Below, one piece after another: positions 1 to 64,000 of a DNA stretch of 64,000 nt. The notes below the pieces were generated by a model that was given only the letters and a program-made list of their open reading frames with translations, was not told where the DNA came from and searched no databases. Position 1 is the stretch's first letter. Every line of letters begins with the position of its first letter. Made by a program: the position numbers and the translations under genes. This stretch comes from a virus: the IMG/VR virus record IMGVR_UViG_3300011113_000747, positions 32,001-96,000 of that record. One strand, written 5' to 3'.

Positions 1-1385
1 AAATCATAGAAGTTAGTTGGTGCGTTAAATTCTACAGAAAGATTAGTTTCTTTAAGTTCGTATTCATCCCAAATCTTTTTTAATTTAAGATGTGTAACGA
101 AAGTCTTTTTAATTGCTGAAGAAAATCTCTGTTGCATTCTTATAATAAAACGAGCAAACTTAAGTTCTTCTCTTAAAATTTCATTACCATCTCTAAATGC
201 ATCTTGTGGGTCAAGTCTTGAAGTTGGTACTTTAAGTGAGCGATAAAGTTTTTTAATAAAGTACATCAAATCTGATAGTTCACCAAGATTAGCACCACCA
301 GGTAATTGTGTTACTTTAGTACCTTCAGACCCTTGTCTTTTAGCAAACCAGAATGCATCAAGCATCGATTGTGGTGTAAATTTTTGCACCATATCATTTT
401 GATCCACATCAATTGTTTTTGTAGACCAGTAATTTTGAATAAGCTTACGAAGGTATGCTTCTGCTTTAGGTGGTGGCATGTTACCAACATCAACGTCAAA
501 TACAAGACGTTCAGGTGCTCTTACCATTCTATAAATGACAATAGCGTCTTCAATAAGTGAGAGCTGTCTATAAGCTCTTCTAGCATTTTCTAGAATTGGT
601 AAAACAAATGTTTTATTTTCATCATATATACCAGAGCTAATATATACAATCTGATTTTCATCCATTGGGATGTAATCATATTTTTCTACTTTCTGTGGTT
701 GTTTCGGATCAAGAATAGGCTTTTTATAGATATAGCCTTTAATCATTAAATTTTGTAAGTTATTATATACAGGGTCGCAAAGCTCAGCTGGTATATTAAC
801 AAAACCTAAAATACCTTGATCTGAATAATCCTTATGGATAATATTTTCAAAGTACACTTCACCTTCAATAAGAAACTGTCTGATATATGACCAACCTCTA
901 TTTTCTAAGTCAAAATATTCTACAATTTTACTAAACTCTTTCTTAAGAGTTTGTTGTTGTTCATCTGTAAGTTTTTTATCTCTAAACTCCAAATGTACAA
1001 TATCACCATTTTCATCTTTATTAATAAATTCATCGCAAATTTCATCCAATGCATCAGCTACATCTGAATATGCTGCCATAATACGATAATCACGTAATCT
1101 ACCCGACTTATCTGAATTGACATTAGAATATAAAACAGATTGTAGTGTTTTATCTTGATTGAAAAGACCACCACCAGGTTCATTTAACCTACCAATTGCA
1201 ATGGAATTATTAGCTAAAGCTTCTGCACGCTTTGGTCCATTCTTTGCGAAAAGTTCATATTTAGGATTTTTTTCCTGAATATTATCTACTTCTTTATATG
1301 AATAAGGCAACCTTTGCGCAATATAGGTCATTAGACCTCTGCCGAATGTTGATGATTTACCTGTATTGTTTTCTTGCATCGCCAT
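1..1385 (-). CDS. gp20: Portal vertex protein (T4 gp20 family), C-terminus runs off the left edge
   Basis: Not in the ORF track. Manual translation from ATG at 1385 gives PILENARRAYRQLSLIEDAIVIYRMVRAPERLVFDVDVGNMPPPKAEAYL, the gp20 signature. Confidence 0.92.
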   Translation of the reverse strand, partial: MAMQENNTGKSSTFGRGLMTYIAQRLPYSYKEVDNIQEKNPKYELFAKNGPKRAEALANNSIAIGRLNEPGGGLFNQDKTLQSVLYSNVNSDKSGRLRDYRIMAAYSDVADALDEICDEFINKDENGDIVHLEFRDKKLTDEQQQTLKKEFSKIVEYFDLENRGWSYIRQFLIEGEVYFENIIHKDYSDQGILGFVNIPAELCDPVYNNLQNLMIKGYIYKKPILDPKQPQKVEKYDYIPMDENQIVYISSGIYDENKTFVLPILENARRAYRQLSLIEDAIVIYRMVRAPERLVFDVDVGNMPPPKAEAYLRKLIQNYWSTKTIDVDQNDMVQKFTPQSMLDAFWFAKRQGSEGTKVTQLPGGANLGELSDLMYFIKKLYRSLKVPTSRLDPQDAFRDGNEILREELKFARFIIRMQQRFSSAIKKTFVTHLKLKKIWDEYELKETNLSVEFNAPTNFYD

Positions 1386-1405
1386 ATTTATTTTATTTAT
1401 TTAAC

Positions 1406-2539
1406 TCAAATAAGCGTAAAAACAATATTTTTGGACTTAAATGATGAATCCCAACCAACTTCATTTGCAACAACTATGGTGAAATTACCAGTCTGTTGTG
1501 TATAAGGTAAAGTAAAATATAGTAAGTTATCGTTTACTATAGTGTAATCATCTAGAAGGAACCCACTTACTGTACCTTGCTTAATTGTAGAAATTGATGT
1601 AATGTTTGGATATAAACTAGTATTATTAGATGAAAGCATCAAATATAATACATCGCTTTCTTTATACCATTCACCCCCCACTGAAAATGTTAAGTTCGAT
1701 AACTGATTACGTACCGTTGTATTTTCGGTTATTTCTGCTTGAGCTTTTGTACTGAAGGATGTTCTAGCATATATACTTTTCACAGAAGGTATACCAGATA
1801 TAGAGAATGATTCTGTTACACCTGACAAGTTCATACCCGAAAGCGTAAAGTATGAATTATATGTTAGAGGTGGTCCTGACTTTGCTGTGAGATTGTAGAA
1901 GTTTGTATCTACAACAAAAATGTTTGATGTTTCTTCAAACTTTTTAAATAACCAACCTTTAATTGTAAAGGTGGTATCAGCTACAATATTGTATTTGTCT
2001 GAAGAAGTTAAGTCTATAGGTGATGTAAGACTCACACTACCATCCCATAATACTTCTGATCTTATTTCACCATAATAATTTAACCCAGCTGACTCTGGAA
2101 CTTTCCATGATAGTATAATATATGGGTTATTATATGGTACAAAATTTGATAGAATCTGATCAATATCAGTCTGAAATTTTGCAATTATAGATAGTGAAAC
2201 TGTTAAATTAACTGGCGTTGGGGTTGGTATTTTACTATACGTTCCGGTGTTTCTATTGTACACCTTTTGCATATAAAATCCATCTAGTTTATTAAACACA
2301 CGTTCATTATCACGTGCTACGCTAGTTAAATTAACAGCAACAACTGGTAAAGTTATGTTTTGTTGTTCGTTTATAATATCATAAAGAACACGCTGCTTTG
2401 GAGCTAATACATATCTTACTTCAATATTTGACTTTGGTACCCTATTGTTATCATACCTCTTAATAATACAGTCATTAAACGCAGCTAAAAACTGCGTAAG
2501 TAAATCCTTTATTTCAAAATGGTATGTATAATTCTTCAC
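1406..2539 (-). CDS. Tail terminator / sheath stabiliser, T4 gp15-like, with C-terminal extension
   Basis: YHFEIKDLLTQFLAAFND, PTPVNLTVSLSIIAKFQTDIDQILSNFVPY; TAAATA late motif upstream; next to portal. Confidence 0.7.
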   Translation of the reverse strand: MKNYTYHFEIKDLLTQFLAAFNDCIIKRYDNNRVPKSNIEVRYVLAPKQRVLYDIINEQQNITLPVVAVNLTSVARDNERVFNKLDGFYMQKVYNRNTGTYSKIPTPTPVNLTVSLSIIAKFQTDIDQILSNFVPYNNPYIILSWKVPESAGLNYYGEIRSEVLWDGSVSLTSPIDLTSSDKYNIVADTTFTIKGWLFKKFEETSNIFVVDTNFYNLTAKSGPPLTYNSYFTLSGMNLSGVTESFSISGIPSVKSIYARTSFSTKAQAEITENTTVRNQLSNLTFSVGGEWYKESDVLYLMLSSNNTSLYPNITSISTIKQGTVSGFLLDDYTIVNDNLLYFTLPYTQQTGNFTIVVANEVGWDSSFKSKNIVFTLI

Positions 2540-2550
2540 CTTAATATTTA

Positions 2551-4185
2551 TCAGACAAATCGGTCGATAAAATATTTAGGTAAGATATCAGTATTATTTT
2601 TCAATACATTGAGCACTGTAGCATCTAAGATATATGTCACGCAATGATCGTCTTTTGATCTAATTCCACGACCACAAGCTTGAATAAGAGAGCATAACAT
2701 TTTATTTTCATACCACTTTTTATCTGCATCAAATAGAATTTTAATTCTCTGATCTGTGAGTGGTAGGTAAGGAGCTTTTACAATGATTTGAAATCTTGCA
2801 AGATCATCTTTTAAGTCAACACCATGAGTAAGTGAAGGTGATACAAGTACTGTCGGCTCATCGGTTTCATAATGAAGTTTGAGAATTTCATCATTCATTA
2901 CACCTTGCTCACGATACAAAAATCGTTTTTCACCACATTTCGGTTTGATTGCATTCGTGATAGCTAACGTATGGGTGTGAATGATACCTTTATCATTTTT
3001 ATGCATTTCACAAATACTCTGCACCATATCAACAATAATAGGTAGAGTTGACTTCATCGAATACGCATTCAATCTATGCTTTGCATTTACATAAATTGGA
3101 GCCTTTTTACTATCAAAAGGTGATGCAATATCGATAAACTTAAACTTCTCAATACCTAAAGTTTTTGCAAAGTTCTTTTCATCAATAATGGTTGCAGACA
3201 TCAAAACAATCTTTTTACCGTAATCAAAAAGATATTTTGTAAGCCTATCAATTTTGAGAGGTGTAAATGTGATGGTATTGCCATTTTTCTTTTCAATGAG
3301 ATACTCACAATCATTCCACGATTCAATAAGCAATTGCAGTTTGCTGTTAAGGTTTTTCAACCCAATCATCTTCTTTTTCTCGTTTTCGAGATAATTAGTT
3401 AACTTGTCATTACCTTTGATAGTCAATTCAATTGCCTTGACTTTCTCTTGAATTGACAATGCAAGAGCTTCTACACCACGATATGCCTTTGCATAATCAC
3501 CAGTTGGAATACTGCTAGAGTAAAAATTAATATCACACTCATCTAGAAAGTCAGTATCGATATTACATGTAAACTCTTTTACAAATTCATCCTCAAGTTC
3601 CGATGCCTCATCACAAATAATGTATTCGCGATGTTTAACATGATCAGGCAATGAGAAAAACATCTTGTAGTTCAAAGTTGCAAATGGACCAACAATTGCT
3701 TCGTTTCTATCTCTATAATAGGTACAGAAGTTTTTTCTCCAACATTCATCTCTTAGTTTCTTAATATGAACACATGGAGCTGTTTCAACAGAATAATTTT
3801 TATCTACTTCACAAAGGTAGTTATTTTTACCTTTTAGTACTTTCACATCATCAAAGAACTGCTTATACTGATCTTGAAGACCCTTTGTTACAGTTAATGC
3901 AAAACAGCCAAATGGTTGCTTCTCAGTTTCATTAACACAATCATATTCATATTCTCCATCTTGCTTATATGCAAGATATGATGTAATAAGATCTCTAAAT
4001 TCTTTAGAGCATTGATTTGAAGCATTAGCTACAGTTTTAGAGATAAAAGATTTACCAGTACCAGTAGGTGCTCTTACTATTACAAATTTATGACCTTCTA
4101 AAAAGGCTTGCTCAATATTATTGAGTACAATTTGTTGAGACTCGTTAGGCTTATATCCAGATGGAAAACAATTAATTAATTTCAC
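2551..4185 (-). CDS. DinG/Rad3-like SF2 helicase
   Basis: APTGTGKS, CDEASELE, LMSATI, QACGRGIRSKDDHC; Cys residues consistent with an Fe-S cluster. Confidence 0.85.
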   Translation of the reverse strand: MKLINCFPSGYKPNESQQIVLNNIEQAFLEGHKFVIVRAPTGTGKSFISKTVANASNQCSKEFRDLITSYLAYKQDGEYEYDCVNETEKQPFGCFALTVTKGLQDQYKQFFDDVKVLKGKNNYLCEVDKNYSVETAPCVHIKKLRDECWRKNFCTYYRDRNEAIVGPFATLNYKMFFSLPDHVKHREYIICDEASELEDEFVKEFTCNIDTDFLDECDINFYSSSIPTGDYAKAYRGVEALALSIQEKVKAIELTIKGNDKLTNYLENEKKKMIGLKNLNSKLQLLIESWNDCEYLIEKKNGNTITFTPLKIDRLTKYLFDYGKKIVLMSATIIDEKNFAKTLGIEKFKFIDIASPFDSKKAPIYVNAKHRLNAYSMKSTLPIIVDMVQSICEMHKNDKGIIHTHTLAITNAIKPKCGEKRFLYREQGVMNDEILKLHYETDEPTVLVSPSLTHGVDLKDDLARFQIIVKAPYLPLTDQRIKILFDADKKWYENKMLCSLIQACGRGIRSKDDHCVTYILDATVLNVLKNNTDILPKYFIDRFV

Positions 4186-4207
4186 ATCTTTATTATAGCT
4201 TATACCT

Positions 4208-4549
4208 TCATTCAGTCAACATATATAAAAAGTTATCATACATTTTATTAGATGTCTTTTTATCTGTTGTTTTGAGTTTATAATAAAGCTCTGAACTATT
4301 ACTATTACAAAAACTACTCAAAGTATATTCAAATACTAGAGAGTTATTTGTTTCGTGAATTTTGTAAGGATAAGGCACTTCAAAAACTTTAATTTCATTA
4401 TCAATATCAAGATTAAACTTAATAAAGAATTGCTTAATTGTAAAAATTTTTAACTTGCCTTTTTTGATTACCTTATTATTAAGTTTGAAAGTAACAGGCT
4501 TAAGTAAGAAGTTGTTTATTTTTTTCTCTATTGAATCTTTGTTTCTCAT
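4208..4549 (-). CDS. Hypothetical protein
   Basis: 113 aa ORF tightly packed in the minus-strand operon. Confidence 0.6.
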   Translation of the reverse strand: MRNKDSIEKKINNFLLKPVTFKLNNKVIKKGKLKIFTIKQFFIKFNLDIDNEIKVFEVPYPYKIHETNNSLVFEYTLSSFCNSNSSELYYKLKTTDKKTSNKMYDNFLYMLTE

Positions 4550-4917
4550 GACATCATAAAGTTAATTTTTTGTTGTGTGGTCATTAAACGTAGACTATTA
4601 TTGAAATATTTCCAGAACTCATCATTGCCTGGAATTCTATTTAACACCGTTACTGTTTCAGCAGGGATGTTTCTAAAGTCTTGCATTAAAACATCCCACA
4701 CAATAACTAATCCTTCTGATTCAGGATTAAACTTTGGAGCTTGTACTGGAGCTCTATAACCTAACGAAATTAAACCGTTATTTGAGTTTAAAATATTATT
4801 GCTTTTAGTGCATATCATTCGCCTTGTTAGTGGTTTATTTTTTACAGGTAACCGTCTAACAAAGCGAATATCTAGCACATTTTCAGCTAATAATGAATTT
4901 AACTCAGTCGTTGTCAT
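4546..4917 (-). CDS. Hypothetical protein, DUF2693/WYL-like SH3 fold
   Basis: LDIRFVRR...TRRMICT...VWDVLMQDFRNI pattern. Confidence 0.5.
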   Translation of the reverse strand: MTTTELNSLLAENVLDIRFVRRLPVKNKPLTRRMICTKSNNILNSNNGLISLGYRAPVQAPKFNPESEGLVIVWDVLMQDFRNIPAETVTVLNRIPGNDEFWKYFNNSLRLMTTQQKINFMMS

Positions 4918-5317
4918 TTGTTTCTAAAGGTTTGCAGATGCCAAAAATGCGCTGTTCATTTAAAAACATTCCCTTTTTGAGCAAACCATAACCATCAACT
5001 TCAATATTTGCAACTGTAATTCCTTTATCATTTGGAAAGATTACAATGTCACCCTTTTTAGTGAACTTGACATTTGGTCCAACTAGAATTACTTCAGCTT
5101 TTCGCCATGCAGCTCTTACTGCATTTGCTTTGATAAATAGTGATCCACGTTTAATTAAATCACCATCATCGGCATCCATGTCAATATATTTGACAAGAAT
5201 AATATCATCAAAAATGAAGGTGAGCTTGTGGTCTTGTAAACCAAAGTCACCTTCACTATGTGAACTTAAATCAATTACGCTTTTTTGTGTTGGTAAAATA
5301 TCAATATCTGCAGGCAT
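4904..5317 (-). CDS. GroES-like co-chaperonin (gp31 analogue)
   Basis: DDIILVK...AEVILVGP...KKGDIVIF...FLNEQRIFG matches the Cpn10 layout. Confidence 0.7.
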   Translation of the reverse strand: MPADIDILPTQKSVIDLSSHSEGDFGLQDHKLTFIFDDIILVKYIDMDADDGDLIKRGSLFIKANAVRAAWRKAEVILVGPNVKFTKKGDIVIFPNDKGITVANIEVDGYGLLKKGMFLNEQRIFGICKPLETNDND

Positions 5318-5333
5318 ACAGATAATTAATAAA

Positions 5334-5678
5334 TTATTTCAACATATCAACGTACAAATCTAATTCTCTTTTTGATAAAAATTCCCGTTTAACGGGTTGT
5401 ACATCATCTGCTTCTTTTTTTGTTTTTTTAATGTACGATATTTTTTTAAATCTTAATTTTGGTAAAAAGTTAAAATAAAATTCATACAACGCAGTTTTAT
5501 CTTCAAATGGTAAAACACGATTCAAAAAATTATTAACAAAGACAGCAAGATCATTGTTATACATAGAGGTCCATCTATTTATCATAAATGGACCTCCGAA
5601 TGCGTTTTCATCCTCTAAATTCAAATCAATTTTCTTCTTTGAATAAAGGATGCTATTGAGAATATCAAATATTGTCAT
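5334..5678 (-). CDS. Clamp loader small subunit, gp62-like
   Basis: IFDILNSI...PFMINRWTS...YEFYFNFLPK resembles gp62 of T4-like environmental phages. Confidence 0.55.
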   Translation of the reverse strand: MTIFDILNSILYSKKKIDLNLEDENAFGGPFMINRWTSMYNNDLAVFVNNFLNRVLPFEDKTALYEFYFNFLPKLRFKKISYIKKTKKEADDVQPVKREFLSKRELDLYVDMLK

Positions 5679-5874
5679 TTAATGCTAACTTAACATTATC
5701 ACTAATTTTATTCAAAAATTGTTTCATAATGTCATTCAACGCTTTATTAGCAGCTGTTGGGTCCATTGCTAAAACATCTTTACGATTAAGCTTAATGGTG
5801 TATTCAATACTCTTATCATTTAAAGCTACATTTGTGGTGATTGTAACTACGTCTGGTTCTGTTTTTGGTTTCAT
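5665..5874 (-). CDS. Hypothetical protein
   Basis: 69 aa ORF overlapping or abutting its neighbours in the operon. Confidence 0.5.
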   Translation of the reverse strand: MKPKTEPDVVTITTNVALNDKSIEYTIKLNRKDVLAMDPTAANKALNDIMKQFLNKISDNVKLALNDNI

Positions 5875-5875
5875 G

Positions 5876-6457
5876 TTAAACTATTACTTTGGATGTTGCG
5901 ACAAAAATGTCATTGGTTAAATTATAAAATTCTGTTTCCACTTCAGCCATAAACTCCAAACACTTTTCAATTGATAAGTTGGTTGAATATGCAAAATTAG
6001 GAGCAAGCGGACCTGCAACAATATTGATACCAGTATGACCAATTGCAACATTATCTTTACTATATGTAATGCTCACACTTGCTTTCCCCTTTTCTTGTTC
6101 TGTACCATCACTACCGATAAATTTATCGTATACCATAATATCATCACCCTTTACAGAAATACTCTTGTTGATATATTTGTAAAGAATGCTAGCAATCTTA
6201 GTATTAAAAAGTCTCTGAAAACAAACTGCTCCAAAACTATCTAAGTTAGGAATTTCCCAACAGAAGTTCATAGCACCTTGACTTACAATATAGTCGTTTG
6301 ACATTGAATCTTCTAAGTCAATTAAGTTTGTGGACACCAACATAGGTCCAATAAACGAAACAATATCACCAGTTGCACAAACATTTTTCTTCAAAAATCT
6401 ATAAGCAAATCTCTGATGAATAAGAGAGCCGTCGTAATTTTTTTCTTCAATATACAT
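5876..6457 (-). CDS. DUF366 family protein (biotin/lipoate ligase-like fold)
   Basis: YDGSLIH..FAYRF, GDIVSFIGPM, LIDLED, FQRLF, GDDI, KASVSI, GHTGINI. Confidence 0.65.
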   Translation of the reverse strand: MYIEEKNYDGSLIHQRFAYRFLKKNVCATGDIVSFIGPMLVSTNLIDLEDSMSNDYIVSQGAMNFCWEIPNLDSFGAVCFQRLFNTKIASILYKYINKSISVKGDDIMVYDKFIGSDGTEQEKGKASVSITYSKDNVAIGHTGINIVAGPLAPNFAYSTNLSIEKCLEFMAEVETEFYNLTNDIFVATSKVIV

Positions 6458-6463
6458 ATCTTA

Positions 6464-7462
6464 TTATGGTATAAGATTAGCGTTTTTCAACTTTAAAACT
6501 GTTTGTTTTACTGCCATCCACATATCCATATATGTGTAAGTTGCTAACCTACCTAGAAAAATAACATTATCTTCTTTATCAGCTAACTCTTTATATTTTG
6601 TATACATTTGCAACCCCTCACCCCATGGAATTGGATAAAATGGAATATTTTTACCGTTATATGGTTCTGGATATTCTTCTGTTATAATAGTGGTGCCTTT
6701 GTGGTTTGGTGTAAAAAAGCTGTGATCATACGTTCTTGTAAAATCAACAGCTTTTGTATTTTGATTGTATACCACTGCATCAAATTTATTTTCAGAGGTA
6801 ATATGCTTAAACCACAAAGATCTGTATGGTAACTGACCGAAACAATAATTAAAATACTCATCAATTTTACCAGTATATATTGTAAGATCTGCTTGTTCTT
6901 TTTTCCATTCATCAATAGTGCAGTTAAGTCTCACTTCAATACCTTGTAACATTTTTTCAAACATTTTTGTATAACCTTCTTTAGGAATGCATTGATATTT
7001 CTGTCCCTCAAACCAAGTAGGATCTTCACAATCTTTTGTTTTAGGGATTCGGTTAGTAATAGATTTAGGAATTTGATCAAAAGGTACACCCCACTGTTTT
7101 TCGGAATAATCTGCGAAAATTACATCGATAATCTCTTCTTGGGACAATTCTCTTTTAAGTTCACTTTCTGTTTTCTTGCTATATGGTAATGAAATAATAC
7201 CTAGTTTTGTTGCACCTTTGGGTTTATATTCAAACGGAACCCATTCTGTAAATTGTGACAAAAACGCAAAAACTTCTTCATCATCTGTATGAAAAATATG
7301 AGGTCCATAATTGTGCACTATTGTACCGCAAATATTTGAATCATAGCAGTTGCCGCCTATGTGGTTTCGTGATTCAAATATTGTCACTTCATGCCCATGA
7401 TCTTTTAAAAGACGTGCTGCGACCACACCAGATAACCCACAGCCTACTATATTAGCTTTCAT
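6464..7462 (-). CDS. glf: UDP-galactopyranose mutase
   Basis: IVGCGLSG, HIGGNCYD, HNYGPHIFHT, YTGKIDEYF, LPYRSL, PFYPI, LGRLATYTYMDM. Confidence 0.93.
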   Translation of the reverse strand: MKANIVGCGLSGVVAARLLKDHGHEVTIFESRNHIGGNCYDSNICGTIVHNYGPHIFHTDDEEVFAFLSQFTEWVPFEYKPKGATKLGIISLPYSKKTESELKRELSQEEIIDVIFADYSEKQWGVPFDQIPKSITNRIPKTKDCEDPTWFEGQKYQCIPKEGYTKMFEKMLQGIEVRLNCTIDEWKKEQADLTIYTGKIDEYFNYCFGQLPYRSLWFKHITSENKFDAVVYNQNTKAVDFTRTYDHSFFTPNHKGTTIITEEYPEPYNGKNIPFYPIPWGEGLQMYTKYKELADKEDNVIFLGRLATYTYMDMWMAVKQTVLKLKNANLIP

Positions 7463-8069
7463 GCACCCAGAAATTATTGTTTATGATTTTAAATGATTCG
7501 CCGAATGATTCAGTTACAGCTTTTTTAACACCAGGCCAAGTATCCGTATAATCATCCCCGAACATTACTCCGTTCTTATTTAACAGCTTTTTGTAGTTGT
7601 GTATATCTGATAAAACATCTTCATATTCGTGTGACGCATCAATATACATTAAATCTGCTTTTATACCATGATATGATAATACTTTATGGGCTATATTTGA
7701 TGGTAATGGTAACGGTGTAATGTACTCGTCTGTTTCTGTATGGACAACATTTGATAAAAACTGGAAATATATTTGTGGGTACCCATTTTTCAAAAGTAAA
7801 TTTCTCTCTTCTGTATTTGCTAGATTTGTCCAAAATTCTACAGCACCCAGCCATGTATCAATACAAAAAATTTGACATTGTATATTATGCTTCTTACATA
7901 TGCGTGCCATGTTAATAGCCGATGCACCTTTCCATGTTCCTACCTCCACTATTACAGCTGGTTTTGTTTGTAGTATTAATGATTCAAAGACATTATCATT
8001 GCTGTTCCATCCTCTTAAATCGAGGGGAAGTAAATTTATATTTTTATAGATGGTTTTATCGTTTATCAT
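7452..8069 (-). CDS. Class I SAM-dependent methyltransferase (Methyltransf_24-like)
   Basis: VEVGTWKGASA, CIDTW, YIDASHEYEDV, GDDY. Confidence 0.85.
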   Translation of the reverse strand: MINDKTIYKNINLLPLDLRGWNSNDNVFESLILQTKPAVIVEVGTWKGASAINMARICKKHNIQCQIFCIDTWLGAVEFWTNLANTEERNLLLKNGYPQIYFQFLSNVVHTETDEYITPLPLPSNIAHKVLSYHGIKADLMYIDASHEYEDVLSDIHNYKKLLNKNGVMFGDDYTDTWPGVKKAVTESFGESFKIINNNFWVHES

Positions 8070-8741
8070 TTAAATATTTACAGTCATATTATCAATAGGG
8101 GTCTGTCCCCAATTTGATTTGTTTTTATACAAATCAATATGCGGATAATATTCTGTTCTTCTATTTGTTTTTGTTCCGTACCAGTCATCAGGTTCTGTAA
8201 CTACAAAACCACTATATTCACCATACACTGCTGGGGTGGGTCCTGTTCTCCACAGCAAAAAATCCTCGTTTTCTACATGCCATTTTTTACAGTTTAAAAT
8301 ACCCTGATGTGTATAGTCTTTGTTCTTTATAGAAAGAATTAGTTGTTTGTTTGCCAACAGGTAGTCTCCTCTGTATGCACCTATCGACATTGACGGCATG
8401 TCTTTGATGGCTATTTTTTCAGGATTGTCTGCTGGTATATTTTCTATTTTGTTCTTAAAATTTCTACCTACTTTGCATGTATCATGCAACAAAAACCAAT
8501 AGTCTTCTTGGAGGTTATTTTCCACTATACCTATAAGTGCTGTTAACTCAAATGTATTGTTATCTAACAAATAACTAGTACACCCATATAACTCTTTTTT
8601 ATCACAAACGCTATAACCACCAATAAAAATAATTATATCGTTAACAGTGTAACCTGCATCCAGTAGTGATGGTAATAACGTTGGTAATGTTTTTTCGTAA
8701 AAATCTATATTTGAAGCTATAGCTATTTTCATTTCATCCAT
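8070..8741 (-). CDS. Hypothetical protein, possibly GT-A-like
   Basis: WFLLHDT motif; embedded among glycosyltransferases. Confidence 0.5.
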   Translation of the reverse strand: MDEMKIAIASNIDFYEKTLPTLLPSLLDAGYTVNDIIIFIGGYSVCDKKELYGCTSYLLDNNTFELTALIGIVENNLQEDYWFLLHDTCKVGRNFKNKIENIPADNPEKIAIKDMPSMSIGAYRGDYLLANKQLILSIKNKDYTHQGILNCKKWHVENEDFLLWRTGPTPAVYGEYSGFVVTEPDDWYGTKTNRRTEYYPHIDLYKNKSNWGQTPIDNMTVNI

Positions 8742-9412
8742 TTTTTGTTAAAAACTGCTGTCTGGTTATAAGTCATTTCTTGTAATTTAGTTGATGGTAC
8801 CGTATCATGTGAACTACTTGTTTCATGATACACTCTTGATGTTGTTACAAGCGCATGTGGTATAGAATGCTGCTGTAATGTTAACCCATAGTCATTATCT
8901 TGATACCAGAAATTAAATGTTTCATCGAATAAATTACACTGATCAATAACACTTTTATGTACTACAATACACCAACCTGCAATTTCATGTGCAGCTCTAT
9001 AACCATAGTGGTGTGTTACATCATTATTTAGCCCATGCTGTTTATGCCAATTTGGCTCATAAGGTGACATTGACAGTACTTCAGGTACTTTTTTTTGAAA
9101 AATCATTAATTTGGTAAACCAGTTTTCAGTGTAAATAACGTCATTATTTGATATTACAATCCAATCAGATTTACACTCAGTAAGACCGATGTTTAAAAAT
9201 CTATTATAATTAAATTCTTCACCAGGAATTATAACTGTTGAATTATGATAAACATATCCATCTTGCAAATAATTGGGGTTTGTTTCAACTATAATTTCAT
9301 TAAATTTAAATTCCTTTTCACTAGCTCTTAGTGTATTAAGTGTTCTAGTAGTTAAACCGTAATGTTTTAGACTAGCTGTATTTGATAAGATAATAATATC
9401 TACTTGTTGCAT
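8729..9412 (-). CDS. Glycosyltransferase family 2
   Basis: VDIIILS, FNYNRFLNIG, ISNNDV, FNFWYQDND. Confidence 0.8.
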   Translation of the reverse strand: MQQVDIIILSNTASLKHYGLTTRTLNTLRASEKEFKFNEIIVETNPNYLQDGYVYHNSTVIIPGEEFNYNRFLNIGLTECKSDWIVISNNDVIYTENWFTKLMIFQKKVPEVLSMSPYEPNWHKQHGLNNDVTHHYGYRAAHEIAGWCIVVHKSVIDQCNLFDETFNFWYQDNDYGLTLQQHSIPHALVTTSRVYHETSSSHDTVPSTKLQEMTYNQTAVFNKKWMK

Positions 9413-9413
9413 T

Positions 9414-10127
9414 TTATAATAATGTTATAATGTCTTGGTAATATTTTTGTCTTACCAGTTCACCGTATTTTTTTAAATTTTCATCAGGATGTGTACCACC
9501 AAAATCAATGTCAGTATCTGGTTTAGTAGGATTATAACTCTGCACACGCCATGACATACCTTCATAGTGAATATATTTTTTATTTCTAAAATCCATATCT
9601 CCTATTGTTAAACCATTTAACTTTATATCTTCATACATAGTTGAACCAATATTATAAACTCTAGAAGTTGCTTTACTTTTACGTGTTCGTTCTTCATCAA
9701 AGAATACAATATTATGTTTGTTTATTTGATCTAGATCAATAAAACAAAAACTTGGATCCACTCTAGGGTAAAGTAATTTACCACCTTCATCACCTACAAC
9801 TCTACCCGCTAATGCTACCCCACTACTCACAAATTTATTGAACAGTGGTTGTAAATTATCAATAATAATTACATCTGAGTCTACTAGTAAAACATATTTT
9901 GTTTTAATTTGTTTTAATCCATAATTAACACCATTACCATGAACAGCACCTTTTAAATTTATAAAATTTAAATTATTAGAAACTAAAACCTTTTGTGATT
10001 CATCTTCTGTAGATGTATTCACAATAAAAAAATTATACTCTAACTTACTATTTTTATCAAATGATTTCTTTAAATTTAAAATAAGATCAGGTGTATTATA
10101 ATTACAGGTTAATACTGTTAAGTTCAT
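9414..10127 (-). CDS. Glycosyltransferase family 2
   Basis: LTCNYNT, HGNGVNYG, LLVDSDV (DxD). Confidence 0.75.
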   Translation of the reverse strand: MNLTVLTCNYNTPDLILNLKKSFDKNSKLEYNFFIVNTSTEDESQKVLVSNNLNFINLKGAVHGNGVNYGLKQIKTKYVLLVDSDVIIIDNLQPLFNKFVSSGVALAGRVVGDEGGKLLYPRVDPSFCFIDLDQINKHNIVFFDEERTRKSKATSRVYNIGSTMYEDIKLNGLTIGDMDFRNKKYIHYEGMSWRVQSYNPTKPDTDIDFGGTHPDENLKKYGELVRQKYYQDIITLL

Positions 10128-10896
10128 TAATTTTTTGTTTGCAAAATTTTGTTATTTCACTCACCGATTGTAGTGGTATTTGTAATGGTAAACATCCATG
10201 TTTTTCAACAAATATTTTATCAGCATCTTTCATCATTTGTTGGTGGTTTGGTTTTGATGAAATTGTAGATTTTTCTAAACTCCATTCTTCATCACCTAAA
10301 TAGTCCCATGAATTTTCAATATCTGCAAAATACCAAAAAGGAGGATGCATACCTGCTTTAATTATTTCATAAGTGTGATCTACATGCTCACATGCATTGT
10401 AATATCTTTCATCAATTATACCTATTTTATCAATGCATTTTCGAGTATAAAGAGAAAATGCACCCACACAATGTGGGTATAGTGGTAACTTTATTTTACC
10501 ATAATCAACAACAATTCGAGGATTAGGTGTACCTGCAGGCCATGATTTATTCATCATACCATGTTGTGAAAAATTGAAATGTTGAATACCAGTAAGTTTT
10601 GATGCTTCAATATATTTGCTAAAAACAGATACATCTTTAATATAAATATCATCCTCAATCAAAAACAAATAATCACATCCTTTTTCCATGAGGTATTTTA
10701 ACGCTTTGTTTTTTGATTTACCCACACCTAAGTTAACTTCGTTTTCAATTAATACACCATTACCAATATCAAATGGTAATGGTTTACCGTCATTCACAAC
10801 GACAATTTCATTAACTTGTGCAGGTATTAACGAATTTAAACACTTACGTAAAAGTTCTGGTCTATTATGGGTTATAATACCAACTCCAATTTTCAT
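10102..10896 (-). CDS. Glycosyltransferase family 2
   Basis: GIITHNRP, VVVNDG, NLGVGKSKN, LIEDDI, CEHVD. Confidence 0.85.
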   Translation of the reverse strand: MKIGVGIITHNRPELLRKCLNSLIPAQVNEIVVVNDGKPLPFDIGNGVLIENEVNLGVGKSKNKALKYLMEKGCDYLFLIEDDIYIKDVSVFSKYIEASKLTGIQHFNFSQHGMMNKSWPAGTPNPRIVVDYGKIKLPLYPHCVGAFSLYTRKCIDKIGIIDERYYNACEHVDHTYEIIKAGMHPPFWYFADIENSWDYLGDEEWSLEKSTISSKPNHQQMMKDADKIFVEKHGCLPLQIPLQSVSEITKFCKQKINELNSINL

Positions 10897-10943
10897 ATTT
10901 AAAATTTAATATCCAATCCGCTAAACTCAACATAAATAATAGT

Positions 10944-11594
10944 ATGCAGACTAACGGTAAAGACATTTACGTAAATATAAAAGAGTTACCTCTTGTTAAT
11001 GAGGTACAGGCAGGTGATTTTTTTATTGTCGAAACCACACAAGGTACAAATATTATTGATTTTTCTAATATTATCATACCACCTGAAAATACTTCTTTTT
11101 ATGGAGAAATACAGCAACTTCAAACTGACGTTGCTGGTCTTTCAACACTTTATGATTTACAGACAGCTTTAATTGTAGCTGTATCTGGGGAGTTAGATAC
11201 CAAGATTGATTCTACTTCTGCAGAACTTCAAACATCTATCGATAGTGTATCTGCAAATCTTTATGAAAGATTTTATCTTGTAGGTGGTGGTGTTACCTTT
11301 GATGGTAACAGTGTTGAAACAACTGCAGGTGTGAGATGTTTTGCTATCCGAAATGGTGTTGGTAATTATAGTATTGTTTTTGATGACAGTATTGCTACTG
11401 CAGTAGCATCATCTAATCAAGATAAAACAATCGTTCTTGGTGTTGATGGTAACGTAGCTACCGTACAAACATTCCAACTTTCTTATACCTTTGATGTATC
11501 TGGTGGTAGTGGTACTACAGCGATTTCAGCTATTGAAACAGCTCTTTCTTATGAACCGTTTGATGCAGATATTGTTACTGTGATGGGGTTTTAA
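10944..11594 (+). CDS. Putative virion/fibre protein
   Basis: TAAATA at 10933; N-terminal IKELP..V.AGDFFIV motif; coiled coil followed by a beta-rich C-terminus. Confidence 0.55.
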   Translation: MQTNGKDIYVNIKELPLVNEVQAGDFFIVETTQGTNIIDFSNIIIPPENTSFYGEIQQLQTDVAGLSTLYDLQTALIVAVSGELDTKIDSTSAELQTSIDSVSANLYERFYLVGGGVTFDGNSVETTAGVRCFAIRNGVGNYSIVFDDSIATAVASSNQDKTIVLGVDGNVATVQTFQLSYTFDVSGGSGTTAISAIETALSYEPFDADIVTVMGF

Positions 11595-12321
11595 TTTCAC
11601 TAATTAGTTTATTGATTTCATCATCATAGGCTTTTTGCTCTTTTTGTTCTTTGAGCAGCTGCTCCATAATATCTAACTGTTCACCACTAAAGATGCTATG
11701 TTCTTCACCGTAGAGTTCACCACCCTCACCAATATAGTCACCAATTGTAATAAGTCTATTTTCTCTAGATCCCCAAATATCAATTACACCTGGTGAATCA
11801 TTTTTTGGCCAAAATACATCAGCATCAAAATTAGTCTTATACTGATCAATAATACCTTTAAAAATCTGATCAATTTGTTCTCTGTAGATAACACTTACAT
11901 CTCTAAATTCATCATCAACAATACCAAAATTGCATTTATCTGCAGGGATGTAAAAAATAATGTCAAGATTTCTCATTGACTCTTTAACCATGTCAATGGT
12001 TTCATCTACAAACTTACCGTCAATAGAACCAGGCATATATCTATATGCCCAGAGAGTATATACAAGATTATCTAACAAGCAACGATCATAAACAATCTTA
12101 TCACCTTGCTTATTTTTTTTAATTTCACCGTACATCCAATCACGAATTAAACGCTGAGTTTCCTGAGTTGTATTTGAAGAATGGGTAAGTCCATTCTCTT
12201 TAATTACATCCCTATAGCTTTTATCTAAAGTTTTATATTGCGGCCAACAAGTAAGAAAGTCTCTAATTAGTGTTGTCTTACCGGTATTTTGTGCGCCTGA
12301 AAAAGCTATTCTCATAATCAA
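11575..12321 (-). CDS. P-loop nucleotide kinase (AAA_28/NadR-like)
   Basis: GAQNTGKTT Walker A; YDRCLLD. Confidence 0.7.
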   Translation of the reverse strand: MIMRIAFSGAQNTGKTTLIRDFLTCWPQYKTLDKSYRDVIKENGLTHSSNTTQETQRLIRDWMYGEIKKNKQGDKIVYDRCLLDNLVYTLWAYRYMPGSIDGKFVDETIDMVKESMRNLDIIFYIPADKCNFGIVDDEFRDVSVIYREQIDQIFKGIIDQYKTNFDADVFWPKNDSPGVIDIWGSRENRLITIGDYIGEGGELYGEEHSIFSGEQLDIMEQLLKEQKEQKAYDDEINKLISEIKTPSQ

Positions 12322-12329
12322 TATATAGT

Positions 12330-12980
12330 TTAATGTCCGAAAGCTTCAATGGTATATTTGAAAGGATTACCTTCAATGTTTTTTACAAGATCAAGCATGG
12401 TTGCGGCAATGTCACGAATTTCTTTCTGTGCATCAGGCTTGTTACGAAGCCTCAAGAAATGATGAAAAGACCTCCAATTGAACATTACATCAGCTTGAAT
12501 CTGAGAGTTGTATGTCTTGAAGAAACGGGCAGATTCTTTTGCACGCTTGCGACCAAGAACAGGTTCAAGGTCTTTGAGGCATTGATGATAAATTCTATTA
12601 CCTAATTCAGTATATTCCTTCAAAGCATCTAACCAAGTTTCACCCGTTTTCTTCCAAGAAATTTCTATATCTTCCCAATCATCAGGAATGTAATATTTGT
12701 CTTCTTTCAGTTCTTTATACCTAGCACTCTCACCATTGATTGAAACACCAATGCGATGCTTAAGAAGGTGAATGTGAGAAGCAATGTCGCAATCCACAAG
12801 AAAATGCAGGCTGCTTTTCTCGAAAGGGGTATGGTGTCCTGCATCTGCAAGCATTTTGAGGAGTTTCGGAATGCGTTCACGTTTTTCTTCTGTAATGTCA
12901 CGGCTAGTAGAGGTCCATGCAGAGCATGCATGAATCTCGTCACTGCCGTAAAATCCAATTAGTTCAACTTTGTTTTTCAT
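12330..12980 (-). CDS. thyX: Flavin-dependent thymidylate synthase
   Basis: GHHTPFE, HLLKHR..SINGESARY, FLRLRNKPDAQKEIR. Confidence 0.9.
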   Translation of the reverse strand: MKNKVELIGFYGSDEIHACSAWTSTSRDITEEKRERIPKLLKMLADAGHHTPFEKSSLHFLVDCDIASHIHLLKHRIGVSINGESARYKELKEDKYYIPDDWEDIEISWKKTGETWLDALKEYTELGNRIYHQCLKDLEPVLGRKRAKESARFFKTYNSQIQADVMFNWRSFHHFLRLRNKPDAQKEIRDIAATMLDLVKNIEGNPFKYTIEAFGH

Positions 12981-13339
12981 TCAAGTGTGAGCAAATACAT
13001 TAACTGATTAATTTCAGCTTCAATTTCATCTTTGATATTAAGAAGGTCTTTATTATCACCATTAGCTAAATCCTGTGAAAGATCTGCCATAATTTTATCT
13101 TTATATTCCTGAATAATGTTTACAAAAGACTGTAAAGAATAAGAGTCAAGACTAAAACCGTATTGCATTTCTTTTTCTGGTCGTCCATACTTACCATAAT
13201 AAACTTCAACAAATCTATCAAATAGTTTATCTAAAGCTTCATATGCGTTACCAAGAGCAATATGTTGTGCATAAGATCTAGTTTGCCAGTGAAAAATTTT
13301 AATCTGACTTAGGAATGCTAGGAATGTAGTTAATTTCAT
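12977..13339 (-). CDS. Ferritin/Dps-like protein (DUF5856-like)
   Basis: KIFHWQT..YAQHIALG..YE.LD...DRFVEVYYG; YLLTLE C-terminus. Confidence 0.65.
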   Translation of the reverse strand: MKLTTFLAFLSQIKIFHWQTRSYAQHIALGNAYEALDKLFDRFVEVYYGKYGRPEKEMQYGFSLDSYSLQSFVNIIQEYKDKIMADLSQDLANGDNKDLLNIKDEIEAEINQLMYLLTLE

Positions 13340-13959
13340 TTTGTTATATTGTAAATGTAATGGTCTGAAGTTTCAATCTTGCGACTATTTTCCACAGAAT
13401 ATAAATTCATATCAATAAGATATCCAGGATTTTTTTCAATTCTATTTTTAATCCAAGCATCATCATACCAAATAACTCTGTTATTTGGATAGGCAAAATA
13501 ATTACCTTCATCCATTTTAAATACATGAGCACATTTATGTTCAGATGTTTCTGAAAAATTTATATCAGTAGCTCCTGATTTATTTTCCCAAGACCAATCT
13601 AATGTAAACATATAAATGCCTTGTAGCTTTTCTTGTTTATAAGTTATAAGCTCTGCTCTAAGACCTGATAATCTCTGCCTTACCTGCACATCAATATAGG
13701 GTGAAAAACAATCCCAATACATATGCTCATTCAACGGTCTTACTGGAGCATCTTTTTTCCAACAAAAAGCATTGATGGGTCTACGAGTCCAGTTAACACC
13801 ATTTTCTAAAAATGCTTCAAATAACGGTGAGCGTTTTTCTATAGATGCTACACTATGTACATCACATAGTGTAAATTGTCCATGCCCTTTAGTATGGTTA
13901 AACATATACTCATTACGAATGTAACAAGTAATTACAGGTATATTGTGATTAAGATACAT
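13336..13959 (-). CDS. Conserved phage hypothetical protein
   Basis: YLNHNIP..CYIRNEY, HKCAH, FAYPNNR; 207 aa in the operon. Confidence 0.6.
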   Translation of the reverse strand: MYLNHNIPVITCYIRNEYMFNHTKGHGQFTLCDVHSVASIEKRSPLFEAFLENGVNWTRRPINAFCWKKDAPVRPLNEHMYWDCFSPYIDVQVRQRLSGLRAELITYKQEKLQGIYMFTLDWSWENKSGATDINFSETSEHKCAHVFKMDEGNYFAYPNNRVIWYDDAWIKNRIEKNPGYLIDMNLYSVENSRKIETSDHYIYNITK

Positions 13960-14350
13960 TCCAGTCTCTTTCTTTTGGCAAGTAGTAGCAAGTCAATTCT
14001 TCACCTGAAATAATATTTCTAATGGCCCAATATTCATCTGTTTCAGAGTCATAATGAAGATTGGGGTTATCAGAATGATTTACAAAATATGATGCATTGA
14101 TATCATTGGGTGGTCTATCAATAATAATTCCAGATTCGTTTGTATGACAAATTGATTTAAAATATGATAATGAAATAAATGGAATTACATCCCATGGTAA
14201 GGTGTAATTGCGTTTTGGTTTAAACACTAAAGTGTCTTTTGCTATGTTGGTGACAGCAAACACACCAACCCCACCTTTATCAATAATAGATGGTTTGAGC
14301 CTCACAATATGCTCTTCTTTAAACGCTTGTAATATATCTAGATAGTTCAT
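13949..14350 (-). CDS. SET-domain methyltransferase
   Basis: GGVGVFA, YFVNHSDNPN, AIRNIISGEELTCYY. Confidence 0.85.
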   Translation of the reverse strand: MNYLDILQAFKEEHIVRLKPSIIDKGGVGVFAVTNIAKDTLVFKPKRNYTLPWDVIPFISLSYFKSICHTNESGIIIDRPPNDINASYFVNHSDNPNLHYDSETDEYWAIRNIISGEELTCYYLPKERDWNVS

Positions 14351-15123
14351 ACCTTTAAAGCTTTATCCCAGAGAAGTAAATGAAGTCGAGGACTGAAATT
14401 AACATTCATTGCTTTTGCATACTCTGCAACTGCAGGAGCTTTTTCAATATGTTCAGCACGAGAACCACAACATGGCATAAACCAAATACGATGTAATGGT
14501 ACATTAATACCTTTATCATCATTCACATACTTTTTCCAAACCTCTTCAATATCTTTATCCGTATTAATAACAAATTTAAATCCACTTTCATATTGACTAT
14601 GCCATCTAAGTGCATCTGGTTTGTAAGTTCTATTTTCAGGATCACCATTATGAGTTAATTTTGGTGATGTTGTAAATGTTGCAAAGAAATCTGTCTTCCA
14701 GTTTTGATCAGGAATAATTGTTGCATTAGTTTCAAAATCAATTCGTGGTGTTTTTCCAAGCTTATTTGAAATATATTCAACAAACTTCAACAACTTAATT
14801 TCCTGAATTAGAGGTTCACCACCAGTTAGTTTAAGAATGGCACCTTTATTAAGTTTTTCAGCATAACCACTTTTTAAGAAGAACTCTTCCCAAATATCAG
14901 CAAATTTCATTTTATTTTTTACTGACCATGAAATGTATGAATCACATCCATGAGGTGAATCAGCACTTGCAAATCCTTTACATGTAAGATTGCACATTGA
15001 CATTCTCATAAACACTGAAGGTTGACCAATATATTCACCTTCACCTTCTAGCGTATAAAATAGTTTATCGTCTGATAAGAAGATTACCTCGTCGTCTAAA
15101 TTCATATTTATAGTATAAAACAT
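14347..15123 (-). CDS. queE: 7-carboxy-7-deazaguanine synthase (radical SAM)
   Basis: FYTLEGEG, CNLTC...CDS, LTGGEPL, FETN, SPKL, SPRLHLLLW. Confidence 0.9.
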   Translation of the reverse strand: MFYTINMNLDDEVIFLSDDKLFYTLEGEGEYIGQPSVFMRMSMCNLTCKGFASADSPHGCDSYISWSVKNKMKFADIWEEFFLKSGYAEKLNKGAILKLTGGEPLIQEIKLLKFVEYISNKLGKTPRIDFETNATIIPDQNWKTDFFATFTTSPKLTHNGDPENRTYKPDALRWHSQYESGFKFVINTDKDIEEVWKKYVNDDKGINVPLHRIWFMPCCGSRAEHIEKAPAVAEYAKAMNVNFSPRLHLLLWDKALKV

Positions 15124-15172
15124 GTTTTGGTCATTTCAACTTGCATTTTGAAAAATAGATAAATATTTGCAT

Positions 15173-15949
15173 ATGTCTAAAAAAACTCGTAAACGTGACG
15201 AAAGTCACGAGTTGGTGACGGAATTATATGATAATTTTAACAGAAATGCATACCTCAATTATGAGATAAAAATGCCATTTCAATTTAACGAAAGACATAC
15301 AGAAATGTTACATCTTTTACAAACAAATAAAACCAAAATGGTTTTTGTAGATGGACCAGCTGGAACAGCTAAAACATATATTGCTGTATTAGCAGGATTA
15401 CATCTCCTTAAGGAGCATTACATTGACAATATTTACTATATTAGATCTATTGTCGAGTCTGCATCAAGGCAAATAGGCTCTCTACCTGGAGAAATTGATG
15501 ACAAATTCTTACCATGGTCAATGCCTCTTATTGATAAAATTACAGAGATCTCTGGTAAAATAACTGCTGATAATCTTTACAAAGGTGAAATGATTAAAGG
15601 TTTACCGGTTAATTTTTGTAGAGGTTTAACATTTAACAAATCATTAGTAATTGTTGATGAAGCTCAAAACCTTACTAAAGAAGAGCTTACAACAATTCTT
15701 ACAAGATTTGGTCATAAATCCAAATACGTTATCGTTGGGGATACATTCCAATCAGACATAAAAAACTCCGGATTCAAGGACATATATAATGCCTTCAATA
15801 CGGAGTTTAGTAAAGATAACCAGATTTATTGCCTCAAATTTTATAATGAGGATATTGTAAGATCAGAAATTCTCAAACACATTGTAAGAGTGCTTGAGAG
15901 TATTCCAAAAACTCAACCCCATCTAGTACCAGCAAACAAACCTGAATAA
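15173..15949 (+). CDS. phoH: PhoH-like ATPase
   Basis: GPAGTAKTY, RGLTF, DEAQN, GDTFQSD, DIVRS. Confidence 0.9.
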   Translation: MSKKTRKRDESHELVTELYDNFNRNAYLNYEIKMPFQFNERHTEMLHLLQTNKTKMVFVDGPAGTAKTYIAVLAGLHLLKEHYIDNIYYIRSIVESASRQIGSLPGEIDDKFLPWSMPLIDKITEISGKITADNLYKGEMIKGLPVNFCRGLTFNKSLVIVDEAQNLTKEELTTILTRFGHKSKYVIVGDTFQSDIKNSGFKDIYNAFNTEFSKDNQIYCLKFYNEDIVRSEILKHIVRVLESIPKTQPHLVPANKPE

Positions 15950-16599
15950 TTACCACTTGTAGGTTGTTTACCAACAGGAGCTGCAGTATCATTTACTGGT
16001 CCTTGTACCGGAGCCACTTCTTGCTCTTTAAGTTGTTCCGCAGTTATTTCTAATTGTTTTTGTTGAACTGCAGCTTCTTGAGTAAGATATGTTTTAACTA
16101 ACTCTTCTGCTGTCTCTAAATTTGTTGTGGTAAGCATACCATGATCAACAAATTTAGGATTTACATATATTGCAGAGTTTTTTTCATGTTCAAACACTTC
16201 TACTTTTTCCACCCAACGAAGTCCTCCGAAACGTTTCTCTAAGAAATCAGTCGCAATATTAAAGCATAATTCTGCAGTACGTTCAATACCAACACCTTTT
16301 TCAAAAATACGAAGATCAATTACACCCTTTTCGTGTAACTGTCTAAAATCTTCTAAAAACGGATCATCTTGAGCTACACAAAATGTATGATCAAAAATTG
16401 TATTGAGTGTATTTTTAAGTTCGTCAAGATCACCAAAATCGACAACCCAATTACGATTATCGAGAAAATCTCCTCCGAAATAAAATTTAGCTTTTAATTC
16501 ATAACCGTGAATTTTTGAACAATGACTAGTCGTTGCTCTCCACTGACGAAATGCACACGAACCCAAACTAATTAACTTTGTTGATTGATATAATCCCAT
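15913..16599 (-). CDS. queD: 6-carboxytetrahydropterin synthase with C-terminal extension
   Basis: CAFRQW..HCSKIHGY, WVVDFG, FDHT, VEVFEHEKNSA. Confidence 0.85.
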   Translation of the reverse strand: MGLYQSTKLISLGSCAFRQWRATTSHCSKIHGYELKAKFYFGGDFLDNRNWVVDFGDLDELKNTLNTIFDHTFCVAQDDPFLEDFRQLHEKGVIDLRIFEKGVGIERTAELCFNIATDFLEKRFGGLRWVEKVEVFEHEKNSAIYVNPKFVDHGMLTTTNLETAEELVKTYLTQEAAVQQKQLEITAEQLKEQEVAPVQGPVNDTAAPVGKQPTSGNYSGLFAGTRWG

Positions 16600-16740
16600 A
16601 TTAATAATTATAACGTTTTATTTTTGGGTTTCAACTTTTTTTTTTATTCTCTTATTTATTTAATATTATATATCACCAAAAATCAACTGACTTTTTTTAA
16701 CTTTTTTTCTTGAACATTTAAAAAAAGATGCCATATTATA

Positions 16741-17352
16741 ATGTATATGAGTCAAAAATACGATTTAATTGCAGCTGAAGAAGCTTATGGTAAATTTTTA
16801 GAGGCTTTAGGCTTCGATTGGAAAAATAATCCGCATATGGAAGATACCCCACATCGAGTTGCTAAAGCTTGGGTGCATGATCTTGCAAGAGGTTGTTTTG
16901 AAAACGAACCAAAGATTACAGCATTTGAAAACGATGGTCAGTATGATGGTATGGTTTGTCAAACAAACATTCCAGTAATCAGTATGTGTGCACATCATAA
17001 TCTTCCTTTTATGGGTTATGCTCACGTTGCATACATTCCATCTCCAGATGGTAAAGTGATTGGTCTTTCGAAATTGAATCGAATTGTCGATTATATTTCT
17101 CGTCGTCCTTCTGTGCAAGAAACTTTGAATATGGACATTCATAAGTTCATTGATAAAGTTTGCTCTAATAATAAAGGTGTTGCAGTTATGGTTGAAGCAA
17201 ATCATACTTGTTGCTCTTTGCGTGGTATTAAGCAGAATTCAACAATGAGAACAGCTCGTATGTCTGGTTCATTTCATGAGCTTGGAGATAATAGCCGAAA
17301 TGAATTCTATAAATTTATTGAATTTGCACAAAATAGTCGGTCGTTAGTTTAA
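16741..17352 (+). CDS. folE: GTP cyclohydrolase I
   Basis: DTPHRVAK, SMCAHHNLPF, GLSKLNRIV, EANHTCCSLRG. Confidence 0.93.
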   Translation: MYMSQKYDLIAAEEAYGKFLEALGFDWKNNPHMEDTPHRVAKAWVHDLARGCFENEPKITAFENDGQYDGMVCQTNIPVISMCAHHNLPFMGYAHVAYIPSPDGKVIGLSKLNRIVDYISRRPSVQETLNMDIHKFIDKVCSNNKGVAVMVEANHTCCSLRGIKQNSTMRTARMSGSFHELGDNSRNEFYKFIEFAQNSRSLV

Positions 17353-17368
17353 GGAAATATTATATAAT
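17353..17368 (+). promoter_or_regulatory. GGAAA-N5-TATAAT promoter
   Basis: One of nine identically spaced copies; 6 nt before the ATG at 17375. Confidence 0.6.
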
Positions 17369-17374
17369 TCGGTT

Positions 17375-17911
17375 ATGAATATTTTTGTAACCGATGAAGA
17401 TCCTGTTGTATCAGCAATTAATCTTTGTGATCAACATGCAAGATCTAAAATGATTATCGAGTCCTGCATTATGCTACAAAACGCATTTTCGCAGGACTCG
17501 CTTTCTCATGAATCATGCCCTCGAACTAAAACAGGTCGAGTACGCAGACGAGGTAAAGGGTATGCAAAACATCAGTGCACTCTTTGGACGATTGAATCGC
17601 AATCTAATTTCGAATGGTTGCTTGAACATGCTCTTGCAATGGTTGATGAACGAAACTTCAGATGGCCTAATAGTCCAGAACATTTTAGTGTATCGTTTTT
17701 AAAATGGTGTAAGGAAAATCGGTATAATACGATTATTGAAAGAAAAGGTTTAACACCATTTACTGTTGCGATAAGTCAAGATAGTGAATGCCGTCAGATC
17801 AAAGCTTTCAATAAGCTCTCTGTTATTGATCAATATAGACAATATATTGTCCATGACAAAGACTTCGCAACCTGGACAAAAAGAAAAAAGCCTTTTTGGT
17901 ATGGAAAATAA
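17375..17911 (+). CDS. Pyrimidine-dimer DNA glycosylase (DenV) family-like protein
   Basis: MNIFV.DEDP..SA..LCDQH..KM..ESCIML, HQCTLW, YRQY, W.KR.KP.W. Confidence 0.65.
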   Translation: MNIFVTDEDPVVSAINLCDQHARSKMIIESCIMLQNAFSQDSLSHESCPRTKTGRVRRRGKGYAKHQCTLWTIESQSNFEWLLEHALAMVDERNFRWPNSPEHFSVSFLKWCKENRYNTIIERKGLTPFTVAISQDSECRQIKAFNKLSVIDQYRQYIVHDKDFATWTKRKKPFWYGK

Positions 17912-18062
17912 GCTCAGCTAATATAAATAAAATTAGATGAACCATAATGTCACATACCTCAATACAGGCGCCTTTAGTAAAGGTTGCGAGGGGTATGATT
18001 GGTCTAATCCGATGCCGCAACGAATTTCGAAAAGATAATTTAAGAAAAGAAGTTGAAGTAAA

Positions 18063-18078
18063 GGAAAAAGACTATAAT
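18063..18078 (+). promoter_or_regulatory. GGAAA-N5-TATAAT promoter at the head of the tRNA array
   Basis: ggaaa aagac tataat. Confidence 0.6.
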
Positions 18079-18266
18079 ATAAAGACATAACACAAAAGGT
18101 TCACGACGAGGGATGACCAAAACAGCCCAAGAGCTCGCAGAATGCGACGTAAAGCGAAAAGCTGACAGTGATATAAAGTATTGAAATAAAATAAAGCATA
18201 TGGGTTAGTAATGCAAATTGCATGAGGCTCCCCCGGTGTAGCCACCACAAGCCATGAATTTCAAAA

Positions 18267-18341
18267 GGCTGCTTAGCTGAGATAGATTAGCGTCTGCCTG
18301 AAGAGCAGAATAGACTGGAGCGTTACCAGTAGCAGCCACCA
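18267..18341 (+). tRNA. tRNA-Phe(GAA)
   Basis: GGCTGCT/AGCAGCC acceptor; TCTGC-CTGAAGA-GCAGA; T-loop AGCGTTA; encoded CCA. Confidence 0.85.
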
Positions 18342-18409
18342 TTTTTAGTTGGAGAACTGATCCTTCAGACTTTCGGTGATCTGAAGCAAAGAAAACACCG
18401 TACAATTTC

Positions 18410-18498
18410 GGGACCTGCCCCCATCAATGGACTGTAAATCCATTGCCATTAATAAGATGGGAAGTTGGCAAGTGGTGCGTTACCACCAGGGCCCACCA
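18410..18498 (+). tRNA. tRNA-Tyr(GTA)-like, lacking a D-arm
   Basis: GGGACCT/AGGGCCC; ATGGA-CTGTAAA-TCCAT; T-arm GTGG-TGCGTTA-CCAC; ACCA. Confidence 0.65.
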
Positions 18499-18504
18499 TT
18501 TCAA

Positions 18505-18591
18505 GTTGGAGACATCGCGCTGTGTTGTCTTTAAAACGCTAACCAACAAGAACAAACCAGTCGTGTCTGCTGGTATAGAAAAAGACACACA
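18505..18591 (+). ncRNA. Candidate pseudoknotted RNA element
   Basis: GTTGG/CCAAC stem; its loop TGTGTTGTCTTT is complementary to downstream AAAGACACACA; intervening ACCAG/CTGGT hairpin. Confidence 0.4.
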
Positions 18592-18592
18592 T

Positions 18593-18685
18593 GGAGAGAG
18601 TCCGGCTAGACGAGGAGCAATCTTGGAAAGATTGTAGACGCAGCTCTGCTGGGTCTGGTGGGTGCGAGTCCCCCTCTCTCCTCCA
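18593..18685 (+). tRNA. tRNA-Ser(GGA)
   Basis: GGAGAGA/TCTCTCC; CAATC-TTGGAAA-GATTG; long variable arm; T-loop TGCGAGT. Confidence 0.85.
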
Positions 18686-18691
18686 TTTTCT

Positions 18692-18781
18692 GGGTAGTTA
18701 ACTAGACAAGCGCGCTAGGACCGACTTGAAATCGGATCGAGGTGTAAAAGCCTTGGGGTGCAAGCCCTCAGCTGCCCGCCA
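18692..18781 (+). tRNA. tRNA-Ser(TGA)
   Basis: GGGTAGT/GCTGCCC; CCGA-CTTGAAA-TCGG; variable arm; GCCA. Confidence 0.85.
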
Positions 18782-18787
18782 TTTTTT

Positions 18788-18862
18788 GCGGATATAATTC
18801 AGTGGTAGAATATCTCGTTGCCAACGAGAGTGTCGTCGGTTCAAATCCGACTATCCGCTCCA
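18788..18862 (+). tRNA. tRNA-Gly(GCC)
   Basis: Canonical cloverleaf; CTCGT-TGCCA-ACGAG; TCCA. Confidence 0.92.
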
Positions 18863-18871
18863 TTTTCAAAA

Positions 18872-18946
18872 GCGGTGTAGATGTTAATGGCTGCACACCT
18901 GACTTCCAATCAGAAGGAGGGGGTTCGATTCCCCCACACCGCACCA
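18872..18946 (+). tRNA. tRNA-Gly(TCC)
   Basis: GCGGTGT/ACACCGC; CTGA-CTTCCAA-TCAG; GGTTCGA. Confidence 0.9.
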
Positions 18947-18953
18947 ATTTTAA

Positions 18954-19030
18954 CGGGATGTAGCTCAGCCTGGTAGAGCGCTTGCTTTGGGAGCAAGATG
19001 TCGTCGGTTCGAATCCGGCTATCCCGACCA
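18954..19030 (+). tRNA. tRNA-Pro(TGG)
   Basis: Canonical; CTTGC-TTTGGGA-GCAAG. Confidence 0.92.
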
Positions 19031-19035
19031 TTTAT

Positions 19036-19128
19036 GGAGAGTTAACTGGACAAGCGCGCCAGGGATGTTTGCTAAACATCACGCACTTCCCTCAGAGGTG
19101 TGCGGGGCAGGACCGCAGCTCTCCTCCA
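19036..19128 (+). tRNA. tRNA-Ser(GCT)
   Basis: GATGT-TTGCTAA-ACATC; variable arm; T-loop GGCAGGA. Confidence 0.85.
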
Positions 19129-19136
19129 TTTTTATT

Positions 19137-19213
19137 CGGGTGGTGTCTGGACAAGTAAACGAGCTCGGTTTGGATCCGAGTATATGTGGGAGCGTTACCC
19201 ACTCACCCGACCA
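19137..19213 (+). tRNA. tRNA-Pro(TGG), second divergent copy
   Basis: CGGGTGG/TCACCCG; CTCGG-TTTGGAT-CCGAG; T-loop AGCGTTA. Confidence 0.8.
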
Positions 19214-19223
19214 ATTTCAAAAA

Positions 19224-19312
19224 TCCCCCTTAGCTCAGTGGTAGAGCGCTTGGCTGTTAACCAGGAGGCCCTTATAAGGTATAGCGACGATCGTAACGTC
19301 GAGGGGGAGCCA
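19224..19312 (+). tRNA. tRNA-Asn(GTT) with long variable arm
   Basis: TCCCCCT/AGGGGGA; CTTGG-CTGTTAA-CCAGG; variable hairpin CCTTATAAGG; T-arm CGACG-ATCGTAA-CGTCG. Confidence 0.8.
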
Positions 19313-19321
19313 ATTTCAAAA

Positions 19322-19407
19322 GCAGGTGTGGGTCAATTGGTTGACCAACAGACTTTTAATCTGTGCGAGTAATCGCTATGTGGGTTCGAGTCCCATCGCC
19401 TGCACCA
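19322..19407 (+). tRNA. tRNA-Lys(TTT) with long variable arm
   Basis: ACAGA-CTTTTAA-TCTGT; variable arm GCGA-GTAA-TCGC; canonical T-arm. Confidence 0.85.
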
Positions 19408-19416
19408 ATTTCAAAT

Positions 19417-19493
19417 ATCCGGCCATGTTCCAAGGCTAGGCGACGCGGACTCCAAATTTGCGTGGGTCAGTTCAATTCTGACGCCGGATGCCA
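19417..19493 (+). tRNA. tRNA-Trp(CCA)
   Basis: ATCCGGC/GCCGGAT; GCGGA-CTCCAAA-TTTGC. Confidence 0.8.
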
Positions 19494-19501
19494 TTTCAAA
19501 T

Positions 19502-19577
19502 GCCCCATTAGTATAACGGACAGAACACTCGGCTACGAACCGAGAGAAGGTAGGTTCAATTCCTCCATGGGGTACCA
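19502..19577 (+). tRNA. tRNA-Arg(ACG)
   Basis: GCCCCAT/ATGGGGT; CTCGG-CTACGAA-CCGAG. Confidence 0.9.
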
Positions 19578-19580
19578 TTT

Positions 19581-19655
19581 CGCGCAATGGTGTAAGGTAA
19601 AGCACGCTGGCCACACTGGCGCCAGAGGAAGGGTGAAAAGCCTGATGCGCAACCA
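19581..19655 (+). pseudogene. Degenerate tRNA-like unit, anticodon not readable
   Basis: GCGCA/TGCGC acceptor, D-arm-like TGGTGTAAGGTAAAGCAC, CTGGC/GCCAG arm with a 9-nt loop, 3' ACCA. Confidence 0.5.
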
Positions 19656-19663
19656 TTTCAAAT

Positions 19664-19742
19664 GCTCCAGAAGCTACAGTAGACGGGCAGCTGGCTCTTA
19701 ACCAGAAGATTCGTGTGGTTGCAACTACCACCTGGAGTACCA
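19664..19742 (+). tRNA. tRNA-Lys(CTT)
   Basis: GCTCCAG/CTGGAGT; CTGG-CTCTTAA-CCAG; T-loop TGCAACT. Confidence 0.85.
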
Positions 19743-19752
19743 ATTTCAAAAA

Positions 19753-19829
19753 GCCCCGGTAGCATAACTGGTAACTGCAGCAGTCTCAAACACTGAAGAG
19801 TGTCGGTTCGAATCCGACTCGGGGTACCA
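19753..19829 (+). tRNA. tRNA-Leu(CAA) with short variable loop
   Basis: CAGT-CTCAAAC-ACTG; 5-nt variable loop; canonical T-arm; A73. Confidence 0.8.
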
Positions 19830-19834
19830 ATTAA

Positions 19835-19921
19835 GGAAGCACCAGCTGAGATGGACGCTCTGCGGAGAAGTGTTACTTGTGCAAGAAAGCTAAACGAACG
19901 CTTTCCAGCTGACTTCCACCA
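19835..19921 (+). ncRNA. CCA-ended tRNA-like small RNA
   Basis: GGAAG/CTTCC plus CAGCTG/CAGCTG closing stems, internal hairpins, 3' ACCA followed by the array spacer ATTTCA. Confidence 0.5.
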
Positions 19922-19928
19922 ATTTCAT

Positions 19929-20027
19929 GGGAGTGTGAAGCCAAAGGCTAGGCTAGTGGTTCGATTCCACTTTAATTGCTGGTGCACTCGACGGAGCAAG
20001 AGGGTTCGAATCCCTTCACTTCCACCA
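19929..20027 (+). tRNA. tRNA-Ser(CGA) with extra-long variable arm (99 nt)
   Basis: GGGAGTG/CACTTCC; AGTGG-TTCGATT-CCACT; TTGCT/AGCAA variable arm; A73. Confidence 0.75.
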
Positions 20028-20036
20028 ATTTCAAAT

Positions 20037-20120
20037 GGGCTTGTGGATAACCAGAAACAGCAGAATGGCTCGGCTTAAACCCGATGATCCTTGAGGGTGC
20101 AACTCCCTTCAAGCCTACCA
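20037..20120 (+). tRNA. tRNA-Leu(TAA), enlarged D region, short variable loop
   Basis: GGGCTTG/CAAGCCT; TCGG-CTTAAAC-CCGA; T-loop TGCAACT. Confidence 0.75.
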
Positions 20121-20128
20121 ATTTCAAT

Positions 20129-20205
20129 GCCCTGGTAGCATAACTGGCAACTGCGTCTGACTTAGGATCAGAAGAATGGGGGTTCGAATCCCTCTCAGGG
20201 TACCA
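20129..20205 (+). tRNA. tRNA-Leu(TAG) with short variable loop
   Basis: TCTGA-CTTAGGA-TCAGA (G37); D-arm nearly identical to Leu(CAA). Confidence 0.85.
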
Positions 20206-20213
20206 ATTTCAAA

Positions 20214-20288
20214 GGCCTATAAGCATAGATAGCGATGTATCCGTTTTGTAGTCGGAATAGGAGTGCGCAAGTCACTCATGGGCCTCCA
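20214..20288 (+). tRNA. tRNA-Thr(TGT)
   Basis: GGCCTAT/ATGGGCC; TCCG..TTTGTAG..CGGA; T-loop CGCAAGT. Confidence 0.8.
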
Positions 20289-20294
20289 TTTTAT

Positions 20295-20369
20295 TACCCT
20301 CTAGTGTAATGGTTAACACACCTGACTTTGACTCAGGTAGTCCTCGTTCGAATCGAGGGAGGGTAGCCA
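20295..20369 (+). tRNA. tRNA-Gln(TTG)
   Basis: TACCCTC/GAGGGTA; CCTGA-CTTTGAC-TCAGG. Confidence 0.9.
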
Positions 20370-20379
20370 ATTTTCAAAT

Positions 20380-20442
20380 GGGGTGTCCTGTGCCGCCTAG
20401 CAGGGTAATGGAAAATCTTGGGCTAACCTCCACATTCCACCA
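20380..20442 (+). ncRNA. 63-nt CCA-ended mini tRNA-like RNA
   Basis: GGGGTGT/ACATTCC acceptor-like stem plus ACCA; only two internal hairpins. Confidence 0.45.
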
Positions 20443-20451
20443 ATTTCAAAT

Positions 20452-20529
20452 AACCCTATCGTATAGTCTGGTTGAGTATGTCTGTCTCTGAAACAGAAGG
20501 CCCTGGTTCAAATCCAGGTAGGGTTGCCA
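20452..20529 (+). tRNA. tRNA-Gln(CTG)
   Basis: AACCCTA/TAGGGTT; TCTGT-CTCTGAA-ACAGA. Confidence 0.88.
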
Positions 20530-20551
20530 ATTTCAAACAACAAACACAAAC

Positions 20552-20833
20552 ATGTGGCCAAGCATTAATAATTTTAAAATCTTATCACCAAAAGAAAAAT
20601 GTATAGCTGCATTTCATTATTGGGTTGAAACACAAACAGATGGTAGTGTTTCTTGGAGACATGCAAATACATGTACAACTTCTCTAACACAAAAGCAGCA
20701 GATGCATTATAGAAAATATTATGAAGTGCTTCATGCAATTAGGTTTGTTATTCATACTGAACGCTATGATTTGCTAATTTCTGAGCATCAAGCATTGAAT
20801 GCTCTCAATGATGGCAACAATGTTTTAGTTTAG
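20552..20833 (+). CDS. Hypothetical protein inserted in the tRNA array
   Basis: 93 aa AT-rich ORF filling the gap between tRNAs. Confidence 0.55.
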   Translation: MWPSINNFKILSPKEKCIAAFHYWVETQTDGSVSWRHANTCTTSLTQKQQMHYRKYYEVLHAIRFVIHTERYDLLISEHQALNALNDGNNVLV

Positions 20834-20839
20834 TAAAAA

Positions 20840-20914
20840 TGCTCTCGGGAGGTAAGGATCTCGGACCGTCTCATAAGCGGTGTTAAGTGGGTGCAATCCC
20901 CACGGGAGCGACCA
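20840..20914 (+). tRNA. tRNA-Met(CAT), elongator Met or Ile2 not distinguishable
   Basis: TGCTCTC/GGGAGCG; ACCGT-CTCATAA-GCGGT; T-loop TGCAATC. Confidence 0.8.
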
Positions 20915-20920
20915 ATTTAA

Positions 20921-20936
20921 GGAAATACGATATAAT
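20921..20936 (+). promoter_or_regulatory. GGAAA-N5-TATAAT promoter (internal to array)
   Basis: ggaaa tacga tataat. Confidence 0.6.
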
Positions 20937-20957
20937 AATAGAGTAATAAATTTAAAA

Positions 20958-21035
20958 GTCCCTGTAGTTAACGGAAGGCTATAACATCGCCCTTTCACGG
21001 CGAAATACCCGGTTCGACCCCGGGTGGGGATGCCA
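20958..21035 (+). tRNA. tRNA-Glu(TTC)
   Basis: TCGCC-CTTTCAC-GGCGA; GGTTCGA. Confidence 0.88.
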
Positions 21036-21044
21036 ATTTCAAAT

Positions 21045-21118
21045 GACCCTGTAGATTAATAGTAAATCGCCACGCTTTCAACGTGAAGACGACGGAGCAT
21101 AACCGTCCTGGGTTGCCA
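21045..21118 (+). tRNA. tRNA-Glu(TTC), second divergent copy
   Basis: CACG-CTTTCAA-CGTG; T-loop AGCATAA. Confidence 0.8.
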
Positions 21119-21127
21119 ATTTCAAAT

Positions 21128-21205
21128 AGAGCCGAAGTCAAACAGCATTGACGCTCGCCTGTCGAGCGAGATATAAAGTGGGGGCAGCACCCATCGGCTC
21201 TGCCA
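21128..21205 (+). tRNA. tRNA-Asp(GTC)
   Basis: AGAGCCG/CGGCTCT; CTCGC-CTGTCGA-GCGAG; T-loop GGCAGCA. Confidence 0.82.
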
Positions 21206-21213
21206 ATTTCAAT

Positions 21214-21289
21214 CCTTCTGTAGCTGAGTGGTTTTTAGCAGCGTCTTGATAAGGCGCAGACGTAGGTTCAATTCCTACCAGAAGGACCA
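21214..21289 (+). tRNA. tRNA-Ile(GAT)
   Basis: CCTTCTG/CAGAAGG; GCGTC-TTGATAA-GGCGC. Confidence 0.9.
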
Positions 21290-21297
21290 ATTTCAAA

Positions 21298-21373
21298 AGC
21301 CCTATAGCCCAACAGCAGAGGCAATACGTTAAGGGCGTATTCAGTGCAGGTGCAAATCCTGCTAGGGGTACCA
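21298..21373 (+). tRNA. tRNA-Leu(AAG) with short variable loop
   Basis: ATACG-TTAAGGG-CGTAT (A34, G37); T-loop TGCAAAT; one acceptor-stem mismatch. Confidence 0.72.
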
Positions 21374-21378
21374 ATTTT

Positions 21379-21561
21379 ATGAAAATAATTGTCAACACAG
21401 AACAAGAAAAGATTGCTTTATTAAAAGCTTCAAAATACATTCATGATCTAAAATGTTTAGATACAAGCGATGATGCTGTTAATACAATAGCTCATTTGTA
21501 TTGTGCACCATTTTTAATTGAAGTTGATCCTAATTTAAAAATTTCAGTTGAACAACAATAG
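21379..21561 (+). CDS. Hypothetical protein inserted in the tRNA array
   Basis: 60 aa AT-rich ORF between tRNAs. Confidence 0.5.
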   Translation: MKIIVNTEQEKIALLKASKYIHDLKCLDTSDDAVNTIAHLYCAPFLIEVDPNLKISVEQQ

Positions 21562-21576
21562 GAAAGAGTATATAAT
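21561..21576 (+). promoter_or_regulatory. GGAAA-N5-TATAAT promoter
   Basis: TTGAAC-17 nt-TATAAT with GGAAA in the spacer. Confidence 0.65.
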
Positions 21577-21593
21577 ATTGTTGTAGATAAAAA

Positions 21594-21669
21594 TCCCAAG
21601 TAGCTCAGCGGTAGTAGCGAGTGGCTGTTAACCACTAGGTCGCTGGTTCGATCCCAGCCTTGGGAGCCA
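21594..21669 (+). tRNA. tRNA-Asn(GTT), canonical copy
   Basis: TCCCAAG/CTTGGGA; AGTGG-CTGTTAA-CCACT. Confidence 0.92.
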
Positions 21670-21679
21670 TTTTCAAAAT

Positions 21680-21753
21680 TGCAGGTAGGTGGTCTAGTGA
21701 CCATTCTGGGCTCATAACCCGGAGAGCGTGGTGCGATTCCCGGCCTGTTACCA
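21680..21753 (+). tRNA. Initiator tRNA-fMet(CAT)
   Basis: GGG/CCC anticodon stem around CTCATAA; 1:72 mismatch; T-loop TGCGATT. Confidence 0.8.
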
Positions 21754-21761
21754 ATTTCAAT

Positions 21762-21837
21762 GCCCGGTTAGCTCAGCGGTAGTAGCACCGCCTTTACACG
21801 GCGACTGTCGCAGGTTCAATCCCTGCACCGGGTACCA
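21762..21837 (+). tRNA. tRNA-Val(TAC)
   Basis: CGCC-TTTACAC-GGCG; canonical. Confidence 0.9.
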
Positions 21838-21843
21838 GTTTAT

Positions 21844-21919
21844 GGGGCCATAGCACAATTGGTAGTGCACCTGCTTTGCAAGCAGAAGGTTACCGGTTCG
21901 ACTCCGGTTGGCTCCACCA
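21844..21919 (+). tRNA. tRNA-Ala(TGC)
   Basis: GGGGCCA/TGGCTCC with G3:U70; CTGC-TTTGCAA-GCAG. Confidence 0.92.
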
Positions 21920-21929
21920 ATTTCTAAAT

Positions 21930-22025
21930 GATCGGCGTCTGAAAAGGTAAGAGAAACCTCTCCCACTGCAAACGTTAGCAGATGAAGTTTTGAGCTTTCA
22001 TAACGACGAGTATACCTGGTCACCA
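21930..22025 (+). ncRNA. CCA-ended multibranch small RNA
   Basis: GATCGG/CTGGTC plus ACCA; CGTC/GACG inner stem enclosing three hairpins. Confidence 0.5.
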
Positions 22026-22030
22026 ATTTC

Positions 22031-22170
22031 AGAACATTCAATCAACCGCAACACAGAGGTCGATCTTGCAAGCCGAGTACCTCTGACGGCTCTGATAACA
22101 GGTGCGCTTGCACGAGCCTTGCGAATGGTTCTGCATGCACCAGCTGAATTAGCTACTCAGTGTGGTGCTA
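22031..22170 (+). ncRNA. Candidate structured RNA
   Basis: AGAACATTC/GAATGGTTCT, CGCAA/TTGCG, CAGAGG/CCTCTG, GGCTC/GAGCC, then a GCACCA/TGGTGC hairpin. Confidence 0.45.
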
Positions 22171-22201
22171 AATTTTTTAATTAACTATAATAAATATTAA
22201 C

Positions 22202-22660
22202 ATGAAAAAAGATTTAAAACTCATTGCAGAAGCTTATAACAAGGTTATTATTGAACAAATAACTGATGATTGGTTTCAACAAGGAGCATTTCAAGCTTAT
22301 AAAAAGCCAGCAAAAGAACCATATCAAGTTGCAAAGCAAGATGGTGTGTTACAGACCTTAGAAGGACCACAACAATACAAAGCTGGTTTTTATATTATTA
22401 CAGGACCGAAAGGTGAAAAATATTCGATGCCTCCAGAAAAATTCAATGAATTAAAAGATGATAACGGGGATGGTACAGCTTCACCTAAAAAAATTATTAA
22501 GCAAGTAAAATTAGCTGATTCAGATGGTGTTGTAAAAACTTCATGGGGAGCTGATTTACAATATAAGTCTGGGGAAGATTATATTGTTAAACATGGTCCG
22601 GGTGATTATGGTGTGGTAAAGAAAGATATTTTTCAGCAAACATACGTATCCGAACAATAA
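22202..22660 (+). CDS. PGDYG-motif protein (duplicated domain)
   Basis: HGPGDYGVVKKDIFQQTY; two similar halves; TAAATA at 22191. Confidence 0.75.
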   Translation: MKKDLKLIAEAYNKVIIEQITDDWFQQGAFQAYKKPAKEPYQVAKQDGVLQTLEGPQQYKAGFYIITGPKGEKYSMPPEKFNELKDDNGDGTASPKKIIKQVKLADSDGVVKTSWGADLQYKSGEDYIVKHGPGDYGVVKKDIFQQTYVSEQ

Positions 22661-22670
22661 ATTTTTCAAT

Positions 22671-22745
22671 GCGCAATGAGCCAGCTGGCGTAGGCAGCGG
22701 TCTGCAAAATCGCTTAGTAGGGTTCGATTCCCTAATTGCGCTCCA
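22671..22745 (+). tRNA. tRNA-Cys(GCA)
   Basis: GCGCAAT/ATTGCGC; GCGGT-CTGCAAA-ATCGC; U73. Confidence 0.9.
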
Positions 22746-22770
22746 ATTCTAGTACGCGTATCCGGCGCTA

Positions 22771-22836
22771 GGCTCGTCGCTGGTTAATTCTAGACATCTG
22801 AGATTCCAAATTTCAGATGAAGTTAACGGGCCGCCA
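22771..22836 (+). ncRNA. Long hairpin ending in GCCA
   Basis: GGCTCG/CGGGCC, GTTAA/TTAAC and CATCTGA/TCAGATG stacked stems. Confidence 0.4.
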
Positions 22837-22858
22837 ATTTTTTTAGTTGAATTAGATA

Positions 22859-22874
22859 GGAAATATCTTATAAT
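22859..22874 (+). promoter_or_regulatory. GGAAA-N5-TATAAT promoter
   Basis: TTGAAT-16 nt-TATAAT with GGAAA in the spacer. Confidence 0.65.
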
Positions 22875-22897
22875 AAAGGTGTAAACAAACAACAAAA

Positions 22898-22980
22898 GCC
22901 CCGGTAGCGGATCCGCCTTCTAAGCGGAGCATTGTACCGTAATTGGACGCATACAGGTTCGAGTCCTGTTCGGGGTACCA
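22898..22980 (+). tRNA. tRNA-Arg(TCT)-like, lacking a D-arm
   Basis: GCCCCGG/TCGGGGT; 7-nt linker; TCCGC-CTTCTAA-GCGGA; CGT-AATTGG-ACG hairpin; ACAGG-TTCGAGT-CCTGT; ACCA. Confidence 0.7.
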
Positions 22981-22990
22981 TTTTTCAAAA

Positions 22991-23067
22991 TCCCTGCGTA
23001 TCATAATTAGTTAATGTCCTCGCCTGTGAAGCGAGCTAAGACGGGGCAGAACCGTCCCAGGGAACCA
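22991..23067 (+). tRNA. tRNA-His(GTG) without G-1/C73
   Basis: CTCGC-CTGTGAA-GCGAG; T-loop GGCAGAA; discriminator A. Confidence 0.78.
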
Positions 23068-23074
23068 TTTCATC

Positions 23075-23362
23075 ATGACAACCACACGCAAAGATAAAAT
23101 TTTAGTTTTCCAACACAAAATAACTAATTTATATTTAGCAGTATGGCGTGAGCCGGGATCAACTTCTTATTTTTGGACATATGATGTTAATGATGCTATG
23201 CAGTCAAATGTATGGGATGAAAATCATGCAATTTTTCAGAACATTGAAAAGGCAGACCCTGCAAAATATTTTGACCCCATGAGAAGCAATGAAATTAAAG
23301 ATTGCAAACTTGTAATGTTTGAAAAAGAGTCTACAATCAATTACAAACAAATTTCATCATGA
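23075..23362 (+). CDS. Hypothetical protein
   Basis: 95 aa ORF; ATGA overlap with the next ORF. Confidence 0.6.
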   Translation: MTTTRKDKILVFQHKITNLYLAVWREPGSTSYFWTYDVNDAMQSNVWDENHAIFQNIEKADPAKYFDPMRSNEIKDCKLVMFEKESTINYKQISS

Positions 23363-23706
23363 CAACATCAACAATCATCAATGAAGATTATGCAATGGAG
23401 CTTACGATGTTGCATCGTTACAGAGACCTTTCAGATGGTCTTTCGGTAATAGAATTTGATTGCAACTTTGATTGGTATCATGGTGATCATTGTCCAAAGT
23501 TTGATTTGAGTCTGAGATTATTCAATTGGACTATTTTTGAGTTTAACATCTACAACAGACATCATGTTGTAGATGAAATAGGCGATGTTTTATTGCCTTG
23601 GGCAAAACAAGATTTTGAAGAATCAGACAAAGCTTTTATAGAGCTTGTAAAAAATTCCGGAATAGTTGCAAACGAGGGTTCGAAACCTCCAGTAGCATCT
23701 AACTGA
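23359..23706 (+). CDS. Hypothetical protein
   Basis: 115 aa ORF, translationally coupled to the previous one. Confidence 0.6.
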   Translation: MTTSTIINEDYAMELTMLHRYRDLSDGLSVIEFDCNFDWYHGDHCPKFDLSLRLFNWTIFEFNIYNRHHVVDEIGDVLLPWAKQDFEESDKAFIELVKNSGIVANEGSKPPVASN

Positions 23707-23940
23707 GATTCAAAGCATCGAAGTTTATAGGTTTGAACGACGGGTTGTTGGCCCGGTAGGTGTGTTCGAGTGCACACGTGCTTTGAGTCTCGACAATTCA
23801 TCTGGCTGTTGCAATGAGGTAAAGACCCAACGCAATGCCAAATAGTCCAAAAAGTAAGAGTAAAATATTCATAAGGGCTGCATTTCAAAACTATGGCAAA
23901 GCTTTTGCTATAGCGATGAAAATTGCAGCAATGCAAAAAA
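23705..23940 (+). ncRNA. Candidate structured RNA with a tRNA-like cloverleaf closed by a 13-bp stem
   Basis: GAGATTCAAAGCA/TGCTTTGAGTCTC encloses three hairpins including GTGTG-TTCGAGTG-CACAC; further long hairpins follow. Confidence 0.55.
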
Positions 23941-23996
23941 ATCCAAGAAACATGTGGATTATCTCAAGGAAGTTCATATAGTTATTTATTCAAAAT

Positions 23997-24084
23997 GCTG
24001 GTGTGGCTGAGCGGCCTAAAGCACTAGTTTTGTAAACTAGCGGGAGTGATCCCATCGTCAGTTCGAATCTGACCACCAGCTCCA
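23997..24084 (+). tRNA. tRNA-Thr(TGT) with long variable arm and class II-type D-arm
   Basis: GCTGGTG/CACCAGC; GGCTGAGCGGCCTAAAGC; CTAGT-TTTGTAA-ACTAG; GGGA-GTGA-TCCC. Confidence 0.88.
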
Positions 24085-24090
24085 TCTTCC

Positions 24091-24270
24091 ATGAACAATC
24101 GCAGATCATTCTTCAAAAGACTCATTGGCTTAATCGCTGCACCAAAGGTTGCGAAAGCAACACACTCAAGCAACATAGTCAAAATGTGGACACCTGAAAC
24201 AGGTGTTACATATGGTGAGTATATTCATCCAGGCATTTGTATTAAACAAATTGACAAAACGGGGAGTTAG
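24091..24270 (+). CDS. 59 aa protein with a twin-arginine-like N-terminus
   Basis: Manual translation MNNRRSFFKRLIGLIAAPKVAKA...; stop overlaps the tRNA-Val 5' end. Confidence 0.5.
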   Translation: MNNRRSFFKRLIGLIAAPKVAKATHSSNIVKMWTPETGVTYGEYIHPGICIKQIDKTGS

Positions 24271-24334
24271 TATAGAAGCAGTACATTGGCTCGACACGCC
24301 AAAGAAGAAGGAGCGTTACCTTCACTCCCTACCA
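24261..24334 (+). tRNA. tRNA-Val(GAC)
   Basis: GGGGAGT/ACTCCCT; TTGGC-TCGACAC-GCCAA (C33); T-loop AGCGTTA. Confidence 0.8.
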
Positions 24335-24345
24335 TAAATATATTC

Positions 24346-24828
24346 ATGAAGTTTGATGATGTTGTAAACGAAGCACTTTCACGTCTTTCGCCTGTAAAAC
24401 TATATAGAGGAGCTGAACCAGATGAGGATCCTTCGAGTGAAGTAGAAAGACCTTGGGCCCAAGGTCGTGAATTAGATTTTCGTGCTGCATTTATGAAAGG
24501 AGATGTTGATGAAGTTATCAGCATGCTGCGTAAGCATGCTGGTGATTCTGGTGTAAGAGCAAAAGGTATAAAGTCATATTCTTTGAATAGAGATGTAGCA
24601 AAAGAGTTTATTTTCGACAAAGGTATAATTAAAGAATTAGATATACCCGCTAAAAACATAATTTCATCAAGACAAAGACTACAAACAATTTTATCTTTAC
24701 CTGATCAACAAAAACAGCAACTGCTCGATCAGGGTGTAGGATTCAACGTTAATAGATTGCTTTCCAAATATAAATTTGCTGCATCTGATCCAGATACAGA
24801 GCAAGAAATAATGATTTACAAAAAGTAA
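24346..24828 (+). CDS. Putative ADP-ribosyltransferase (R-S-E type)
   Basis: LYRG, SYSLNRDVAKEF, EQEIMI. Start moved to ATG 24346 because the track start lies inside the tRNA; TAAATA at 24335. Confidence 0.6.
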   Translation: MKFDDVVNEALSRLSPVKLYRGAEPDEDPSSEVERPWAQGRELDFRAAFMKGDVDEVISMLRKHAGDSGVRAKGIKSYSLNRDVAKEFIFDKGIIKELDIPAKNIISSRQRLQTILSLPDQQKQQLLDQGVGFNVNRLLSKYKFAASDPDTEQEIMIYKK

Positions 24829-24906
24829 GCCAACTATCGCTCCACCCGACAGATAGCTTTGCATGACGGTGCAAATGACCCTGAAAATCGCAAGGAGCAA
24901 AATCAT

Positions 24907-24981
24907 GGTTTCTAAGCATAGACAGCGATGCACACGATTGGTATTCGTGATAGAGGAGCGCAAATCTCCTAGGAGCCTCCA
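24907..24981 (+). tRNA. tRNA-Thr(GGT)
   Basis: GGTTTCT/AGGAGCC; CACGA-TTGGTAT-TCGTG; T-loop CGCAAAT. Confidence 0.82.
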
Positions 24982-25001
24982 TTTTTCAGTGGAACCTTAA
25001 A

Positions 25002-25017
25002 GGAACTACGTTATAAT
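25002..25017 (+). promoter_or_regulatory. GGAAC-N5-TATAAT promoter variant
   Basis: ggaac tacgt tataat, just upstream of ORF 25022. Confidence 0.55.
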
Positions 25018-25021
25018 AAAA

Positions 25022-26071
25022 GTGAAGTTAAAACAAAAACTAAACTTAAAACATATGACAGAAACGTTAGAACAACTCAAAGAAACAGTCAAAAGCCATA
25101 CCATTGTGCCTTTTAGCGCACGTAATATTGCTTGCGAAAAAAATACACTCATTATCAATGACCGATATGTTGTTGATCAACCAAAGAAAGTTCTCGAGAC
25201 TCTAGGTATTCGAGATAATCTCATCAAGGAAATTTTTGATAAACCTGATGTTAATTGGGGCGCCATTCGTGATGCTCTTAATACTATCGATGATAAAAAG
25301 TCTTTTGGTGGTATTGTGGATAAAAACAACCGCATGCTTAATCTCACTAAGGCTGTAAAAGAAGAAACTCAGCTTGACTTTGATAAGCGTCTTGATGAGC
25401 TTTTTAATGCTATTGATGGTAGCCAAAGTAATGAACTTCAGAGTGCAATTTGGAGTCCAAGTGATTGTGCAGTTCATGTCAATTCTATTAATCGCTCAAG
25501 TGATATTGATTGCGGTGCTGGTGATATTTGGAAGTTTGGTACAACTACTATCATTGGAGACGCTATGCAACAGTTCAAGAATTATTTTCTTCGTCTAGTC
25601 TGCACAAACGGTATGACCACACGAGATAACATTGCATATCGAGCTGCTACAGCTTCTGTTAATATTGCTAAGCAGTTTGTGAAGTTTGCTAGCGATGGTG
25701 CTTTTGCAAATCAAATTACCCCTCGTGTTAATCGTCTTCGCAACAATCGAGCTTCTCTTTATGAGCTTACCTCTGTTGCTGATTGTCTTAACGCAGAACA
25801 GCGTGATACGTTTATGCCTGAATATGGCTATACCGTTGAACACTTTAAGAACGCTGGTCACCCAGTCGACGGCTTCTCAGCAGCTCGTAAGAAATTTGTT
25901 TATACAAATGAAAATCTTTATGATGTCTTTAATGTTGCAACCAATCTCGCAACACATCAGCGCGATGTGATCGGTGATGCTGCAGCAATGAGGCTCAATA
26001 AGGTTGCTGGTGAAATCTTCTCAAAAGGTCCGAATCTTGATATTCAGATTTTAGATCTTTGGAAGAACTAA
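25022..26071 (+). CDS. DUF932-like protein
   Basis: YFLRLVCTNGM motif; 349 aa. Confidence 0.55.
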   Translation: MKLKQKLNLKHMTETLEQLKETVKSHTIVPFSARNIACEKNTLIINDRYVVDQPKKVLETLGIRDNLIKEIFDKPDVNWGAIRDALNTIDDKKSFGGIVDKNNRMLNLTKAVKEETQLDFDKRLDELFNAIDGSQSNELQSAIWSPSDCAVHVNSINRSSDIDCGAGDIWKFGTTTIIGDAMQQFKNYFLRLVCTNGMTTRDNIAYRAATASVNIAKQFVKFASDGAFANQITPRVNRLRNNRASLYELTSVADCLNAEQRDTFMPEYGYTVEHFKNAGHPVDGFSAARKKFVYTNENLYDVFNVATNLATHQRDVIGDAAAMRLNKVAGEIFSKGPNLDIQILDLWKN

Positions 26072-26078
26072 AAACTTC

Positions 26079-26123
26079 GGTGGGTAACTAGTACATAAAA
26101 AATATTAGTTACCCACCAAAAAA
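26079..26123 (+). terminator. Inverted repeat / probable terminator
   Basis: GGTGGGTAACTA...TAGTTACCCACC 12-bp stem after the stop codon. Confidence 0.6.
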
Positions 26124-26138
26124 TAGTAGATTTATAAA

Positions 26139-26154
26139 GGAAAGTAGCTAAAAT
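26139..26154 (+). promoter_or_regulatory. GGAAA-N5-TAAAAT promoter
   Basis: TAGATT-16 nt-TAAAAT with GGAAA; precedes the 350-nt structured region. Confidence 0.55.
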
Positions 26155-26160
26155 AAATAC

Positions 26161-26510
26161 ATAAGAGCGACAAAAAGCTCGATGATCTTTGATAAATTCC
26201 GTGGTGGCAGAACAATGGGTCGCCAGCCCATAATGCACTAAGCAACGTCTGAAAAGACGCCAGGTAGGTTGAAAAAGTTATGCCGGATAAAGCTGAAATA
26301 ACCAAGATTGGTCAAATCTTGAGTGACGTAAGAAGACAACAAATCGTTATTATACGACTGATGGCTGTATTGTCTTGGAGGTAACCATTCCTCTCTATCA
26401 TTAACAATGAGAGTAATTAACTCATTGGATAGTGGCTGAATAATCCGACATAATGGAGACTTGTGAGTAGTCAGGAATCTCACCCACACTAATTTCTCTC
26501 GCAAGAGAAT
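26161..26510 (+). ncRNA. Candidate large structured ncRNA or structured leader
   Basis: Many short hairpins (GAGC/GCTC, ATGGG/CCCAT, CGTC/GACG, CAAGATT/AATCTTG, TCGT/ACGA, TCATT/AATGA, TTCTC-TCGCAA-GAGAA); no credible + strand ORF. Confidence 0.55.
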
Positions 26511-26531
26511 AGAAAGGAAACACACATACAC

Positions 26532-26747
26532 ATGAATAAAAACGCATATGAAATCAGGCTAGATGTTCTTGGTATGGCTCATGGTACTATCATGAATCAA
26601 TACCACGAAAAGATTGGTCAGCTTCGCGATAATGCAAATCGTACAAATCATCAGTTTGATGTTGAGCTTATTGATAAGCTTATGCCGAAAACGGCAGACA
26701 TCATTGCTTATGCAAACGAATTGTATTCCTTCGTAGAAGGCAAATAG
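26532..26747 (+). CDS. Conserved phage hypothetical protein
   Basis: NAYEIRLDVL.MA motif; AAAGGA SD upstream. Confidence 0.7.
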   Translation: MNKNAYEIRLDVLGMAHGTIMNQYHEKIGQLRDNANRTNHQFDVELIDKLMPKTADIIAYANELYSFVEGK

Positions 26748-26797
26748 AGTCAAAGTGGTGCTGGATAACCACATTAAACACCAGTAAATATATACAT

Positions 26798-26893
26798 GCT
26801 CCAGTAGCTCAATTGGTAGAGCGGAAGGCTTATACCCTTCGTATGCACCAGATTAGTGCGCGGTTGTCGGTTCGAGCCCGGCCTGGAGTACCA
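26798..26893 (+). tRNA. tRNA-Ile(TAT) with long variable arm
   Basis: GCTCCAG/CTGGAGT; GAAGG-CTTATAC-CCTTC; GCAC-CAGATTA-GTGC variable arm. Confidence 0.85.
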
Positions 26894-26899
26894 ATTTTC

Positions 26900-27343
26900 G
26901 GGGGCGTTCTGGTTTCGACTCAATTGGTTGAATCAAGTTCGCATGCAGAGGTAGACTAGCTGGCCTCTATAAAAGCAAGTCAAAAAACATAAACGCAGAA
27001 GACACTGAAGTCGATGCCCTCTTAGCACAAGCTGAGTACATCTTCAACAACGCTGACGAATTCGTCACCGCTGATGTTGAAGAAGCTCTCTTTGCCTAAG
27101 CAAAAACAGAAATGGATCCTATTAAAATTTCTGAGGTAACCAATAGGTTGAGCTGAACAATGTATGCTCTTAAATCAAACATTGGGGTGACCTCGGACTC
27201 TTCACCGAAGTAGGTAGGCTCTAAAACTTAGGTTGATACGCCATGCAAACCTGTTGCCAATGAAATTGCAAATGTATCTAAGCATGTAGACAACTTAGCT
27301 GATACTATTGAACACAGGGGTTCGACTCCCCTCGCCTCCACCA
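26900..27343 (+). ncRNA. ssrA: tmRNA
   Basis: GGGGGCG...GGTTTCGAC 5' end; GGGGTTCGACTCCCC-TCGCCTCCACCA 3' end with G3:U; tag frame 26995-27099 after ATAAAC. Confidence 0.95.
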
Positions 27344-27362
27344 TTTTAGAATAAATAAAGAC

Positions 27363-27884
27363 ATGTACCAGCTGTTTTTAGACGATGAACGTATGCCAGA
27401 AGATGTATTTTGGATTAACATTCCAAAAGGAGATTACGTTATCGTGCGTACTGCAGAACAATTTAAGCAGTATATTCAAGAACATGGATTACCTTCACAT
27501 GTTTCATTTGATCATGACTTAGGGGATGATCCTAATGGTTATGACTGCGCAAAGTGGTTAGTAAACTATTGCATTGAAACAGATCAAAAGTTTCCATCAT
27601 ATACAGTACACTCTCAAAACCCAATCGGTAAAGATAACATCATTGGATATATTGATAATTACAAACGAGTGTATGGTGAAAGTGCAAAGCTAACATTCGA
27701 GCAATACTTTTATATCACTGAAAAGAAAAAGAGTATTCATGACCCTGTAAGACCAGGTATACTCAAGAGACAAACAAAGGGTAAGATGACTTGCTCGAAA
27801 GCGAGAGCGTTAAAGTCTAAGCAGAAGAACAAAGGTAATAATACAGCTAAAGCTGCTCAACGCTACCTAAACTATCATTGTTAA
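27363..27884 (+). CDS. Cyclic-phosphate-processing receiver-domain protein with a basic C-terminal extension
   Basis: LFLDDER, SFDHDLG, GYDCAKWL, VHSQNPIG. Confidence 0.7.
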   Translation: MYQLFLDDERMPEDVFWINIPKGDYVIVRTAEQFKQYIQEHGLPSHVSFDHDLGDDPNGYDCAKWLVNYCIETDQKFPSYTVHSQNPIGKDNIIGYIDNYKRVYGESAKLTFEQYFYITEKKKSIHDPVRPGILKRQTKGKMTCSKARALKSKQKNKGNNTAKAAQRYLNYHC

Positions 27885-28357
27885 TAGTTAACTTCGATAT
27901 TATCATCGAATATATTCTTTGCTCCTACATCGATTAGAGCATCAAGCTCATTCATAATAAAGTCTTTACCGATGAGTACTGGGTATTCATTATTACCTCT
28001 ATTACCAATAGAGAATTTAACATTATCAAATTCTTTATCTCCTATTTTGATATTGAATTCAACTACTGGTCTATCTTCAAAATTGCCAGCACCCACGTTA
28101 ATCTTAATATGATTCACGACAGGTTTAGTGAGGGTTCTACCATTAACGGTATTGAATGTTACTTGATCATCTTTAACCGATACACCTTCACCATGTAATA
28201 CATTGTAAGCACCATTACCGCTATCAACCTTAGCTTGAACTTCACCAATATCATTGATATAGATGGTTTCAATTAAACCAATTACTGTCTTTTCTTGGAA
28301 ATATTGTTTGAATTTAATCATATTATTCGCAACCACATCCTTTATCTTGATGTTCAT
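27881..28357 (-). CDS. Retropepsin-like / RimK-associated protease family protein
   Basis: AKVDSGN, RPVV, LIGKDF. Confidence 0.7.
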   Translation of the reverse strand: MNIKIKDVVANNMIKFKQYFQEKTVIGLIETIYINDIGEVQAKVDSGNGAYNVLHGEGVSVKDDQVTFNTVNGRTLTKPVVNHIKINVGAGNFEDRPVVEFNIKIGDKEFDNVKFSIGNRGNNEYPVLIGKDFIMNELDALIDVGAKNIFDDNIEVNY

Positions 28358-28661
28358 ATTCGAGCCAGTGATAAACTGAAGATATATAGTCAGATGCTTT
28401 GGTAATTTTAGCAGCTACCCAACCTTCAAGACCATCAACTTGATCAACCATTTCATAGAGCTTTTGAGAATATTCTGCAAGCTTTCTAAGATCAGCTTTA
28501 GCCATATGGATTTCACTTGGATCACTTTCATCTACGTTGTGACCTTCTGCATCACTAGCCATACCTGGTTGGTGGGTTTCTGGTGAGAGATCAGCTGCTC
28601 TTGCTATAAAAATAGCGTTTTCATATAAAGCTGCAATAGAAAGTTTGTCCTTTTTATCCAT
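28323..28661 (-). CDS. Conserved phage hypothetical protein
   Basis: MAKADL...LEGWVAAKITKASDYISSV; TAAATA at 28667-72. Confidence 0.65.
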   Translation of the reverse strand: MDKKDKLSIAALYENAIFIARAADLSPETHQPGMASDAEGHNVDESDPSEIHMAKADLRKLAEYSQKLYEMVDQVDGLEGWVAAKITKASDYISSVYHWLEYEHQDKGCGCE

Positions 28662-28665
28662 ATAG

Positions 28666-29268
28666 TTATTTAATACGTTCCCTTATTGCATTATACGTTT
28701 TATTTACCAAAATACTTGGTATCATACGAGACATACCTTGTTTGAAAAGATCTATATCATTATCGAGAGCAGCTTTTCTGAGTTTTGAGGCACTCATACC
28801 TTCAACGCCTTCTGAATCTGGATCTCTTTCACCTGCTGATTCAAACTTATAGTCTGCAAATTGAAAAGGGATATTACCCTTTGAATCTGGTTTACCATTA
28901 TATCTCTCAATCAATCCTTCAAATTCAGGAATTCGATCACTACCTGCAATATGAATTATATTTGCATATCCTTTCTCTTGTAAATCTTTTAAAACTGAAA
29001 TTAAATTAGCACCGGATTCCAAAATTTGAATATTTGGTGGTGTCATATACTTCAAAATTTCTTCCTTTTCTTTAAAAGATAGCGGATCCTTTTTATTATT
29101 TTGTGTATGTGAAGGTACGAGAAACCCATTACCATTTACTCTTTTAGTAACTTCAGCTAGTTTATTAATAAGCTTCTCATGACCAACAGTAGGTGGGTTA
29201 TATCTACCGTATGCAATAACTGCAGTTTTACCTTGTTGTTCTAATATAAATTGTTTAAATGATTTCAT
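28666..29268 (-). CDS. HIGH-motif nucleotidyltransferase (cytidylyltransferase-like)
   Basis: YGRYNPPTVGHEKL, AGSDR, SAGERDPD, MSASKLR. Confidence 0.85.
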   Translation of the reverse strand: MKSFKQFILEQQGKTAVIAYGRYNPPTVGHEKLINKLAEVTKRVNGNGFLVPSHTQNNKKDPLSFKEKEEILKYMTPPNIQILESGANLISVLKDLQEKGYANIIHIAGSDRIPEFEGLIERYNGKPDSKGNIPFQFADYKFESAGERDPDSEGVEGMSASKLRKAALDNDIDLFKQGMSRMIPSILVNKTYNAIRERIK

Positions 29269-30536
29269 TTTGTTTGTACACCTCCTGGTTTACCTGTTTG
29301 AAAATTAGCAGCTGAAAATTCTTTTCTATCTACAAACTTAGTAATTTCAGGACCACCTTGTGTACGTGATACAGCATAACCTTCTGGTGGTGTGGTTTTC
29401 CAATTACCACCACCTTGATCCATATATGTACCAAGATAAGAATTTTTAGTCATTTCGTTGAAGATTTTAACGAGATTATTCTTTAAAGTTGCAACTATTT
29501 TTGTAATATCAAAAACTGCTTTGATAGATTTTTTAGCTCCTTTAAGTTCCTTCACCGCAGCTTCAAGCTGAGCTTTCTTTTTCATCTTACCAGACTCACT
29601 TTTAAGAGCATTCAATTCTTTCTGAAATCTACCAGCAATATATTCAATAAACTGCTGAGTTGAAATGGAGGTGTTGTCTAAAAACTTACCACCTCTAATC
29701 TCAGAATTAATATATGTTTTCATTTCCATAGCATATTTTTGTATCATGGAAAAATCGATTGTTTTAAGTAATGCACTAACTTGAGCTTTTTTCTTATCTA
29801 CATCCTTTAAAAGCATATTGAGAATACGCTTATTTGGGTTAGCTTGCTTGTCGATAAGAACGTTAAATACAAATACATCTTTTGAACGTGCAAATTCAGT
29901 TGGTGATGTTGTATATTTTTTAACTCTAAGAATACCACCAACTACTTCATACTCGATATGAATAGCAACACCTATCTGTGAATTTTGAATTTCTCTACCA
30001 AAAGGACTTTCTGGTGATACAGCATATTTAATGGTATTAGGTTTAAAAGAAATAAATGTATTAGTGTTACGAATACCATCTATTGTATTTGGTGTTTCTG
30101 TTTGTTTAATTTGATTATCAAACATATAATCCATTTGATAAATACCCTTCAAATTTAATGATGGTATATATTGAAGAGCTAACTTAAGCTTTTCAGCTAA
30201 ACCAGGACTGTTAGAGTGGTTTGCATCAATGTCATCTTCTGTATAATTTATCTTTGGATTTTTTGCAAATGCTGATTTACTTGCAACGAAGAACTTACCC
30301 TGAGGGTCTTTACCTGCAACAATAGCAGGTGAGCCATCAAACTTTGTAGAGATCTGATAGTCAGTTTCACTTACAAAGTATTCAATAGCCTTATCGATAT
30401 ACTCCAAAGCCTCGATCACACCATCACGACCTTTATTGATAATATTTTCTTCTAAATGGTCAATATGCTTGACAGCTCCTTCAACTTCATCGAAGAACTC
30501 TAGAAATATTTTATTGTATTGTTTAAATGTTATCAT
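29265..30536 (-). CDS. DUF6267-like protein with ATP-dependent ligase motifs
   Basis: HIDHLEE, TKFDGSPA (KxDG), IYQMDYMF, PEGYAV, KFVDR. Confidence 0.65.
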   Translation of the reverse strand: MITFKQYNKIFLEFFDEVEGAVKHIDHLEENIINKGRDGVIEALEYIDKAIEYFVSETDYQISTKFDGSPAIVAGKDPQGKFFVASKSAFAKNPKINYTEDDIDANHSNSPGLAEKLKLALQYIPSLNLKGIYQMDYMFDNQIKQTETPNTIDGIRNTNTFISFKPNTIKYAVSPESPFGREIQNSQIGVAIHIEYEVVGGILRVKKYTTSPTEFARSKDVFVFNVLIDKQANPNKRILNMLLKDVDKKKAQVSALLKTIDFSMIQKYAMEMKTYINSEIRGGKFLDNTSISTQQFIEYIAGRFQKELNALKSESGKMKKKAQLEAAVKELKGAKKSIKAVFDITKIVATLKNNLVKIFNEMTKNSYLGTYMDQGGGNWKTTPPEGYAVSRTQGGPEITKFVDRKEFSAANFQTGKPGGVQTK

Positions 30537-30540
30537 TTTT

Positions 30541-31977
30541 TTATTGATTGAGAGTTATACCAACACTCGTTCTTGTTGGATCAATTGACATATTAATAAT
30601 AAAGCCAGTGCTAAACATTTCGAAAAATCTAGGAATTTCACTATTTAAATTACCTTCACCTGTAAATACAACTGGGTAAAACTTTTTAGTTTCATCATTC
30701 GTGAATACAATACCATTGAACAATTTATCATTATGGTAACACGCTAAATGAATAGCAGCAATCAAAGGTCTTAACTTTGTGGAAACTGGATCTAAAAATT
30801 CCTGATAATTATCAGGTGTTACAACATTTTTAATACCCACTGTTAAATCATCAATATTAGCGCCTTTATAATTTCTTGTATTAACAAAACCATTAATAAT
30901 ATCATCATAAGATAGATTATTATCTTTCATAAAGAATGTAGCTATACTAGTAGAAAACGACATGTTTTTTCCTTTAATTTTAGAAACTTTATTATAGCTC
31001 GTCTCAATAGTTTTTATTACACTTTGTTTAACTTTTTGATCTCTAGCAGGGTTAGGATCAAAAACAACAGAACTAATCACATTTTTTATTTCTTCTATAT
31101 TATCAGTATCTTTAATTGATTTTGAAATTTTTGCTCCATGCGCAGCCCATCTAAGCTTACCAATAACGTTGCTGACAGAATTTATTACTTTCTGTTTAAC
31201 CGCTTGAAGACTTTTAAGACCTAAATCCGCAGAATTATTACTTAAAATTTCTTCTAATTTTTTAGGAGTTTGTAAAGTATAACCATCACCACCTAACCTA
31301 GCACCTGTACCTTTAACTTCATATTCACCAAACCCTGGAAAATCTAAATCACCCACGTCGCCTTTTTTGGCATCGGAAATTAACGTACTAATTAATTCAC
31401 CTTTACCCACACTGACTGTATTTACAAGAAACTTAACATTATAAAGTCTTTCGAATGCATCTTTTGCATCCTCAGGCATTTCAAATAAATCTATAAACTC
31501 ACTAGGTAATGTATTATACCAACTTTTAACACCTTTTGATAATAACATATTTCGAAATGGTGTATTAGGTGAACCTTGTAGTTTAGTAAATTTGGAAATA
31601 GTTTCGTTGTTTATTTTTAAATCATAGGACTTTAAAATATACATTACAGGGTTTAATACATCTGTAGTATAAGCAGAATTACCTTCATACCACCCTTTAG
31701 TCTGTAAAATATTATCAATAATTGTTTCGAAAGACCCACCACCAGCACCTTCAAATTTTTTATTTGTATTAATTTCTCTCTTTACCTTTTTAACAAAGTC
31801 ATCTGTAACAGGTTCGTTAATGATGGTCTCACCATTTTTTAAAACTGTAAGTTGAGCATCTTCTCTTATAACCTTGTAGATATCTTGCAAAGTTTTTGTC
31901 TGTTTGTGTTTTTTTCTATTACAAACCTGTTCATATAGTTTTGTTAAATTATAGTCCATATGTATTATTAATTGCAA
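30541..31977 (-). CDS. Hypothetical protein with a PD-(D/E)xK-like motif
   Basis: VGKGEL...GDL...EYEVKG; probable start at 31959. Confidence 0.5.
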   Translation of the reverse strand: MQLIIHMDYNLTKLYEQVCNRKKHKQTKTLQDIYKVIREDAQLTVLKNGETIINEPVTDDFVKKVKREINTNKKFEGAGGGSFETIIDNILQTKGWYEGNSAYTTDVLNPVMYILKSYDLKINNETISKFTKLQGSPNTPFRNMLLSKGVKSWYNTLPSEFIDLFEMPEDAKDAFERLYNVKFLVNTVSVGKGELISTLISDAKKGDVGDLDFPGFGEYEVKGTGARLGGDGYTLQTPKKLEEILSNNSADLGLKSLQAVKQKVINSVSNVIGKLRWAAHGAKISKSIKDTDNIEEIKNVISSVVFDPNPARDQKVKQSVIKTIETSYNKVSKIKGKNMSFSTSIATFFMKDNNLSYDDIINGFVNTRNYKGANIDDLTVGIKNVVTPDNYQEFLDPVSTKLRPLIAAIHLACYHNDKLFNGIVFTNDETKKFYPVVFTGEGNLNSEIPRFFEMFSTGFIINMSIDPTRTSVGITLNQ

Positions 31978-32364
31978 TTATAGTCCATACTTATTATCGA
32001 TTTCTGCAGTTTCGTAATCAGATTTATTCGAAACGAACATAGACTCAAATTTTTTGAGCATATCTCTTGCATTACTTGCATCTATTGAATCTACATCAAA
32101 GTTAGCAATCATTGATCTAGTTGACTCATCAGGTTCAGATGTAACTACAGTTTGTAATAATGTTACAAGCTTTTTAATCATGTTAACTTCACCTTGAGAT
32201 GTTAGTTTCAGTACTTCTTGCTGTTCTGGTGCTTGAGGTTCAGCTGCCATTGTTGGGTCATTACCTTCTGGTGATGGTGGTGATGCATCACCACCAGCTT
32301 CTGGAAATGGAGCTGCTTCTAACAATGAATATGCTTGTTCGATTAATTTGAGAGTTTTTTTCAT
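31978..32364 (-). CDS. Hypothetical acidic protein (putative internal head protein)
   Basis: Pro/Glu-rich; LLEAA in the N-terminus. Confidence 0.6.
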   Translation of the reverse strand: MKKTLKLIEQAYSLLEAAPFPEAGGDASPPSPEGNDPTMAAEPQAPEQQEVLKLTSQGEVNMIKKLVTLLQTVVTSEPDESTRSMIANFDVDSIDASNARDMLKKFESMFVSNKSDYETAEIDNKYGL

Positions 32365-32798
32365 ACTGTTTTTGTTGTTGGTGTGTTCACCTGCTTTAAT
32401 AAATTATCATACTGCTTTTTTAACTTTGCAGTAGTATTTTTATATAATTGAACTATTTGAGGTTCTAATGTTTTTCTTTCTCTTACAGCTCCTTTAGCTG
32501 CTCTCGAATTAGAATCCACAACACCTCCTAGTAAACCTGTTCTATCAGCCATATTTTGAACTGTTGTATCAACAGCTAGTCTTGATGTGTAAGGATCTTC
32601 AGCTTCTTCGTCTGGTATGTCTTCCCCAATATAAAATGTAATTGCTACCCCCTTTTCGGTTTTTTTGATATCAACTCCAGCATCTCTCAATTTTTGAATT
32701 GTTCCATCATCTAGAATATTGGATGATGAGCTACCTGGCTGATTTTCATTTATTAGATCTAAAAACTTCGACATATTGATATTTATTATTTTAACCAA
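32361..32798 (-). CDS. Hypothetical protein
   Basis: Probable start at 32774 (MSKFLDLINE). Confidence 0.6.
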   Translation of the reverse strand: MVKIININMSKFLDLINENQPGSSSSNILDDGTIQKLRDAGVDIKKTEKGVAITFYIGEDIPDEEAEDPYTSRLAVDTTVQNMADRTGLLGGVVDSNSRAAKGAVRERKTLEPQIVQLYKNTTAKLKKQYDNLLKQVNTPTTKTV

Positions 32799-33319
32799 AA
32801 TTTAACCTTTGTCTCTGTTTTATAAATATTTGATAACGATTTTAATCCATGTTTATCCAAAAATCTATAAACTTTCTCAGATTTTATCTCTTTTTTACTA
32901 ATAGATTTTTGCAACTTTTCCTGTAAAAAAGCATCGGTTTTAAGCTCTTCTGCATAAGCTTTAAATGAATATCCACCACAAACAAAGCAAATATTCATAT
33001 TGTTCTTAAGCTTTTTAATAAACTCGACAAAAAATTTCAAAAATACCTTCTTATCATTATCACCAATTAAACAACAGGATTGTAATTTAAGCTTATCTAC
33101 ATAAAAAACTTTTTTATCTAGAGTCTTTTGATCAATAAAATACGATATAATACATTCAATTATAGAGTGATAAAATATTTTTTTAACATCTTCGTTAGTT
33201 ATATCATTTACCATAGAATATGTTGTAAGAGACGACAGATATTTCTTGCAGCAGTTTTTATCTACAAACTGGAGGAAATCAATTAGCTGAATACCTCTAT
33301 GTGGTATTTTATACGTCAT
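32786..33319 (-). CDS. Hypothetical protein
   Basis: 177 aa ORF coupled to its neighbours. Confidence 0.6.
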   Translation of the reverse strand: MTYKIPHRGIQLIDFLQFVDKNCCKKYLSSLTTYSMVNDITNEDVKKIFYHSIIECIISYFIDQKTLDKKVFYVDKLKLQSCCLIGDNDKKVFLKFFVEFIKKLKNNMNICFVCGGYSFKAYAEELKTDAFLQEKLQKSISKKEIKSEKVYRFLDKHGLKSLSNIYKTETKVKFWLK

Positions 33320-33729
33320 TCTTCTATTATATGACTCTTTGGCGCTTTTCCAATACGACAGTTAATAATTCCGTTATAATAATTTTCTGACACCAAAACA
33401 TCTAACTGAAACTGTATTTTTGACTCGTAATAAGCTAACTCCCATTTACTGTTACAGAACTGTAAAATGTCAAACTTAAAATTTTCCTTGCCATATTTTT
33501 CAATATCAGCATTTAATTCATTTGATGAACCAGTATAAGTACGCCAATCCGTTTCAACCTCTTTATGTCTTTTATTTTTGCGACCCTTTAAAGGTGGCAT
33601 TTTTTTAACTGACTTCATTTGTTTTTTACCAATATACGATTTATTGTTAGCAAGATTTGTAATCTTGTAAATAAACCCATATGCTGAATCAGGTATTTCA
33701 GTTATATTCCAATGTCCAAAGTCGTTCAT
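33316..33729 (-). CDS. GIY-YIG endonuclease (Seg-like)
   Basis: YGFIYKITNL.N.KSYIGKK, YTGSS, NGIIN. Confidence 0.85.
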   Translation of the reverse strand: MNDFGHWNITEIPDSAYGFIYKITNLANNKSYIGKKQMKSVKKMPPLKGRKNKRHKEVETDWRTYTGSSNELNADIEKYGKENFKFDILQFCNSKWELAYYESKIQFQLDVLVSENYYNGIINCRIGKAPKSHIIEE

Positions 33730-33968
33730 TTTTTCTTACGCTTGCGGCGTCTTTTACTTAAGCCGCCTCTGCGCTGAACTCCACCGAGTGCTTTCGGCAT
33801 TCTAGAATCACCTGGAGCGTAGATCGAATCATTAGATGTAAACCTACCTTCATTTGGATTATAGATACCACCATCGTTATCAACAGCACCACCAAAGACA
33901 GAGTTAGCTCCCCCTGCTACATTATCTTCTTCGATAAGCTTTAAAAAAATATCCTTGAAAGTTGACAT
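33726..33968 (-). CDS. Small protein with a basic tail
   Basis: MSTFKDIFLKLIEE...RRRKRKKK; TAAATA at 33980-85. Confidence 0.65.
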   Translation of the reverse strand: MSTFKDIFLKLIEEDNVAGGANSVFGGAVDNDGGIYNPNEGRFTSNDSIYAPGDSRMPKALGGVQRRGGLSKRRRKRKKK

Positions 33969-33994
33969 CTTGGTATTATTATTTATAATTAAGA

Positions 33995-34390
33995 ATGAGT
34001 CTGCTAAGTAAATATATAAAAGAGGTTGAGCAAGACCTCGTATTGAATGATTTCAATATTAAAGAAACACAATTAAGACTACCAGCTCGTAAACATTTTT
34101 GGGTAGCAAGATTGATTGAAGCAAAACGTGATCTTCAAAACCTTGTTGAAAAGGAAAAAAAGCTAACTAAAAAACTATCTGTTAAAGTGAAGGAGCAAGC
34201 TCCAGTTCATCTTACTGATAAAGCTGTAAGTAATCTTATCGACGAACAAGATGAAATGGTCTCGATAAAAGAACAAAAACGCGACCTTTCTAATGTTATC
34301 GAATATCTTGAAAAGGTTGAAAAAATACTTTCAAGTATGCACTGGGAAGTCAAAAACATTATTGATCTCAATAAACTTGAAACATTATGA
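33995..34390 (+). CDS. uvsY: Recombination mediator UvsY
   Basis: Coiled-coil, IEYLEKVEK...HWEVKNII; directly before UvsW. Confidence 0.7.
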   Translation: MSLLSKYIKEVEQDLVLNDFNIKETQLRLPARKHFWVARLIEAKRDLQNLVEKEKKLTKKLSVKVKEQAPVHLTDKAVSNLIDEQDEMVSIKEQKRDLSNVIEYLEKVEKILSSMHWEVKNIIDLNKLETL

Positions 34391-35802
34391 AATTTGACCT
34401 CAAAAGTAATAAGCTTATTTTTCAATGCGAAACTGAATTGTTTAAGCAGGTAAGAGAACATTTTAGTTGTCCTTATGAAGGTCATTCTTTCATGAAAAGA
34501 AAAAATAAGTTTATACCAAGCCGCAAATATTTCATTACACCTACAGGTCAATGTGAGATGGGTATGTTTTGGGAGATTAACAAATACCTTCATGAATGCA
34601 ATATTGTTGTACCATCATCATGCATTACTAAAGAGCTTTCAGATTACCTTACAAAACAGTATGACTTAAAGTTCTATAACAATTTAAAAGCTGATGGTAA
34701 TACCTTAAGAGAATATCAAGAAGATGCAGTTAAAATAGCACTTAGGTATGGCCGTGGTATTTGTCTGATGGGTACCGGGGCAGGTAAAACTATTACAACA
34801 GCAACATTAATTGAAAATTATTATCTAAATGCAACTAATAAAAATGCATTTAAATGTTTAGTTGTAGTACCTGATCTTGGTCTTGTTACACAAACATACA
34901 ACGATTTCCTTTCATATGGTGTTTCCTTCAAACCAACTAAATGGACAGGAAAACATGCACCTGATTTAACATCAAATGTGTTTGTGGTCAATCTTGGTAT
35001 TTTACAAAGTAAGTTTGAGGAAAATAAGTGGTTGGAACATATCGATCTATTAATTGTTGATGAATGCCATAAAGGAAAGGCTGAAGTAACAGGAAAGATT
35101 ATTTCCAAAATAAAAACATCACATAAGTATGGTTTCACAGGAACATTACCAGATAAGAACGGTGATAGGTGGTCTGTACTTGGTAAACTCGGACCAATCA
35201 TATTTGAGAAGAATTCCTACGAGTTGAGACAGGAAAATTACCTTACAAACGTTGAAGTTAAGTGTGTAAATCTATGTTATAAACCTGTTCCTAGAATGAA
35301 ATATAGAGAGGAACTAGATTTCCTTTATGAGTCGGAGTTTAGGAACAACACGATTAAGGAAATCGCGACCAAATTTCCTAAAAATGTCCTCATTCTAATC
35401 AACCATATCCGACATGGGGAAATTCTAATGGAAAAACTTCGCGGACTTTCCAAAAAGGTTTTCTTCATTCAAGGGAAAGTTGAGGTGGAAGAACGGGAAA
35501 AGATTAAGGAAATTATTGAGAAACACGACGATGTAGTGTGTATTGCGTTAAGTTCCATCTTTTCGACTGGTGTTAATATTAAGAATTTACACATGATTAT
35601 GTTTGCCGCAGGTGGGAAAGCCTTTATTCGTACAGTGCAATCGATTGGTCGTGGCTTGCGACTACATCCTTCTAAAAATAAACTATACATTTTTGACTTA
35701 ATTGACAATCTTCGTTATGGTTCCGAACATGGAGATGCAAGAAAAGACATCTATCAACGAGAAAAAATACAATTTATTGAAAAAAATATTAGAGAACCTT
35801 GA
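34387..35802 (+). CDS. uvsW: UvsW DNA helicase
   Basis: REYQ, GTGAGKT, DECH, GFTGT, QSIGRGLR. Confidence 0.9.
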   Translation: MKFDLKSNKLIFQCETELFKQVREHFSCPYEGHSFMKRKNKFIPSRKYFITPTGQCEMGMFWEINKYLHECNIVVPSSCITKELSDYLTKQYDLKFYNNLKADGNTLREYQEDAVKIALRYGRGICLMGTGAGKTITTATLIENYYLNATNKNAFKCLVVVPDLGLVTQTYNDFLSYGVSFKPTKWTGKHAPDLTSNVFVVNLGILQSKFEENKWLEHIDLLIVDECHKGKAEVTGKIISKIKTSHKYGFTGTLPDKNGDRWSVLGKLGPIIFEKNSYELRQENYLTNVEVKCVNLCYKPVPRMKYREELDFLYESEFRNNTIKEIATKFPKNVLILINHIRHGEILMEKLRGLSKKVFFIQGKVEVEEREKIKEIIEKHDDVVCIALSSIFSTGVNIKNLHMIMFAAGGKAFIRTVQSIGRGLRLHPSKNKLYIFDLIDNLRYGSEHGDARKDIYQREKIQFIEKNIREP

Positions 35803-35831
35803 TTTAATCTCTTTATATCATATATTGTGCT

Positions 35832-36287
35832 ATGAGTTCCAAAAAAGAAAAAAAAGAACACTACGTAAACTCTGAAGATTTCAAGAGAGAGCTTCAAAAG
35901 TATTACGACTCTGATGTAATGACTGAGATATTAGGTGTATATATTAAAAAAATTGCAACTGGTCTTAGTTATCTACCTAATTTTATTAACTACACCTATA
36001 AAGATGACATGATAGGTGATGCTCTTATTAAGATGTACAGTGCTCTTAAGAACAAAAAGTATGATTTTTCATCTGGATCCAATCCATTCTCGTATTTTAC
36101 AACGATTGCCTTTCATGCTTTCATTAATAGGATTAAAAAAGAACAAAAACATCACGAAACAATCACAAATTATAAGTCGCAGGTATACGAATCTATGATG
36201 ACCGACCCTGAGATGTCAAATTATGTCTATGTAAAGCCTGAAGGTGATGGTGATGACATGGACTCATATTATAACGAAAATGATTAA
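35832..36287 (+). CDS. gp55: Late-transcription sigma factor
   Basis: HYVN, IATGLSY.PNFINYTYKDDMIGDA, NPFSYFTTIAFHAFINRIKKE. Confidence 0.9.
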   Translation: MSSKKEKKEHYVNSEDFKRELQKYYDSDVMTEILGVYIKKIATGLSYLPNFINYTYKDDMIGDALIKMYSALKNKKYDFSSGSNPFSYFTTIAFHAFINRIKKEQKHHETITNYKSQVYESMMTDPEMSNYVYVKPEGDGDDMDSYYNEND

Positions 36288-37335
36288 TAAGTCGAGAGTA
36301 GCGATCTTTTCTGATTTACATTTAGGTGTTCATGGTAATTCAAACCAATGGCATGAAATTGCTTTAAATTGGTGTCGTTGGTTTGTTGAAGATCTGAAAC
36401 GTAACAATATTAAAGATGTTATCTTCTGTGGTGATTGGCATCATAATAGAAGTGAAATATCTGTTGATACACTTACCGTATCAGCTGAAATATTTGAGTT
36501 ACTAAGTGAGTTTAACCTCACTGTTATAACTGGTAACCATGATATGTATTTCAAACATAGAACTGATGTGCATTCACTTAACATTGTTAAGGGTAAAGAA
36601 AATGTAAACGTTATTGATAAACCGTTTGTTTTAGAACGTTTCGATAAAACTCTAGCATTTTTACCTTGGGGTTTTTCACTCAACGACGTACCTAATGGTG
36701 ATATTCTTTTCGGTCATTTAGAAATCGAATCTTTTAAAATGAACTCAATGAAAGATTGCGATGAAGGAATGAAAGCAAGTGAGCTGCTTCGTAAGTTTAA
36801 TCTTATTATATCAGGACACTTTCATACAAGACATGAACGTAATTTTGGAGCTGGTACAATCCTCTATACCGGTAATCCTTTTGAAATGGATTTTGGTGAT
36901 TGTGGTAATGATAAAGGGTACTATATCCTTGATATTGAGACTAATGAGTTGCAGTTCATTCAGAATAATATATCACCAAGATATAAAAAGATAACTCTTA
37001 GTGATATGGTAAGCATTGGTACTATTGATAATAGTATTAAATCAATTTTTAATAACAACTTTGTAAAGCTAAAAATTGACAAAAATATTAGTTCTGATGA
37101 TATGGATATTTTACGTGGTAAGTTAAGCCAACTTAAACCTACAAGCTTCATCGTTGAATATGATTTTGATTACAATAAACTTATTACAAAAGATACCTGG
37201 TTAACTCAATCTTTAGATGATTCAATTAATATACCAACTGCAATCGAAGAGTTTATTAATTTACTGGATATTGAAGATAAAAAATCTATATTAGACTATA
37301 CTCTCAACCTTTATGGTAAGTGTACAACGGTATGA
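36280..37335 (+). CDS. gp47: Recombination nuclease (Mre11/SbcD-like)
   Basis: SDLHLG, GDWHH, GNHD, GHLE, SGHFH. Confidence 0.9.
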   Translation: MINKSRVAIFSDLHLGVHGNSNQWHEIALNWCRWFVEDLKRNNIKDVIFCGDWHHNRSEISVDTLTVSAEIFELLSEFNLTVITGNHDMYFKHRTDVHSLNIVKGKENVNVIDKPFVLERFDKTLAFLPWGFSLNDVPNGDILFGHLEIESFKMNSMKDCDEGMKASELLRKFNLIISGHFHTRHERNFGAGTILYTGNPFEMDFGDCGNDKGYYILDIETNELQFIQNNISPRYKKITLSDMVSIGTIDNSIKSIFNNNFVKLKIDKNISSDDMDILRGKLSQLKPTSFIVEYDFDYNKLITKDTWLTQSLDDSINIPTAIEEFINLLDIEDKKSILDYTLNLYGKCTTV

Positions 37336-39137
37336 AAAACGTTTTATTCAAAAGTCTTAAGATTCAAAATTACCTTTCAGTTGGAAACAATCCTGTGTGC
37401 ATTAACTTTAATGCAGGTATTAATCTAATTACTGGTATTAATAAAGATAAGCCAGATAGAAGAAATGCAATTGGTAAATCTACTATAGCTGATGCATTAT
37501 ACTTTGGTATTTTTGGAGACCCTTTGCGTGAGATTAAAAAAGATCTCGTAATTAATAATATTACTGGTGGTACAACTACCATTGAAATTGAGTATGATGT
37601 AATAACTTCGAAAGAAACAAATTCATATAAAGTTATTCGTAAACTTAACCCATCAAAGGTTTTTATCTATAAAGATGGTGAAGATGCAACTAGAGATACC
37701 ATCGCAAATACCAACAAATATATTTGCGAAACTCTAAGTGCTACACCTTCATTATTTCAAAATTGTGTTATTATGACTGTTAATAACGCAGTACCTTTTA
37801 TGGCTAAAAATAAGGTCGAAAAGAGAAAATTTATCGAAGATATTTTTGGACTTGAAGTGTTTAGTAATATGTTATCAGAACTGCGTGGTGAATTAAATGC
37901 AGTTTCAAGAGAATATGAACTCGAGCAAGCAAAATATAACGAAGTTGAACGTACTGTTTCCGAATATGAAAAACAGAAACTTAAGGTATTAGATCATAGA
38001 AAGCAAAAACATGCTACATATCTAACACGTCAAAAAGAAAATGAGGACAATTTACATAAGCTTGAAACCAAGAGGGATGCTATTTTTTGGTTTGATGAAA
38101 CCTTGGTAAAAGAAAATATTGAAAAGCTTAAAGGTGGTATTACTAAATGTGATACTGCTATTAATGATAAAAATCATTTTATCGGTGAACTAACTGCAAA
38201 GATTAAAAACCTCAAAACCAACTTATCTAAGATCGGTACCGATGAAGATAAATGTCCAGTTTGCTTAAGATCAATTGAGGATCACGATGCTAATTATATC
38301 GAAGCTGAAAAAGAGAAAATTGAAGCTGAAATTAAAACGTATTTGGTGTCTCTCAAAGATGCAAAAGATGAGGTAATATCTATTCAGAATAAAAAAGACA
38401 GCATTAGCAATAAATTGAGAGAAGAAGAAAACAAACTTTCAAAAAATAAACTTAATACACAAGAAGAAAAAAACCTAACAGAAAAAATTGAACAGATTTA
38501 TAAATGGCAAAAATCTCTTATTGAGGATATTGAGCAAGTAGAAAATACTCAAACGGAATTTGACACTCTCATTGAAACTTCTAAAGTACGGGTTAATGAA
38601 CTCAATACATGCATTATTGAAAAGAAAAATAAAGTGCAAATGCTTGAAGTAGTTAAGTATGTTATTAGTGAAGAAGGTGTTAAGTCATACATTGTTAACA
38701 AATTGCTTGAACTTCTCAATGGTAGGTTGATGTATTATCTCAAAAAGCTTGACAGTAATGCTATTTGTTATTTTAATGAGTTTTTTGAAGAAGAGCTTGT
38801 TAATGATAAAAATAAAATTTGCTCATACTTTAACTTCTCTGGAGCTGAACGTAAGAGTGTTGACCTGGCATGTTTGTTTACTTTCTCTGACTTGAGAAGA
38901 ATGCAGGGTGGTGTTCAATATAATATTGCTTTTTATGATGAGTTATTTGATTCATCATTTGATAGTAAGGGTGTTGAACTTATAAGTGAAATACTTAAAG
39001 AACGTACTGAACAATTTAATGAGTGTATCTATATTATTTCACACAGGCCTGAATCACTAAAATCTGTTACAGGTGAAGTTGTATACTTAGAAAAAGAAAA
39101 TGGTATTACTAACCGAGTTGAGTTTACTGATATTTGA
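37332..39137 (+). CDS. gp46: Recombination ATPase (Rad50/SbcC-like)
   Basis: NAIGKST, CPVC hook, FSGAE, DELFD, ISH. Confidence 0.92.
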   Translation: MKNVLFKSLKIQNYLSVGNNPVCINFNAGINLITGINKDKPDRRNAIGKSTIADALYFGIFGDPLREIKKDLVINNITGGTTTIEIEYDVITSKETNSYKVIRKLNPSKVFIYKDGEDATRDTIANTNKYICETLSATPSLFQNCVIMTVNNAVPFMAKNKVEKRKFIEDIFGLEVFSNMLSELRGELNAVSREYELEQAKYNEVERTVSEYEKQKLKVLDHRKQKHATYLTRQKENEDNLHKLETKRDAIFWFDETLVKENIEKLKGGITKCDTAINDKNHFIGELTAKIKNLKTNLSKIGTDEDKCPVCLRSIEDHDANYIEAEKEKIEAEIKTYLVSLKDAKDEVISIQNKKDSISNKLREEENKLSKNKLNTQEEKNLTEKIEQIYKWQKSLIEDIEQVENTQTEFDTLIETSKVRVNELNTCIIEKKNKVQMLEVVKYVISEEGVKSYIVNKLLELLNGRLMYYLKKLDSNAICYFNEFFEEELVNDKNKICSYFNFSGAERKSVDLACLFTFSDLRRMQGGVQYNIAFYDELFDSSFDSKGVELISEILKERTEQFNECIYIISHRPESLKSVTGEVVYLEKENGITNRVEFTDI

Positions 39138-39151
39138 TATAAATTTGTAAT

Positions 39152-40351
39152 ATGTTTCCATCGCCGTTTGTATCCCCTTTCATTCCAGTTCAAGGCGCTA
39201 AATTAGCTTTTACACCCACAAAACCGAAAGAAATTCCAGCACCTCGCGAGCTTTCTTTACCTCGTGTTGTTAACTACCTTGCTGACTACAGTGGCTGTGG
39301 ACATTGGAGAGTTATTTGGCCTGAACAGATTTTAAACGGCAATGGTATGATGATATCACAATCAAATACATGTATGGTATTTGATCCTAAATGGTATGAA
39401 GGTGTTACTGCAATTAAAATTCAGAGACAAGCAACTACAGATCAAAAACGATTTATTGAGTACTTGAAGTCTATTCAAGCTCAATGTGGATTTAAAATAA
39501 TCTATGAAGTTGATGATGTGGTCTTCAGAGAAGATATTCCCGACTACAACAAGTTTAAATTTGCATTTGATAATGATGAGGTAAGACAAAATTGTATTGA
39601 TATTATCAACATGGCTGATGAGGTCACTGTAACATGTGACTACATGAGAGATTTATATAGAGAAAAAACTGGTAAGCAAGAAATTACAGTCATTCCTAAC
39701 TTCCCTCCATATTTCTGGATGGGCTATCTTTTCAATCATTCTAAAGTATGTAACTCATTAGATAAAAATCACAAAAAACCCCGTATTCTTTATACGGGGT
39801 CTGGAGCTCATTATGACGTAGACAATAAAGTTGGTGGTAAGGATGATTTTGAGCATGTAATTCAAGTGATCATTGATACCAGACACAAATATCAGTGGGT
39901 GTTTATGGGTTCATTCCCACCACCACTTTTACCATATGTGCAGTCTGGTGAGATTGAGTTTCATCAATGGCAAACACTTTATCAATATCCAAAGAAGATT
40001 TATGAACTTGATATTAATTTGATGATTGCTCCGTTGCAGGATAACCCATTCAACAGATCTAAGTCTGATATTAAATTCATCGAGGCATGCTTATTCGGTA
40101 TACCTGTTATTTGTCAGGATATGGTTACATATAAGGATGCACCACTTAAATTTAAAACTGGTGAGCAGCTTAAAGAGCTTATTGCATCAACACTCAAAAA
40201 TAAACCAAAATATCGCAAGATGTCTATAGAAATGAGACAAATTGGCGAACAACGCATTCTTGAAAAACAAGAAAACATTGGATGCATTTTTGAAGCATAC
40301 ACCACACCATATAATTCTCCTGAAAGAAAATACTTGAAGAAGTGGAATTAG
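39152..40351 (+). CDS. Glycosyltransferase (GT-B-like)
   Basis: GCGHWRV, YEVDD, IAPLQDNPFNRSKSDIKFIE. Confidence 0.75.
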   Translation: MFPSPFVSPFIPVQGAKLAFTPTKPKEIPAPRELSLPRVVNYLADYSGCGHWRVIWPEQILNGNGMMISQSNTCMVFDPKWYEGVTAIKIQRQATTDQKRFIEYLKSIQAQCGFKIIYEVDDVVFREDIPDYNKFKFAFDNDEVRQNCIDIINMADEVTVTCDYMRDLYREKTGKQEITVIPNFPPYFWMGYLFNHSKVCNSLDKNHKKPRILYTGSGAHYDVDNKVGGKDDFEHVIQVIIDTRHKYQWVFMGSFPPPLLPYVQSGEIEFHQWQTLYQYPKKIYELDINLMIAPLQDNPFNRSKSDIKFIEACLFGIPVICQDMVTYKDAPLKFKTGEQLKELIASTLKNKPKYRKMSIEMRQIGEQRILEKQENIGCIFEAYTTPYNSPERKYLKKWN

Positions 40352-40369
40352 TTCATATAATAAGACGAA

Positions 40370-42946
40370 ATGTCTTATAGAAACTGTTTTTACGATAATA
40401 ATAATCGATCAGTAGAACTCTTTGCGTGGGATAAAGACGGTAATCGTGTTCGTTATACTGTATCTCACGACCCTTATTTATACCTTGAAGACCCTAAAGG
40501 TGAAAGCACATCGATTTACAATACTAAATTGAAGAAGAAAGTGTTTCGTAATGGTTACGAACGCAGTAAATTTCTTCGTGATAGTGGTATCAGGAGGGTG
40601 TTTGAAAACGTACCCCCAGCTCAGCAATACTTGCTTGATACATTCTGGCGTGATAATGAAAAGCCAGAATTTACGCAGCATCCAATTAAGATCTGCTTTA
40701 TAGATATTGAAACCTATTCTGTTGACTCATTTCCAAATCCAGAAGATCCTACTCATGAGGTGACCGTTATTACTTGTTATGATAGTTTGAGTAAAAAGTT
40801 TCATACATTTGGTATTAAGCCATACAATGGCTCAAACAAAACTGTAAAGTATACTCATTGTAAAAATGAGAGGGAATTGTTCATAAAATTCATTGAGTAT
40901 TTGAAAAAGGATTATCCAGATATTATGTCTGGGTGGAACTCTGAGTTCTTTGATATTCCGTACATCATTAATCGTTGTACTAGAATTTTAGGTGAAGAAT
41001 ATACTAAAGGGTTATCACCTCTTGGACGTGTACATTATCGCGATATAGTTGGTAAGTTTGGTATGCAACAGCGTCGTTATTATATCGATGGTATTTCGAT
41101 TCTTGACTACTTGGATATTTACAAACGTTTCTGCTTTAAAGAACGTGATAGTTACAAGCTCGATAACATTGGTGAAATCGAACTTGGTGAGAAGAAGGTT
41201 AATTTAAATGGTATGTCTCTTGCTCAGTTAACAGATACTGATTGGGATACATTTATTGATTATAACATTCAGGACGTTAATATCGTTGTTCGTCTTGAGG
41301 AGAAGCTGCAGTATGTTAACTTATTGAGGATGTTATCTTATGCTGGGTTGTGTACGTTTGAACAAGCAATGGGTACATTGTCTGTGATCAATGGTGCTTT
41401 ATGTATCAAAGCTCGTGAAATTGGTAAAGTTATTTCAACTTTTATTCGTAATGATCCTGATAGTGTTAACCCAGGGGCTTATGTTGCAGAACCTAGAGGG
41501 GGATTTCAAGAGAAGATTATTTCGTTTGACGCAAACTCTCTGTATCCGAACGTGATGATTTCACTTAATTTATCTCCTGAAACTAAAGTGGGTAAGTTTG
41601 AGAAGGTTGATGATGACAACTATGTTGTGAGACATGTAAGTGGTAAAACGTTCAATCTTACCAAGACAAGATTTGCTGAACTTATTAAAGCAGAAGAGCT
41701 TGCAATTACAAAAGCAAACTTCTTGTTTACTCAAAAGTTTAAAGGTATTGTTCCATTATTTGTTGATCACTTTTATAACAAGCGTGTTGAAATTAAGAAA
41801 GAACTCCAAAAGTATAAAGTTGAGTTGAGTAAACTTAAGAAAGGTACTGCTGATTATAAACGTGTATCTGATATGGTTGATAAACTTAATGCGCATCAGA
41901 TGTGTGTGAAAGTTTTGATTAACTCTTGTTATGGATATTTTGGTAATAAGCAAGCGCCTATTGGAGATGATGATATTGCATCGTCTGTTACGCTAACAGG
42001 TCAGGCAGTTATCAAAGAATCAAATACACTTATCAAGGAATATCTCAAAAATAATGTTACTAACATTACAGATAGGGACTTAGAGGAAGCTATCATTTAT
42101 AACGATACAGATTCTTCTTATGTATCCATTAAGTCTCTCTTCAAAGACAATAAAATACAGTTCATTGATAAAGATGGGAATCTTACCAAAGAAACTCATG
42201 AGCAAGTGCAAAACATTGAAAACTTTCTTAATGAAAAGATTAAGATTTGGGGTAAAAAAGCTCTCAATTCAAAAGATTGTCGATTTGTTTTCAAACGTGA
42301 AAGCATTGGTGATGTTGGTATTTTCTTGCAGAAAAAACGTTATGTTTTACATGTACTAGATGATGAAGGTATTCCTTGTAGTAAGTTCAAGTATACCGGA
42401 GTTGAAGTTGTGCGTACAACAATGCCAAACGCAATTAAACCTTATGCTAAGAAGATTATTGAGACGATGATGCTCACAAAATCTCAAGCAGAAACAAATA
42501 GGGTGTTAAATGAAACGTACGATATCTTTAAGAGTTTGACTATTCAGGATATTGCATTTGTTATGGGATTGAAAGGTTATGATAAATATGCAGTTAAATG
42601 TAGGGAGTTTGAAACTGCAAAGTCAATGCCATTGCATGTAAAATCTAGTTATTATTACAACCTACTTCTTGATAAATTTAAACTTAATAACAAGTATGAG
42701 ACTTTATCATCTGGTGATAAAGTTAGATACATTTACGTAGAAACTCCAAATAAATACATGCTTGAATCAATTGCATTTAAAAATGAATTCCCTGAAGAGT
42801 TTAATCAGCTTTTTAAGGTAGATTATGATAAGATGTTTGAGAAGATTCTTTTTCAAGCAATTGAACGTTTTTATGAAGCAGTTAACTGGACTGTACGTAA
42901 ACCGAAAGATAATGTGCAAACAGAATTATTTGATTTGTTTGGTTGA
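40370..42946 (+). CDS. gp43: Family B DNA polymerase
   Basis: DIET, GWNSEFFDIPY, FDANSLYP, KVLINSCYG, YNDTDS, KKRY. Confidence 0.96.
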   Translation: MSYRNCFYDNNNRSVELFAWDKDGNRVRYTVSHDPYLYLEDPKGESTSIYNTKLKKKVFRNGYERSKFLRDSGIRRVFENVPPAQQYLLDTFWRDNEKPEFTQHPIKICFIDIETYSVDSFPNPEDPTHEVTVITCYDSLSKKFHTFGIKPYNGSNKTVKYTHCKNERELFIKFIEYLKKDYPDIMSGWNSEFFDIPYIINRCTRILGEEYTKGLSPLGRVHYRDIVGKFGMQQRRYYIDGISILDYLDIYKRFCFKERDSYKLDNIGEIELGEKKVNLNGMSLAQLTDTDWDTFIDYNIQDVNIVVRLEEKLQYVNLLRMLSYAGLCTFEQAMGTLSVINGALCIKAREIGKVISTFIRNDPDSVNPGAYVAEPRGGFQEKIISFDANSLYPNVMISLNLSPETKVGKFEKVDDDNYVVRHVSGKTFNLTKTRFAELIKAEELAITKANFLFTQKFKGIVPLFVDHFYNKRVEIKKELQKYKVELSKLKKGTADYKRVSDMVDKLNAHQMCVKVLINSCYGYFGNKQAPIGDDDIASSVTLTGQAVIKESNTLIKEYLKNNVTNITDRDLEEAIIYNDTDSSYVSIKSLFKDNKIQFIDKDGNLTKETHEQVQNIENFLNEKIKIWGKKALNSKDCRFVFKRESIGDVGIFLQKKRYVLHVLDDEGIPCSKFKYTGVEVVRTTMPNAIKPYAKKIIETMMLTKSQAETNRVLNETYDIFKSLTIQDIAFVMGLKGYDKYAVKCREFETAKSMPLHVKSSYYYNLLLDKFKLNNKYETLSSGDKVRYIYVETPNKYMLESIAFKNEFPEEFNQLFKVDYDKMFEKILFQAIERFYEAVNWTVRKPKDNVQTELFDLFG

Positions 42947-42976
42947 TTTATCACAAATATAATTCATAATATTTAT

Positions 42977-43318
42977 ATGAACGAACAAATTAAAGTTATT
43001 ATCGACAACGTTGGTAGGTTTATTATCGGTAAAGTTGTATCAGAAAGTGATACAGTTTTATCTCTAAAGACACCTGTAATTCTTCACGTACAACCAAGCC
43101 AGACAGGTCAGCTTCAAGTTCAGACTATCCCACTTTTCTTTGGTGAATTTGTAAAAAACAAAGATACCAATGTTTGGAATTATGCAAAATCAACAATTGC
43201 ATTTAGTGATGTTGAACTTGATGATAGACTTGTTAGTCAGTATCAGGCTATTGCTAACCCATCTCCAATCATCCAACCTACAGCAGATCCACAGGTTGTA
43301 AAGTTGTTTGATGATTAA
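42977..43318 (+). CDS. Hypothetical protein
   Basis: 113 aa; TTGATT...TATAAT upstream and a terminator downstream. Confidence 0.7.
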   Translation: MNEQIKVIIDNVGRFIIGKVVSESDTVLSLKTPVILHVQPSQTGQLQVQTIPLFFGEFVKNKDTNVWNYAKSTIAFSDVELDDRLVSQYQAIANPSPIIQPTADPQVVKLFDD

Positions 43319-43339
43319 TTATTAATAACAGCCAACCCG

Positions 43340-43370
43340 AGCCCGTTAGACTAGTCTAACGGGCTTTTTT
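43340..43370 (+). terminator. Rho-independent terminator
   Basis: AGCCCGTTAGA-CTAG-TCTAACGGGCT plus T tract. Confidence 0.85.
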
Positions 43371-43404
43371 GTTGATATTTTGAAAATTGAATTTAGATTA
43401 ATAC

Positions 43405-44526
43405 ATGGACAAAGAATTAAAAGCTGCATTAGATAGTATTGACGAAATTAACCCATACGCAACATATCTCGATAAGAACTCCCTTAGTTTAGTAGATGGT
43501 TGGATTGATACAGGATCGATGGTGTTAAACGCTCTCATCTCTGGTAAATTAGATGGAGGTATTCCAAAGGGTCGAGTTACTCTTTTAGCTGGTGAATCAA
43601 TGACTGGTAAGTCTCTTTTTGTACAAAAGATTCTTGCTCGAGCTCAGCGTCAAGGTTTAACTCCGGTTATCTTTGATACTGAAAATAGTATTGACCCTGA
43701 AGGTGCATCTCGCTTAGGACTTGATGTTTCAAAGGTAAAATATGTACCTTCCGTTACAATTGAAGAAACAAGAAATGCCATCTTCAAATTTTTAACTAAC
43801 GTTAAAGCAAAAGGTCTTGAAGGTAAATTTATTATTGCTATTGACTCGTTGGGTAACCTTCAATCACAGCAAGAAATGAATCGAATGGAGAAAGAGAGTA
43901 CATCTGCTGATATGGGTAGTGCAGCTCGTGCTATGAAGTCACTTCTTAAGACTTGCAATAATATGGGTGCTCTCACTAAAACAACCATTCTTTGCACGAA
44001 TCATGTGTATGATGATCCATCTGCAATGTTCCCATCACTTGAAAAACATATGCCTGGTGGTAAGTCTGTGACTTATCTACCATCTGTTTCTGTTCAGTTA
44101 GCTCGTAAGCCATTAAAAGATGATGGTGGTAAGACATTTGATAGTAACATGGTTGCTGGTCAGAAGAATTACTCTGGTGTGATTATTCGTGCTCTTACAC
44201 GTAAGAATCGTTTTATTAAACAGTACCTTGAAGCTGAGATGTACTTAAGCTTCTCAACGGGATTAGATAAATACTACGGTCTTCTTGATCTTGCAGTGGG
44301 TATGGGTGCTGTTATTCAAAATGGTTCTACTTATGCTCTACCAGACGGAACTAAGCTCGGTTATTACAAATCATGGCGTAAAGATTCTGACGTTTGGGAT
44401 CAGATTTTACCTAAACTTCAAGAAGAAATCACCAAAAATTGGGCATATAGTGAAGGTGAATCATCAGCTAATGATGTTGATGAAATTGATGAACTTGACG
44501 AAATGGAGGATAACGAAAATGAATAA
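43405..44526 (+). CDS. uvsX: RecA-like recombinase
   Basis: GESMTGKS, FDTE, IDSLGNL, NHVY, GGKS. Confidence 0.9.
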   Translation: MDKELKAALDSIDEINPYATYLDKNSLSLVDGWIDTGSMVLNALISGKLDGGIPKGRVTLLAGESMTGKSLFVQKILARAQRQGLTPVIFDTENSIDPEGASRLGLDVSKVKYVPSVTIEETRNAIFKFLTNVKAKGLEGKFIIAIDSLGNLQSQQEMNRMEKESTSADMGSAARAMKSLLKTCNNMGALTKTTILCTNHVYDDPSAMFPSLEKHMPGGKSVTYLPSVSVQLARKPLKDDGGKTFDSNMVAGQKNYSGVIIRALTRKNRFIKQYLEAEMYLSFSTGLDKYYGLLDLAVGMGAVIQNGSTYALPDGTKLGYYKSWRKDSDVWDQILPKLQEEITKNWAYSEGESSANDVDEIDELDEMEDNENE

Positions 44527-44788
44527 TATCAAACTACTATATTTTAGTGCACCGTGGTGTGGTCCATGTAAAATGTTTAAACCTGTAATTGAGCAGTTTA
44601 AACAAAAACAAACTGAATGTGATGTTCAAATTATTGACATTGAAGAGAATGAAGATCTTGGTAAACAATACAGTATTAATGCTGTACCCACATGCATCAT
44701 TCTTAAAAATGACAAAGAAGTATCTCGCTTTTCTGGCATGAAAGGTATTTCGTATATTGAATCTCTCGTAGACGAAGCTAAAATCTAA
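44519..44788 (+). CDS. Thioredoxin
   Basis: APWCGPCK, AVPT. The real start is ATG 44519 rather than the track's 44285. Confidence 0.9.
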   Translation: MNNIKLLYFSAPWCGPCKMFKPVIEQFKQKQTECDVQIIDIEENEDLGKQYSINAVPTCIILKNDKEVSRFSGMKGISYIESLVDEAKI

Positions 44789-44790
44789 TT

Positions 44791-45519
44791 ATGTCAAAAG
44801 TTGTACTAGCATTTAGTGGTGGAATGGACTCTTCAGTCTTGCTTCATATGGCAGCTGAAAAGTTTGATGAAGTGTATTGCTTATTCTTTGATTATGGTCA
44901 AAGACATAAGAAGGAACTTCAATGTGCAGAAAAGCAGCTGAAGAGTCTTAACGAAGGTGTTAAAATGTTGGTGATTGATACACCACTAAATGTTCTTGCT
45001 CCAACCTCATCTCTTACTAATCTGGATATCGATACCCCAGATGTAAGAGAGATGAGAGGTGAGGCTCAACCTAAGAGTTATGTACCATTTCGCAATATGC
45101 TGTTTATCTCATACCTTTTGTCATATGCAGAGGGAGTGGGTGCAGATGCTGTTTGGTATGGTGCAGCTCAAGTTGACTCATTAGCTGGCTATTGGGATGG
45201 AAGTCCAGAATTTTTAAAAGAGATCAATGATGTAGCTGCTTTGAACCGTGAACATCGTATTGTTGTTGAAGCACCGCTTCTTACAATGTCAAAAGCAGAT
45301 ATCATCTTAGAAGGTATTAGACTTGGAGTTAAGTTTAGTGATACTTGGACTTGTTATGCAGGTGAAGAAAAAGCAGATGCATATTCACCTTCCTCAAGTT
45401 TGAGATTACAAGGATTTGCTTCAGCTGGATATATCGATCCAATTCCTTACAAACAAGATTTAAGGAATGTTTGGAAGCAAAATAACTGTAAGAAGATTCC
45501 TTACGAAACTTATCTGTAA
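44791..45519 (+). CDS. queC: 7-cyano-7-deazaguanine synthase
   Basis: SGGMDSS, DYGQRH.KE, YVPFRN, SDTWTCY. The usual CxxC is replaced by YSPSSSLR. Confidence 0.88.
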   Translation: MSKVVLAFSGGMDSSVLLHMAAEKFDEVYCLFFDYGQRHKKELQCAEKQLKSLNEGVKMLVIDTPLNVLAPTSSLTNLDIDTPDVREMRGEAQPKSYVPFRNMLFISYLLSYAEGVGADAVWYGAAQVDSLAGYWDGSPEFLKEINDVAALNREHRIVVEAPLLTMSKADIILEGIRLGVKFSDTWTCYAGEEKADAYSPSSSLRLQGFASAGYIDPIPYKQDLRNVWKQNNCKKIPYETYL

Positions 45520-46550
45520 TACATCTCTTGCTGCATCATCTTCTGATGATATGTCTTAGCTTTGATGTCTTTGTTAGCCACATACTTAATTTTAGGTCTG
45601 TGGCTTTCCTTTACAATCTCTTCTTCATCTTCGAATGGATTTGCTAAACGTCTAGCAGAATCATCTTGAGCAATTGTACCCATTCCATAACCTTGAGTAT
45701 CAATACCAGATCTCATTGATTTAGTTTTAGGTTTTTCTGCTTTATCCTCAAATTCAAAATAACCTGGAGCGTGTACAATAACTTCAAATTCATCTACATC
45801 CAATCCAAGAGCTTTACCTAAAGATGCTTTGATAGATGCTTCGACTTTACCAGCACCTAGCTTGTTAACAATTTTAGTAATAGGTGTTTCTTCACCAAAC
45901 TCTAAGTCAACGCTATTTGAACTACCAACATCAACATCAAATTGTTGATTTTTGTTAGCAGCATTAAAGAACTTTTGGATCTTTTCAATATCTAGTGGTA
46001 TTTCTTGATCTGAAACAATTTCAATAATGGAAGACTTAGCGTCAATTGGTGATGTTGGTGAAATATCATCTGCTGCAGCTTTTTGCGCATCCTTTTTAGC
46101 TTGTTTTTCAGCTGCCATTTCTTCTGGTGTTTTAACTTTACCGAATTGCTCGAAATCCTGTTTTGTTTCAAAAGTTTTACCAATATTTTCACCCTTACCT
46201 CTTGATCTAACTTGCTGTTTACGTTGCAAGAATGAACTTAAGTTACCTTCCATATATTGCTTAAATTCGTCAGCAATTTCGTCTTTAATGACACCACTAT
46301 CGACGAGGTTCTTAATAAATTCACCAGCTTCAGCTGCATATCTTGAACCAGCAAATGCAGTACCTTCTGGTACCATTCCCTTTTCTTTCAAGAAATTGAT
46401 AATAAATTCAAAAACGATTGGTCTAGCAATACCGATCTTTTTATCTTCGATAGCTTTTTTAAGGTAACCTGTATTAAAAAGCTTATCAAAGCGACCTGCT
46501 CTAGCTTCTTCAAGGATTTCTAATTTATTAACAAGGGAATTGAAATTCAT
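45510..46550 (-). CDS. Hypothetical protein (putative virion protein)
   Basis: TAAATA at 46556-61; MNFNSLVNKLEILEE N-terminus. Confidence 0.65.
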   Translation of the reverse strand: MNFNSLVNKLEILEEARAGRFDKLFNTGYLKKAIEDKKIGIARPIVFEFIINFLKEKGMVPEGTAFAGSRYAAEAGEFIKNLVDSGVIKDEIADEFKQYMEGNLSSFLQRKQQVRSRGKGENIGKTFETKQDFEQFGKVKTPEEMAAEKQAKKDAQKAAADDISPTSPIDAKSSIIEIVSDQEIPLDIEKIQKFFNAANKNQQFDVDVGSSNSVDLEFGEETPITKIVNKLGAGKVEASIKASLGKALGLDVDEFEVIVHAPGYFEFEDKAEKPKTKSMRSGIDTQGYGMGTIAQDDSARRLANPFEDEEEIVKESHRPKIKYVANKDIKAKTYHQKMMQQEMYYR

Positions 46551-46598
46551 AGAATTATTTATTGTTTTTTATCTATTAACGTCTATATTTAATATATT

Positions 46599-47300
46599 AT
46601 GTGCGCGATATTTGGATCGACAGATCAATCAATGTTTGAAATATTATTTGAAGCTAATAAAGTAAGAGGTACTTTTGCTTCATCATTAGTAACACTAATG
46701 AAAAATCCAGTTGGTCAAGTTGATGATGTTACAATTCGTAAAGAGCAGGGATTATATTCGTTTGAAAAACTAAAACTCAAACCAAAAAATCATGCTTACT
46801 ATATGGGCCATGTACAGGCTCCTACATCGTCAGCTAGAAAATACAATTATGATACATCACATCCATTTGAGCAAGAAGATTGGCTTGTGTTTCATAATGG
46901 TGTGTTAACTAATCATGAAAGTTTAAATGCAGTTTATTGTAAATGGAATGAAAATCCTGTAGATACATCAGTTATTCCATGTATGCTTCAAGAAAAGTGG
47001 AATGAACTTAAAGAAGGTAAAGCTAAAGCTTCTTCTACTGATGAAGTCAAGATAATTGAAACAATCTGTGAACGACTTCAAGGAACATTTGCTCTCTGTA
47101 TTGTTAACACAACGACCCTTAACGTCTACTTAACTAGACAAGGTAGTACATTATTCTACGACGACAAAGGTAACTACTCTTCAATCAAAGGTAAAACGAT
47201 GGAAGAAGTACCAGAAGGTAAAATTCTCAAACTAACAAAAGATTTCACATTCAAAGCAGTAGGTAAATTCAAACCAAGTTCTCCATTTTTAATCATATGA
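46599..47300 (+). CDS. Class II glutamine amidotransferase (Ntn hydrolase)
   Basis: N-terminal MCAIFG, GHVQAPT, HPF, HNGVL, DTSVI, GTFA. Confidence 0.82.
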   Translation: MCAIFGSTDQSMFEILFEANKVRGTFASSLVTLMKNPVGQVDDVTIRKEQGLYSFEKLKLKPKNHAYYMGHVQAPTSSARKYNYDTSHPFEQEDWLVFHNGVLTNHESLNAVYCKWNENPVDTSVIPCMLQEKWNELKEGKAKASSTDEVKIIETICERLQGTFALCIVNTTTLNVYLTRQGSTLFYDDKGNYSSIKGKTMEEVPEGKILKLTKDFTFKAVGKFKPSSPFLII

Positions 47301-47950
47301 TCGCATTCGTATCAGCAACCAAAGGTGACCCAACCAAAACATTACTTTATAATAGCACAAAAGATATTCTAGAGGTAGCTTGGGCAGCAAACAATACAGA
47401 CCCACTCCCTGTCGTCTATAATGACGCTATTGCGGACTTTACAATTACAGATTATGACTGGGTTGTATTTGTTCATGACGATGTTATCATTGAATCACCA
47501 GAAGCTATTGAGAGACAAATTTATAATCTTGGTGTTGAATTTGATGTCATCGGTGTAGCAGGTACCAGAGAGGTAAAATTACAAGAACCAGCATTGTGGC
47601 ATCTTATGGGTGATAGAAAACATCACAGAGGAGCTGTAGCACACTTGTGTGAATCTACAGGTAAAAAGTTTATGACCAGTTTTGGTAGCTATCCTGATAG
47701 GGTTGTACTTATCGATGGTGTGTTTATGGCTGCTAAAACAGAAGTACTTCAAAAAGTTAGTTTTGATGAAACCAATCCTGCTGGGTTTCACTTTTATGAT
47801 CTAGACTTTTCTATGGCATGTCATAAGGCTGGTTACAGGGTTGGTGTGGGTGATATAACAATCACACACGCATCACCTGGATTACGACAATTCATAGATG
47901 AATGGAAGAAGGGGCAAGATTGGTTCCTTAATAAATGGGTAACAAAATAA
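47297..47950 (+). CDS. Glycosyltransferase family 2-like
   Basis: YNDAI, VFVHDDV, VIGVAG, IDGVF, FHFYDLD. Confidence 0.78.
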   Translation: MIAFVSATKGDPTKTLLYNSTKDILEVAWAANNTDPLPVVYNDAIADFTITDYDWVVFVHDDVIIESPEAIERQIYNLGVEFDVIGVAGTREVKLQEPALWHLMGDRKHHRGAVAHLCESTGKKFMTSFGSYPDRVVLIDGVFMAAKTEVLQKVSFDETNPAGFHFYDLDFSMACHKAGYRVGVGDITITHASPGLRQFIDEWKKGQDWFLNKWVTK

Positions 47951-47981
47951 AAAAAGGCGGCTTAATTAAGCCGCCTTTTTT
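47949..47981. terminator. Bidirectional terminator
   Basis: A tract-GGCGGCTTAA/TTAAGCCGCC-T tract between convergent genes. Confidence 0.88.
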
Positions 47982-47982
47982 G

Positions 47983-49242
47983 TTATGCTAATATCTGCTC
48001 TATTGGTTCAGCCTCGTAAACCACCTCAACTGGTCTTAAATCTGGAGTCATCAACTTTGTTCTTGGTGATATACCAATTAAATGGAACATTGTAGCAGCA
48101 AATTGCTGCGGTGTAACTGGATCTGAGTCAGGCTCTGAAGCTAATGCATCAGACGTACCATAAGCATAACCTGCTTTAACACCACCACCAGCTAAAACTG
48201 TTGAGAATACCTTTGGCCAATGGTCTCTTCCGTTTGTAGCATTAATTTTAGGTGTACGACCAAACTCAGATGTCACCATTACAAGGGTTGAATCAAGTAA
48301 TCCACGTTGTTTTAAGTCATTAATAAAGGTTGCAAAGGCTTTATCAAAGTTAATCATATTAGATTCATATGCACCTTTAAGATTTGAGTGGTGATCCCAT
48401 GAACCATACGTTACTGTAACCATTCTTACACCTGCTTCAACAAGACGACGAGCTAGAAGTAAACGTTGACCAGCAGCATTACGGCCATATGCATCGCGAA
48501 CCACATCAGGCTCTTTAGAAAGCTCAAAAGATTCACGAGCTTGTGTTGATGATAACATTGAATATGCATCATTATAGAAAGAATCCATTGCTTTTACTGC
48601 ATCTACGTTTGATTCACGTGTTTTGAAGTAATCATCCACCGCTCCAAGCAATGCACGGCGACGATCTAATTGTTTATCGGAAACATCCTTAGGTGTATTG
48701 AGGTCTTTCACAACAAATCCCGGATCTTCTGGATTAGAACCTAAAGCAAACGGTCCATACTTGGTAGACAAGTAACCGGTGCCGTTTTCAGGTGCAAACT
48801 GATTAGGAACTAACACATAAGCAGGTAGATTGTTACGATTTCCTAATTCATGGCTAATAACACTACCAAATGATGGGTAGTTTAATGCTGGAGATGGTTT
48901 ATAACCAGTGAGCATGTTATGTGTTCCTCTTTCATGAGCTGCTTCACCGTGAGTCATTGAACGAATTACTGTAAGATTGTCAGAGACCTTTGCTGTTTCC
49001 TTTAGAAGTTCACCAAAATGAACACCATCTATCTTTGTCTTAACAGGAGCAAATGGTCCTCTATATTCTGGTGAGCCATTTACCTTATAATCCCACGAAT
49101 CTTGATGTGAAATACCACCAGGTAAGTAGATTTGAACTACTGATGTAGCTTTTGCAGGTGTTTGTGCTTGAGCTTTTAATAATTGTGGTAAACTTACACA
49201 ACCAGCAGCACCAATTCTTAGAATTTCACGTCTGTTATACAT
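47983..49242 (-). CDS. DUF1501 family protein with Tat signal
   Basis: NRREIL signal; YLPGGISHQDSWD, ARRLVEAGV, WDHH, SEFGRTP.IN...GRDHWP. Confidence 0.9.
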   Translation of the reverse strand: MYNRREILRIGAAGCVSLPQLLKAQAQTPAKATSVVQIYLPGGISHQDSWDYKVNGSPEYRGPFAPVKTKIDGVHFGELLKETAKVSDNLTVIRSMTHGEAAHERGTHNMLTGYKPSPALNYPSFGSVISHELGNRNNLPAYVLVPNQFAPENGTGYLSTKYGPFALGSNPEDPGFVVKDLNTPKDVSDKQLDRRRALLGAVDDYFKTRESNVDAVKAMDSFYNDAYSMLSSTQARESFELSKEPDVVRDAYGRNAAGQRLLLARRLVEAGVRMVTVTYGSWDHHSNLKGAYESNMINFDKAFATFINDLKQRGLLDSTLVMVTSEFGRTPKINATNGRDHWPKVFSTVLAGGGVKAGYAYGTSDALASEPDSDPVTPQQFAATMFHLIGISPRTKLMTPDLRPVEVVYEAEPIEQILA

Positions 49243-49323
49243 ACTCTTATTTAATTATCTACTCAAAAAATTAAAAATCCACTTTTATCTTGATATTAGA
49301 ATGTAATAAACTATCATAAAGAG

Positions 49324-50643
49324 ATGTTAAAGCTCGATCTAGACTTCTTTGAGAATATTTTCTTATACAAATGCTGCACAGATAAAAGATATCTTGCAAC
49401 TACTATCGATTACACAAAGCCTGATTATTTCAAAAATGCAGATAACAAAAAAATATTTGAAATTATAAAAGGGTTCTATGATAATCGAAATGAATTACCC
49501 AACCTAACTGAGATTAAACAGTATTGTGCTGATGATGTAAGTAGATCTTCATTCAAAAATGTACTTACTACATTTCAATCATTAGATAAAACCTTTAATG
49601 AAGATGAGTTATATGAGAATACAGAGCAGTTTTTGAAAGAAAAGGCTGTATTCAATACTCTACTTGAGGTAGCAGCTGATGTTTCAAAGAGTAAAGCTGA
49701 TACATCTGTAATTCTAGATAAGTTTGAGAAGAGTTGCAATATATCATTGCAGACTGATGTTGGTTTAGACTTATATGAAGACATTGACAATGTTATTCAA
49801 CAGATTCAAGACGTTCAAGAGACGATTCCAAGTAAGTGGCCTTGGTTGGATGACTATATCGGTGGTGGGTTTATGAAAGATGGGCGTGCTTTGTATGTGT
49901 TTGCAGGTGAGACTAACATTGGTAAGTCAATTTTCCTTGGTAATATTGCAGCTAATATAGCAGATCAGAATAAGACTGTGTTGTTAATTACATTAGAAAT
50001 GCCTGAAATCTTATATGCAAAACGTATTTGTACTAATGTGAGTAAGATTCCAATGAAGACTCTTCATTTAGAGACAGGATCACTTAAAGCAGCTATTGAA
50101 GAGCTCAAGAAGAACAAGCCTGGTGGTAAGATTCTAATTAAAGAGTTTCCTCCAGCAACGATGACACCCAGACAAATTCAAGCTTTTATTAAAAAGATTG
50201 AAGATAAAGGTATTAAAATTGACGCAATTGTATTAGATTATTTGAATCTTTTGCATTCACCTCTTGGCAACAACAGTTACGAGCGAATTAAACATGTTAC
50301 TGAGCAGGTTCGTGCAATGTCATACATCTTTAACTGCCCGGTCATTAGTGCAACTCAGTTGAATCGTTCAGGTTTTGATGTATCTAACCCCGATCTTAAT
50401 ACAATTAGTGAGTCGATTGGTCTTGCAGCTACTGCAGATGTGATTGTTTCTATCTTCCAAAACGATGAAGATCGCGAACTAGAAATTATTAAGATGGGTA
50501 TGATGAAAAACCGTTTTGGAGCTCGTGGAACCACAACAGCGATGAAAATTGATTATTCAACTCTTACTATTTCTGAAGCAGATGGTCAGTCAGGTGGTAT
50601 GGAGAGTGAAATGTTAAGCTCTTTGAGTATGTTCGCGAGTTGA
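49324..50643 (+). CDS. gp41: Replicative DnaB-like helicase
   Basis: GETNIGKS, TLEM, LDYLN, SATQLNR, SESIG, KNRFG. Confidence 0.92.
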   Translation: MLKLDLDFFENIFLYKCCTDKRYLATTIDYTKPDYFKNADNKKIFEIIKGFYDNRNELPNLTEIKQYCADDVSRSSFKNVLTTFQSLDKTFNEDELYENTEQFLKEKAVFNTLLEVAADVSKSKADTSVILDKFEKSCNISLQTDVGLDLYEDIDNVIQQIQDVQETIPSKWPWLDDYIGGGFMKDGRALYVFAGETNIGKSIFLGNIAANIADQNKTVLLITLEMPEILYAKRICTNVSKIPMKTLHLETGSLKAAIEELKKNKPGGKILIKEFPPATMTPRQIQAFIKKIEDKGIKIDAIVLDYLNLLHSPLGNNSYERIKHVTEQVRAMSYIFNCPVISATQLNRSGFDVSNPDLNTISESIGLAATADVIVSIFQNDEDRELEIIKMGMMKNRFGARGTTTAMKIDYSTLTISEADGQSGGMESEMLSSLSMFAS

Positions 50644-50671
50644 TTATTTAGTTCATCCTCTAAATAATGAG

Positions 50672-50998
50672 GTGAACCAAAACTTTATAGAATATCTTAA
50701 AGAAAAATTCAAAACGACACAATTTTTTCAATTAAAACTTAATGGTAAATTATTTGTGAGCTTTTTTGATTTAGGTGTTACAACACCTGAGTTTATTAAA
50801 CTATGTCAGAAAAAGTTTAACTGTGATGTATTACTAATTGTAAATACAAAAAACAAAGAAGTTAATGTTTATAAAAACGAATTATCTGATATTGATATGT
50901 TATCGTTTAATAAAAAGGTATTTGGTAAAGGTATGGGTAATACATTTACATTTACAAAAGAGTTTTTAGGTTTAACCAAACATTTCAAGCCATGTTAA
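50672..50998 (+). CDS. Hypothetical protein
   Basis: 108 aa; weak resemblance to DHHA1-type C-termini. Confidence 0.55.
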   Translation: MNQNFIEYLKEKFKTTQFFQLKLNGKLFVSFFDLGVTTPEFIKLCQKKFNCDVLLIVNTKNKEVNVYKNELSDIDMLSFNKKVFGKGMGNTFTFTKEFLGLTKHFKPC

Positions 50999-51279
50999 TT
51001 GCAAATAAACACTACAACCCATCTCACTTTTTAGTAGAAGATGAAACAGAGCATGCATTGTTGTCTTTTTGTACCTTTTGCACTCTTTTGGTGGGTAAAA
51101 AACTATCTTTTCAGAATGTATTCTTGTTGATTCTGAAAGATGCTAAGCTAAAAAATATACTTAAACGAACTTTAGACGTTGATTCTGACTTTGAAATAGT
51201 TAAAATGTTTATAGATTACGATAATACAATTACTAAGTCAAAATATGTCACAAAATACATCAATTCTCTCAAAAAATGA
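50992..51279 (+). CDS. Hypothetical protein
   Basis: 95 aa ORF in the operon. Confidence 0.6.
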   Translation: MLIANKHYNPSHFLVEDETEHALLSFCTFCTLLVGKKLSFQNVFLLILKDAKLKNILKRTLDVDSDFEIVKMFIDYDNTITKSKYVTKYINSLKK

Positions 51280-51934
51280 TATTACAGAGGATGAAAAATT
51301 TATATACAATGCATTTTTAGTCGCGTCAAGAAAATCTAAAAATAAACCTTTCAAAATTCGTTCTGACTTTTCGGACATTTCAGATGAAATCTACATTAAC
51401 CTAAAAAAATTAGGTTCGTTTTTTGCAGCACATAAAAATATCGGTTACAACGACTTTTTTTGGGCTCCATATGAAGTATATTCTAAAGATGAATATTTTG
51501 ACCTTAATTTTTACAATACAAGAAAGGCTATTGTAGCATATACACAATTTGTACGTAAAAAAGAAACGCAAGACCCAGATAGTGAAAGTTGTATTAATGA
51601 ATGTAAAGATGGTCTTAAAAACATTTACAATGAGTGCTTAATAAACGGTATAAACCTTGCTCAATATAAAGCATCAGCTCCACCAGTACCAATTTTCTTA
51701 ATTAATCTTAAATCCCATCTTATTAATTTTTACATTCTACATGGTTTGGATGTAGAAAAACAAATTAAGAGCATCGAACCAGAACTATTAGATTTTTATT
51801 GTAAAGATTTTTACGATACATTTTATAAAACAAGAACCAAATTTATTGCATCACAAAGATTAAAAGTAGTAATAAGAGAAGGTTTAAAAATAATTGAAAA
51901 AAAGCTGTTGAATTTTCCAAAACACAATCCATAA
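51245..51934 (+). CDS. Hypothetical protein at the gp59 (helicase loader) position
   Basis: Immediately upstream of gp32, as gene 59 is in T4; no motif confirmed. Confidence 0.45.
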   Translation: MSQNTSILSKNDITEDEKFIYNAFLVASRKSKNKPFKIRSDFSDISDEIYINLKKLGSFFAAHKNIGYNDFFWAPYEVYSKDEYFDLNFYNTRKAIVAYTQFVRKKETQDPDSESCINECKDGLKNIYNECLINGINLAQYKASAPPVPIFLINLKSHLINFYILHGLDVEKQIKSIEPELLDFYCKDFYDTFYKTRTKFIASQRLKVVIREGLKIIEKKLLNFPKHNP

Positions 51935-51946
51935 TAAAAGTATACT

Positions 51947-52798
51947 ATGAGTAAATATAACCTAACGTCAATGTTCGATTCAATCAAAGAAGCTCTTACC
52001 TCTCAGGATAAAAAGCAGGGTGGTTTGCAGGATATTATGCAACTTAAAACTGGTAATACCTATACGGTTAGACTTCTTCCTAATACAAAGAATCCAAAGC
52101 AGTCTCTCTTTCATCATTTTACGCATGGTTGGAATTCTCTTGCTACTGGTAAGTATGTAAGTGCAATTTCACCTACAACATTCGGTGAACGTGATCCAAT
52201 TGCAGAAGAAAGGTACAAGGTTCTTCGAACTGGTACAGAAGAAGAAAAGGAAAAGATGAAAGTTATTCGTCGTGCTGAGCAGTGGCTTGTAAACGTCTAT
52301 GTTATCGATGATCCTTCTAATCCAGATAACAATGGTAAGGTAAAGATTCTTCGCTATGGTAAACAGCTTGGTAACATTATCAATAGTGCTATCAGTGGTG
52401 ATGAAGCTGAAGAGTTTGGTATGCGAGTTTTCGATCTTTCTAAAGAAGGTGTTAACTTCAAGATTAAGGTTGAGAAGCAGGGTGATTACCCAGTGTATAC
52501 TTCTTCGCGATTCACTTCTGTTGGTAGAGATCTCGGTTTGAGTGATTCGAAGCAAGATGAAATTCTTGAATCAACTCACGATCTTGAAAGTGTCTTCCGT
52601 GTCAAAACAGAAGATGAACTTAAGCAAATGCTTGATGAGCATTTTTATTGCAAGACTGCAGAAGATCGTGAAACTTCTACTTCATTACCTGAAGCAGATG
52701 AAGCAATTGCAGAACTTAGTAATAAAGTTAAACAACCTTCAGTTGTAGCATCTACTGTTGAGGATGCTGACATTGACGAGCTTCTTAAAGATCTATGA
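51947..52798 (+). CDS. gp32: Single-stranded DNA-binding protein
   Basis: TVRLLP, NVYVIDDP.NP.NNGKV, YGKQL, G.NFKIK, acidic tail DIDELLKDL. Confidence 0.88.
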   Translation: MSKYNLTSMFDSIKEALTSQDKKQGGLQDIMQLKTGNTYTVRLLPNTKNPKQSLFHHFTHGWNSLATGKYVSAISPTTFGERDPIAEERYKVLRTGTEEEKEKMKVIRRAEQWLVNVYVIDDPSNPDNNGKVKILRYGKQLGNIINSAISGDEAEEFGMRVFDLSKEGVNFKIKVEKQGDYPVYTSSRFTSVGRDLGLSDSKQDEILESTHDLESVFRVKTEDELKQMLDEHFYCKTAEDRETSTSLPEADEAIAELSNKVKQPSVVASTVEDADIDELLKDL

Positions 52799-53313
52799 GT
52801 CCAGAAGAAATTGAACAACAAAAAATGCTACTCAATTTAATGGGTAGCATTTATGGTGAAGCCAAAAAGATTGATCAAAATCTAGTTGGTACATCTCTTA
52901 ATTTGAGACCTCAAAGTGAGAACGTCAAGCAGTTGTTCGAGGGTGCGCTGAGATCTACTCAGCCACCCGCTCCACCACCACAACCGCAGATTGTGCATGT
53001 ACCACCACCTAATACTGTTAATTTACCGCATGTTGTACAACCAGCACAAGAATCTAAACCAATTCAATTAGTTGACAATTCAGATCTTGTATCTACATTA
53101 AAAGGTATTGAAAGCAATCTTGGTAAGTTGGTAGAATTATTCACACAATATGAAGTTAAAGTTAAAAAAGCAACAAATCGAAAAGTTTCTAGAGTCTCTG
53201 GCGAAGATAAACGACCAGTGCATAGTGAAAGTGGAGAAGGACAAGATATCGTCGATAGTAACATCGACGGACAACACGTTGATCCTTTACGCAACTCTAA
53301 ACCATACGAATGA
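52795..53313 (+). CDS. Hypothetical Pro/Gln-rich protein
   Basis: Coupled to gp32; the last 164 nt overlap the clamp gene. Confidence 0.55.
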   Translation: MSPEEIEQQKMLLNLMGSIYGEAKKIDQNLVGTSLNLRPQSENVKQLFEGALRSTQPPAPPPQPQIVHVPPPNTVNLPHVVQPAQESKPIQLVDNSDLVSTLKGIESNLGKLVELFTQYEVKVKKATNRKVSRVSGEDKRPVHSESGEGQDIVDSNIDGQHVDPLRNSKPYE

Positions 53314-53860
53314 ATCCGAAAGATCCTTGTGTATACCGGATTTAAAAAAGCTTAATCGTGTTTTAGACTGTATTAGTAGTGATGAAATTGAACTCCAAGT
53401 TAATCAAAATAACTTGGAGTATAAGTCTCCAGAGATAAAGTTTAAGTATCACCTATTTGAAGATGATTTTATTACACCTCCTTCAATTAAACCAGATAAA
53501 ATTATGTCTTTCGAGACTGATTTTACCTTTGAACTAATGAAAGATGACTTTAGTAAAATCAATAAAGCTTCAACATTTACAACTGAAACGAATAAGATTT
53601 ATTTTTATTTAGAAGATGGGGTTGTTAAGTGTGAACTTACAGATAAAGCTAGACATAATACAGATTCATTTCAATTACAGGTTGGTAAAAATATAGCAGG
53701 AGCTGAATTGAAGAATTTACCTGTTAATTTTGATAATTTCAAACTTATCAATTCAGATAACGTTAAAGTGTCTATTAATAACAGATACGGCGTACTTATA
53801 TTTGATATTGATCAGGAGCCGCTTAAATTAAGATATATTTTATCATCACTTACTCAATAA
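53150..53860 (+). CDS. gp45: Sliding clamp
   Basis: FLESLAKIN, CIPDLKKL..VL, IKYHL, final YILSSLT; 236 aa. Confidence 0.7.
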   Translation: MKLKLKKQQIEKFLESLAKINDQCIVKVEKDKISSIVTSTDNTLILYATLNHTNESERSLCIPDLKKLNRVLDCISSDEIELQVNQNNLEYKSPEIKFKYHLFEDDFITPPSIKPDKIMSFETDFTFELMKDDFSKINKASTFTTETNKIYFYLEDGVVKCELTDKARHNTDSFQLQVGKNIAGAELKNLPVNFDNFKLINSDNVKVSINNRYGVLIFDIDQEPLKLRYILSSLTQ

Positions 53861-53861
53861 T

Positions 53862-54215
53862 ATGGAATCCACATTAACATATCAAGACAAAAACAAACTC
53901 AAAACACCAGGATATTTTATCAAACGTCTCAAGGACAGTGGTATTATTACTCTCAGAGTGTTCCAAACATATGGAATGTCTGATCCTCGTAAGTGGACTA
54001 TTCTTGTAGACCCAGGTGTAGCATCAGTTTATGTTACATGCTATCAGAATAAAGAAAAGTTAAATGAAATTATGTTTGAAATTGATGATGGTGGTGTGAG
54101 ATTTCCTCGCAACTACTTTATTAAAACTCATTCTATTGAAGTTATTGTTGAATATCTTCTCGAAAAGGGTATTGCACAATATGATAAAAGCAACCCGTTC
54201 TACAAAAAGGACTAA
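53862..54215 (+). CDS. Hypothetical protein
   Basis: 117 aa ORF in the operon. Confidence 0.65.
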   Translation: MESTLTYQDKNKLKTPGYFIKRLKDSGIITLRVFQTYGMSDPRKWTILVDPGVASVYVTCYQNKEKLNEIMFEIDDGGVRFPRNYFIKTHSIEVIVEYLLEKGIAQYDKSNPFYKKD

Positions 54216-54217
54216 AT

Positions 54218-54586
54218 ATGTTTATGAGTGATGAACCTAAAAGGCGTAAAAAGAAAAAAACCACGCCACCAGCTCCAAAACAGGAAACTGAATGGGTACC
54301 ATCTGATAATGATGTAAGAGACTTAATTAATAGCATTCTTTCCAACAGAATAAAAGAAGTTAAGAAAATTAAAGACGTTGAGGATATTAATAATGCTCTC
54401 GTTTGCACAATAAGTGAGTTTCTTGATAGTTTTATGATATTAGGATACAATAGTGAAGGTATACCTATTGCTTTAACAAAAGCTAACACACCTCTTGATG
54501 CAGATGCGTTACATTCTCTTTTAGTTAAGTTCTTTTCAATTCAAATGGTTAAATTTAATGGTAAATATGGTGGGGAAGATTTTTAA
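54218..54586 (+). CDS. Hypothetical protein
   Basis: 122 aa ORF in the operon. Confidence 0.65.
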   Translation: MFMSDEPKRRKKKKTTPPAPKQETEWVPSDNDVRDLINSILSNRIKEVKKIKDVEDINNALVCTISEFLDSFMILGYNSEGIPIALTKANTPLDADALHSLLVKFFSIQMVKFNGKYGGEDF

Positions 54587-54851
54587 ACGTGAGCCAGAGC
54601 CTAAAGCAAAAATACCCTATGCAGTACAAAATGGTCACTATGTAGGTGAAATGTTTGTTTATATGGAGAAAGACGATAAAAACTTTTATTTTATCTCTAT
54701 ACCTAAAAATATTAACAGAGAAGTCCCTAAAGAGAAGTTTTTCTTCGGTATTGAAAACAAAATACTAGAAGAAGTTGAAAAACTACCCAATAACATTTAT
54801 AGTCTTTTAAAATCGCAATATTTCTACAACAAAAAGAGAAATACTAAATAA
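54558..54851 (+). CDS. Hypothetical protein
   Basis: 97 aa ORF in the operon. Confidence 0.55.
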   Translation: MVNMVGKIFKREPEPKAKIPYAVQNGHYVGEMFVYMEKDDKNFYFISIPKNINREVPKEKFFFGIENKILEEVEKLPNNIYSLLKSQYFYNKKRNTK

Positions 54852-54863
54852 TAAAAGACTATT

Positions 54864-56651
54864 ATGAAAAAACTCATCTTATTACTAGTAAGTATATGCA
54901 CCTTATCATTTGGTGCTACATTAGAACAGCTTAATAACTATAGTGGTTGGGTTGATTCTGTGTTACAAAAACAATATGTAGCTGCTAATGTTCAACCTCT
55001 TGGTAGGGTTAATGACGATACTTTTGTTCGTCGTGCATATCTTACAATTATTGGTAGAAACCCCACATACGAAGAGTATGAAATGTTCAATAAGGCGACT
55101 GATCCTAATAAAAGACAAGGATTAATTCAGTTTCTTATTAATCACCCTGGTTATACATCACATATGTTTAACTTTTGGGCTGAGTCGTTAAGATTGCGTG
55201 ATAGAATCAACACCACCAATAACTTCTCTGGTGGTCCTTATATTGATTATGTGAAGGATTCTATTGCAGCTAATAAATCTTATTCGAAATTTGTTACAGA
55301 TCTATTAACAGCAACAGGTTCTTATTACGATAATCCAGCTACTGGCTATTTCTATCGTGATTTAGGAATGCCTTTAGATAATCTAATTGGCACAGGTAAA
55401 GTGTTTATGGGTACTGATATTGGATGCGCACAATGCCATGATGATCCGTTCCAAGACTTCACTCAAATGCAGTTCTATAAGATGGCTGCTATGTTTAATC
55501 AGGTAGAACTTAGAGGTCGTGGAAGAGATAAAGACCCAGCTGTTGCAGCTCGTCAAAAAGCATTGAGAGAAGAAATTGATGCTTTGATTAAAGCTGATCC
55601 AATGAAGAATCGTGGATTGAACAATACAATTAATAACTTTGTTGCTGCTATGAGAGCTAATCTTGAAGTAGATGAAAAGCGCGAACTAAAACTACCACAT
55701 GATTACAACTACAAAGATGCAAAGCCATTTGATACAGTTGTACCTGCAGTTCTTTCTGGTAAAACAGAGATTAAAAACAAAGACGACATGAGAAAAGATG
55801 TTGTTGCTTGGTTGGTTAACCCAGAACACCCAACATTCACAAAGAACATTGTGAACCGTTACTGGAAATGGGTGTTCGGTAAGCATATCATCGAAGATTA
55901 TGATAATATCTATGATGATGAAAAGCTTAATAGTGAGCTTATGAATACACTTGCTGCAATTATGGTAAGTGTAAATTATGATACCAAACAGTTCATGTAT
56001 GTATTATACAATACCAAGTTATTTCAACGTGAACTCTACGATGGTGCATATTCAAATTCAGATAAGTTTGTGTTTATTGGACCAGTTAAACAACGTTTAA
56101 CTGCAGAGCAGATGTGGGATTCAGTTATTTCTATTGCTCTTGATAAACCAGATACATTCAAATTGACTTTCCAAGATGAATATGTAAAAGTAATGAGATA
56201 TTCATTAGAAGATCTCACTATTGATAAATTAAAAGCAAAGAATGAGGAATATCAGAAGATTATTCGTTCAAAATACGAGACTGCTCCAAAATATCGTAAT
56301 TACCCTCTTGTAAGAGCATCAGAGGTTAATGATAATGGACCCGTTAATACTATTCTTGAACAGCTTGGTCGTAGTGATCGTGAATTAATTGACACTTCAT
56401 CACGAGAAGGTTCAGTTACACAGGTTATTTCTTTCATGAACGGTCAATTAGCTGAAGTAGCAGTCAACAAAGAGACAAACCTTGCAAAGTTACTTGCAGG
56501 TAAGTCTCCAACCGATACCATTGATATTATCTTTAAGTCTGTATTAGTAAGAAGACCAACAATTGATGAAAAATCTAAGTTTGTTGGTGTGCAGGACGAT
56601 GATATCATCTGGGCACTAGTAAACAGTTCGGAGTTCAAATTCAATAAATAA
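54864..56651 (+). CDS. DUF1549/DUF1553 (PSD1-type) protein with Sec signal and CxxCH
   Basis: MKKLILLLVSICTLSFG; TFVRRAYLTIIGRNPT; FMGTDIGCAQCHDDPF; FTKNIVNRYWKWVFG; RLTAEQMWDS; WALVNSSEF. Confidence 0.9.
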   Translation: MKKLILLLVSICTLSFGATLEQLNNYSGWVDSVLQKQYVAANVQPLGRVNDDTFVRRAYLTIIGRNPTYEEYEMFNKATDPNKRQGLIQFLINHPGYTSHMFNFWAESLRLRDRINTTNNFSGGPYIDYVKDSIAANKSYSKFVTDLLTATGSYYDNPATGYFYRDLGMPLDNLIGTGKVFMGTDIGCAQCHDDPFQDFTQMQFYKMAAMFNQVELRGRGRDKDPAVAARQKALREEIDALIKADPMKNRGLNNTINNFVAAMRANLEVDEKRELKLPHDYNYKDAKPFDTVVPAVLSGKTEIKNKDDMRKDVVAWLVNPEHPTFTKNIVNRYWKWVFGKHIIEDYDNIYDDEKLNSELMNTLAAIMVSVNYDTKQFMYVLYNTKLFQRELYDGAYSNSDKFVFIGPVKQRLTAEQMWDSVISIALDKPDTFKLTFQDEYVKVMRYSLEDLTIDKLKAKNEEYQKIIRSKYETAPKYRNYPLVRASEVNDNGPVNTILEQLGRSDRELIDTSSREGSVTQVISFMNGQLAEVAVNKETNLAKLLAGKSPTDTIDIIFKSVLVRRPTIDEKSKFVGVQDDDIIWALVNSSEFKFNK

Positions 56652-56659
56652 TAAAAGCC

Positions 56660-57895
56660 ATGAATAACTTAACAAGACGTAATTTCGTGCTTAATCTTGC
56701 TTCTGCAGGTTTAGGTGTAACCGTTCTACCTCACGTTGCAGCTGCTCCAGCTAGCAAAAAAGCAGAACATATCATTTATTTGTTTATGAATGGTGGTATG
56801 AGTCATTTAGATACATTTGATCCTAAAACTAATGCAGAAGTTAAGGGTGAATTTAATTCTATTACCACAAATGCAGGTTATGAAATCTCAGAACACCTAC
56901 CTTTGATGGCTAAGCATGGTGATAAGATGGCAGTTGTTCGTTCCATGATGGTTACAACAGGTGATCACGCTGGAGCGCAATATTTACAAAGAACTTCATT
57001 CAAGAAGATTGGTACAATTGTACACCCTAACATGGGAGCTTGGATGTGTCATTATACTGAAGATGGAAAACCAAAAGTCATTCCACAAAACGTATTAATC
57101 GGTGGTGGAGCTGATCATCCTGGTGCTGGTTGGATGCCTAAGAAGTATTCTCCTATTCCAGTTGCAGATCCAATGAGAGGTCTTGATAATACTAAGCTTA
57201 AGAATACAGCAGAGTTCGCAAAGAGGGTGCAAATCCTAGAAAAGCTTGAAAAAGATGCAAATAAGATTATTAACCCAGCTCAAAAGTCATATGCTGAGTT
57301 TTATGATCAAACAATCCGTCTTCTTAACTCTAATGAGCTTGATGTATTTGATCTTTCTAAGGTAGATCAAGCAACAAGAGACAAATATGGTAATAATCGT
57401 TTTGGTCAAGGGGTTTGCTTAGCAAAACGCTTGATTGAGCAAGGTAAATGTAAGTTCATTGAAGTTTCTGATGGTGGTTGGGATACACACGTTAATAACT
57501 TTGAGTCTCTTGAAACCAAACTTGGTATTCTTGATCAAGCAGTCAACGCACTTATCGAAGACCTTAAAGCATCAGGTCTTTACGATAAGACCCTTATCGT
57601 AATTGCAACAGACTTCGGTAGAACACCAAATATTAACATTAATAATGGTAGGGATCACCATCCAGGTGCTTTCTGCGGTGTTCTTATCGGAGCAGGCATT
57701 AAAGGTGGTCAAGCTTATGGTAAATCTGATGATAAAGGTATGAAAGCTGTTGAAAACATTGTAAGTCCATCTGATTTCAATGCTACTATTGCAGCTGCTG
57801 CCGGGTTACCAATTGATGAAATTGTAATGTCACCTGAAAATCGACCATTCAAGATCGCAGATAAAGGTAAACCTATTCAAGCACTTTTAGCTTGA
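56660..57895 (+). CDS. DUF1501 family protein with Tat signal
   Basis: LTRRNFV signal; LFMNGGMSHLDTFDPK, LAKRLIEQG, GWDTH, TDFGRTP.IN...GRDHHP. Confidence 0.92.
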   Translation: MNNLTRRNFVLNLASAGLGVTVLPHVAAAPASKKAEHIIYLFMNGGMSHLDTFDPKTNAEVKGEFNSITTNAGYEISEHLPLMAKHGDKMAVVRSMMVTTGDHAGAQYLQRTSFKKIGTIVHPNMGAWMCHYTEDGKPKVIPQNVLIGGGADHPGAGWMPKKYSPIPVADPMRGLDNTKLKNTAEFAKRVQILEKLEKDANKIINPAQKSYAEFYDQTIRLLNSNELDVFDLSKVDQATRDKYGNNRFGQGVCLAKRLIEQGKCKFIEVSDGGWDTHVNNFESLETKLGILDQAVNALIEDLKASGLYDKTLIVIATDFGRTPNININNGRDHHPGAFCGVLIGAGIKGGQAYGKSDDKGMKAVENIVSPSDFNATIAAAAGLPIDEIVMSPENRPFKIADKGKPIQALLA

Positions 57896-57903
57896 TAATA
57901 TAA

Positions 57904-57919
57904 GGAAATCGTCTATAAT
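57904..57919 (+). promoter_or_regulatory. GGAAA-N5-TATAAT promoter
   Basis: TTGATA-16 nt-TATAAT with GGAAA; before RNase H. Confidence 0.65.
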
Positions 57920-57925
57920 AGGGGT

Positions 57926-58792
57926 ATGAAAACTCTTATTATAGACGGAAATAACCTTGTTCATCGTTGTTTCTGGGTTGCAAACAACCAGACTAAAGGT
58001 GAAGACTCTTATCTCCATGTATATATGGTGCTTAACTCTGTTAAGACATATGTAGAGAAGTTCAAACCTGATAAAATTTACTGTTGCTGGGATGAGAAGA
58101 AAGATTACGGTGTAAACGAACGTAAAGAAATGTTCGCTGATTACAAAGGTAATCGTGATCGTGAATATAGTGCTCAAGTTCATGATAAAAACGAGCATAT
58201 TAAGCATTTACTTAGCTGTCTTGGGGTTAAAAACTTCTTCCCATTACGTTTAGAAGCAGATGATTGCATGGCTTTCCTTTGCAAAGAGCTTCCAGGTAAG
58301 AAAGTGGTGGTTACAGTTGATAAGGACCTTTGTCAGTGCATTGATACTAATGTTATTGTGTATGATCCTATTAGAAAGCAGGAGATTAATATTGATAACT
58401 TCTTAGATATAATGAAAGTTACTAAAGAGCATTATCTTATAGAGAAATGCTTTAGAGGTGATAAGTCTGATAATGTACCAGGTGTAACTGGGATGGGTAA
58501 AAAGAAGATTGAAAAGTTTTTCATTGGTGCTTATAGGACTACGAATGAGCAAGATGCTGAATTTAAAAGAAATTATGATCTCTTTAGACTTGATAGATAT
58601 ACCATGCATACAGATGAACATTCGTGGTATAAAGAGCAGGTAGACGTTGAACAAAAACATGATTTCAAACAATTTAAGTTGTATTGTGAAGATCTTAAAT
58701 TAGATTCTATTCTGAAAAAGCAAGATAGATGGTATGATATCTTCTGTTTTGGTAATGATTACCAGAGCTATCTCATGAATATGTTAAAATGA
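57926..58792 (+). CDS. rnh: RNase H / 5'-3' exonuclease (T4 rnh family)
   Basis: IIDGNN, YKGNR, EADD, VDKDL, GDKSDNVPG. Confidence 0.88.
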   Translation: MKTLIIDGNNLVHRCFWVANNQTKGEDSYLHVYMVLNSVKTYVEKFKPDKIYCCWDEKKDYGVNERKEMFADYKGNRDREYSAQVHDKNEHIKHLLSCLGVKNFFPLRLEADDCMAFLCKELPGKKVVVTVDKDLCQCIDTNVIVYDPIRKQEINIDNFLDIMKVTKEHYLIEKCFRGDKSDNVPGVTGMGKKKIEKFFIGAYRTTNEQDAEFKRNYDLFRLDRYTMHTDEHSWYKEQVDVEQKHDFKQFKLYCEDLKLDSILKKQDRWYDIFCFGNDYQSYLMNMLK

Positions 58793-59829
58793 TACTTCCT
58801 GAAGAATACATCATAGAAAAGTTTTATACTTACGGTTATCAACCTAAGCGTAACAAATACAATAAGACATATCAATGTGGGTGTCCTATTTGTCGTGAAG
58901 GTAAATCGTTAGGTATAAAACGTAGATGTTTTTATATACCTAAAAATAATAATATCTTCTGCCATAACTGTGGATGGAGCTCACCTCCACTTAAATGGAT
59001 TGAAAAGGTATCAGGACTCACATATGCTCAAATACTTGATGAAGCTAGTAAGTATGATACCACCAAAGTATACGACTTTAAAGATGTTGTAATCAAGAAA
59101 GAGTATGTAGCACCTACATTACCAACAGATTCAATTAATTTATTTGATAAAACTCAGGTAAAGTTTCATAAAGACAACGAAGTTGTGAGAGCATGCCTTA
59201 AACTTATCAAGGATAGACGTATTCATAAAGCTATCAATAAACCAAAAGCTCTTTATGTATCATTGAAAGATAAAACCCATAAAAATAGATTGGTTATTCC
59301 ATTCTATAATGAACATGGAGATATTGTTTTCTATCAATCTAGAACAGTACTACCTAGTATCAATGACATTAAGTCGAAATATACGTCTAAGGTAGGGAGC
59401 GATAAGTCTCTTTATGGTATTAACAATGTAAAAGATGATCTTAACTATGTTTTTCTATTTGAAGGTCCAATTAATGCAATGTTTACTAAGAATGGACTTG
59501 CAGTTGCTGGCATTTCAAAAGGAGAACATTTATTGACTCAAACTCAACAGGATCAACTTAAACGTTATCAGTTTTATAATCGTATTTGGGTGTTAGACTC
59601 CCAGTGGATTGATAATACATCGTTAGTTAAGACTGAAAAGTTACTCAAAAAAGGTGAAACGGTGTTTATTTGGCCAGCAAAGTATGGTAAAAAGCTGAAA
59701 GACTTCAACGATATAGCAATGAAGTATAATCTTGATGAGATTACACCAGAATTTGTTATTGAAAATAGTTTTACTGAATTAATGGGTATGGTAAAACTAG
59801 CAGAGATAAAAAAAGCGAGCAGAAAGTAA
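58789..59829 (+). CDS. gp61: DNA primase
   Basis: CPIC...CHNCG zinc finger, RLVIPF, FEGPINAMF, WVLD, KDFND. Confidence 0.9.
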   Translation: MILPEEYIIEKFYTYGYQPKRNKYNKTYQCGCPICREGKSLGIKRRCFYIPKNNNIFCHNCGWSSPPLKWIEKVSGLTYAQILDEASKYDTTKVYDFKDVVIKKEYVAPTLPTDSINLFDKTQVKFHKDNEVVRACLKLIKDRRIHKAINKPKALYVSLKDKTHKNRLVIPFYNEHGDIVFYQSRTVLPSINDIKSKYTSKVGSDKSLYGINNVKDDLNYVFLFEGPINAMFTKNGLAVAGISKGEHLLTQTQQDQLKRYQFYNRIWVLDSQWIDNTSLVKTEKLLKKGETVFIWPAKYGKKLKDFNDIAMKYNLDEITPEFVIENSFTELMGMVKLAEIKKASRK

Positions 59830-59844
59830 TCTGCTCGCTTTTTT
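59809..59844. terminator. Bidirectional terminator
   Basis: A tract-GCGAGCAGA/TCTGCTCGC-T tract. Confidence 0.85.
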
Positions 59845-59860
59845 ATTGTTATAATGTGAA

Positions 59861-60280
59861 TTAAACACCCTTGTACTTAGGATCTCTAGCTGTAGCAAGG
59901 TAACCTTGGAAAATTTGAGAAAGAGCTGCAAGGTCCATTGCTGAACGAGCAATTTTCTTGGTTTCAGTTGTACGAATTTTATCAAGAATGGTATCTGGTG
60001 TAGCATCCTTAAGTGTATTCTGGATAGATTTGCCTGTAGGTGAGTTAAGATATTTTACGAACTCATCAAGTTTAACGATCCATCCTTGTACTGTGCTAAT
60101 CATTTGCTGTTGCTGTTGAGCTACTGCAGTAGCAGCCTGCGCATCAATATCAGCACCAAGTGCTGCTGGATCTGTTTCAGCATCTAATGTTGCAGCCATT
60201 GCAGCCTCATCAGGTGTTGGTGTAACATCTTGCTCGTCTTGTTCAAGGAGTGTAAAGAATTTTTTTGTAAAGCTACTCAT
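59861..60280 (-). CDS. Hypothetical protein (putative internal head protein)
   Basis: MSSFTKKFFTLLEQ; TAAATA at 60286-91. Confidence 0.65.
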   Translation of the reverse strand: MSSFTKKFFTLLEQDEQDVTPTPDEAAMAATLDAETDPAALGADIDAQAATAVAQQQQQMISTVQGWIVKLDEFVKYLNSPTGKSIQNTLKDATPDTILDKIRTTETKKIARSAMDLAALSQIFQGYLATARDPKYKGV

Positions 60281-60313
60281 ACTATTATTTATTGGAAGTG
60301 ATAAATATATTTA

Positions 60314-60643
60314 ATGATTAACGTAGGAGATCCATACTCTGTTACAAGAGCTCAACCACCTAAATTAGGTGACGATTACACAGCTGCTTATGACTTACTA
60401 AAACAAGAGCAAGAAGAAGCTGCGCAAGCTCCTCCTGAGCTACCTCACGAGTTGACTCAGATTTATTCTCAGATTGGTGAAATGGTTAACACCCTTAATA
60501 ATATTGCAGCTGTTTTAGAAAAAGGTGTAGGAGAAATTCCATTACTTAAAGGTAAGCGTATTGATAATCAAATTGATCAGATAATTAAGATTAGAGAAGA
60601 GTTATTCGAGTTGAATAATTCTCTCATTGATCTTAAATTATAA
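60314..60643 (+). CDS. Hypothetical coiled-coil protein
   Basis: TAAATA at 60302. Confidence 0.6.
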   Translation: MINVGDPYSVTRAQPPKLGDDYTAAYDLLKQEQEEAAQAPPELPHELTQIYSQIGEMVNTLNNIAAVLEKGVGEIPLLKGKRIDNQIDQIIKIREELFELNNSLIDLKL

Positions 60644-61055
60644 TATGATCAAACAGGTTTTGCAAAGTTTTGCGATTGTAATCGTTATAAGCAGTATTTT
60701 TGGATACACTCTAGGTACGATTATGGGTGGTTGGCAACATGCATTTGTTTTTTCTATGCTTTTGCAGCTAATTGGTGGTTATTTTTACAATGATATTACA
60801 ATCCGTAGTGATTCACTTAAAAAAGAAAGCATTTTAAATGAAAGATTTGATATTCTTTCACGTAACATCGTATCATTTCCATGCCCTTGTGGTGGTAATA
60901 CATTTGAAGAGATAGTTTATCCAGGTGAAGATAATAACTTTGTTTGTGAGAAGTGTAATCAAGAAATTAGAGTAGATGTTTCGTTTACACCTATCGTAAT
61001 TACAAAACCTTTACTTTCTGATCCATTAGAAAAAATTAAAACACCTGTAGAATAA
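60627..61055 (+). CDS. Membrane protein with a C-terminal Zn ribbon
   Basis: Two hydrophobic helices; CPCG...CEKC. Confidence 0.65.
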   Translation: MILNYNMIKQVLQSFAIVIVISSIFGYTLGTIMGGWQHAFVFSMLLQLIGGYFYNDITIRSDSLKKESILNERFDILSRNIVSFPCPCGGNTFEEIVYPGEDNNFVCEKCNQEIRVDVSFTPIVITKPLLSDPLEKIKTPVE

Positions 61056-61060
61056 TTAGA

Positions 61061-61076
61061 GGAAATTTAGTATAAT
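61061..61076 (+). promoter_or_regulatory. GGAAA-N5-TATAAT promoter
   Basis: TAGAAT-17 nt-TATAAT with GGAAA. Confidence 0.6.
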
Positions 61077-61082
61077 ATTATT

Positions 61083-61337
61083 ATGAAAAAAGATAATATT
61101 TATATTTCAGTCAATACAAAGAGTGGTAAAGAACAAATGCATATTGATCATTATGCAAGGTGGCTTTGTTTGATTGAAGCAATCGATTATATCGATAAAA
61201 AGTGTGAGGATATGGGAACAGATATTGAAAGTGTTGATTGGGTCAAGCCAATTGCATTCCAAAAATACATCGATGAGCGTTTTCACTCAATGAAGCATGA
61301 TCTTAAGTACGAATACACAAATGGTCTATTAGAATAG
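61083..61337 (+). CDS. Conserved phage hypothetical protein
   Basis: DWVKPIAFQKYIDER. Confidence 0.65.
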   Translation: MKKDNIYISVNTKSGKEQMHIDHYARWLCLIEAIDYIDKKCEDMGTDIESVDWVKPIAFQKYIDERFHSMKHDLKYEYTNGLLE

Positions 61338-63515
61338 ACTTACTCTAATAGGTACATCAATTATTTCAGGGTTTAAATTAGCAACACCCGCATTAGGTAC
61401 ACCAGTTTGACCGAAAAGGTTATATCCCCATGAATATAATTCATTGGAATTACTTTTAGCAAGTACTGTTTTATTGATACCATTTTGTTCGTATGAAAAT
61501 ACTTCAAAATCAGTCCAAGTTACACCTTGTGGTCTAATAACCTGTTGTAAGGTATTTTGTTTTGTGACATTACCTTCACCTCTACCATCTATACCACCCT
61601 GCACAAATCCAGATACATAAATATCACCTGAACTAGTTAAAACAAACAGTGTAGCGTTGTTACCAATACCAACCATTTTAGCTTTTTCTACTCCAAAGAT
61701 ATTAGGTACTGGTGTAGTTGCGAGAGATTTATTCTGGTTATCACTGGTACCAAGAGCTCCATTACCATTATTACCCCAAACTCTAATCTCTTTAGAGCTA
61801 AGTACTGCACACACACTTACGTTGCCATTTCCAGTAGGGTCTCCATTTGTTGTAATGTATCTTACACCTGTAAGAGTTTGTGTACTTGATGAAACTGGAG
61901 TCCAAAAAGTCTGAAGAGTTTTAAAGCCTGGAACACCTAAGAAAGAACCGTTACCACATGCACCTTTACCATTATTACCACAAGACCAAACTTTACCCCC
62001 TGTTAAAATATATGAAGTAGAACCAGATGTATAAACATCATCGGCGGACATTTGTTCAGATACCAGCACAGGTAGTGTAACCGACTTTTTAGGGTTAACT
62101 TGAACAGAAGATAAAGCCCAAAGTGGTGAATCTCTGAATGTTGTGGTGTTGGTAGGGGGTCTACCTAAAGCAATATTATTACCTGTACCAGTTGTTGCTG
62201 CGCTAAGACCCAATTGACCAGCTCCGTTCCACCCAACTACATGTACACCGTTAGTTGTATCAATTGCAAGAGCATATCCAAGTGTATTTGAGTTTGAAGC
62301 AGTAATTTTGCGGAGTGAAACACCACCGATTGAACCTGGGGTGGCTACATTATTAATGCAAAGTGGCGTTCTAGTATTAATTAAATCACCTGTACCTAAT
62401 TGACCAATTTTATTTGATCCCCAAGCCCAAAGATTACCACCACTTATTGCATAAACAGAGCAATTAGTAGCACCTATATCATTACCTAAACTAATTGCAA
62501 GACTATCAATACCTGAAAGTGGTGATGTTGTTGGTCCTGAACCAGAAGGTATAACTGTAAATGTATTTCTTCTTGTGGTGTCGCCTAGACCTAACTGTCC
62601 TGCTGTATTATCACCTGCAGAATAAACATAACCTCTGTTGGTAAGTAAAAGAGTTGTTAACCCTGTGGTGCAAATATTAGTAACATATTCTGAAGTAAGA
62701 CCTGTTACAAATGAAACGGGAATTTGTGGAAAATTACCGTAAGCGTTTTGATAAAACCCCATACCACCGTTTTTTGTATTACCATATAAACCACTTGTTC
62801 TTATTTTCCTATCATTATCGTTTATAAATGTAACATTATTACCTGTATTACCTCTACCGTTATTATCGTCACCATTTATTAAAAAAGAAGATAATGGATT
62901 TAGTCTAGAACCAGGTTGTGCTGCTATTCTACTTTCAACATAACCTATAGTAGCAATCCTCGTACTAGGTTCTCCAACTGAAGGTGTTGAAGCTGAAATT
63001 CCACCTGTAAATGTACCACCAGAAAGTGGCATAAACTTACCATCTACATAACCTTTATTAATTAACTCTGTAGAATTAACAGGAGTTAAATTAGATGTTA
63101 TATTACCTGTGATGGTGCTACCAGTTAGTGCAACAAAATTTGCAAATACATAAGCTGGTGATACACTACTCACACTTATCACCGCAGCATCAACATATGA
63201 TTTACTAGCAGCTTTAGAACCTTCTGATAAATCACTTGAGAGGTAAATAAAGCAACTATTATTACCAAAAACATATAAGTTAGCACCAGTAAGAGCAGTT
63301 AGTGTACCAGTAAATGTATCACCTGATGCCTGCAAGTAACGTGTATCATTAGGTGTTAATAAACTACTTAAAATATTACTAGTTAGTGAACCGTAATCAG
63401 TTTTATATGATACTGATGATTCTCCATCTACCACATAGAAAAAATCTCCTGAAGTGTATGTACTTAATGATGAAAGTGTTGTGAGTTTAGTTCCTGGAAC
63501 GATATAGGTGCTCAT
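61329..63515 (-). CDS. RCC1/BLIP-II beta-propeller protein with tail-fibre-like N-terminus
   Basis: Repeats SAGDNTAGQLGLG, WGSNKIGQLGTG, WGNNGNGALG, WGYNLFGQTG; N-terminal KSYVD/KGYVD/GYVE repeats; TAAATA at 63525-30. Confidence 0.8.
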   Translation of the reverse strand: MSTYIVPGTKLTTLSSLSTYTSGDFFYVVDGESSVSYKTDYGSLTSNILSSLLTPNDTRYLQASGDTFTGTLTALTGANLYVFGNNSCFIYLSSDLSEGSKAASKSYVDAAVISVSSVSPAYVFANFVALTGSTITGNITSNLTPVNSTELINKGYVDGKFMPLSGGTFTGGISASTPSVGEPSTRIATIGYVESRIAAQPGSRLNPLSSFLINGDDNNGRGNTGNNVTFINDNDRKIRTSGLYGNTKNGGMGFYQNAYGNFPQIPVSFVTGLTSEYVTNICTTGLTTLLLTNRGYVYSAGDNTAGQLGLGDTTRRNTFTVIPSGSGPTTSPLSGIDSLAISLGNDIGATNCSVYAISGGNLWAWGSNKIGQLGTGDLINTRTPLCINNVATPGSIGGVSLRKITASNSNTLGYALAIDTTNGVHVVGWNGAGQLGLSAATTGTGNNIALGRPPTNTTTFRDSPLWALSSVQVNPKKSVTLPVLVSEQMSADDVYTSGSTSYILTGGKVWSCGNNGKGACGNGSFLGVPGFKTLQTFWTPVSSSTQTLTGVRYITTNGDPTGNGNVSVCAVLSSKEIRVWGNNGNGALGTSDNQNKSLATTPVPNIFGVEKAKMVGIGNNATLFVLTSSGDIYVSGFVQGGIDGRGEGNVTKQNTLQQVIRPQGVTWTDFEVFSYEQNGINKTVLAKSNSNELYSWGYNLFGQTGVPNAGVANLNPEIIDVPIRVSLF

Positions 63516-63527
63516 TTCTTAATATAT

Positions 63528-64000
63528 TTATGTGAGTAAGATATGTTCATCTTCAGTAGCAAATGCACTTAGAGATGAAATAGGTGTGATACCTGATTCT
63601 ACCAGAAGAGCAGTTATACCCACACTACTTGTTGTTGGAATATAGGTTGTGGGTGCAGAAGTTGAGCCTTCAATCTGAAAATTTTTAATTCTAAAAATTG
63701 TATTGTTGGATGCTGCAAATGATGTACCTGTAATAGGAAAACTACTAGAAATACCAACTTTATAAAAACTTGAATCTTGTATTGGTAAGGTTATGGGTAG
63801 TTCTAGAACTTGTGCATATGAATCATTATCATTAATTCTATGATCTATGTAAAGAGTTTGTCCAACATTACCTATTCTAAATCTTAACCATTGATAACTA
63901 TCAGTATTGGTTAAAAGAGTCATATTTGTATTGAGAGCTGATAAACTTTCATTATACAACAACTCAAAACCACTAAAACCACTTCTTATTGTTAATGAAT
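63528..64000 (-). CDS. C-terminal part of a hypothetical (probably structural) protein
   Basis: The reading frame stays open from 63962 to the right edge, so the track's start is artificial. Confidence 0.55.
   Translation of the reverse strand, partial: SLTIRSGFSGFELLYNESLSALNTNMTLLTNTDSYQWLRFRIGNVGQTLYIDHRINDNDSYAQVLELPITLPIQDSSFYKVGISSSFPITGTSFAASNNTIFRIKNFQIEGSTSAPTTYIPTTSSVGITALLVESGITPISSLSAFATEDEHILLT

What the first reader, a model, noticed from the sequence alone, without database searches (positions are those of the whole stretch)
22898..22980. tRNA-Arg(UCU) with no D-arm and a D-arm-like hairpin relocated 3' of the anticodon arm
Seen: acceptor stem GCCCCGG/TCGGGGT, anticodon arm TCCGC-CTTCTAA-GCGGA, canonical T-arm and ACCA are all intact. 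Only 7 nt (TAGCGGA) separate the acceptor from the anticodon stem. The variable position holds CGT-AATTGG-ACG, whose loop matches the usual D-loop AATTGG. Established: the D-loop G18/G19 pair with the T-loop to form the tRNA elbow. Inference: this may be a topologically rearranged tRNA in which the elbow GG is supplied from the variable side. It is the only AGA decoder in the array and sits behind its own promoter (22859), which argues against simple decay.
Basis: partly seen in the sequence, partly recalled or inferred. Interest (0 to 1): 0.88.

Follow-up and report, generated by a model that had tools for sequence, protein, structure and literature searches.

The report
Phage arginine tRNA with rewired D-arm
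This 83-base phage gene is very probably a working arginine tRNA that is not a cloverleaf: half of its D-arm lies after the anticodon arm and pairs back around it, a layout shared by over a hundred phage tRNAs that annotation mostly misses and that I found in no paper.

Summary
The D-arm is split: canonical positions 22-26 follow the acceptor stem, and positions 10-20 (D-stem strand, G18-G19, A20) lie 3' of the anticodon arm. The strands (22907-10, 22937-40) pair around the anticodon arm. In 113 distinct homologues chosen without regard to this helix, its two core pairs are Watson-Crick in 112 and 111, one with all four pair types. Identity elements follow the anticodon: A20 in 81/82 Arg genes, but U20 in 28/31 and A73 in 31/31 Ile/Met genes. 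Moving the 12-nt block back in silico gives an ordinary tRNA-Arg. It is the genome's only AGA reader; AGA is 46% of its Arg codons. Homologues sit unannotated in phi92, PBECO4 and BASEL phage Bas93; Bas93's relatives phiEco32 and Bas91 carry a cloverleaf tRNA-Arg just upstream of the same gene. No expression, charging or decoding data were obtained. This scan already found the class in other genomes; I found no paper on it.

The parts
22858..22875 (+). Promoter-like motif (AGGAAA-N5-TATAATA), 22 nt upstream of the gene
   Evidence: One of 63 copies in the genome, all on the + strand; also a sigma-70-like hit. Promoter function is inferred.
22898..22980 (+). Rewired (non-cloverleaf) tRNA-Arg(UCU) gene, 83 nt with encoded CCA
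22898..22904 (+). Acceptor stem, 5' strand (pairs with 22970-22976)
   Evidence: Helix 1: 98% of cells paired, all 7 pairs covary; this stem was also a selection filter
22905..22906 (+). Invariant U-A: U8, followed by an A probably equivalent to A21 (or A9)
   Evidence: Invariant in alignment A1; numbering is inferred
22907..22911 (+). D-stem strand equivalent to canonical 22-25, plus A26; here 5' of the anticodon arm
   Evidence: Pairs with 22937-22940
22912..22928 (+). Anticodon arm: 5 bp, 7-nt loop, anticodon UCU at 22919-22921
   Evidence: Sequence; stem covaries
22929..22936 (+). Connector from the anticodon arm to the relocated D strand; its first 2 nt may pair with 22949-22950 (a variable-arm stub that would make a pseudoknot)
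   Evidence: 3-16 nt in nearly all homologues; 7 of the 8 longest connector types show a 3-4 bp complement of varied sequence; only 2 bp here, so tentative
22937..22940 (+). Relocated D-stem strand equivalent to canonical 10-13
   Evidence: Pair 11:24 Watson-Crick in 112/113 and pair 12:23 in 111/113
22941..22947 (+). Relocated D-loop 14-20: A14, A15, G18-G19 (22945-46) and A20 (22947, ArgRS identity element)
   Evidence: A20 in 81/82 Arg and 1/31 Ile/Met homologues; A20 identity from PMC9976931
22948..22952 (+). Connector to the T arm ending in U48, the Levitt partner of A15
   Evidence: 15:48 is A-U in 108, G-C in 3 and mismatched in 2 of 113
22953..22969 (+). T arm, 5 bp with canonical loop
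22970..22980 (+). Acceptor 3' strand, discriminator A73 (22977) and CCA
18410..18498 (+). Second gene of similar layout in the same array: tRNA-Tyr(GUA), with a 6-bp helix (18420-25 with 18456-61) closing around the anticodon arm
   Evidence: Sequence and fold; covariation not obtained here

Best explanation
The gene encodes a working tRNA-Arg(UCU) whose backbone runs through the usual L-shaped core in a different order. After the acceptor strand and U8 the chain goes straight into the strand that is normally the 3' half of the D stem (22-26), then through the anticodon arm. It then passes a short connector into the normal 5' half of the D stem (10-13), which pairs back with 22-25. It continues through an open D loop (A14, A15, G18, G19, A20) and reaches U48 and the T arm. 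Shown by comparative analysis: the nested helix, the 15:48 pair, and an identity base at position 20 that follows the anticodon. Inferred: the U8-A14 and G18/G19-T-loop contacts and the L shape; transcription from the promoter at 22858 together with the downstream tRNA-His; 5' trimming by host RNase P; charging by host ArgRS (the phage encodes none); and decoding of AGA, the phage's commonest Arg codon. Speculative: the rewiring arose by an internal duplication and loss that swapped the blocks 9-20 and 21-45, and it is kept because it escapes host nucleases that cut ordinary tRNA-Arg.
For: Family of 113 distinct sequences, selected only on acceptor, anticodon and T stems plus a D-loop-like motif. 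Central pair Watson-Crick in 112/113 with all four types (shuffle mean 33, maximum 54 in 10,000); next pair 111/113 (shuffle mean 75, maximum 87); third pair 91/113; parallel controls about one third. Slid-register controls give 38-45% paired against 97%. RNAalifold predicts the same helix unprompted. On a tree built without those columns the two sides of the central pair change 34 times each and the pair 35 times. A20 in 81/82 Arg genes over five anticodons; U20 in 28/31 and A73 in 31/31 Ile/Met genes, matching the bacterial identity sets in PMC9976931. 15:48 switches A-U to G-C in 3 genes. In-silico reordering gives a 76-nt cloverleaf that ARAGORN calls tRNA-Arg(tct). It fills the missing AGA slot of a near-complete tRNA set, and AGA is 46% of Arg codons. 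Only 4 of about 70 family loci hold a separate canonical Arg(UCU), though the loci are partial. In Kuravirus-like phages a cloverleaf tRNA-Arg(UCU) (phiEco32, Bas91) or the rewired one (Bas93) lies just upstream of the same gene. E. coli HisRS, EF-Tu and ribosome accept an engineered D-armless tRNA (PMC11551756).
Against: No RNA, charging, decoding or structural data. The tree of 65-column sequences is weak: only 2-4 independent contrasts lie on supported branches, all in the expected direction but too few for significance. The 13:22 position is mostly a U-U or C-U mismatch, so the conserved helix is only 2-3 bp. Three GTDB-derived members had A20 imposed by the search pattern, as did the other GTDB UCU hits; the 61 did not. 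Identity conservation shows selection for synthetase recognition, not ribosome use.
Confidence: 0.74

Rival explanations
1. Same rewired fold, but the RNA is a tRNA mimic rather than a ribosomal adaptor: a decoy or inhibitor for tRNA-cutting or tRNA-sensing host defences, possibly charged but little used in translation.
For: This array also holds CCA-ended units with no readable anticodon. Phage tRNAs have been proposed to counter host tRNases (PMC10264068).
Against: Eight ordinary sense anticodons, each with U33, a purine at 37 and matching synthetase identity bases; a strict 7/5 acceptor-T geometry; it replaces rather than accompanies the canonical gene.
Confidence: 0.14
2. The gene is a scrambled precursor that is cut and re-ligated into an ordinary cloverleaf, by analogy with permuted and split tRNAs of algae and archaea. 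The covariation would look the same.
For: Reordering the blocks yields a perfect cloverleaf. This genome encodes Rnl1-like and Rnl2-like RNA ligases, and 4 of 5 isolate carriers have Rnl1.
Against: It would need three cuts and three joins inside an 83-nt RNA. Connector length (3-16 nt in nearly all) and sequence vary freely, with no shared splice motif. Long members have a variable-arm helix that only makes sense in the unspliced order. Bas93 carries the gene with neither ligase. No such pathway is known to me in bacteria (own knowledge).
Confidence: 0.05
3. One reading: a D-armless tRNA with a self-contained 3-bp hairpin in the variable position that presents the GG.
For: The hairpin can be drawn in this sequence and is within 1 kcal/mol of the nested helix.
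Against: Its variable pairs hold in 43% and 36% of homologues, with mutual information 0.18 and 0.37 bit against 0.90 and 1.89 bit for the nested pairs. It would also bury A20 in a stem.
Confidence: 0.02
4. A functional tRNA that is charged with an amino acid other than arginine (recoding or missense suppression).
For: Odd phage and bacterial tRNAs with shifted identity exist (allo-tRNAs, PMC5389517).
Against: The full bacterial Arg identity set is present (A20, C35, U36, A73), and A20 is lost exactly when the anticodon is not Arg.
Confidence: 0.03
5. A decayed pseudogene or an assembly artefact.
For: Missed by ARAGORN and by default Rfam.
Against: Identical in three independent assemblies, one with a different upstream region; more than 100 covarying homologues, including cultured phages.
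Confidence: 0.01

Closest known systems
Canonical bacterial and phage class I tRNA-Arg(UCU) (Rfam RF00005), e.g. the phiEco32 and Bas91 genes
   Same: 7-bp acceptor, 5-bp T stem, 5-bp anticodon stem with 7-nt loop, U8, A14, R15:Y48, G18-G19, A20, C35, U36, A73, CCA. The parts reorder into this form, and in Kuravirus-like phages both forms lie upstream of the same gene.
   Different: No D hairpin. The two D-stem strands are in swapped order and enclose the anticodon arm, and the D loop is an open strand 3' of it, giving a three-way rather than four-way junction.
D-armless mitochondrial tRNA-Ser(AGY) and the engineered E. coli mini HisT (PMC11551756)
   Same: A short linker joins the acceptor directly to the anticodon arm; not a cloverleaf.
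   Different: Those have lost the D arm and are Y-shaped. Here all D-arm parts, the Levitt pair and the elbow GG are kept and relocated. Natural arm-less tRNAs are stated there to be restricted to mitochondria.
Permuted and split tRNA genes of red and green algae and archaea (own knowledge)
   Same: tRNA segments are encoded out of canonical order.
   Different: Those are restored to a cloverleaf by splicing endonuclease at bulge-helix-bulge sites and swap whole 5' and 3' halves. Here the ends are in normal order, two internal blocks are swapped, and no splice motif is seen.
Allo-tRNAs and selC* tRNAs (Mukai et al., PMC5389517)
   Same: Non-standard tRNAs of bacteria and phages found by comparative search.
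   Different: They are cloverleaves with 8/4 or 9/3 acceptor branches; this gene has a 7/5 branch and a rewired core.
tmRNA tRNA-like domain and bacterial Y RNAs such as YrlA (own knowledge)
   Same: An elbow built without a standard D stem.
   Different: They have no decoding anticodon arm in this position. Rfam finds no tmRNA or YrlA match at this locus.

Membership tests
Canonical cloverleaf tRNA (RF00005) | 7-bp acceptor stem, discriminator and CCA | tested here: met
Canonical cloverleaf tRNA (RF00005) | 5-bp T stem with T-psi-C loop | tested here: met
Canonical cloverleaf tRNA (RF00005) | Anticodon arm with 7-nt loop, U33 and purine 37 | tested here: met
Canonical cloverleaf tRNA (RF00005) | D hairpin between acceptor and anticodon arm | tested here: not met
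   7-nt linker only; the D helix is nested around the anticodon arm
Canonical cloverleaf tRNA (RF00005) | Core tertiary residues U8, A14, R15:Y48, G18, G19 | tested here: met
   Conserved; 15:48 covaries in 3 genes. A14-G19 were partly imposed by the search patterns; the contacts are inferred
Canonical cloverleaf tRNA (RF00005) | L-shaped three-dimensional fold | not testable with these tools
   No RNA structure data
Arginine isoacceptor (bacterial ArgRS substrate) | A20, C35, U/G36, A/G73 | tested here: met
   A22947, C22920, U22921, A22977; A20 tracks Arg anticodons
Arginine isoacceptor (bacterial ArgRS substrate) | Charged with arginine and decodes AGA | not testable with these tools
   No expression or biochemical data
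D-armless mitochondrial-type tRNA | D-arm residues lost, no G18/G19-T-loop elbow | tested here: not met
   D-stem pairs, the GG and the 15:48 pair are retained
Permuted or split tRNA genes | 3' half encoded before the 5' half, or halves on separate genes | tested here: not met
   Acceptor strands are in normal order in one gene
Permuted or split tRNA genes | Processing to a cloverleaf by cutting and ligation | not testable with these tools
   Needs RNA sequencing; no conserved splice motif seen in alignment A1
Allo-tRNA / selC* | 8/4 or 9/3 acceptor branch | tested here: not met
   7/5 branch

The most novel reading that the evidence does not exclude
Phages widely use a second, natural wiring of the tRNA fold. 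It is a non-cloverleaf (three-way, sometimes pseudoknotted) adaptor that unmodified bacterial RNase P, ArgRS or IleRS, EF-Tu and ribosomes handle as it is. It has spread to at least eight anticodons by switching position 20 and the discriminator, and it is kept because host tRNA-cutting defences do not recognise it.
Probability: 0.3. Interest if true: 0.95.

Novelty: new variant of a known kind. Interest (0 to 1): 0.86.

Why it matters
[quoted passage not shown] This class would be a natural exception working with bacterial machinery, showing that the tRNA core tolerates a different strand order. It is directly testable, because E. coli phages phi92, PBECO4 and Bas93 carry it and Bas93 has relatives with a cloverleaf tRNA-Arg at the same place. 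That makes the long-standing question of why phages carry tRNAs testable with a natural pair of genes. It also exposes a systematic gap in phage annotation (the genes are absent or labelled tRNA-OTHER or tRNA-Undet) and offers a new scaffold for engineered tRNAs.

Tried and rejected
Single-sequence folding was uninformative (z -0.59). The search for related loci with the 349-aa neighbouring protein found no relatives. A narrow pattern found only the two near-identical copies. A pattern scan for Tyr(GUA) relatives gave no usable family, so the window's Tyr gene is described but not tested. A short anticodon-loop pattern search in isolate genomes was too unspecific to use. The tree-based sign tests had too few supported contrasts. 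Ten literature searches and term look-ups in PMC7609411, PMC5389517, PMC12037408, PMC9976931, PMC11551756 and PMC10264068 found no description of this layout; most subscription papers and older phage tRNA work are outside that library. No phage ArgRS, RtcB or CCA-adding enzyme was found in the genome. The host was not identified. One earlier scan note says part of the same claim fell in a later check, without saying which part; I could not retrieve it.

Full report
Context. The window is part of a complete 184,542-bp phage record with terminal repeats. It carries DNA polymerase, helicase, SbcC-like and tail sheath stabiliser genes of large tailed phages. The finding lies in a tRNA array of about 18.2-27.3 kb that also holds a tmRNA. 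The host is unknown.

Observation. ARAGORN does not call it, and Rfam calls it only with lax filters, at 33.2 bits. Two other IMG/VR contigs hold the identical 83 nt, one with a different upstream region, which excludes misassembly. The site at 22858 is one of 63 copies of a promoter-like motif, all on the + strand. No other gene with a UCU or CCU anticodon arm was found, and AGA makes up 46% of Arg codons in 179 long ORFs.

Family. Filtering on acceptor, anticodon and T stems alone left 77 loci and 67 distinct genes: 61 with a U-A-led linker of 7-8 nt like the window's, and 6 of a second subtype with a longer nested helix. Further scans added other anticodons. The final set of the window's subtype is 113 distinct genes: 82 Arg (UCU 69, CCU 5, UCG 5, ACG 2, GCG 1) and 31 Ile/Met (GAU 13, UAU 12, CAU 6). 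In GTDB genomes the members found were all on MAG contigs. I checked members by sequence in cultured phages Bas93, Vibrio phage 184E37.3a, phi92, PBECO4 and Streptomyces phage Francob; none is annotated there. A BLAST with the Bas93 gene found 146 phage records, and the 60 listed were unannotated, overlapped by hypothetical ORFs, or labelled tRNA-OTHER or tRNA-Undet.

Structure. The linker after U8-A pairs instead with the bases just before the D-loop string. In alignment A1 two pairs are kept in 60/60 sequences, one with all four Watson-Crick types, and a third in 47/60; slid controls fall to 38-45% paired. RNAalifold predicts the same helix unprompted. In the full set the counts are 112, 111 and 91 of 113, and they hold separately in the non-UCU Arg and Ile/Met subsets. 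On a tree built without these columns the two sides of the central pair change 34 times each and the pair 35 times, so nearly every change is double. The tree is weak, and only 2-4 contrasts lie on supported branches. In canonical numbering, 22907-22911 are positions 22-26 and 22937-22947 are positions 10-20. Moving the 12-nt block 22936-22947 back behind U8 and dropping the 7-nt connector gives a 76-nt cloverleaf that ARAGORN calls tRNA-Arg(tct). Position 15 and the base before the T stem behave as a Levitt pair: A-U 108, G-C 3, other 2. In members with long connectors the two connectors pair with each other by 3-4 bp of varied sequence, which makes the D helix a pseudoknot inside a variable arm; the window's gene has a possible 2-bp stub.

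Function. A20 is the main bacterial ArgRS determinant; U20 and A73 belong to the IleRS set (PMC9976931). In the family A20 occurs in 81/82 Arg genes and 1/31 Ile/Met genes; the latter have U20 in 28 and A73 in all 31. The switch needs 9 changes for each trait on the tree and is seen in several connector subfamilies. The relocated loop is therefore under selection as a synthetase-read D loop. The phage has no ArgRS, so the host enzyme is implied. phiEco32 and Bas91 have a cloverleaf tRNA-Arg(UCU) just upstream of the gene that follows the rewired one in Bas93, which suggests equivalence. E. coli machinery accepts an engineered D-armless tRNA (PMC11551756), so use of this better-built RNA is plausible. 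Expression, charging, decoding and the L shape were not observed.

Rivals. A decoy role fits the viral distribution but explains the matched anticodon and identity sets less well. Re-splicing to a cloverleaf predicts the same covariation, and this genome has two RNA ligases. Against it, the connectors are free in length and sequence, and Bas93 has neither ligase.

Novelty. Ten searches and six papers gave no description of this layout, and one 2024 paper states that all known bacterial tRNAs are cloverleaves. The library omits most subscription papers. The scan's own notes show the same class reported from other genomes; I had reached the structure before reading them and do not count them as evidence. 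It works like a tRNA-Arg but fails the defining cloverleaf feature, so I file it as a new structural variant of tRNA. Odds: nested topology about 0.95; working arginine tRNA used as encoded about 0.74.

Noticed in passing
window 18410-18498: The tRNA-Tyr(GUA) gene also lacks a D hairpin. A 6-bp helix (18420-25 with 18456-61) can close around the anticodon arm, and a 3-bp variable-arm helix would make a pseudoknot. Missed by ARAGORN and Rfam.
   Followed up: partly
L020, L021, L022, L067, L088, L089, L107: A second subtype of rewired tRNA-Arg(UCU): a 5-6 bp nested helix starting close to the acceptor stem, no invariant U8-A, and a possible 3-bp variable-arm helix. It resembles the window's Tyr gene.
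   Followed up: partly
L254, L262, L319, L348, L351, L219, L333 and others: Rewired tRNAs with Ile/Met (GAU, UAU, CAU) and other Arg anticodons, often several per array; L319 has at least four of the window's subtype and L219 three Arg genes in tandem.
   Followed up: yes
whole genome; window 17352, 17712, 18062, 20920, 21560, 22858, 25001, 26138, 57903, 61060: A promoter-like motif AGGAAA-N5-TATAATA occurs 63 times, all on the + strand. In most copies an ATG follows about 5 nt later, which suggests leaderless mRNAs.
   Followed up: partly
window 21930-22025 and 22771-22836: Two CCA-ended units with an acceptor-like closing stem but no readable anticodon arm. They share an 11-nt motif (near 21979 and 22814) that can pair with an upstream complement, so they may be one small RNA family. 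The second lies just before the Arg gene's promoter.
   Followed up: no
window 18267-24981: Many tRNA genes in the array have non-standard T loops and are missed by ARAGORN (for example His near 22991, Asp near 21128, Phe near 21045), so the array is larger than the 21 genes called.
   Followed up: no
window 19224, 19322, 23997, 26798; 19753, 20129, 21298: Asn, Lys, Thr and Ile(UAU) genes are 86-96 nt with long variable regions, while the Leu genes are only 76-77 nt, the reverse of the bacterial norm.
   Followed up: no
window 26900-27343: Phage-encoded tmRNA (Rfam 105 bits) with an apparently long tag reading frame; ARAGORN does not call it.
   Followed up: no
L121:2474-2582 (E. coli phage Bas93): The rewired gene has no encoded CCA; its acceptor stem is extended by a further 11-12 bp of flanking inverted repeat, and it sits directly after an HNH endonuclease gene.
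   Followed up: no
L429:1375-1495 (E. coli phage Bas91): An unannotated, CCA-ended tRNA-like element with a UAU anticodon-like loop and a long irregular body follows the canonical tRNA-Arg.
   Followed up: no
genome C1:165096-165668 and 174426-174920 (outside the window): The phage encodes both Rnl1-like and Rnl2-like RNA ligases, consistent with tRNA repair against host nucleases.
   Followed up: partly

Follow-up and report, generated by a model that had tools for sequence, protein, structure and literature searches.

A T4-like phage carries a PVC-type PSCyt2/PSD1 and DUF1501 gene set, a candidate auxiliary module for periplasmic ester chemistry

The window analysed here, a 64-kb stretch of a complete, 185 kb, T4-like phage genome with terminal repeats, contains adjacent genes for a PSCyt2/PSD1 protein and a DUF1501 protein (denoted DUF1501a) and, at a separate site, a second DUF1501 gene (DUF1501b). 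The best overall explanation, to which we assign a probability of roughly 0.6, is a PVC-derived phage auxiliary gene set that is maintained by selection and would be exported to act on periplasmic esters. Its separate parts differ in strength: we are highly confident of the identity and origin of the gene set, whereas the proposal that ester hydrolysis feeds the phage is tentative. PSCyt/PSD1 and DUF1501 genes are present in tens of copies per Planctomycetes/Verrucomicrobia genome; for neither the DUF1501 nor the PSCyt2/PSD1 family has the function of any member been tested (Kamneva 2012, PMC3542564; He 2017, PMC5615132), and no tested function is reported in papers mentioning DUF1501, DUF1800, DUF1549 or DUF1553. 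The preliminary description of this DNA knew of no account of the pair as a phage auxiliary system, and our literature search, which covered part of the PSD1 papers, likewise found no paper describing the PSCyt/DUF1501 pair on phages. The features referred to below are, by position in the window:

35832..36287, + strand: gp55-like late sigma factor gene (phrog_234, E 8e-29).
47950..47981, - strand: terminator-like hairpin, 14 pairs and a T run, directly 3' of the DUF1501b gene.
47983..49242, - strand: DUF1501b gene (P0123, 419 aa), with a Tat-type leader, NRREIL (Pfam, 363 bits).
49248..49253, - strand: TAAATA promoter-like core of DUF1501b at canonical spacing, with a 5-nt spacer to the ATG at 49242.
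54845..54857, + strand: first copy of a 13-mer; bases 1-6 are TAAATA (54845-54850), a promoter-like core 13 nt upstream of the ATG.
54864..56651, + strand: PSCyt2(DUF1549)+PSD1(DUF1553) gene (P0121, 595 aa), assigned by Pfam, with an AF2 model and dN/dS of 0.04-0.09.
55425..55439, + strand: CAQCH codons, residues 188-192, from a homologue alignment (n = 41).
56645..56657, + strand: second copy of the 13-mer, covering the last PSCyt codons and the TAA stop and ending 2 nt upstream of the DUF1501a start.
56660..57895, + strand: DUF1501a gene (P0122, 411 aa) with a twin-arginine leader, assigned by Pfam, with AF2 and VIA results and dN/dS of 0.04-0.10.
57892..57919, + strand: sigma-70-like promoter, TTGATA-16-TATAAT (11/12 match), in front of the next gene, a 5'-3' exonuclease.

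The PSCyt and DUF1501a genes are both intact, lie on the + strand with a gap of 8 nt, and are surrounded by genes for gp32, DnaB, exonuclease and primase. Open reading frames and Pfam confirm the initial claim of two adjacent intact genes with exported-type leaders, one DUF1549/DUF1553 and one DUF1501. P0121 matches PSCyt2/DUF1549 with 123 bits (cut-off 29.8) and PSD1/DUF1553 with 94 bits (cut-off 28.5). P0122 and P0123 match DUF1501 (PF07394, cut-off 27) with 329 and 363 bits respectively, each over model positions 1-390 of 390, and are 32% identical to each other.

It is scarcely credible that the pair is mis-assembled host DNA, or a recently captured, decaying passenger useless to the phage. 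Contigs from several samples show these genes in the same synteny, the phage record is complete and has terminal repeats, and the GC3 of the module (0.21-0.26) is that of the phage (mean 0.247), whereas PVC loci are far richer in GC (median 0.57). No cellular relative exceeds 48% identity to DUF1501a or 62% to DUF1501b. Among full-length viral PSCyt matches 73/74 have an open frame, and dN/dS of the module genes is 0.04-0.12, similar to that of core replication genes; the module genes are under strong purifying selection. Neither a chimeric assembly nor decaying pseudogenes in related phages, the two outcomes named at the outset as fatal to the original proposal, was found as far as these comparisons reach, and the genes are truly phage-borne. 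A real phage genome, cellular homologues and purifying selection are the marks of a phage auxiliary (host-derived) gene, and the set has all three.

A search of viral contigs showed that the intact pair recurs widely: the module genes are intact in ~ 70 viral contigs, and DUF1501 lies within 600 nt downstream of PSCyt at 63/68 viral loci. Searches of 50,697 records of deposited phages (blastn and tblastn, with the region and both proteins) gave 0 matches, in a set that may omit near relatives. DUF1501b adjoins the PSCyt-DUF1501a pair in L003, L004, L009, L010, L012, L015 and L027, forming a three-gene cassette; in the genome studied here it stands apart from the pair, with its own TAAATA promoter and terminator. 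The cassettes of L003, L004, L015 and L028 also enclose a 272-aa FMN-reductase-like gene, which is missing from the studied genome. The preliminary description had overlooked the second DUF1501 gene, the three-gene cassette found elsewhere and the signs that phages exchange it.

These signs come from two comparisons. With L004, the module proteins are 81-92% identical, as against 71% for the major capsid protein and 59% for the portal, and the L004 cassette occupies a different genomic place, beside gp15-gp23. With L006, L007 and L011, dS is 0.57-0.79 for DUF1501a and 1.4-2.3 for gp32 and the exonuclease, values of dS > 1 being near saturation. The module looks more recently shared between phages than its flanks, and phages appear to pass the cassette among themselves. 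Since a short pair plus an extra DUF1501 is selected as strongly as replication genes and apparently traded, it suggests a small autonomous unit that matters during infection. A possible, if doubtful, extension is that the three-gene cassette is swapped among T4-like Verrucomicrobia phages and installs a minimal self-sufficient periplasmic ester-cleaving system, for example one freeing phosphate in phosphorus-poor lakes. If so, it would give the first tractable entry into what one of the largest orphan families in Planctomycetes and Verrucomicrobia does, because the phage set is single-copy and stripped of accessory domains, and it would serve to recognise a large group of aquatic phages to which no host has yet been assigned. 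The phage set is a compact construct for biochemistry and possibly a new class of auxiliary gene.

The nearest cellular relatives of the module proteins are all PVC bacteria, with best identities of at most 48% for DUF1501a, at most 62% for DUF1501b and ∼ 37% for PSCyt. In ∼ 70/80 PVC loci DUF1501 is immediately preceded, on the same strand, by a PSCyt/PSD1 gene, as in the phage; this gene order and the PVC-only relatives sustain the description of the pair as PVC-type. A tree against PVC paralogues, suggested earlier and run here for DUF1501, places the viral 'a' sequences in a clade with support 100 and the viral 'b' clade as sister to Verrucomicrobiaceae, with long branches separating the two groups; 'a' and 'b' belong to two different DUF1501 subfamilies. 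The nearest cellular relatives of DUF1501b are solo DUF1501 proteins of Verrucomicrobiaceae (Prosthecobacter, Phragmitibacter), 58-62% identical over the full length. Like DUF1501b in the window these have no adjacent PSCyt gene; they differ in an N-terminal extension of ∼ 25 residues (total length 444 aa) and in having neighbours unrelated to those in the phage. Each Prosthecobacter genome has 14-25 strong DUF1501 matches. The gene set is of PVC, most likely Verrucomicrobiota, origin. Because the module is otherwise typical of Verrucomicrobia and Planctomycetes, it also offers a host clue for these widespread uncultured T4-like phages: the host is predicted to be a PVC bacterium, tentatively narrowed to Verrucomicrobiota. 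What the window adds is the second DUF1501 subfamily with its Verrucomicrobiaceae link, the three-gene cassette, the signs of exchange and the tie to gp55-type promoters.

The domains of the cellular module were reportedly first named by Studholme et al. in 2004. The PVC module of DUF1501 with PSCyt1/PSCyt2/PSD1 (Planctomycetes, Verrucomicrobia, Lentisphaerae; PMC3542564), also described in freshwater Verrucomicrobia (He et al. 2017, PMC5615132), shares with the phage set its Pfam families, gene order and strand, its leader types (a signal peptide for the first protein, twin-arginine for the second) and its invariant CxxCH. Unlike it, the phage set is phage-borne, with phage GC, codon use and phage-type TAAATA promoters, and its pair is accompanied by a second DUF1501 of another subfamily. 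In contrast to the three-domain PVC form, the phage PSCyt protein is short and without PSCyt1 and carbohydrate-binding modules; this two-domain form exists in PVC genomes too. The DUF1800 + DUF1501 pairs of Proteobacteria, Acidobacteria and Actinobacteria (PMC5122149) likewise place a helper gene immediately before a Tat-type DUF1501 gene; L209, for example, encodes a 699-aa DUF1800 protein followed by a 416-aa protein matching P0122 (E 3e-11 over ∼ 160 residues). However, DUF1800 and PSCyt2/PSD1 are not detectably homologous (hhalign probability 1%), so we do not treat them as related; a short C-terminal motif is all that looks alike.

The label 'c-type cytochrome' given to P0121 in the preliminary description goes further than the evidence. 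The N-terminus, judged by eye, fits a Sec signal (a basic start, a 13-residue hydrophobic core, then SFG/A), and all of 41 homologues, with identity down to 32%, have C188, A189, C191 and H192. On the other side, Pfam, reporting at E up to 0.01, gave no hit to PSCyt1 (PF07635) or to another cytochrome family, and NCBIfam gave no informative family. The AF2 model is all-helical (pLDDT 91.8, pTM 0.91). Foldseek found nothing significant for it in the PDB (best E 0.1), VIA gave a weak best match to phycobilisome linker domains (Z 5.7), a lead rather than a fold assignment, and ESM Atlas look-alikes, all < 0.8, were uninformative. No cytochrome-like fold was among the Foldseek and VIA matches; such a fold may still be missed by these searches. 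The two residues inside CxxCH are near-fixed; as these are usually variable in haem-attachment motifs, this suggests a structural or metal site.

An electron-transfer role for the PVC module was proposed by Kamneva et al. (PMC3542564). For the phage it would mean that PSCyt2/PSD1 is a haem c protein exchanging electrons with DUF1501 and altering periplasmic redox or respiratory chemistry. The invariant CxxCH with its conserved flanks (CAQCHD[DH]PF), a Sec leader suited to haem attachment after export and a Tat-exported partner suited to a cofactor-loaded enzyme (PMC3542564) are consistent with such a role. We nevertheless consider it distinctly unlikely, given a protein without PSCyt1 or another cytochrome c domain, the near-fixed residues within the motif and a partner whose fold is that of a hydrolase or transferase, not an oxidoreductase.

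The AF2 model of P0122 (pLDDT 86.4) superimposes in VIA on ENPP6 (Z 20.9, rmsd 3.0 Å over 245 residues) and PafA (Z 20.8), then on sulfatases (Z 17-19) and on LtaS, EptA and MCR-1-type transferases (Z 16), and Foldseek matches sulfatases and LtaS with E ∼ 1e-7. DUF1501a models as the alkaline-phosphatase-superfamily core fold (Z 17-21 over 245-272 residues), and the kinship with the alkaline phosphatase/sulfatase superfamily asserted at the outset is borne out at the level of the model. H49, D51, D54, K56, H103, T112, D275, H277, R321, R331, D332 and H333 are invariant in phage and PVC sequences, with both phage paralogues among them, and include His/Asp clusters (H49, D51, D54, H103, D275, H277, D332, H333); hhalign pairs D318 with the metal-binding Asp in the SDNG motif of sulfatases (82%). 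DUF1501 resembles NPP/ENPP enzymes, PafA and S1 sulfatases in its modelled core fold; it has conserved Asp/His clusters, and by alignment D318 takes the position of the sulfatase metal ligand. It differs in having only 9-18% identity to them, and these known enzymes need no PSCyt-type partner.

Sequence profiles reach less far. Pfam Sulfatase (PF00884) scored 18.1 against a cut-off of 25, in the C-terminal part only, and Phosphodiest (PF01663) 16.1 against 23. By hhalign, only the C-terminal part of DUF1501 aligns with sulfatases or NPPs and the N-terminal half does not; the match to the NPP profile covers residues 280-328 with a probability of 14%. Inspection found no C/S-x-P-x-R formylglycine motif in either DUF1501 sequence, and an attempt to locate the nucleophile (Ser, Thr or formylglycine) by aligning profiles with those of Prosthecobacter sulfatases and NPPs did not succeed. 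Placing H103 at the formylglycine position of sulfatases was a guess from motif spacing that no tool supports, and we discarded it.

Both DUF1501 proteins have leaders of the twin-arginine type, as judged by the motif. In P0122, TRRNFV (nt 56672-56689) is followed by a hydrophobic stretch and AAA; P0123 has NRREIL, then a hydrophobic stretch and a site of AxA type. The RR pair is retained in at least 90% of 43 DUF1501 homologues.

The phosphatases PhoX and PhoD are Tat-exported, and phages carry phosphate-scavenging genes, among them cyanophage pstS and phoA, which are phage auxiliary genes for nutrient scavenging. The present set resembles pstS and phoA as host-derived genes for exported proteins that are selected in T4-like phages of aquatic bacteria; it differs in family, host group and a substrate that is different or putative, and no link to a phosphate regulon was found. 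On the preferred reading, for which we infer export, metal content, haem attachment, partner contact and expression timing alike, the module proteins would be exported to the host periplasm in a non-early phase of infection, PSCyt2/PSD1 by Sec and DUF1501a and b by Tat. The DUF1501 proteins, as metal-dependent enzymes, may act on organic substrates in the periplasm or envelope, cleaving or transferring phospho- or sulfo-ester groups. PSCyt2/PSD1 would be their obligatory partner, for substrate binding or for activation via redox or metal chemistry. The phage would gain either released phosphate or sulfate for its replication, or an altered envelope.

With so many DUF1501 paralogues in the hosts, substrate-specific chemistry on glycans is a better fit than the scavenging of phosphate in bulk. 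The exported enzymes might serve to change a periplasmic or surface polysaccharide or an envelope component, for instance through loss or gain of a phospho- or sulfo-substituent, so that superinfection is blocked, progeny are kept off debris or lysis is eased, and the phage is not fed. Carbohydrate-binding modules are often fused to PVC PSCyt proteins (PMC3542564, PMC5615132), but the phage protein is without one. Proteobacteria link DUF1501 to chitin-synthase/GT2 clusters (PMC5122149), and of the Prosthecobacter DUF1501b orthologues one adjoins a 718-aa GT2 enzyme and another a D-Ala-D-Ala carboxypeptidase. In the phage, DUF1501b adjoins GT2-like and glutamine amidotransferase genes, an arrangement kept in L007, L011, L014 and L026; however, these neighbours are not homologous to those in Prosthecobacter. 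The promoter class of DUF1501b is common to structural genes, and LtaS, EptA and MCR-1-type transferases are among the fold relatives, but the transferases of the superfamily are anchored in the membrane, and DUF1501 has the look of a soluble, Tat-exported protein. Taking both sides together, we regard remodelling without feeding as rather unlikely.

The window has exactly two copies of the 13-mer TAAATAATAAAAG, at 54845 and 56645, so the same element does precede both genes of the pair, as first described; exact matches expected by chance are ∼ 0.02, and 0/100 shuffles had two copies. The second copy, however, encodes the end of the PSCyt protein (FKFNK*), and the full pair of 13-mers is common to the closest relatives only (L005, L014), wider conservation being limited to TAAATA. 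With no enrichment at one mismatch, we dropped the whole 13-mer as a shared regulatory element and kept the TAAATA core.

TAAATA lies upstream of the PSCyt gene in 15/16 viral loci of differing genomic context. Genome-wide it is a position-locked class, 11-12 nt upstream of start codons (peak at -11, 35 genes), that includes portal, prohead protease, tail sheath, nrdA and nrdB. T4 gp55 reads TATAAATA. All three module genes have TAAATA upstream (CTAAATA, AATAAATA and TTAAATA), the full octamer being missing. As in a T4-type late promoter, an element resembling that of T4 lies closely upstream and a gp55 homologue is encoded in the genome; the gp55-like sigma factor likely reads the TAAATA promoters. 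The late control claimed in the preliminary description is upheld as regards this promoter class and the gp55 homologue, but the 13-mer is not itself the control element, and since the class also precedes nrdA/nrdB, 'not early' is a better term than strictly late. A gp55-type TAAATA promoter probably serves the PSCyt and DUF1501a genes as a single operon, and the terminator-like hairpin right after DUF1501b suggests that this gene is a one-gene unit. At the sigma-70-like promoter of the exonuclease gene the module ends and the promoter class changes.

The window (bases 32001-96000 of a virus record of 184,542 bp with direct terminal repeats, rated 100% complete) encodes the T4-type core genes for family B DNA polymerase, UvsX/RecA, DnaB helicase, gp32, UvsY, gp46/47-like SbcCD, primase and a gp55-like late sigma factor. 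Outside this set, the genome also encodes portal, prohead protease, major capsid protein and tail sheath elsewhere. GC content of the window is ~35%. Two adjacent genes, separated by 8 nt, are flanked by small ORFs that follow gp32 on one side and by the 5'-3' exonuclease gene on the other; their family matches and open frames bear out the preliminary description of an intact pair of PSCyt (PSCyt2/DUF1549 plus PSD1/DUF1553) and DUF1501 (here DUF1501a). A whole-genome search with the DUF1501 model located a further gene, DUF1501b, that had been overlooked and is only ~32% identical to DUF1501a. The features discussed here are as follows.

18788-26893, tRNA block, at least 21 tRNA genes (ARAGORN), GC higher than in the surroundings
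35832-36287, + strand, gp55-like late sigma factor gene
44791-45519, + strand, QueC, beside DUF1501b
46599-47300, + strand, glutamine amidotransferase-like gene, beside DUF1501b
47297-47950, + strand, small GT2-like glycosyltransferase gene, beside DUF1501b
47950-47981, - strand, very strong terminator-like hairpin after DUF1501b
47983-49242, - strand, DUF1501b gene, 419 aa, 363 bits, RR leader
49253-49248, - strand, TAAATA of DUF1501b at the canonical -11
54864-56651, + strand, PSCyt gene, 595 aa, intact; PSCyt2/DUF1549 123 bits, PSD1/DUF1553 94 bits
56660-57895, + strand, DUF1501a gene, 411 aa, intact; full-length DUF1501 match, 329 bits
59809-59844, + strand, very strong terminator-like hairpin after the primase gene

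The QueC, amidotransferase and GT2 genes may have a role in 7-deazaguanine modification or sugar chemistry. The order amidotransferase-GT2-DUF1501b is kept in three other viral loci (L007, L014, L026), and its GT2-DUF1501b part in L011, a locus that begins inside the GT2 gene.

The pair could in principle be host DNA joined by mis-assembly, or decaying pseudogenes. The three module genes, with GC3 of 0.21-0.26, lie close to the phage mean (0.247, sd 0.08); median GC in the 80 nearest PVC loci is 0.57. Among cellular genomes and metagenome proteins with cellular names, the closest relatives are at most 48% (DUF1501a) and ~62% (DUF1501b) identical. In viral contigs, 73 of 74 near-full PSCyt matches stay open over 560 aa or more, and a DUF1501 gene follows within 600 nt in 63 of the 68 viral loci with room downstream. 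Pairwise dN/dS is low (PSCyt 0.04-0.09, DUF1501a 0.04-0.10, DUF1501b ~0.11-0.12), in the same range as for gp32, DnaB, exonuclease and primase. The module is thus phage-borne, and mis-assembly or decay is practically excluded as an explanation.

Cellular relatives of DUF1501a in the best 80 species-representative genomes (40-48% identity) come almost entirely from genomes whose titles name Planctomycetota or Verrucomicrobiota (all but one bin titled Acidobacteria and two untitled bins), and ~70 of these 80 genomes have a PSCyt2/PSD1 gene immediately before the DUF1501 gene in the same orientation. A quick maximum-likelihood tree of 108 DUF1501 proteins groups the 'a' sequences from viruses and metagenomes in a single clade (support 100), whose sister, at weak support (81), is a mixed clade made up mainly of Verrucomicrobiota. 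The 'b' sequences stand apart across a long branch; within them, the main viral clade has as its sister a clade of Verrucomicrobiaceae (Prosthecobacter, Phragmitibacter). The phage DUF1501 genes therefore trace back to two old subfamilies rather than to a duplication in the phage. In Prosthecobacter, the orthologues of DUF1501b are 60-62% identical and lack a PSCyt neighbour; the 4.6-Mb genome that carries them (L205, L206) has 14 strong DUF1501 and 58 sulfatase-family matches. A FastTree of 137 PSCyt proteins, built with a non-exhaustive cellular sample, contains two viral groups, one of 48 members that includes the window and one of 20 that is sister to Planctomycetota sequences. The second group (L178-L204, ~20 viral contigs) encodes proteins of ~660 aa, 31-34% identical to the window's PSCyt protein, which suggests that PSCyt was captured at least twice overall, with a separate capture by other, presumed viruses. 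Of the PVC hosts proposed previously, we tentatively favour a member of the Verrucomicrobiota; Planctomycetota appears a distinctly weaker candidate, and a host from neither phylum is unlikely.

The three genes occur in two layouts. The gene order of the window recurs in L005-L008, L011, L014 and L026, and seven other loci (L003, L004, L009, L010, L012, L015, L027) have DUF1501b, a variable short insert, the PSCyt gene and DUF1501a on one strand. L004 belongs to a larger T4-like phage (IMGVR_UViG_3300036770_007495, 224.7 kb), where the cassette, within the stretch 4173-18750, lies directly upstream of gp15, portal, prohead protease and major capsid protein, with a cytidylyltransferase-like gene on its other side and an additional 272-aa FMN-reductase-like gene inside. 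L028 (203.8 kb) carries DUF1501b and the 272-aa gene; PSCyt and DUF1501a were not detected within its 21-kb locus. In L004 the cassette sits at a different location; its proteins are 92%, 86% and 81% identical to those of the window, versus 71% for the major capsid protein, 59% for portal and 45% for gp15. Compared with the syntenic loci L006, L007 and L011, dS is 0.57-0.79 for DUF1501a and 1.0-1.1 for PSCyt, against 1.4-2.3 for the genes on either side (gp32, exonuclease, primase, DnaB), whose protein identity is much lower; since values above 1 are near saturation, this contrast shows a tendency and should not be taken as a measured difference. It fits a cassette that phages have exchanged more recently than the genes around it.

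The 13-mer TAAATAATAAAAG, reported previously before both genes, is confirmed: its only two exact copies are at 54845 and 56645 (~0.02 exact matches expected by chance). We called 251-278 ORFs in the whole phage genome and searched upstream of them for hexamers with locked positions. TATAAT begins at -12 before 41 genes, and TAAATA at -11 before 35 and at -12 before 10; within 35 nt upstream, TAAATA precedes 63 genes where ~5 are expected by chance. At such a distance hardly any room remains for a leader, so many of the phage mRNAs may be leaderless. T4 gp55 reads TATAAATA. The TATAAT class comprises small early-region genes, DNA polymerase and exonuclease; portal, prohead protease and tail sheath are among the TAAATA genes, and so are nrdA and nrdB (13258-17017 of the whole genome, outside the window), which carry this element instead of TATAAT. 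The TAAATA class thus extends beyond structural genes. TAAATA lies at -19 before the PSCyt gene and is found upstream of PSCyt in 15 of 16 viral loci of differing context (at -11 or -12 in L003, L004, L015 and L025). At DUF1501a it lies at -15 and overlaps the end of the PSCyt gene (conserved C-terminal codons and stop); coding may account for its conservation there. The exonuclease downstream has its own TTGATA-16-TATAAT promoter, which places the module in another promoter class than its replication-gene neighbours. The late control proposed earlier thus stands in part: promoter motif and gp55 homologue suggest gp55-type, non-early expression, but the class shared with nrdA/nrdB speaks against a strictly late one. 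Both hairpins have 14-15 pairs flanked on each side by A and T runs and are possibly bidirectional.

By fold, the AF2 model of DUF1501a (pLDDT 86.4) is a member of the alkaline-phosphatase superfamily. An all-against-representatives structure search returned ENPP6 (Z 20.9, rmsd 3.0 Å over 245 aligned residues), PafA (Z 20.8, 3.9 Å over 272), NPP7 (Z 20.5, 3.0 Å over 245), sulfatases (Z 17-19, 3.2-4.1 Å over 245-265) and LtaS, EptA and MCR-1 (Z about 16, 3.5-3.8 Å over 245-255); Foldseek agrees. Invariant DUF1501 residues form His/Asp clusters. In a profile alignment with sulfatases of Prosthecobacter (82% probability), which covers only residues 284-385, D318 occupies the position of the sulfatase metal-ligand Asp. 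Because DUF1501a has no C/S-x-P-x-R motif and its nucleophile could not be placed, we do not assign it to the sulfatase or NPP families; its action is nevertheless probably that of a metal-dependent esterase or transferase.

The PSCyt protein is predicted to be all-helical with high confidence (pLDDT 91.8, pTM 0.91), and Foldseek gave no significant match. The best VIA matches to residues ~410-595 (56091-56648) were consistently phycobilisome linker domains (Z 4-5.7, the top three 5.7, 4.9 and 4.8, all weak and below the tool's meaningful level for helical proteins). Residues 48-75 (55005-55088) match DUF4214 weakly (E 0.0097), and both parts contain a motif of the type GR/RR-x-PT-x-x-E. The protein had been described as a c-type cytochrome. 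CAQCH (residues 188-192) and a leader that by eye is typically Sec-type agree with this, but Pfam detects neither PSCyt1 nor another cytochrome domain, and CAQCHD[DH]PF hardly varies, even at the two positions inside CxxCH, which would be unusual for a plain haem-attachment site. For these reasons we treat the cytochrome assignment as tentative and a true redox role of the module as improbable.

Modules of DUF1501 and PSCyt/PSD1 have been described in PVC bacteria, with signal peptides, Tat motifs and cytochrome-like motifs, and their function was left open (Kamneva et al., 2012; PMC3542564). Freshwater Verrucomicrobia have many PSCyt genes without assigned function, which frequently lie close to sulfatases and show an inverse relation to glycoside hydrolases (He et al., 2017; PMC5615132). 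A full-text literature search for DUF1501 with phage found no report of a phage gene of this kind. We read the module as a phage-adapted, presumably exported enzyme set. DUF1501a begins with TRRNFV followed by a hydrophobic stretch and an AAA site, and we propose that both DUF1501 proteins would be Tat-exported, metal-dependent enzymes acting in the host periplasm in the non-early phase, with the Sec-exported PSCyt2/PSD1 protein as the partner of both. Most likely (probability about 0.35) they would cleave phospho- or sulfo-esters and free nutrients for replication. Envelope or glycan remodelling by the exported enzymes is a less likely alternative. In its favour, one Prosthecobacter orthologue of DUF1501b adjoins a D-Ala-D-Ala carboxypeptidase gene and the other a 718-aa GT2 gene, and DUF1800/DUF1501 pairs have been linked to chitin-synthase clusters, with no function assigned.

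A 728-aa RCC1-like repeat protein (PHROG 'regulator of chromosome condensation') is encoded at 61329-63515 on the - strand, also behind a TAAATA element.
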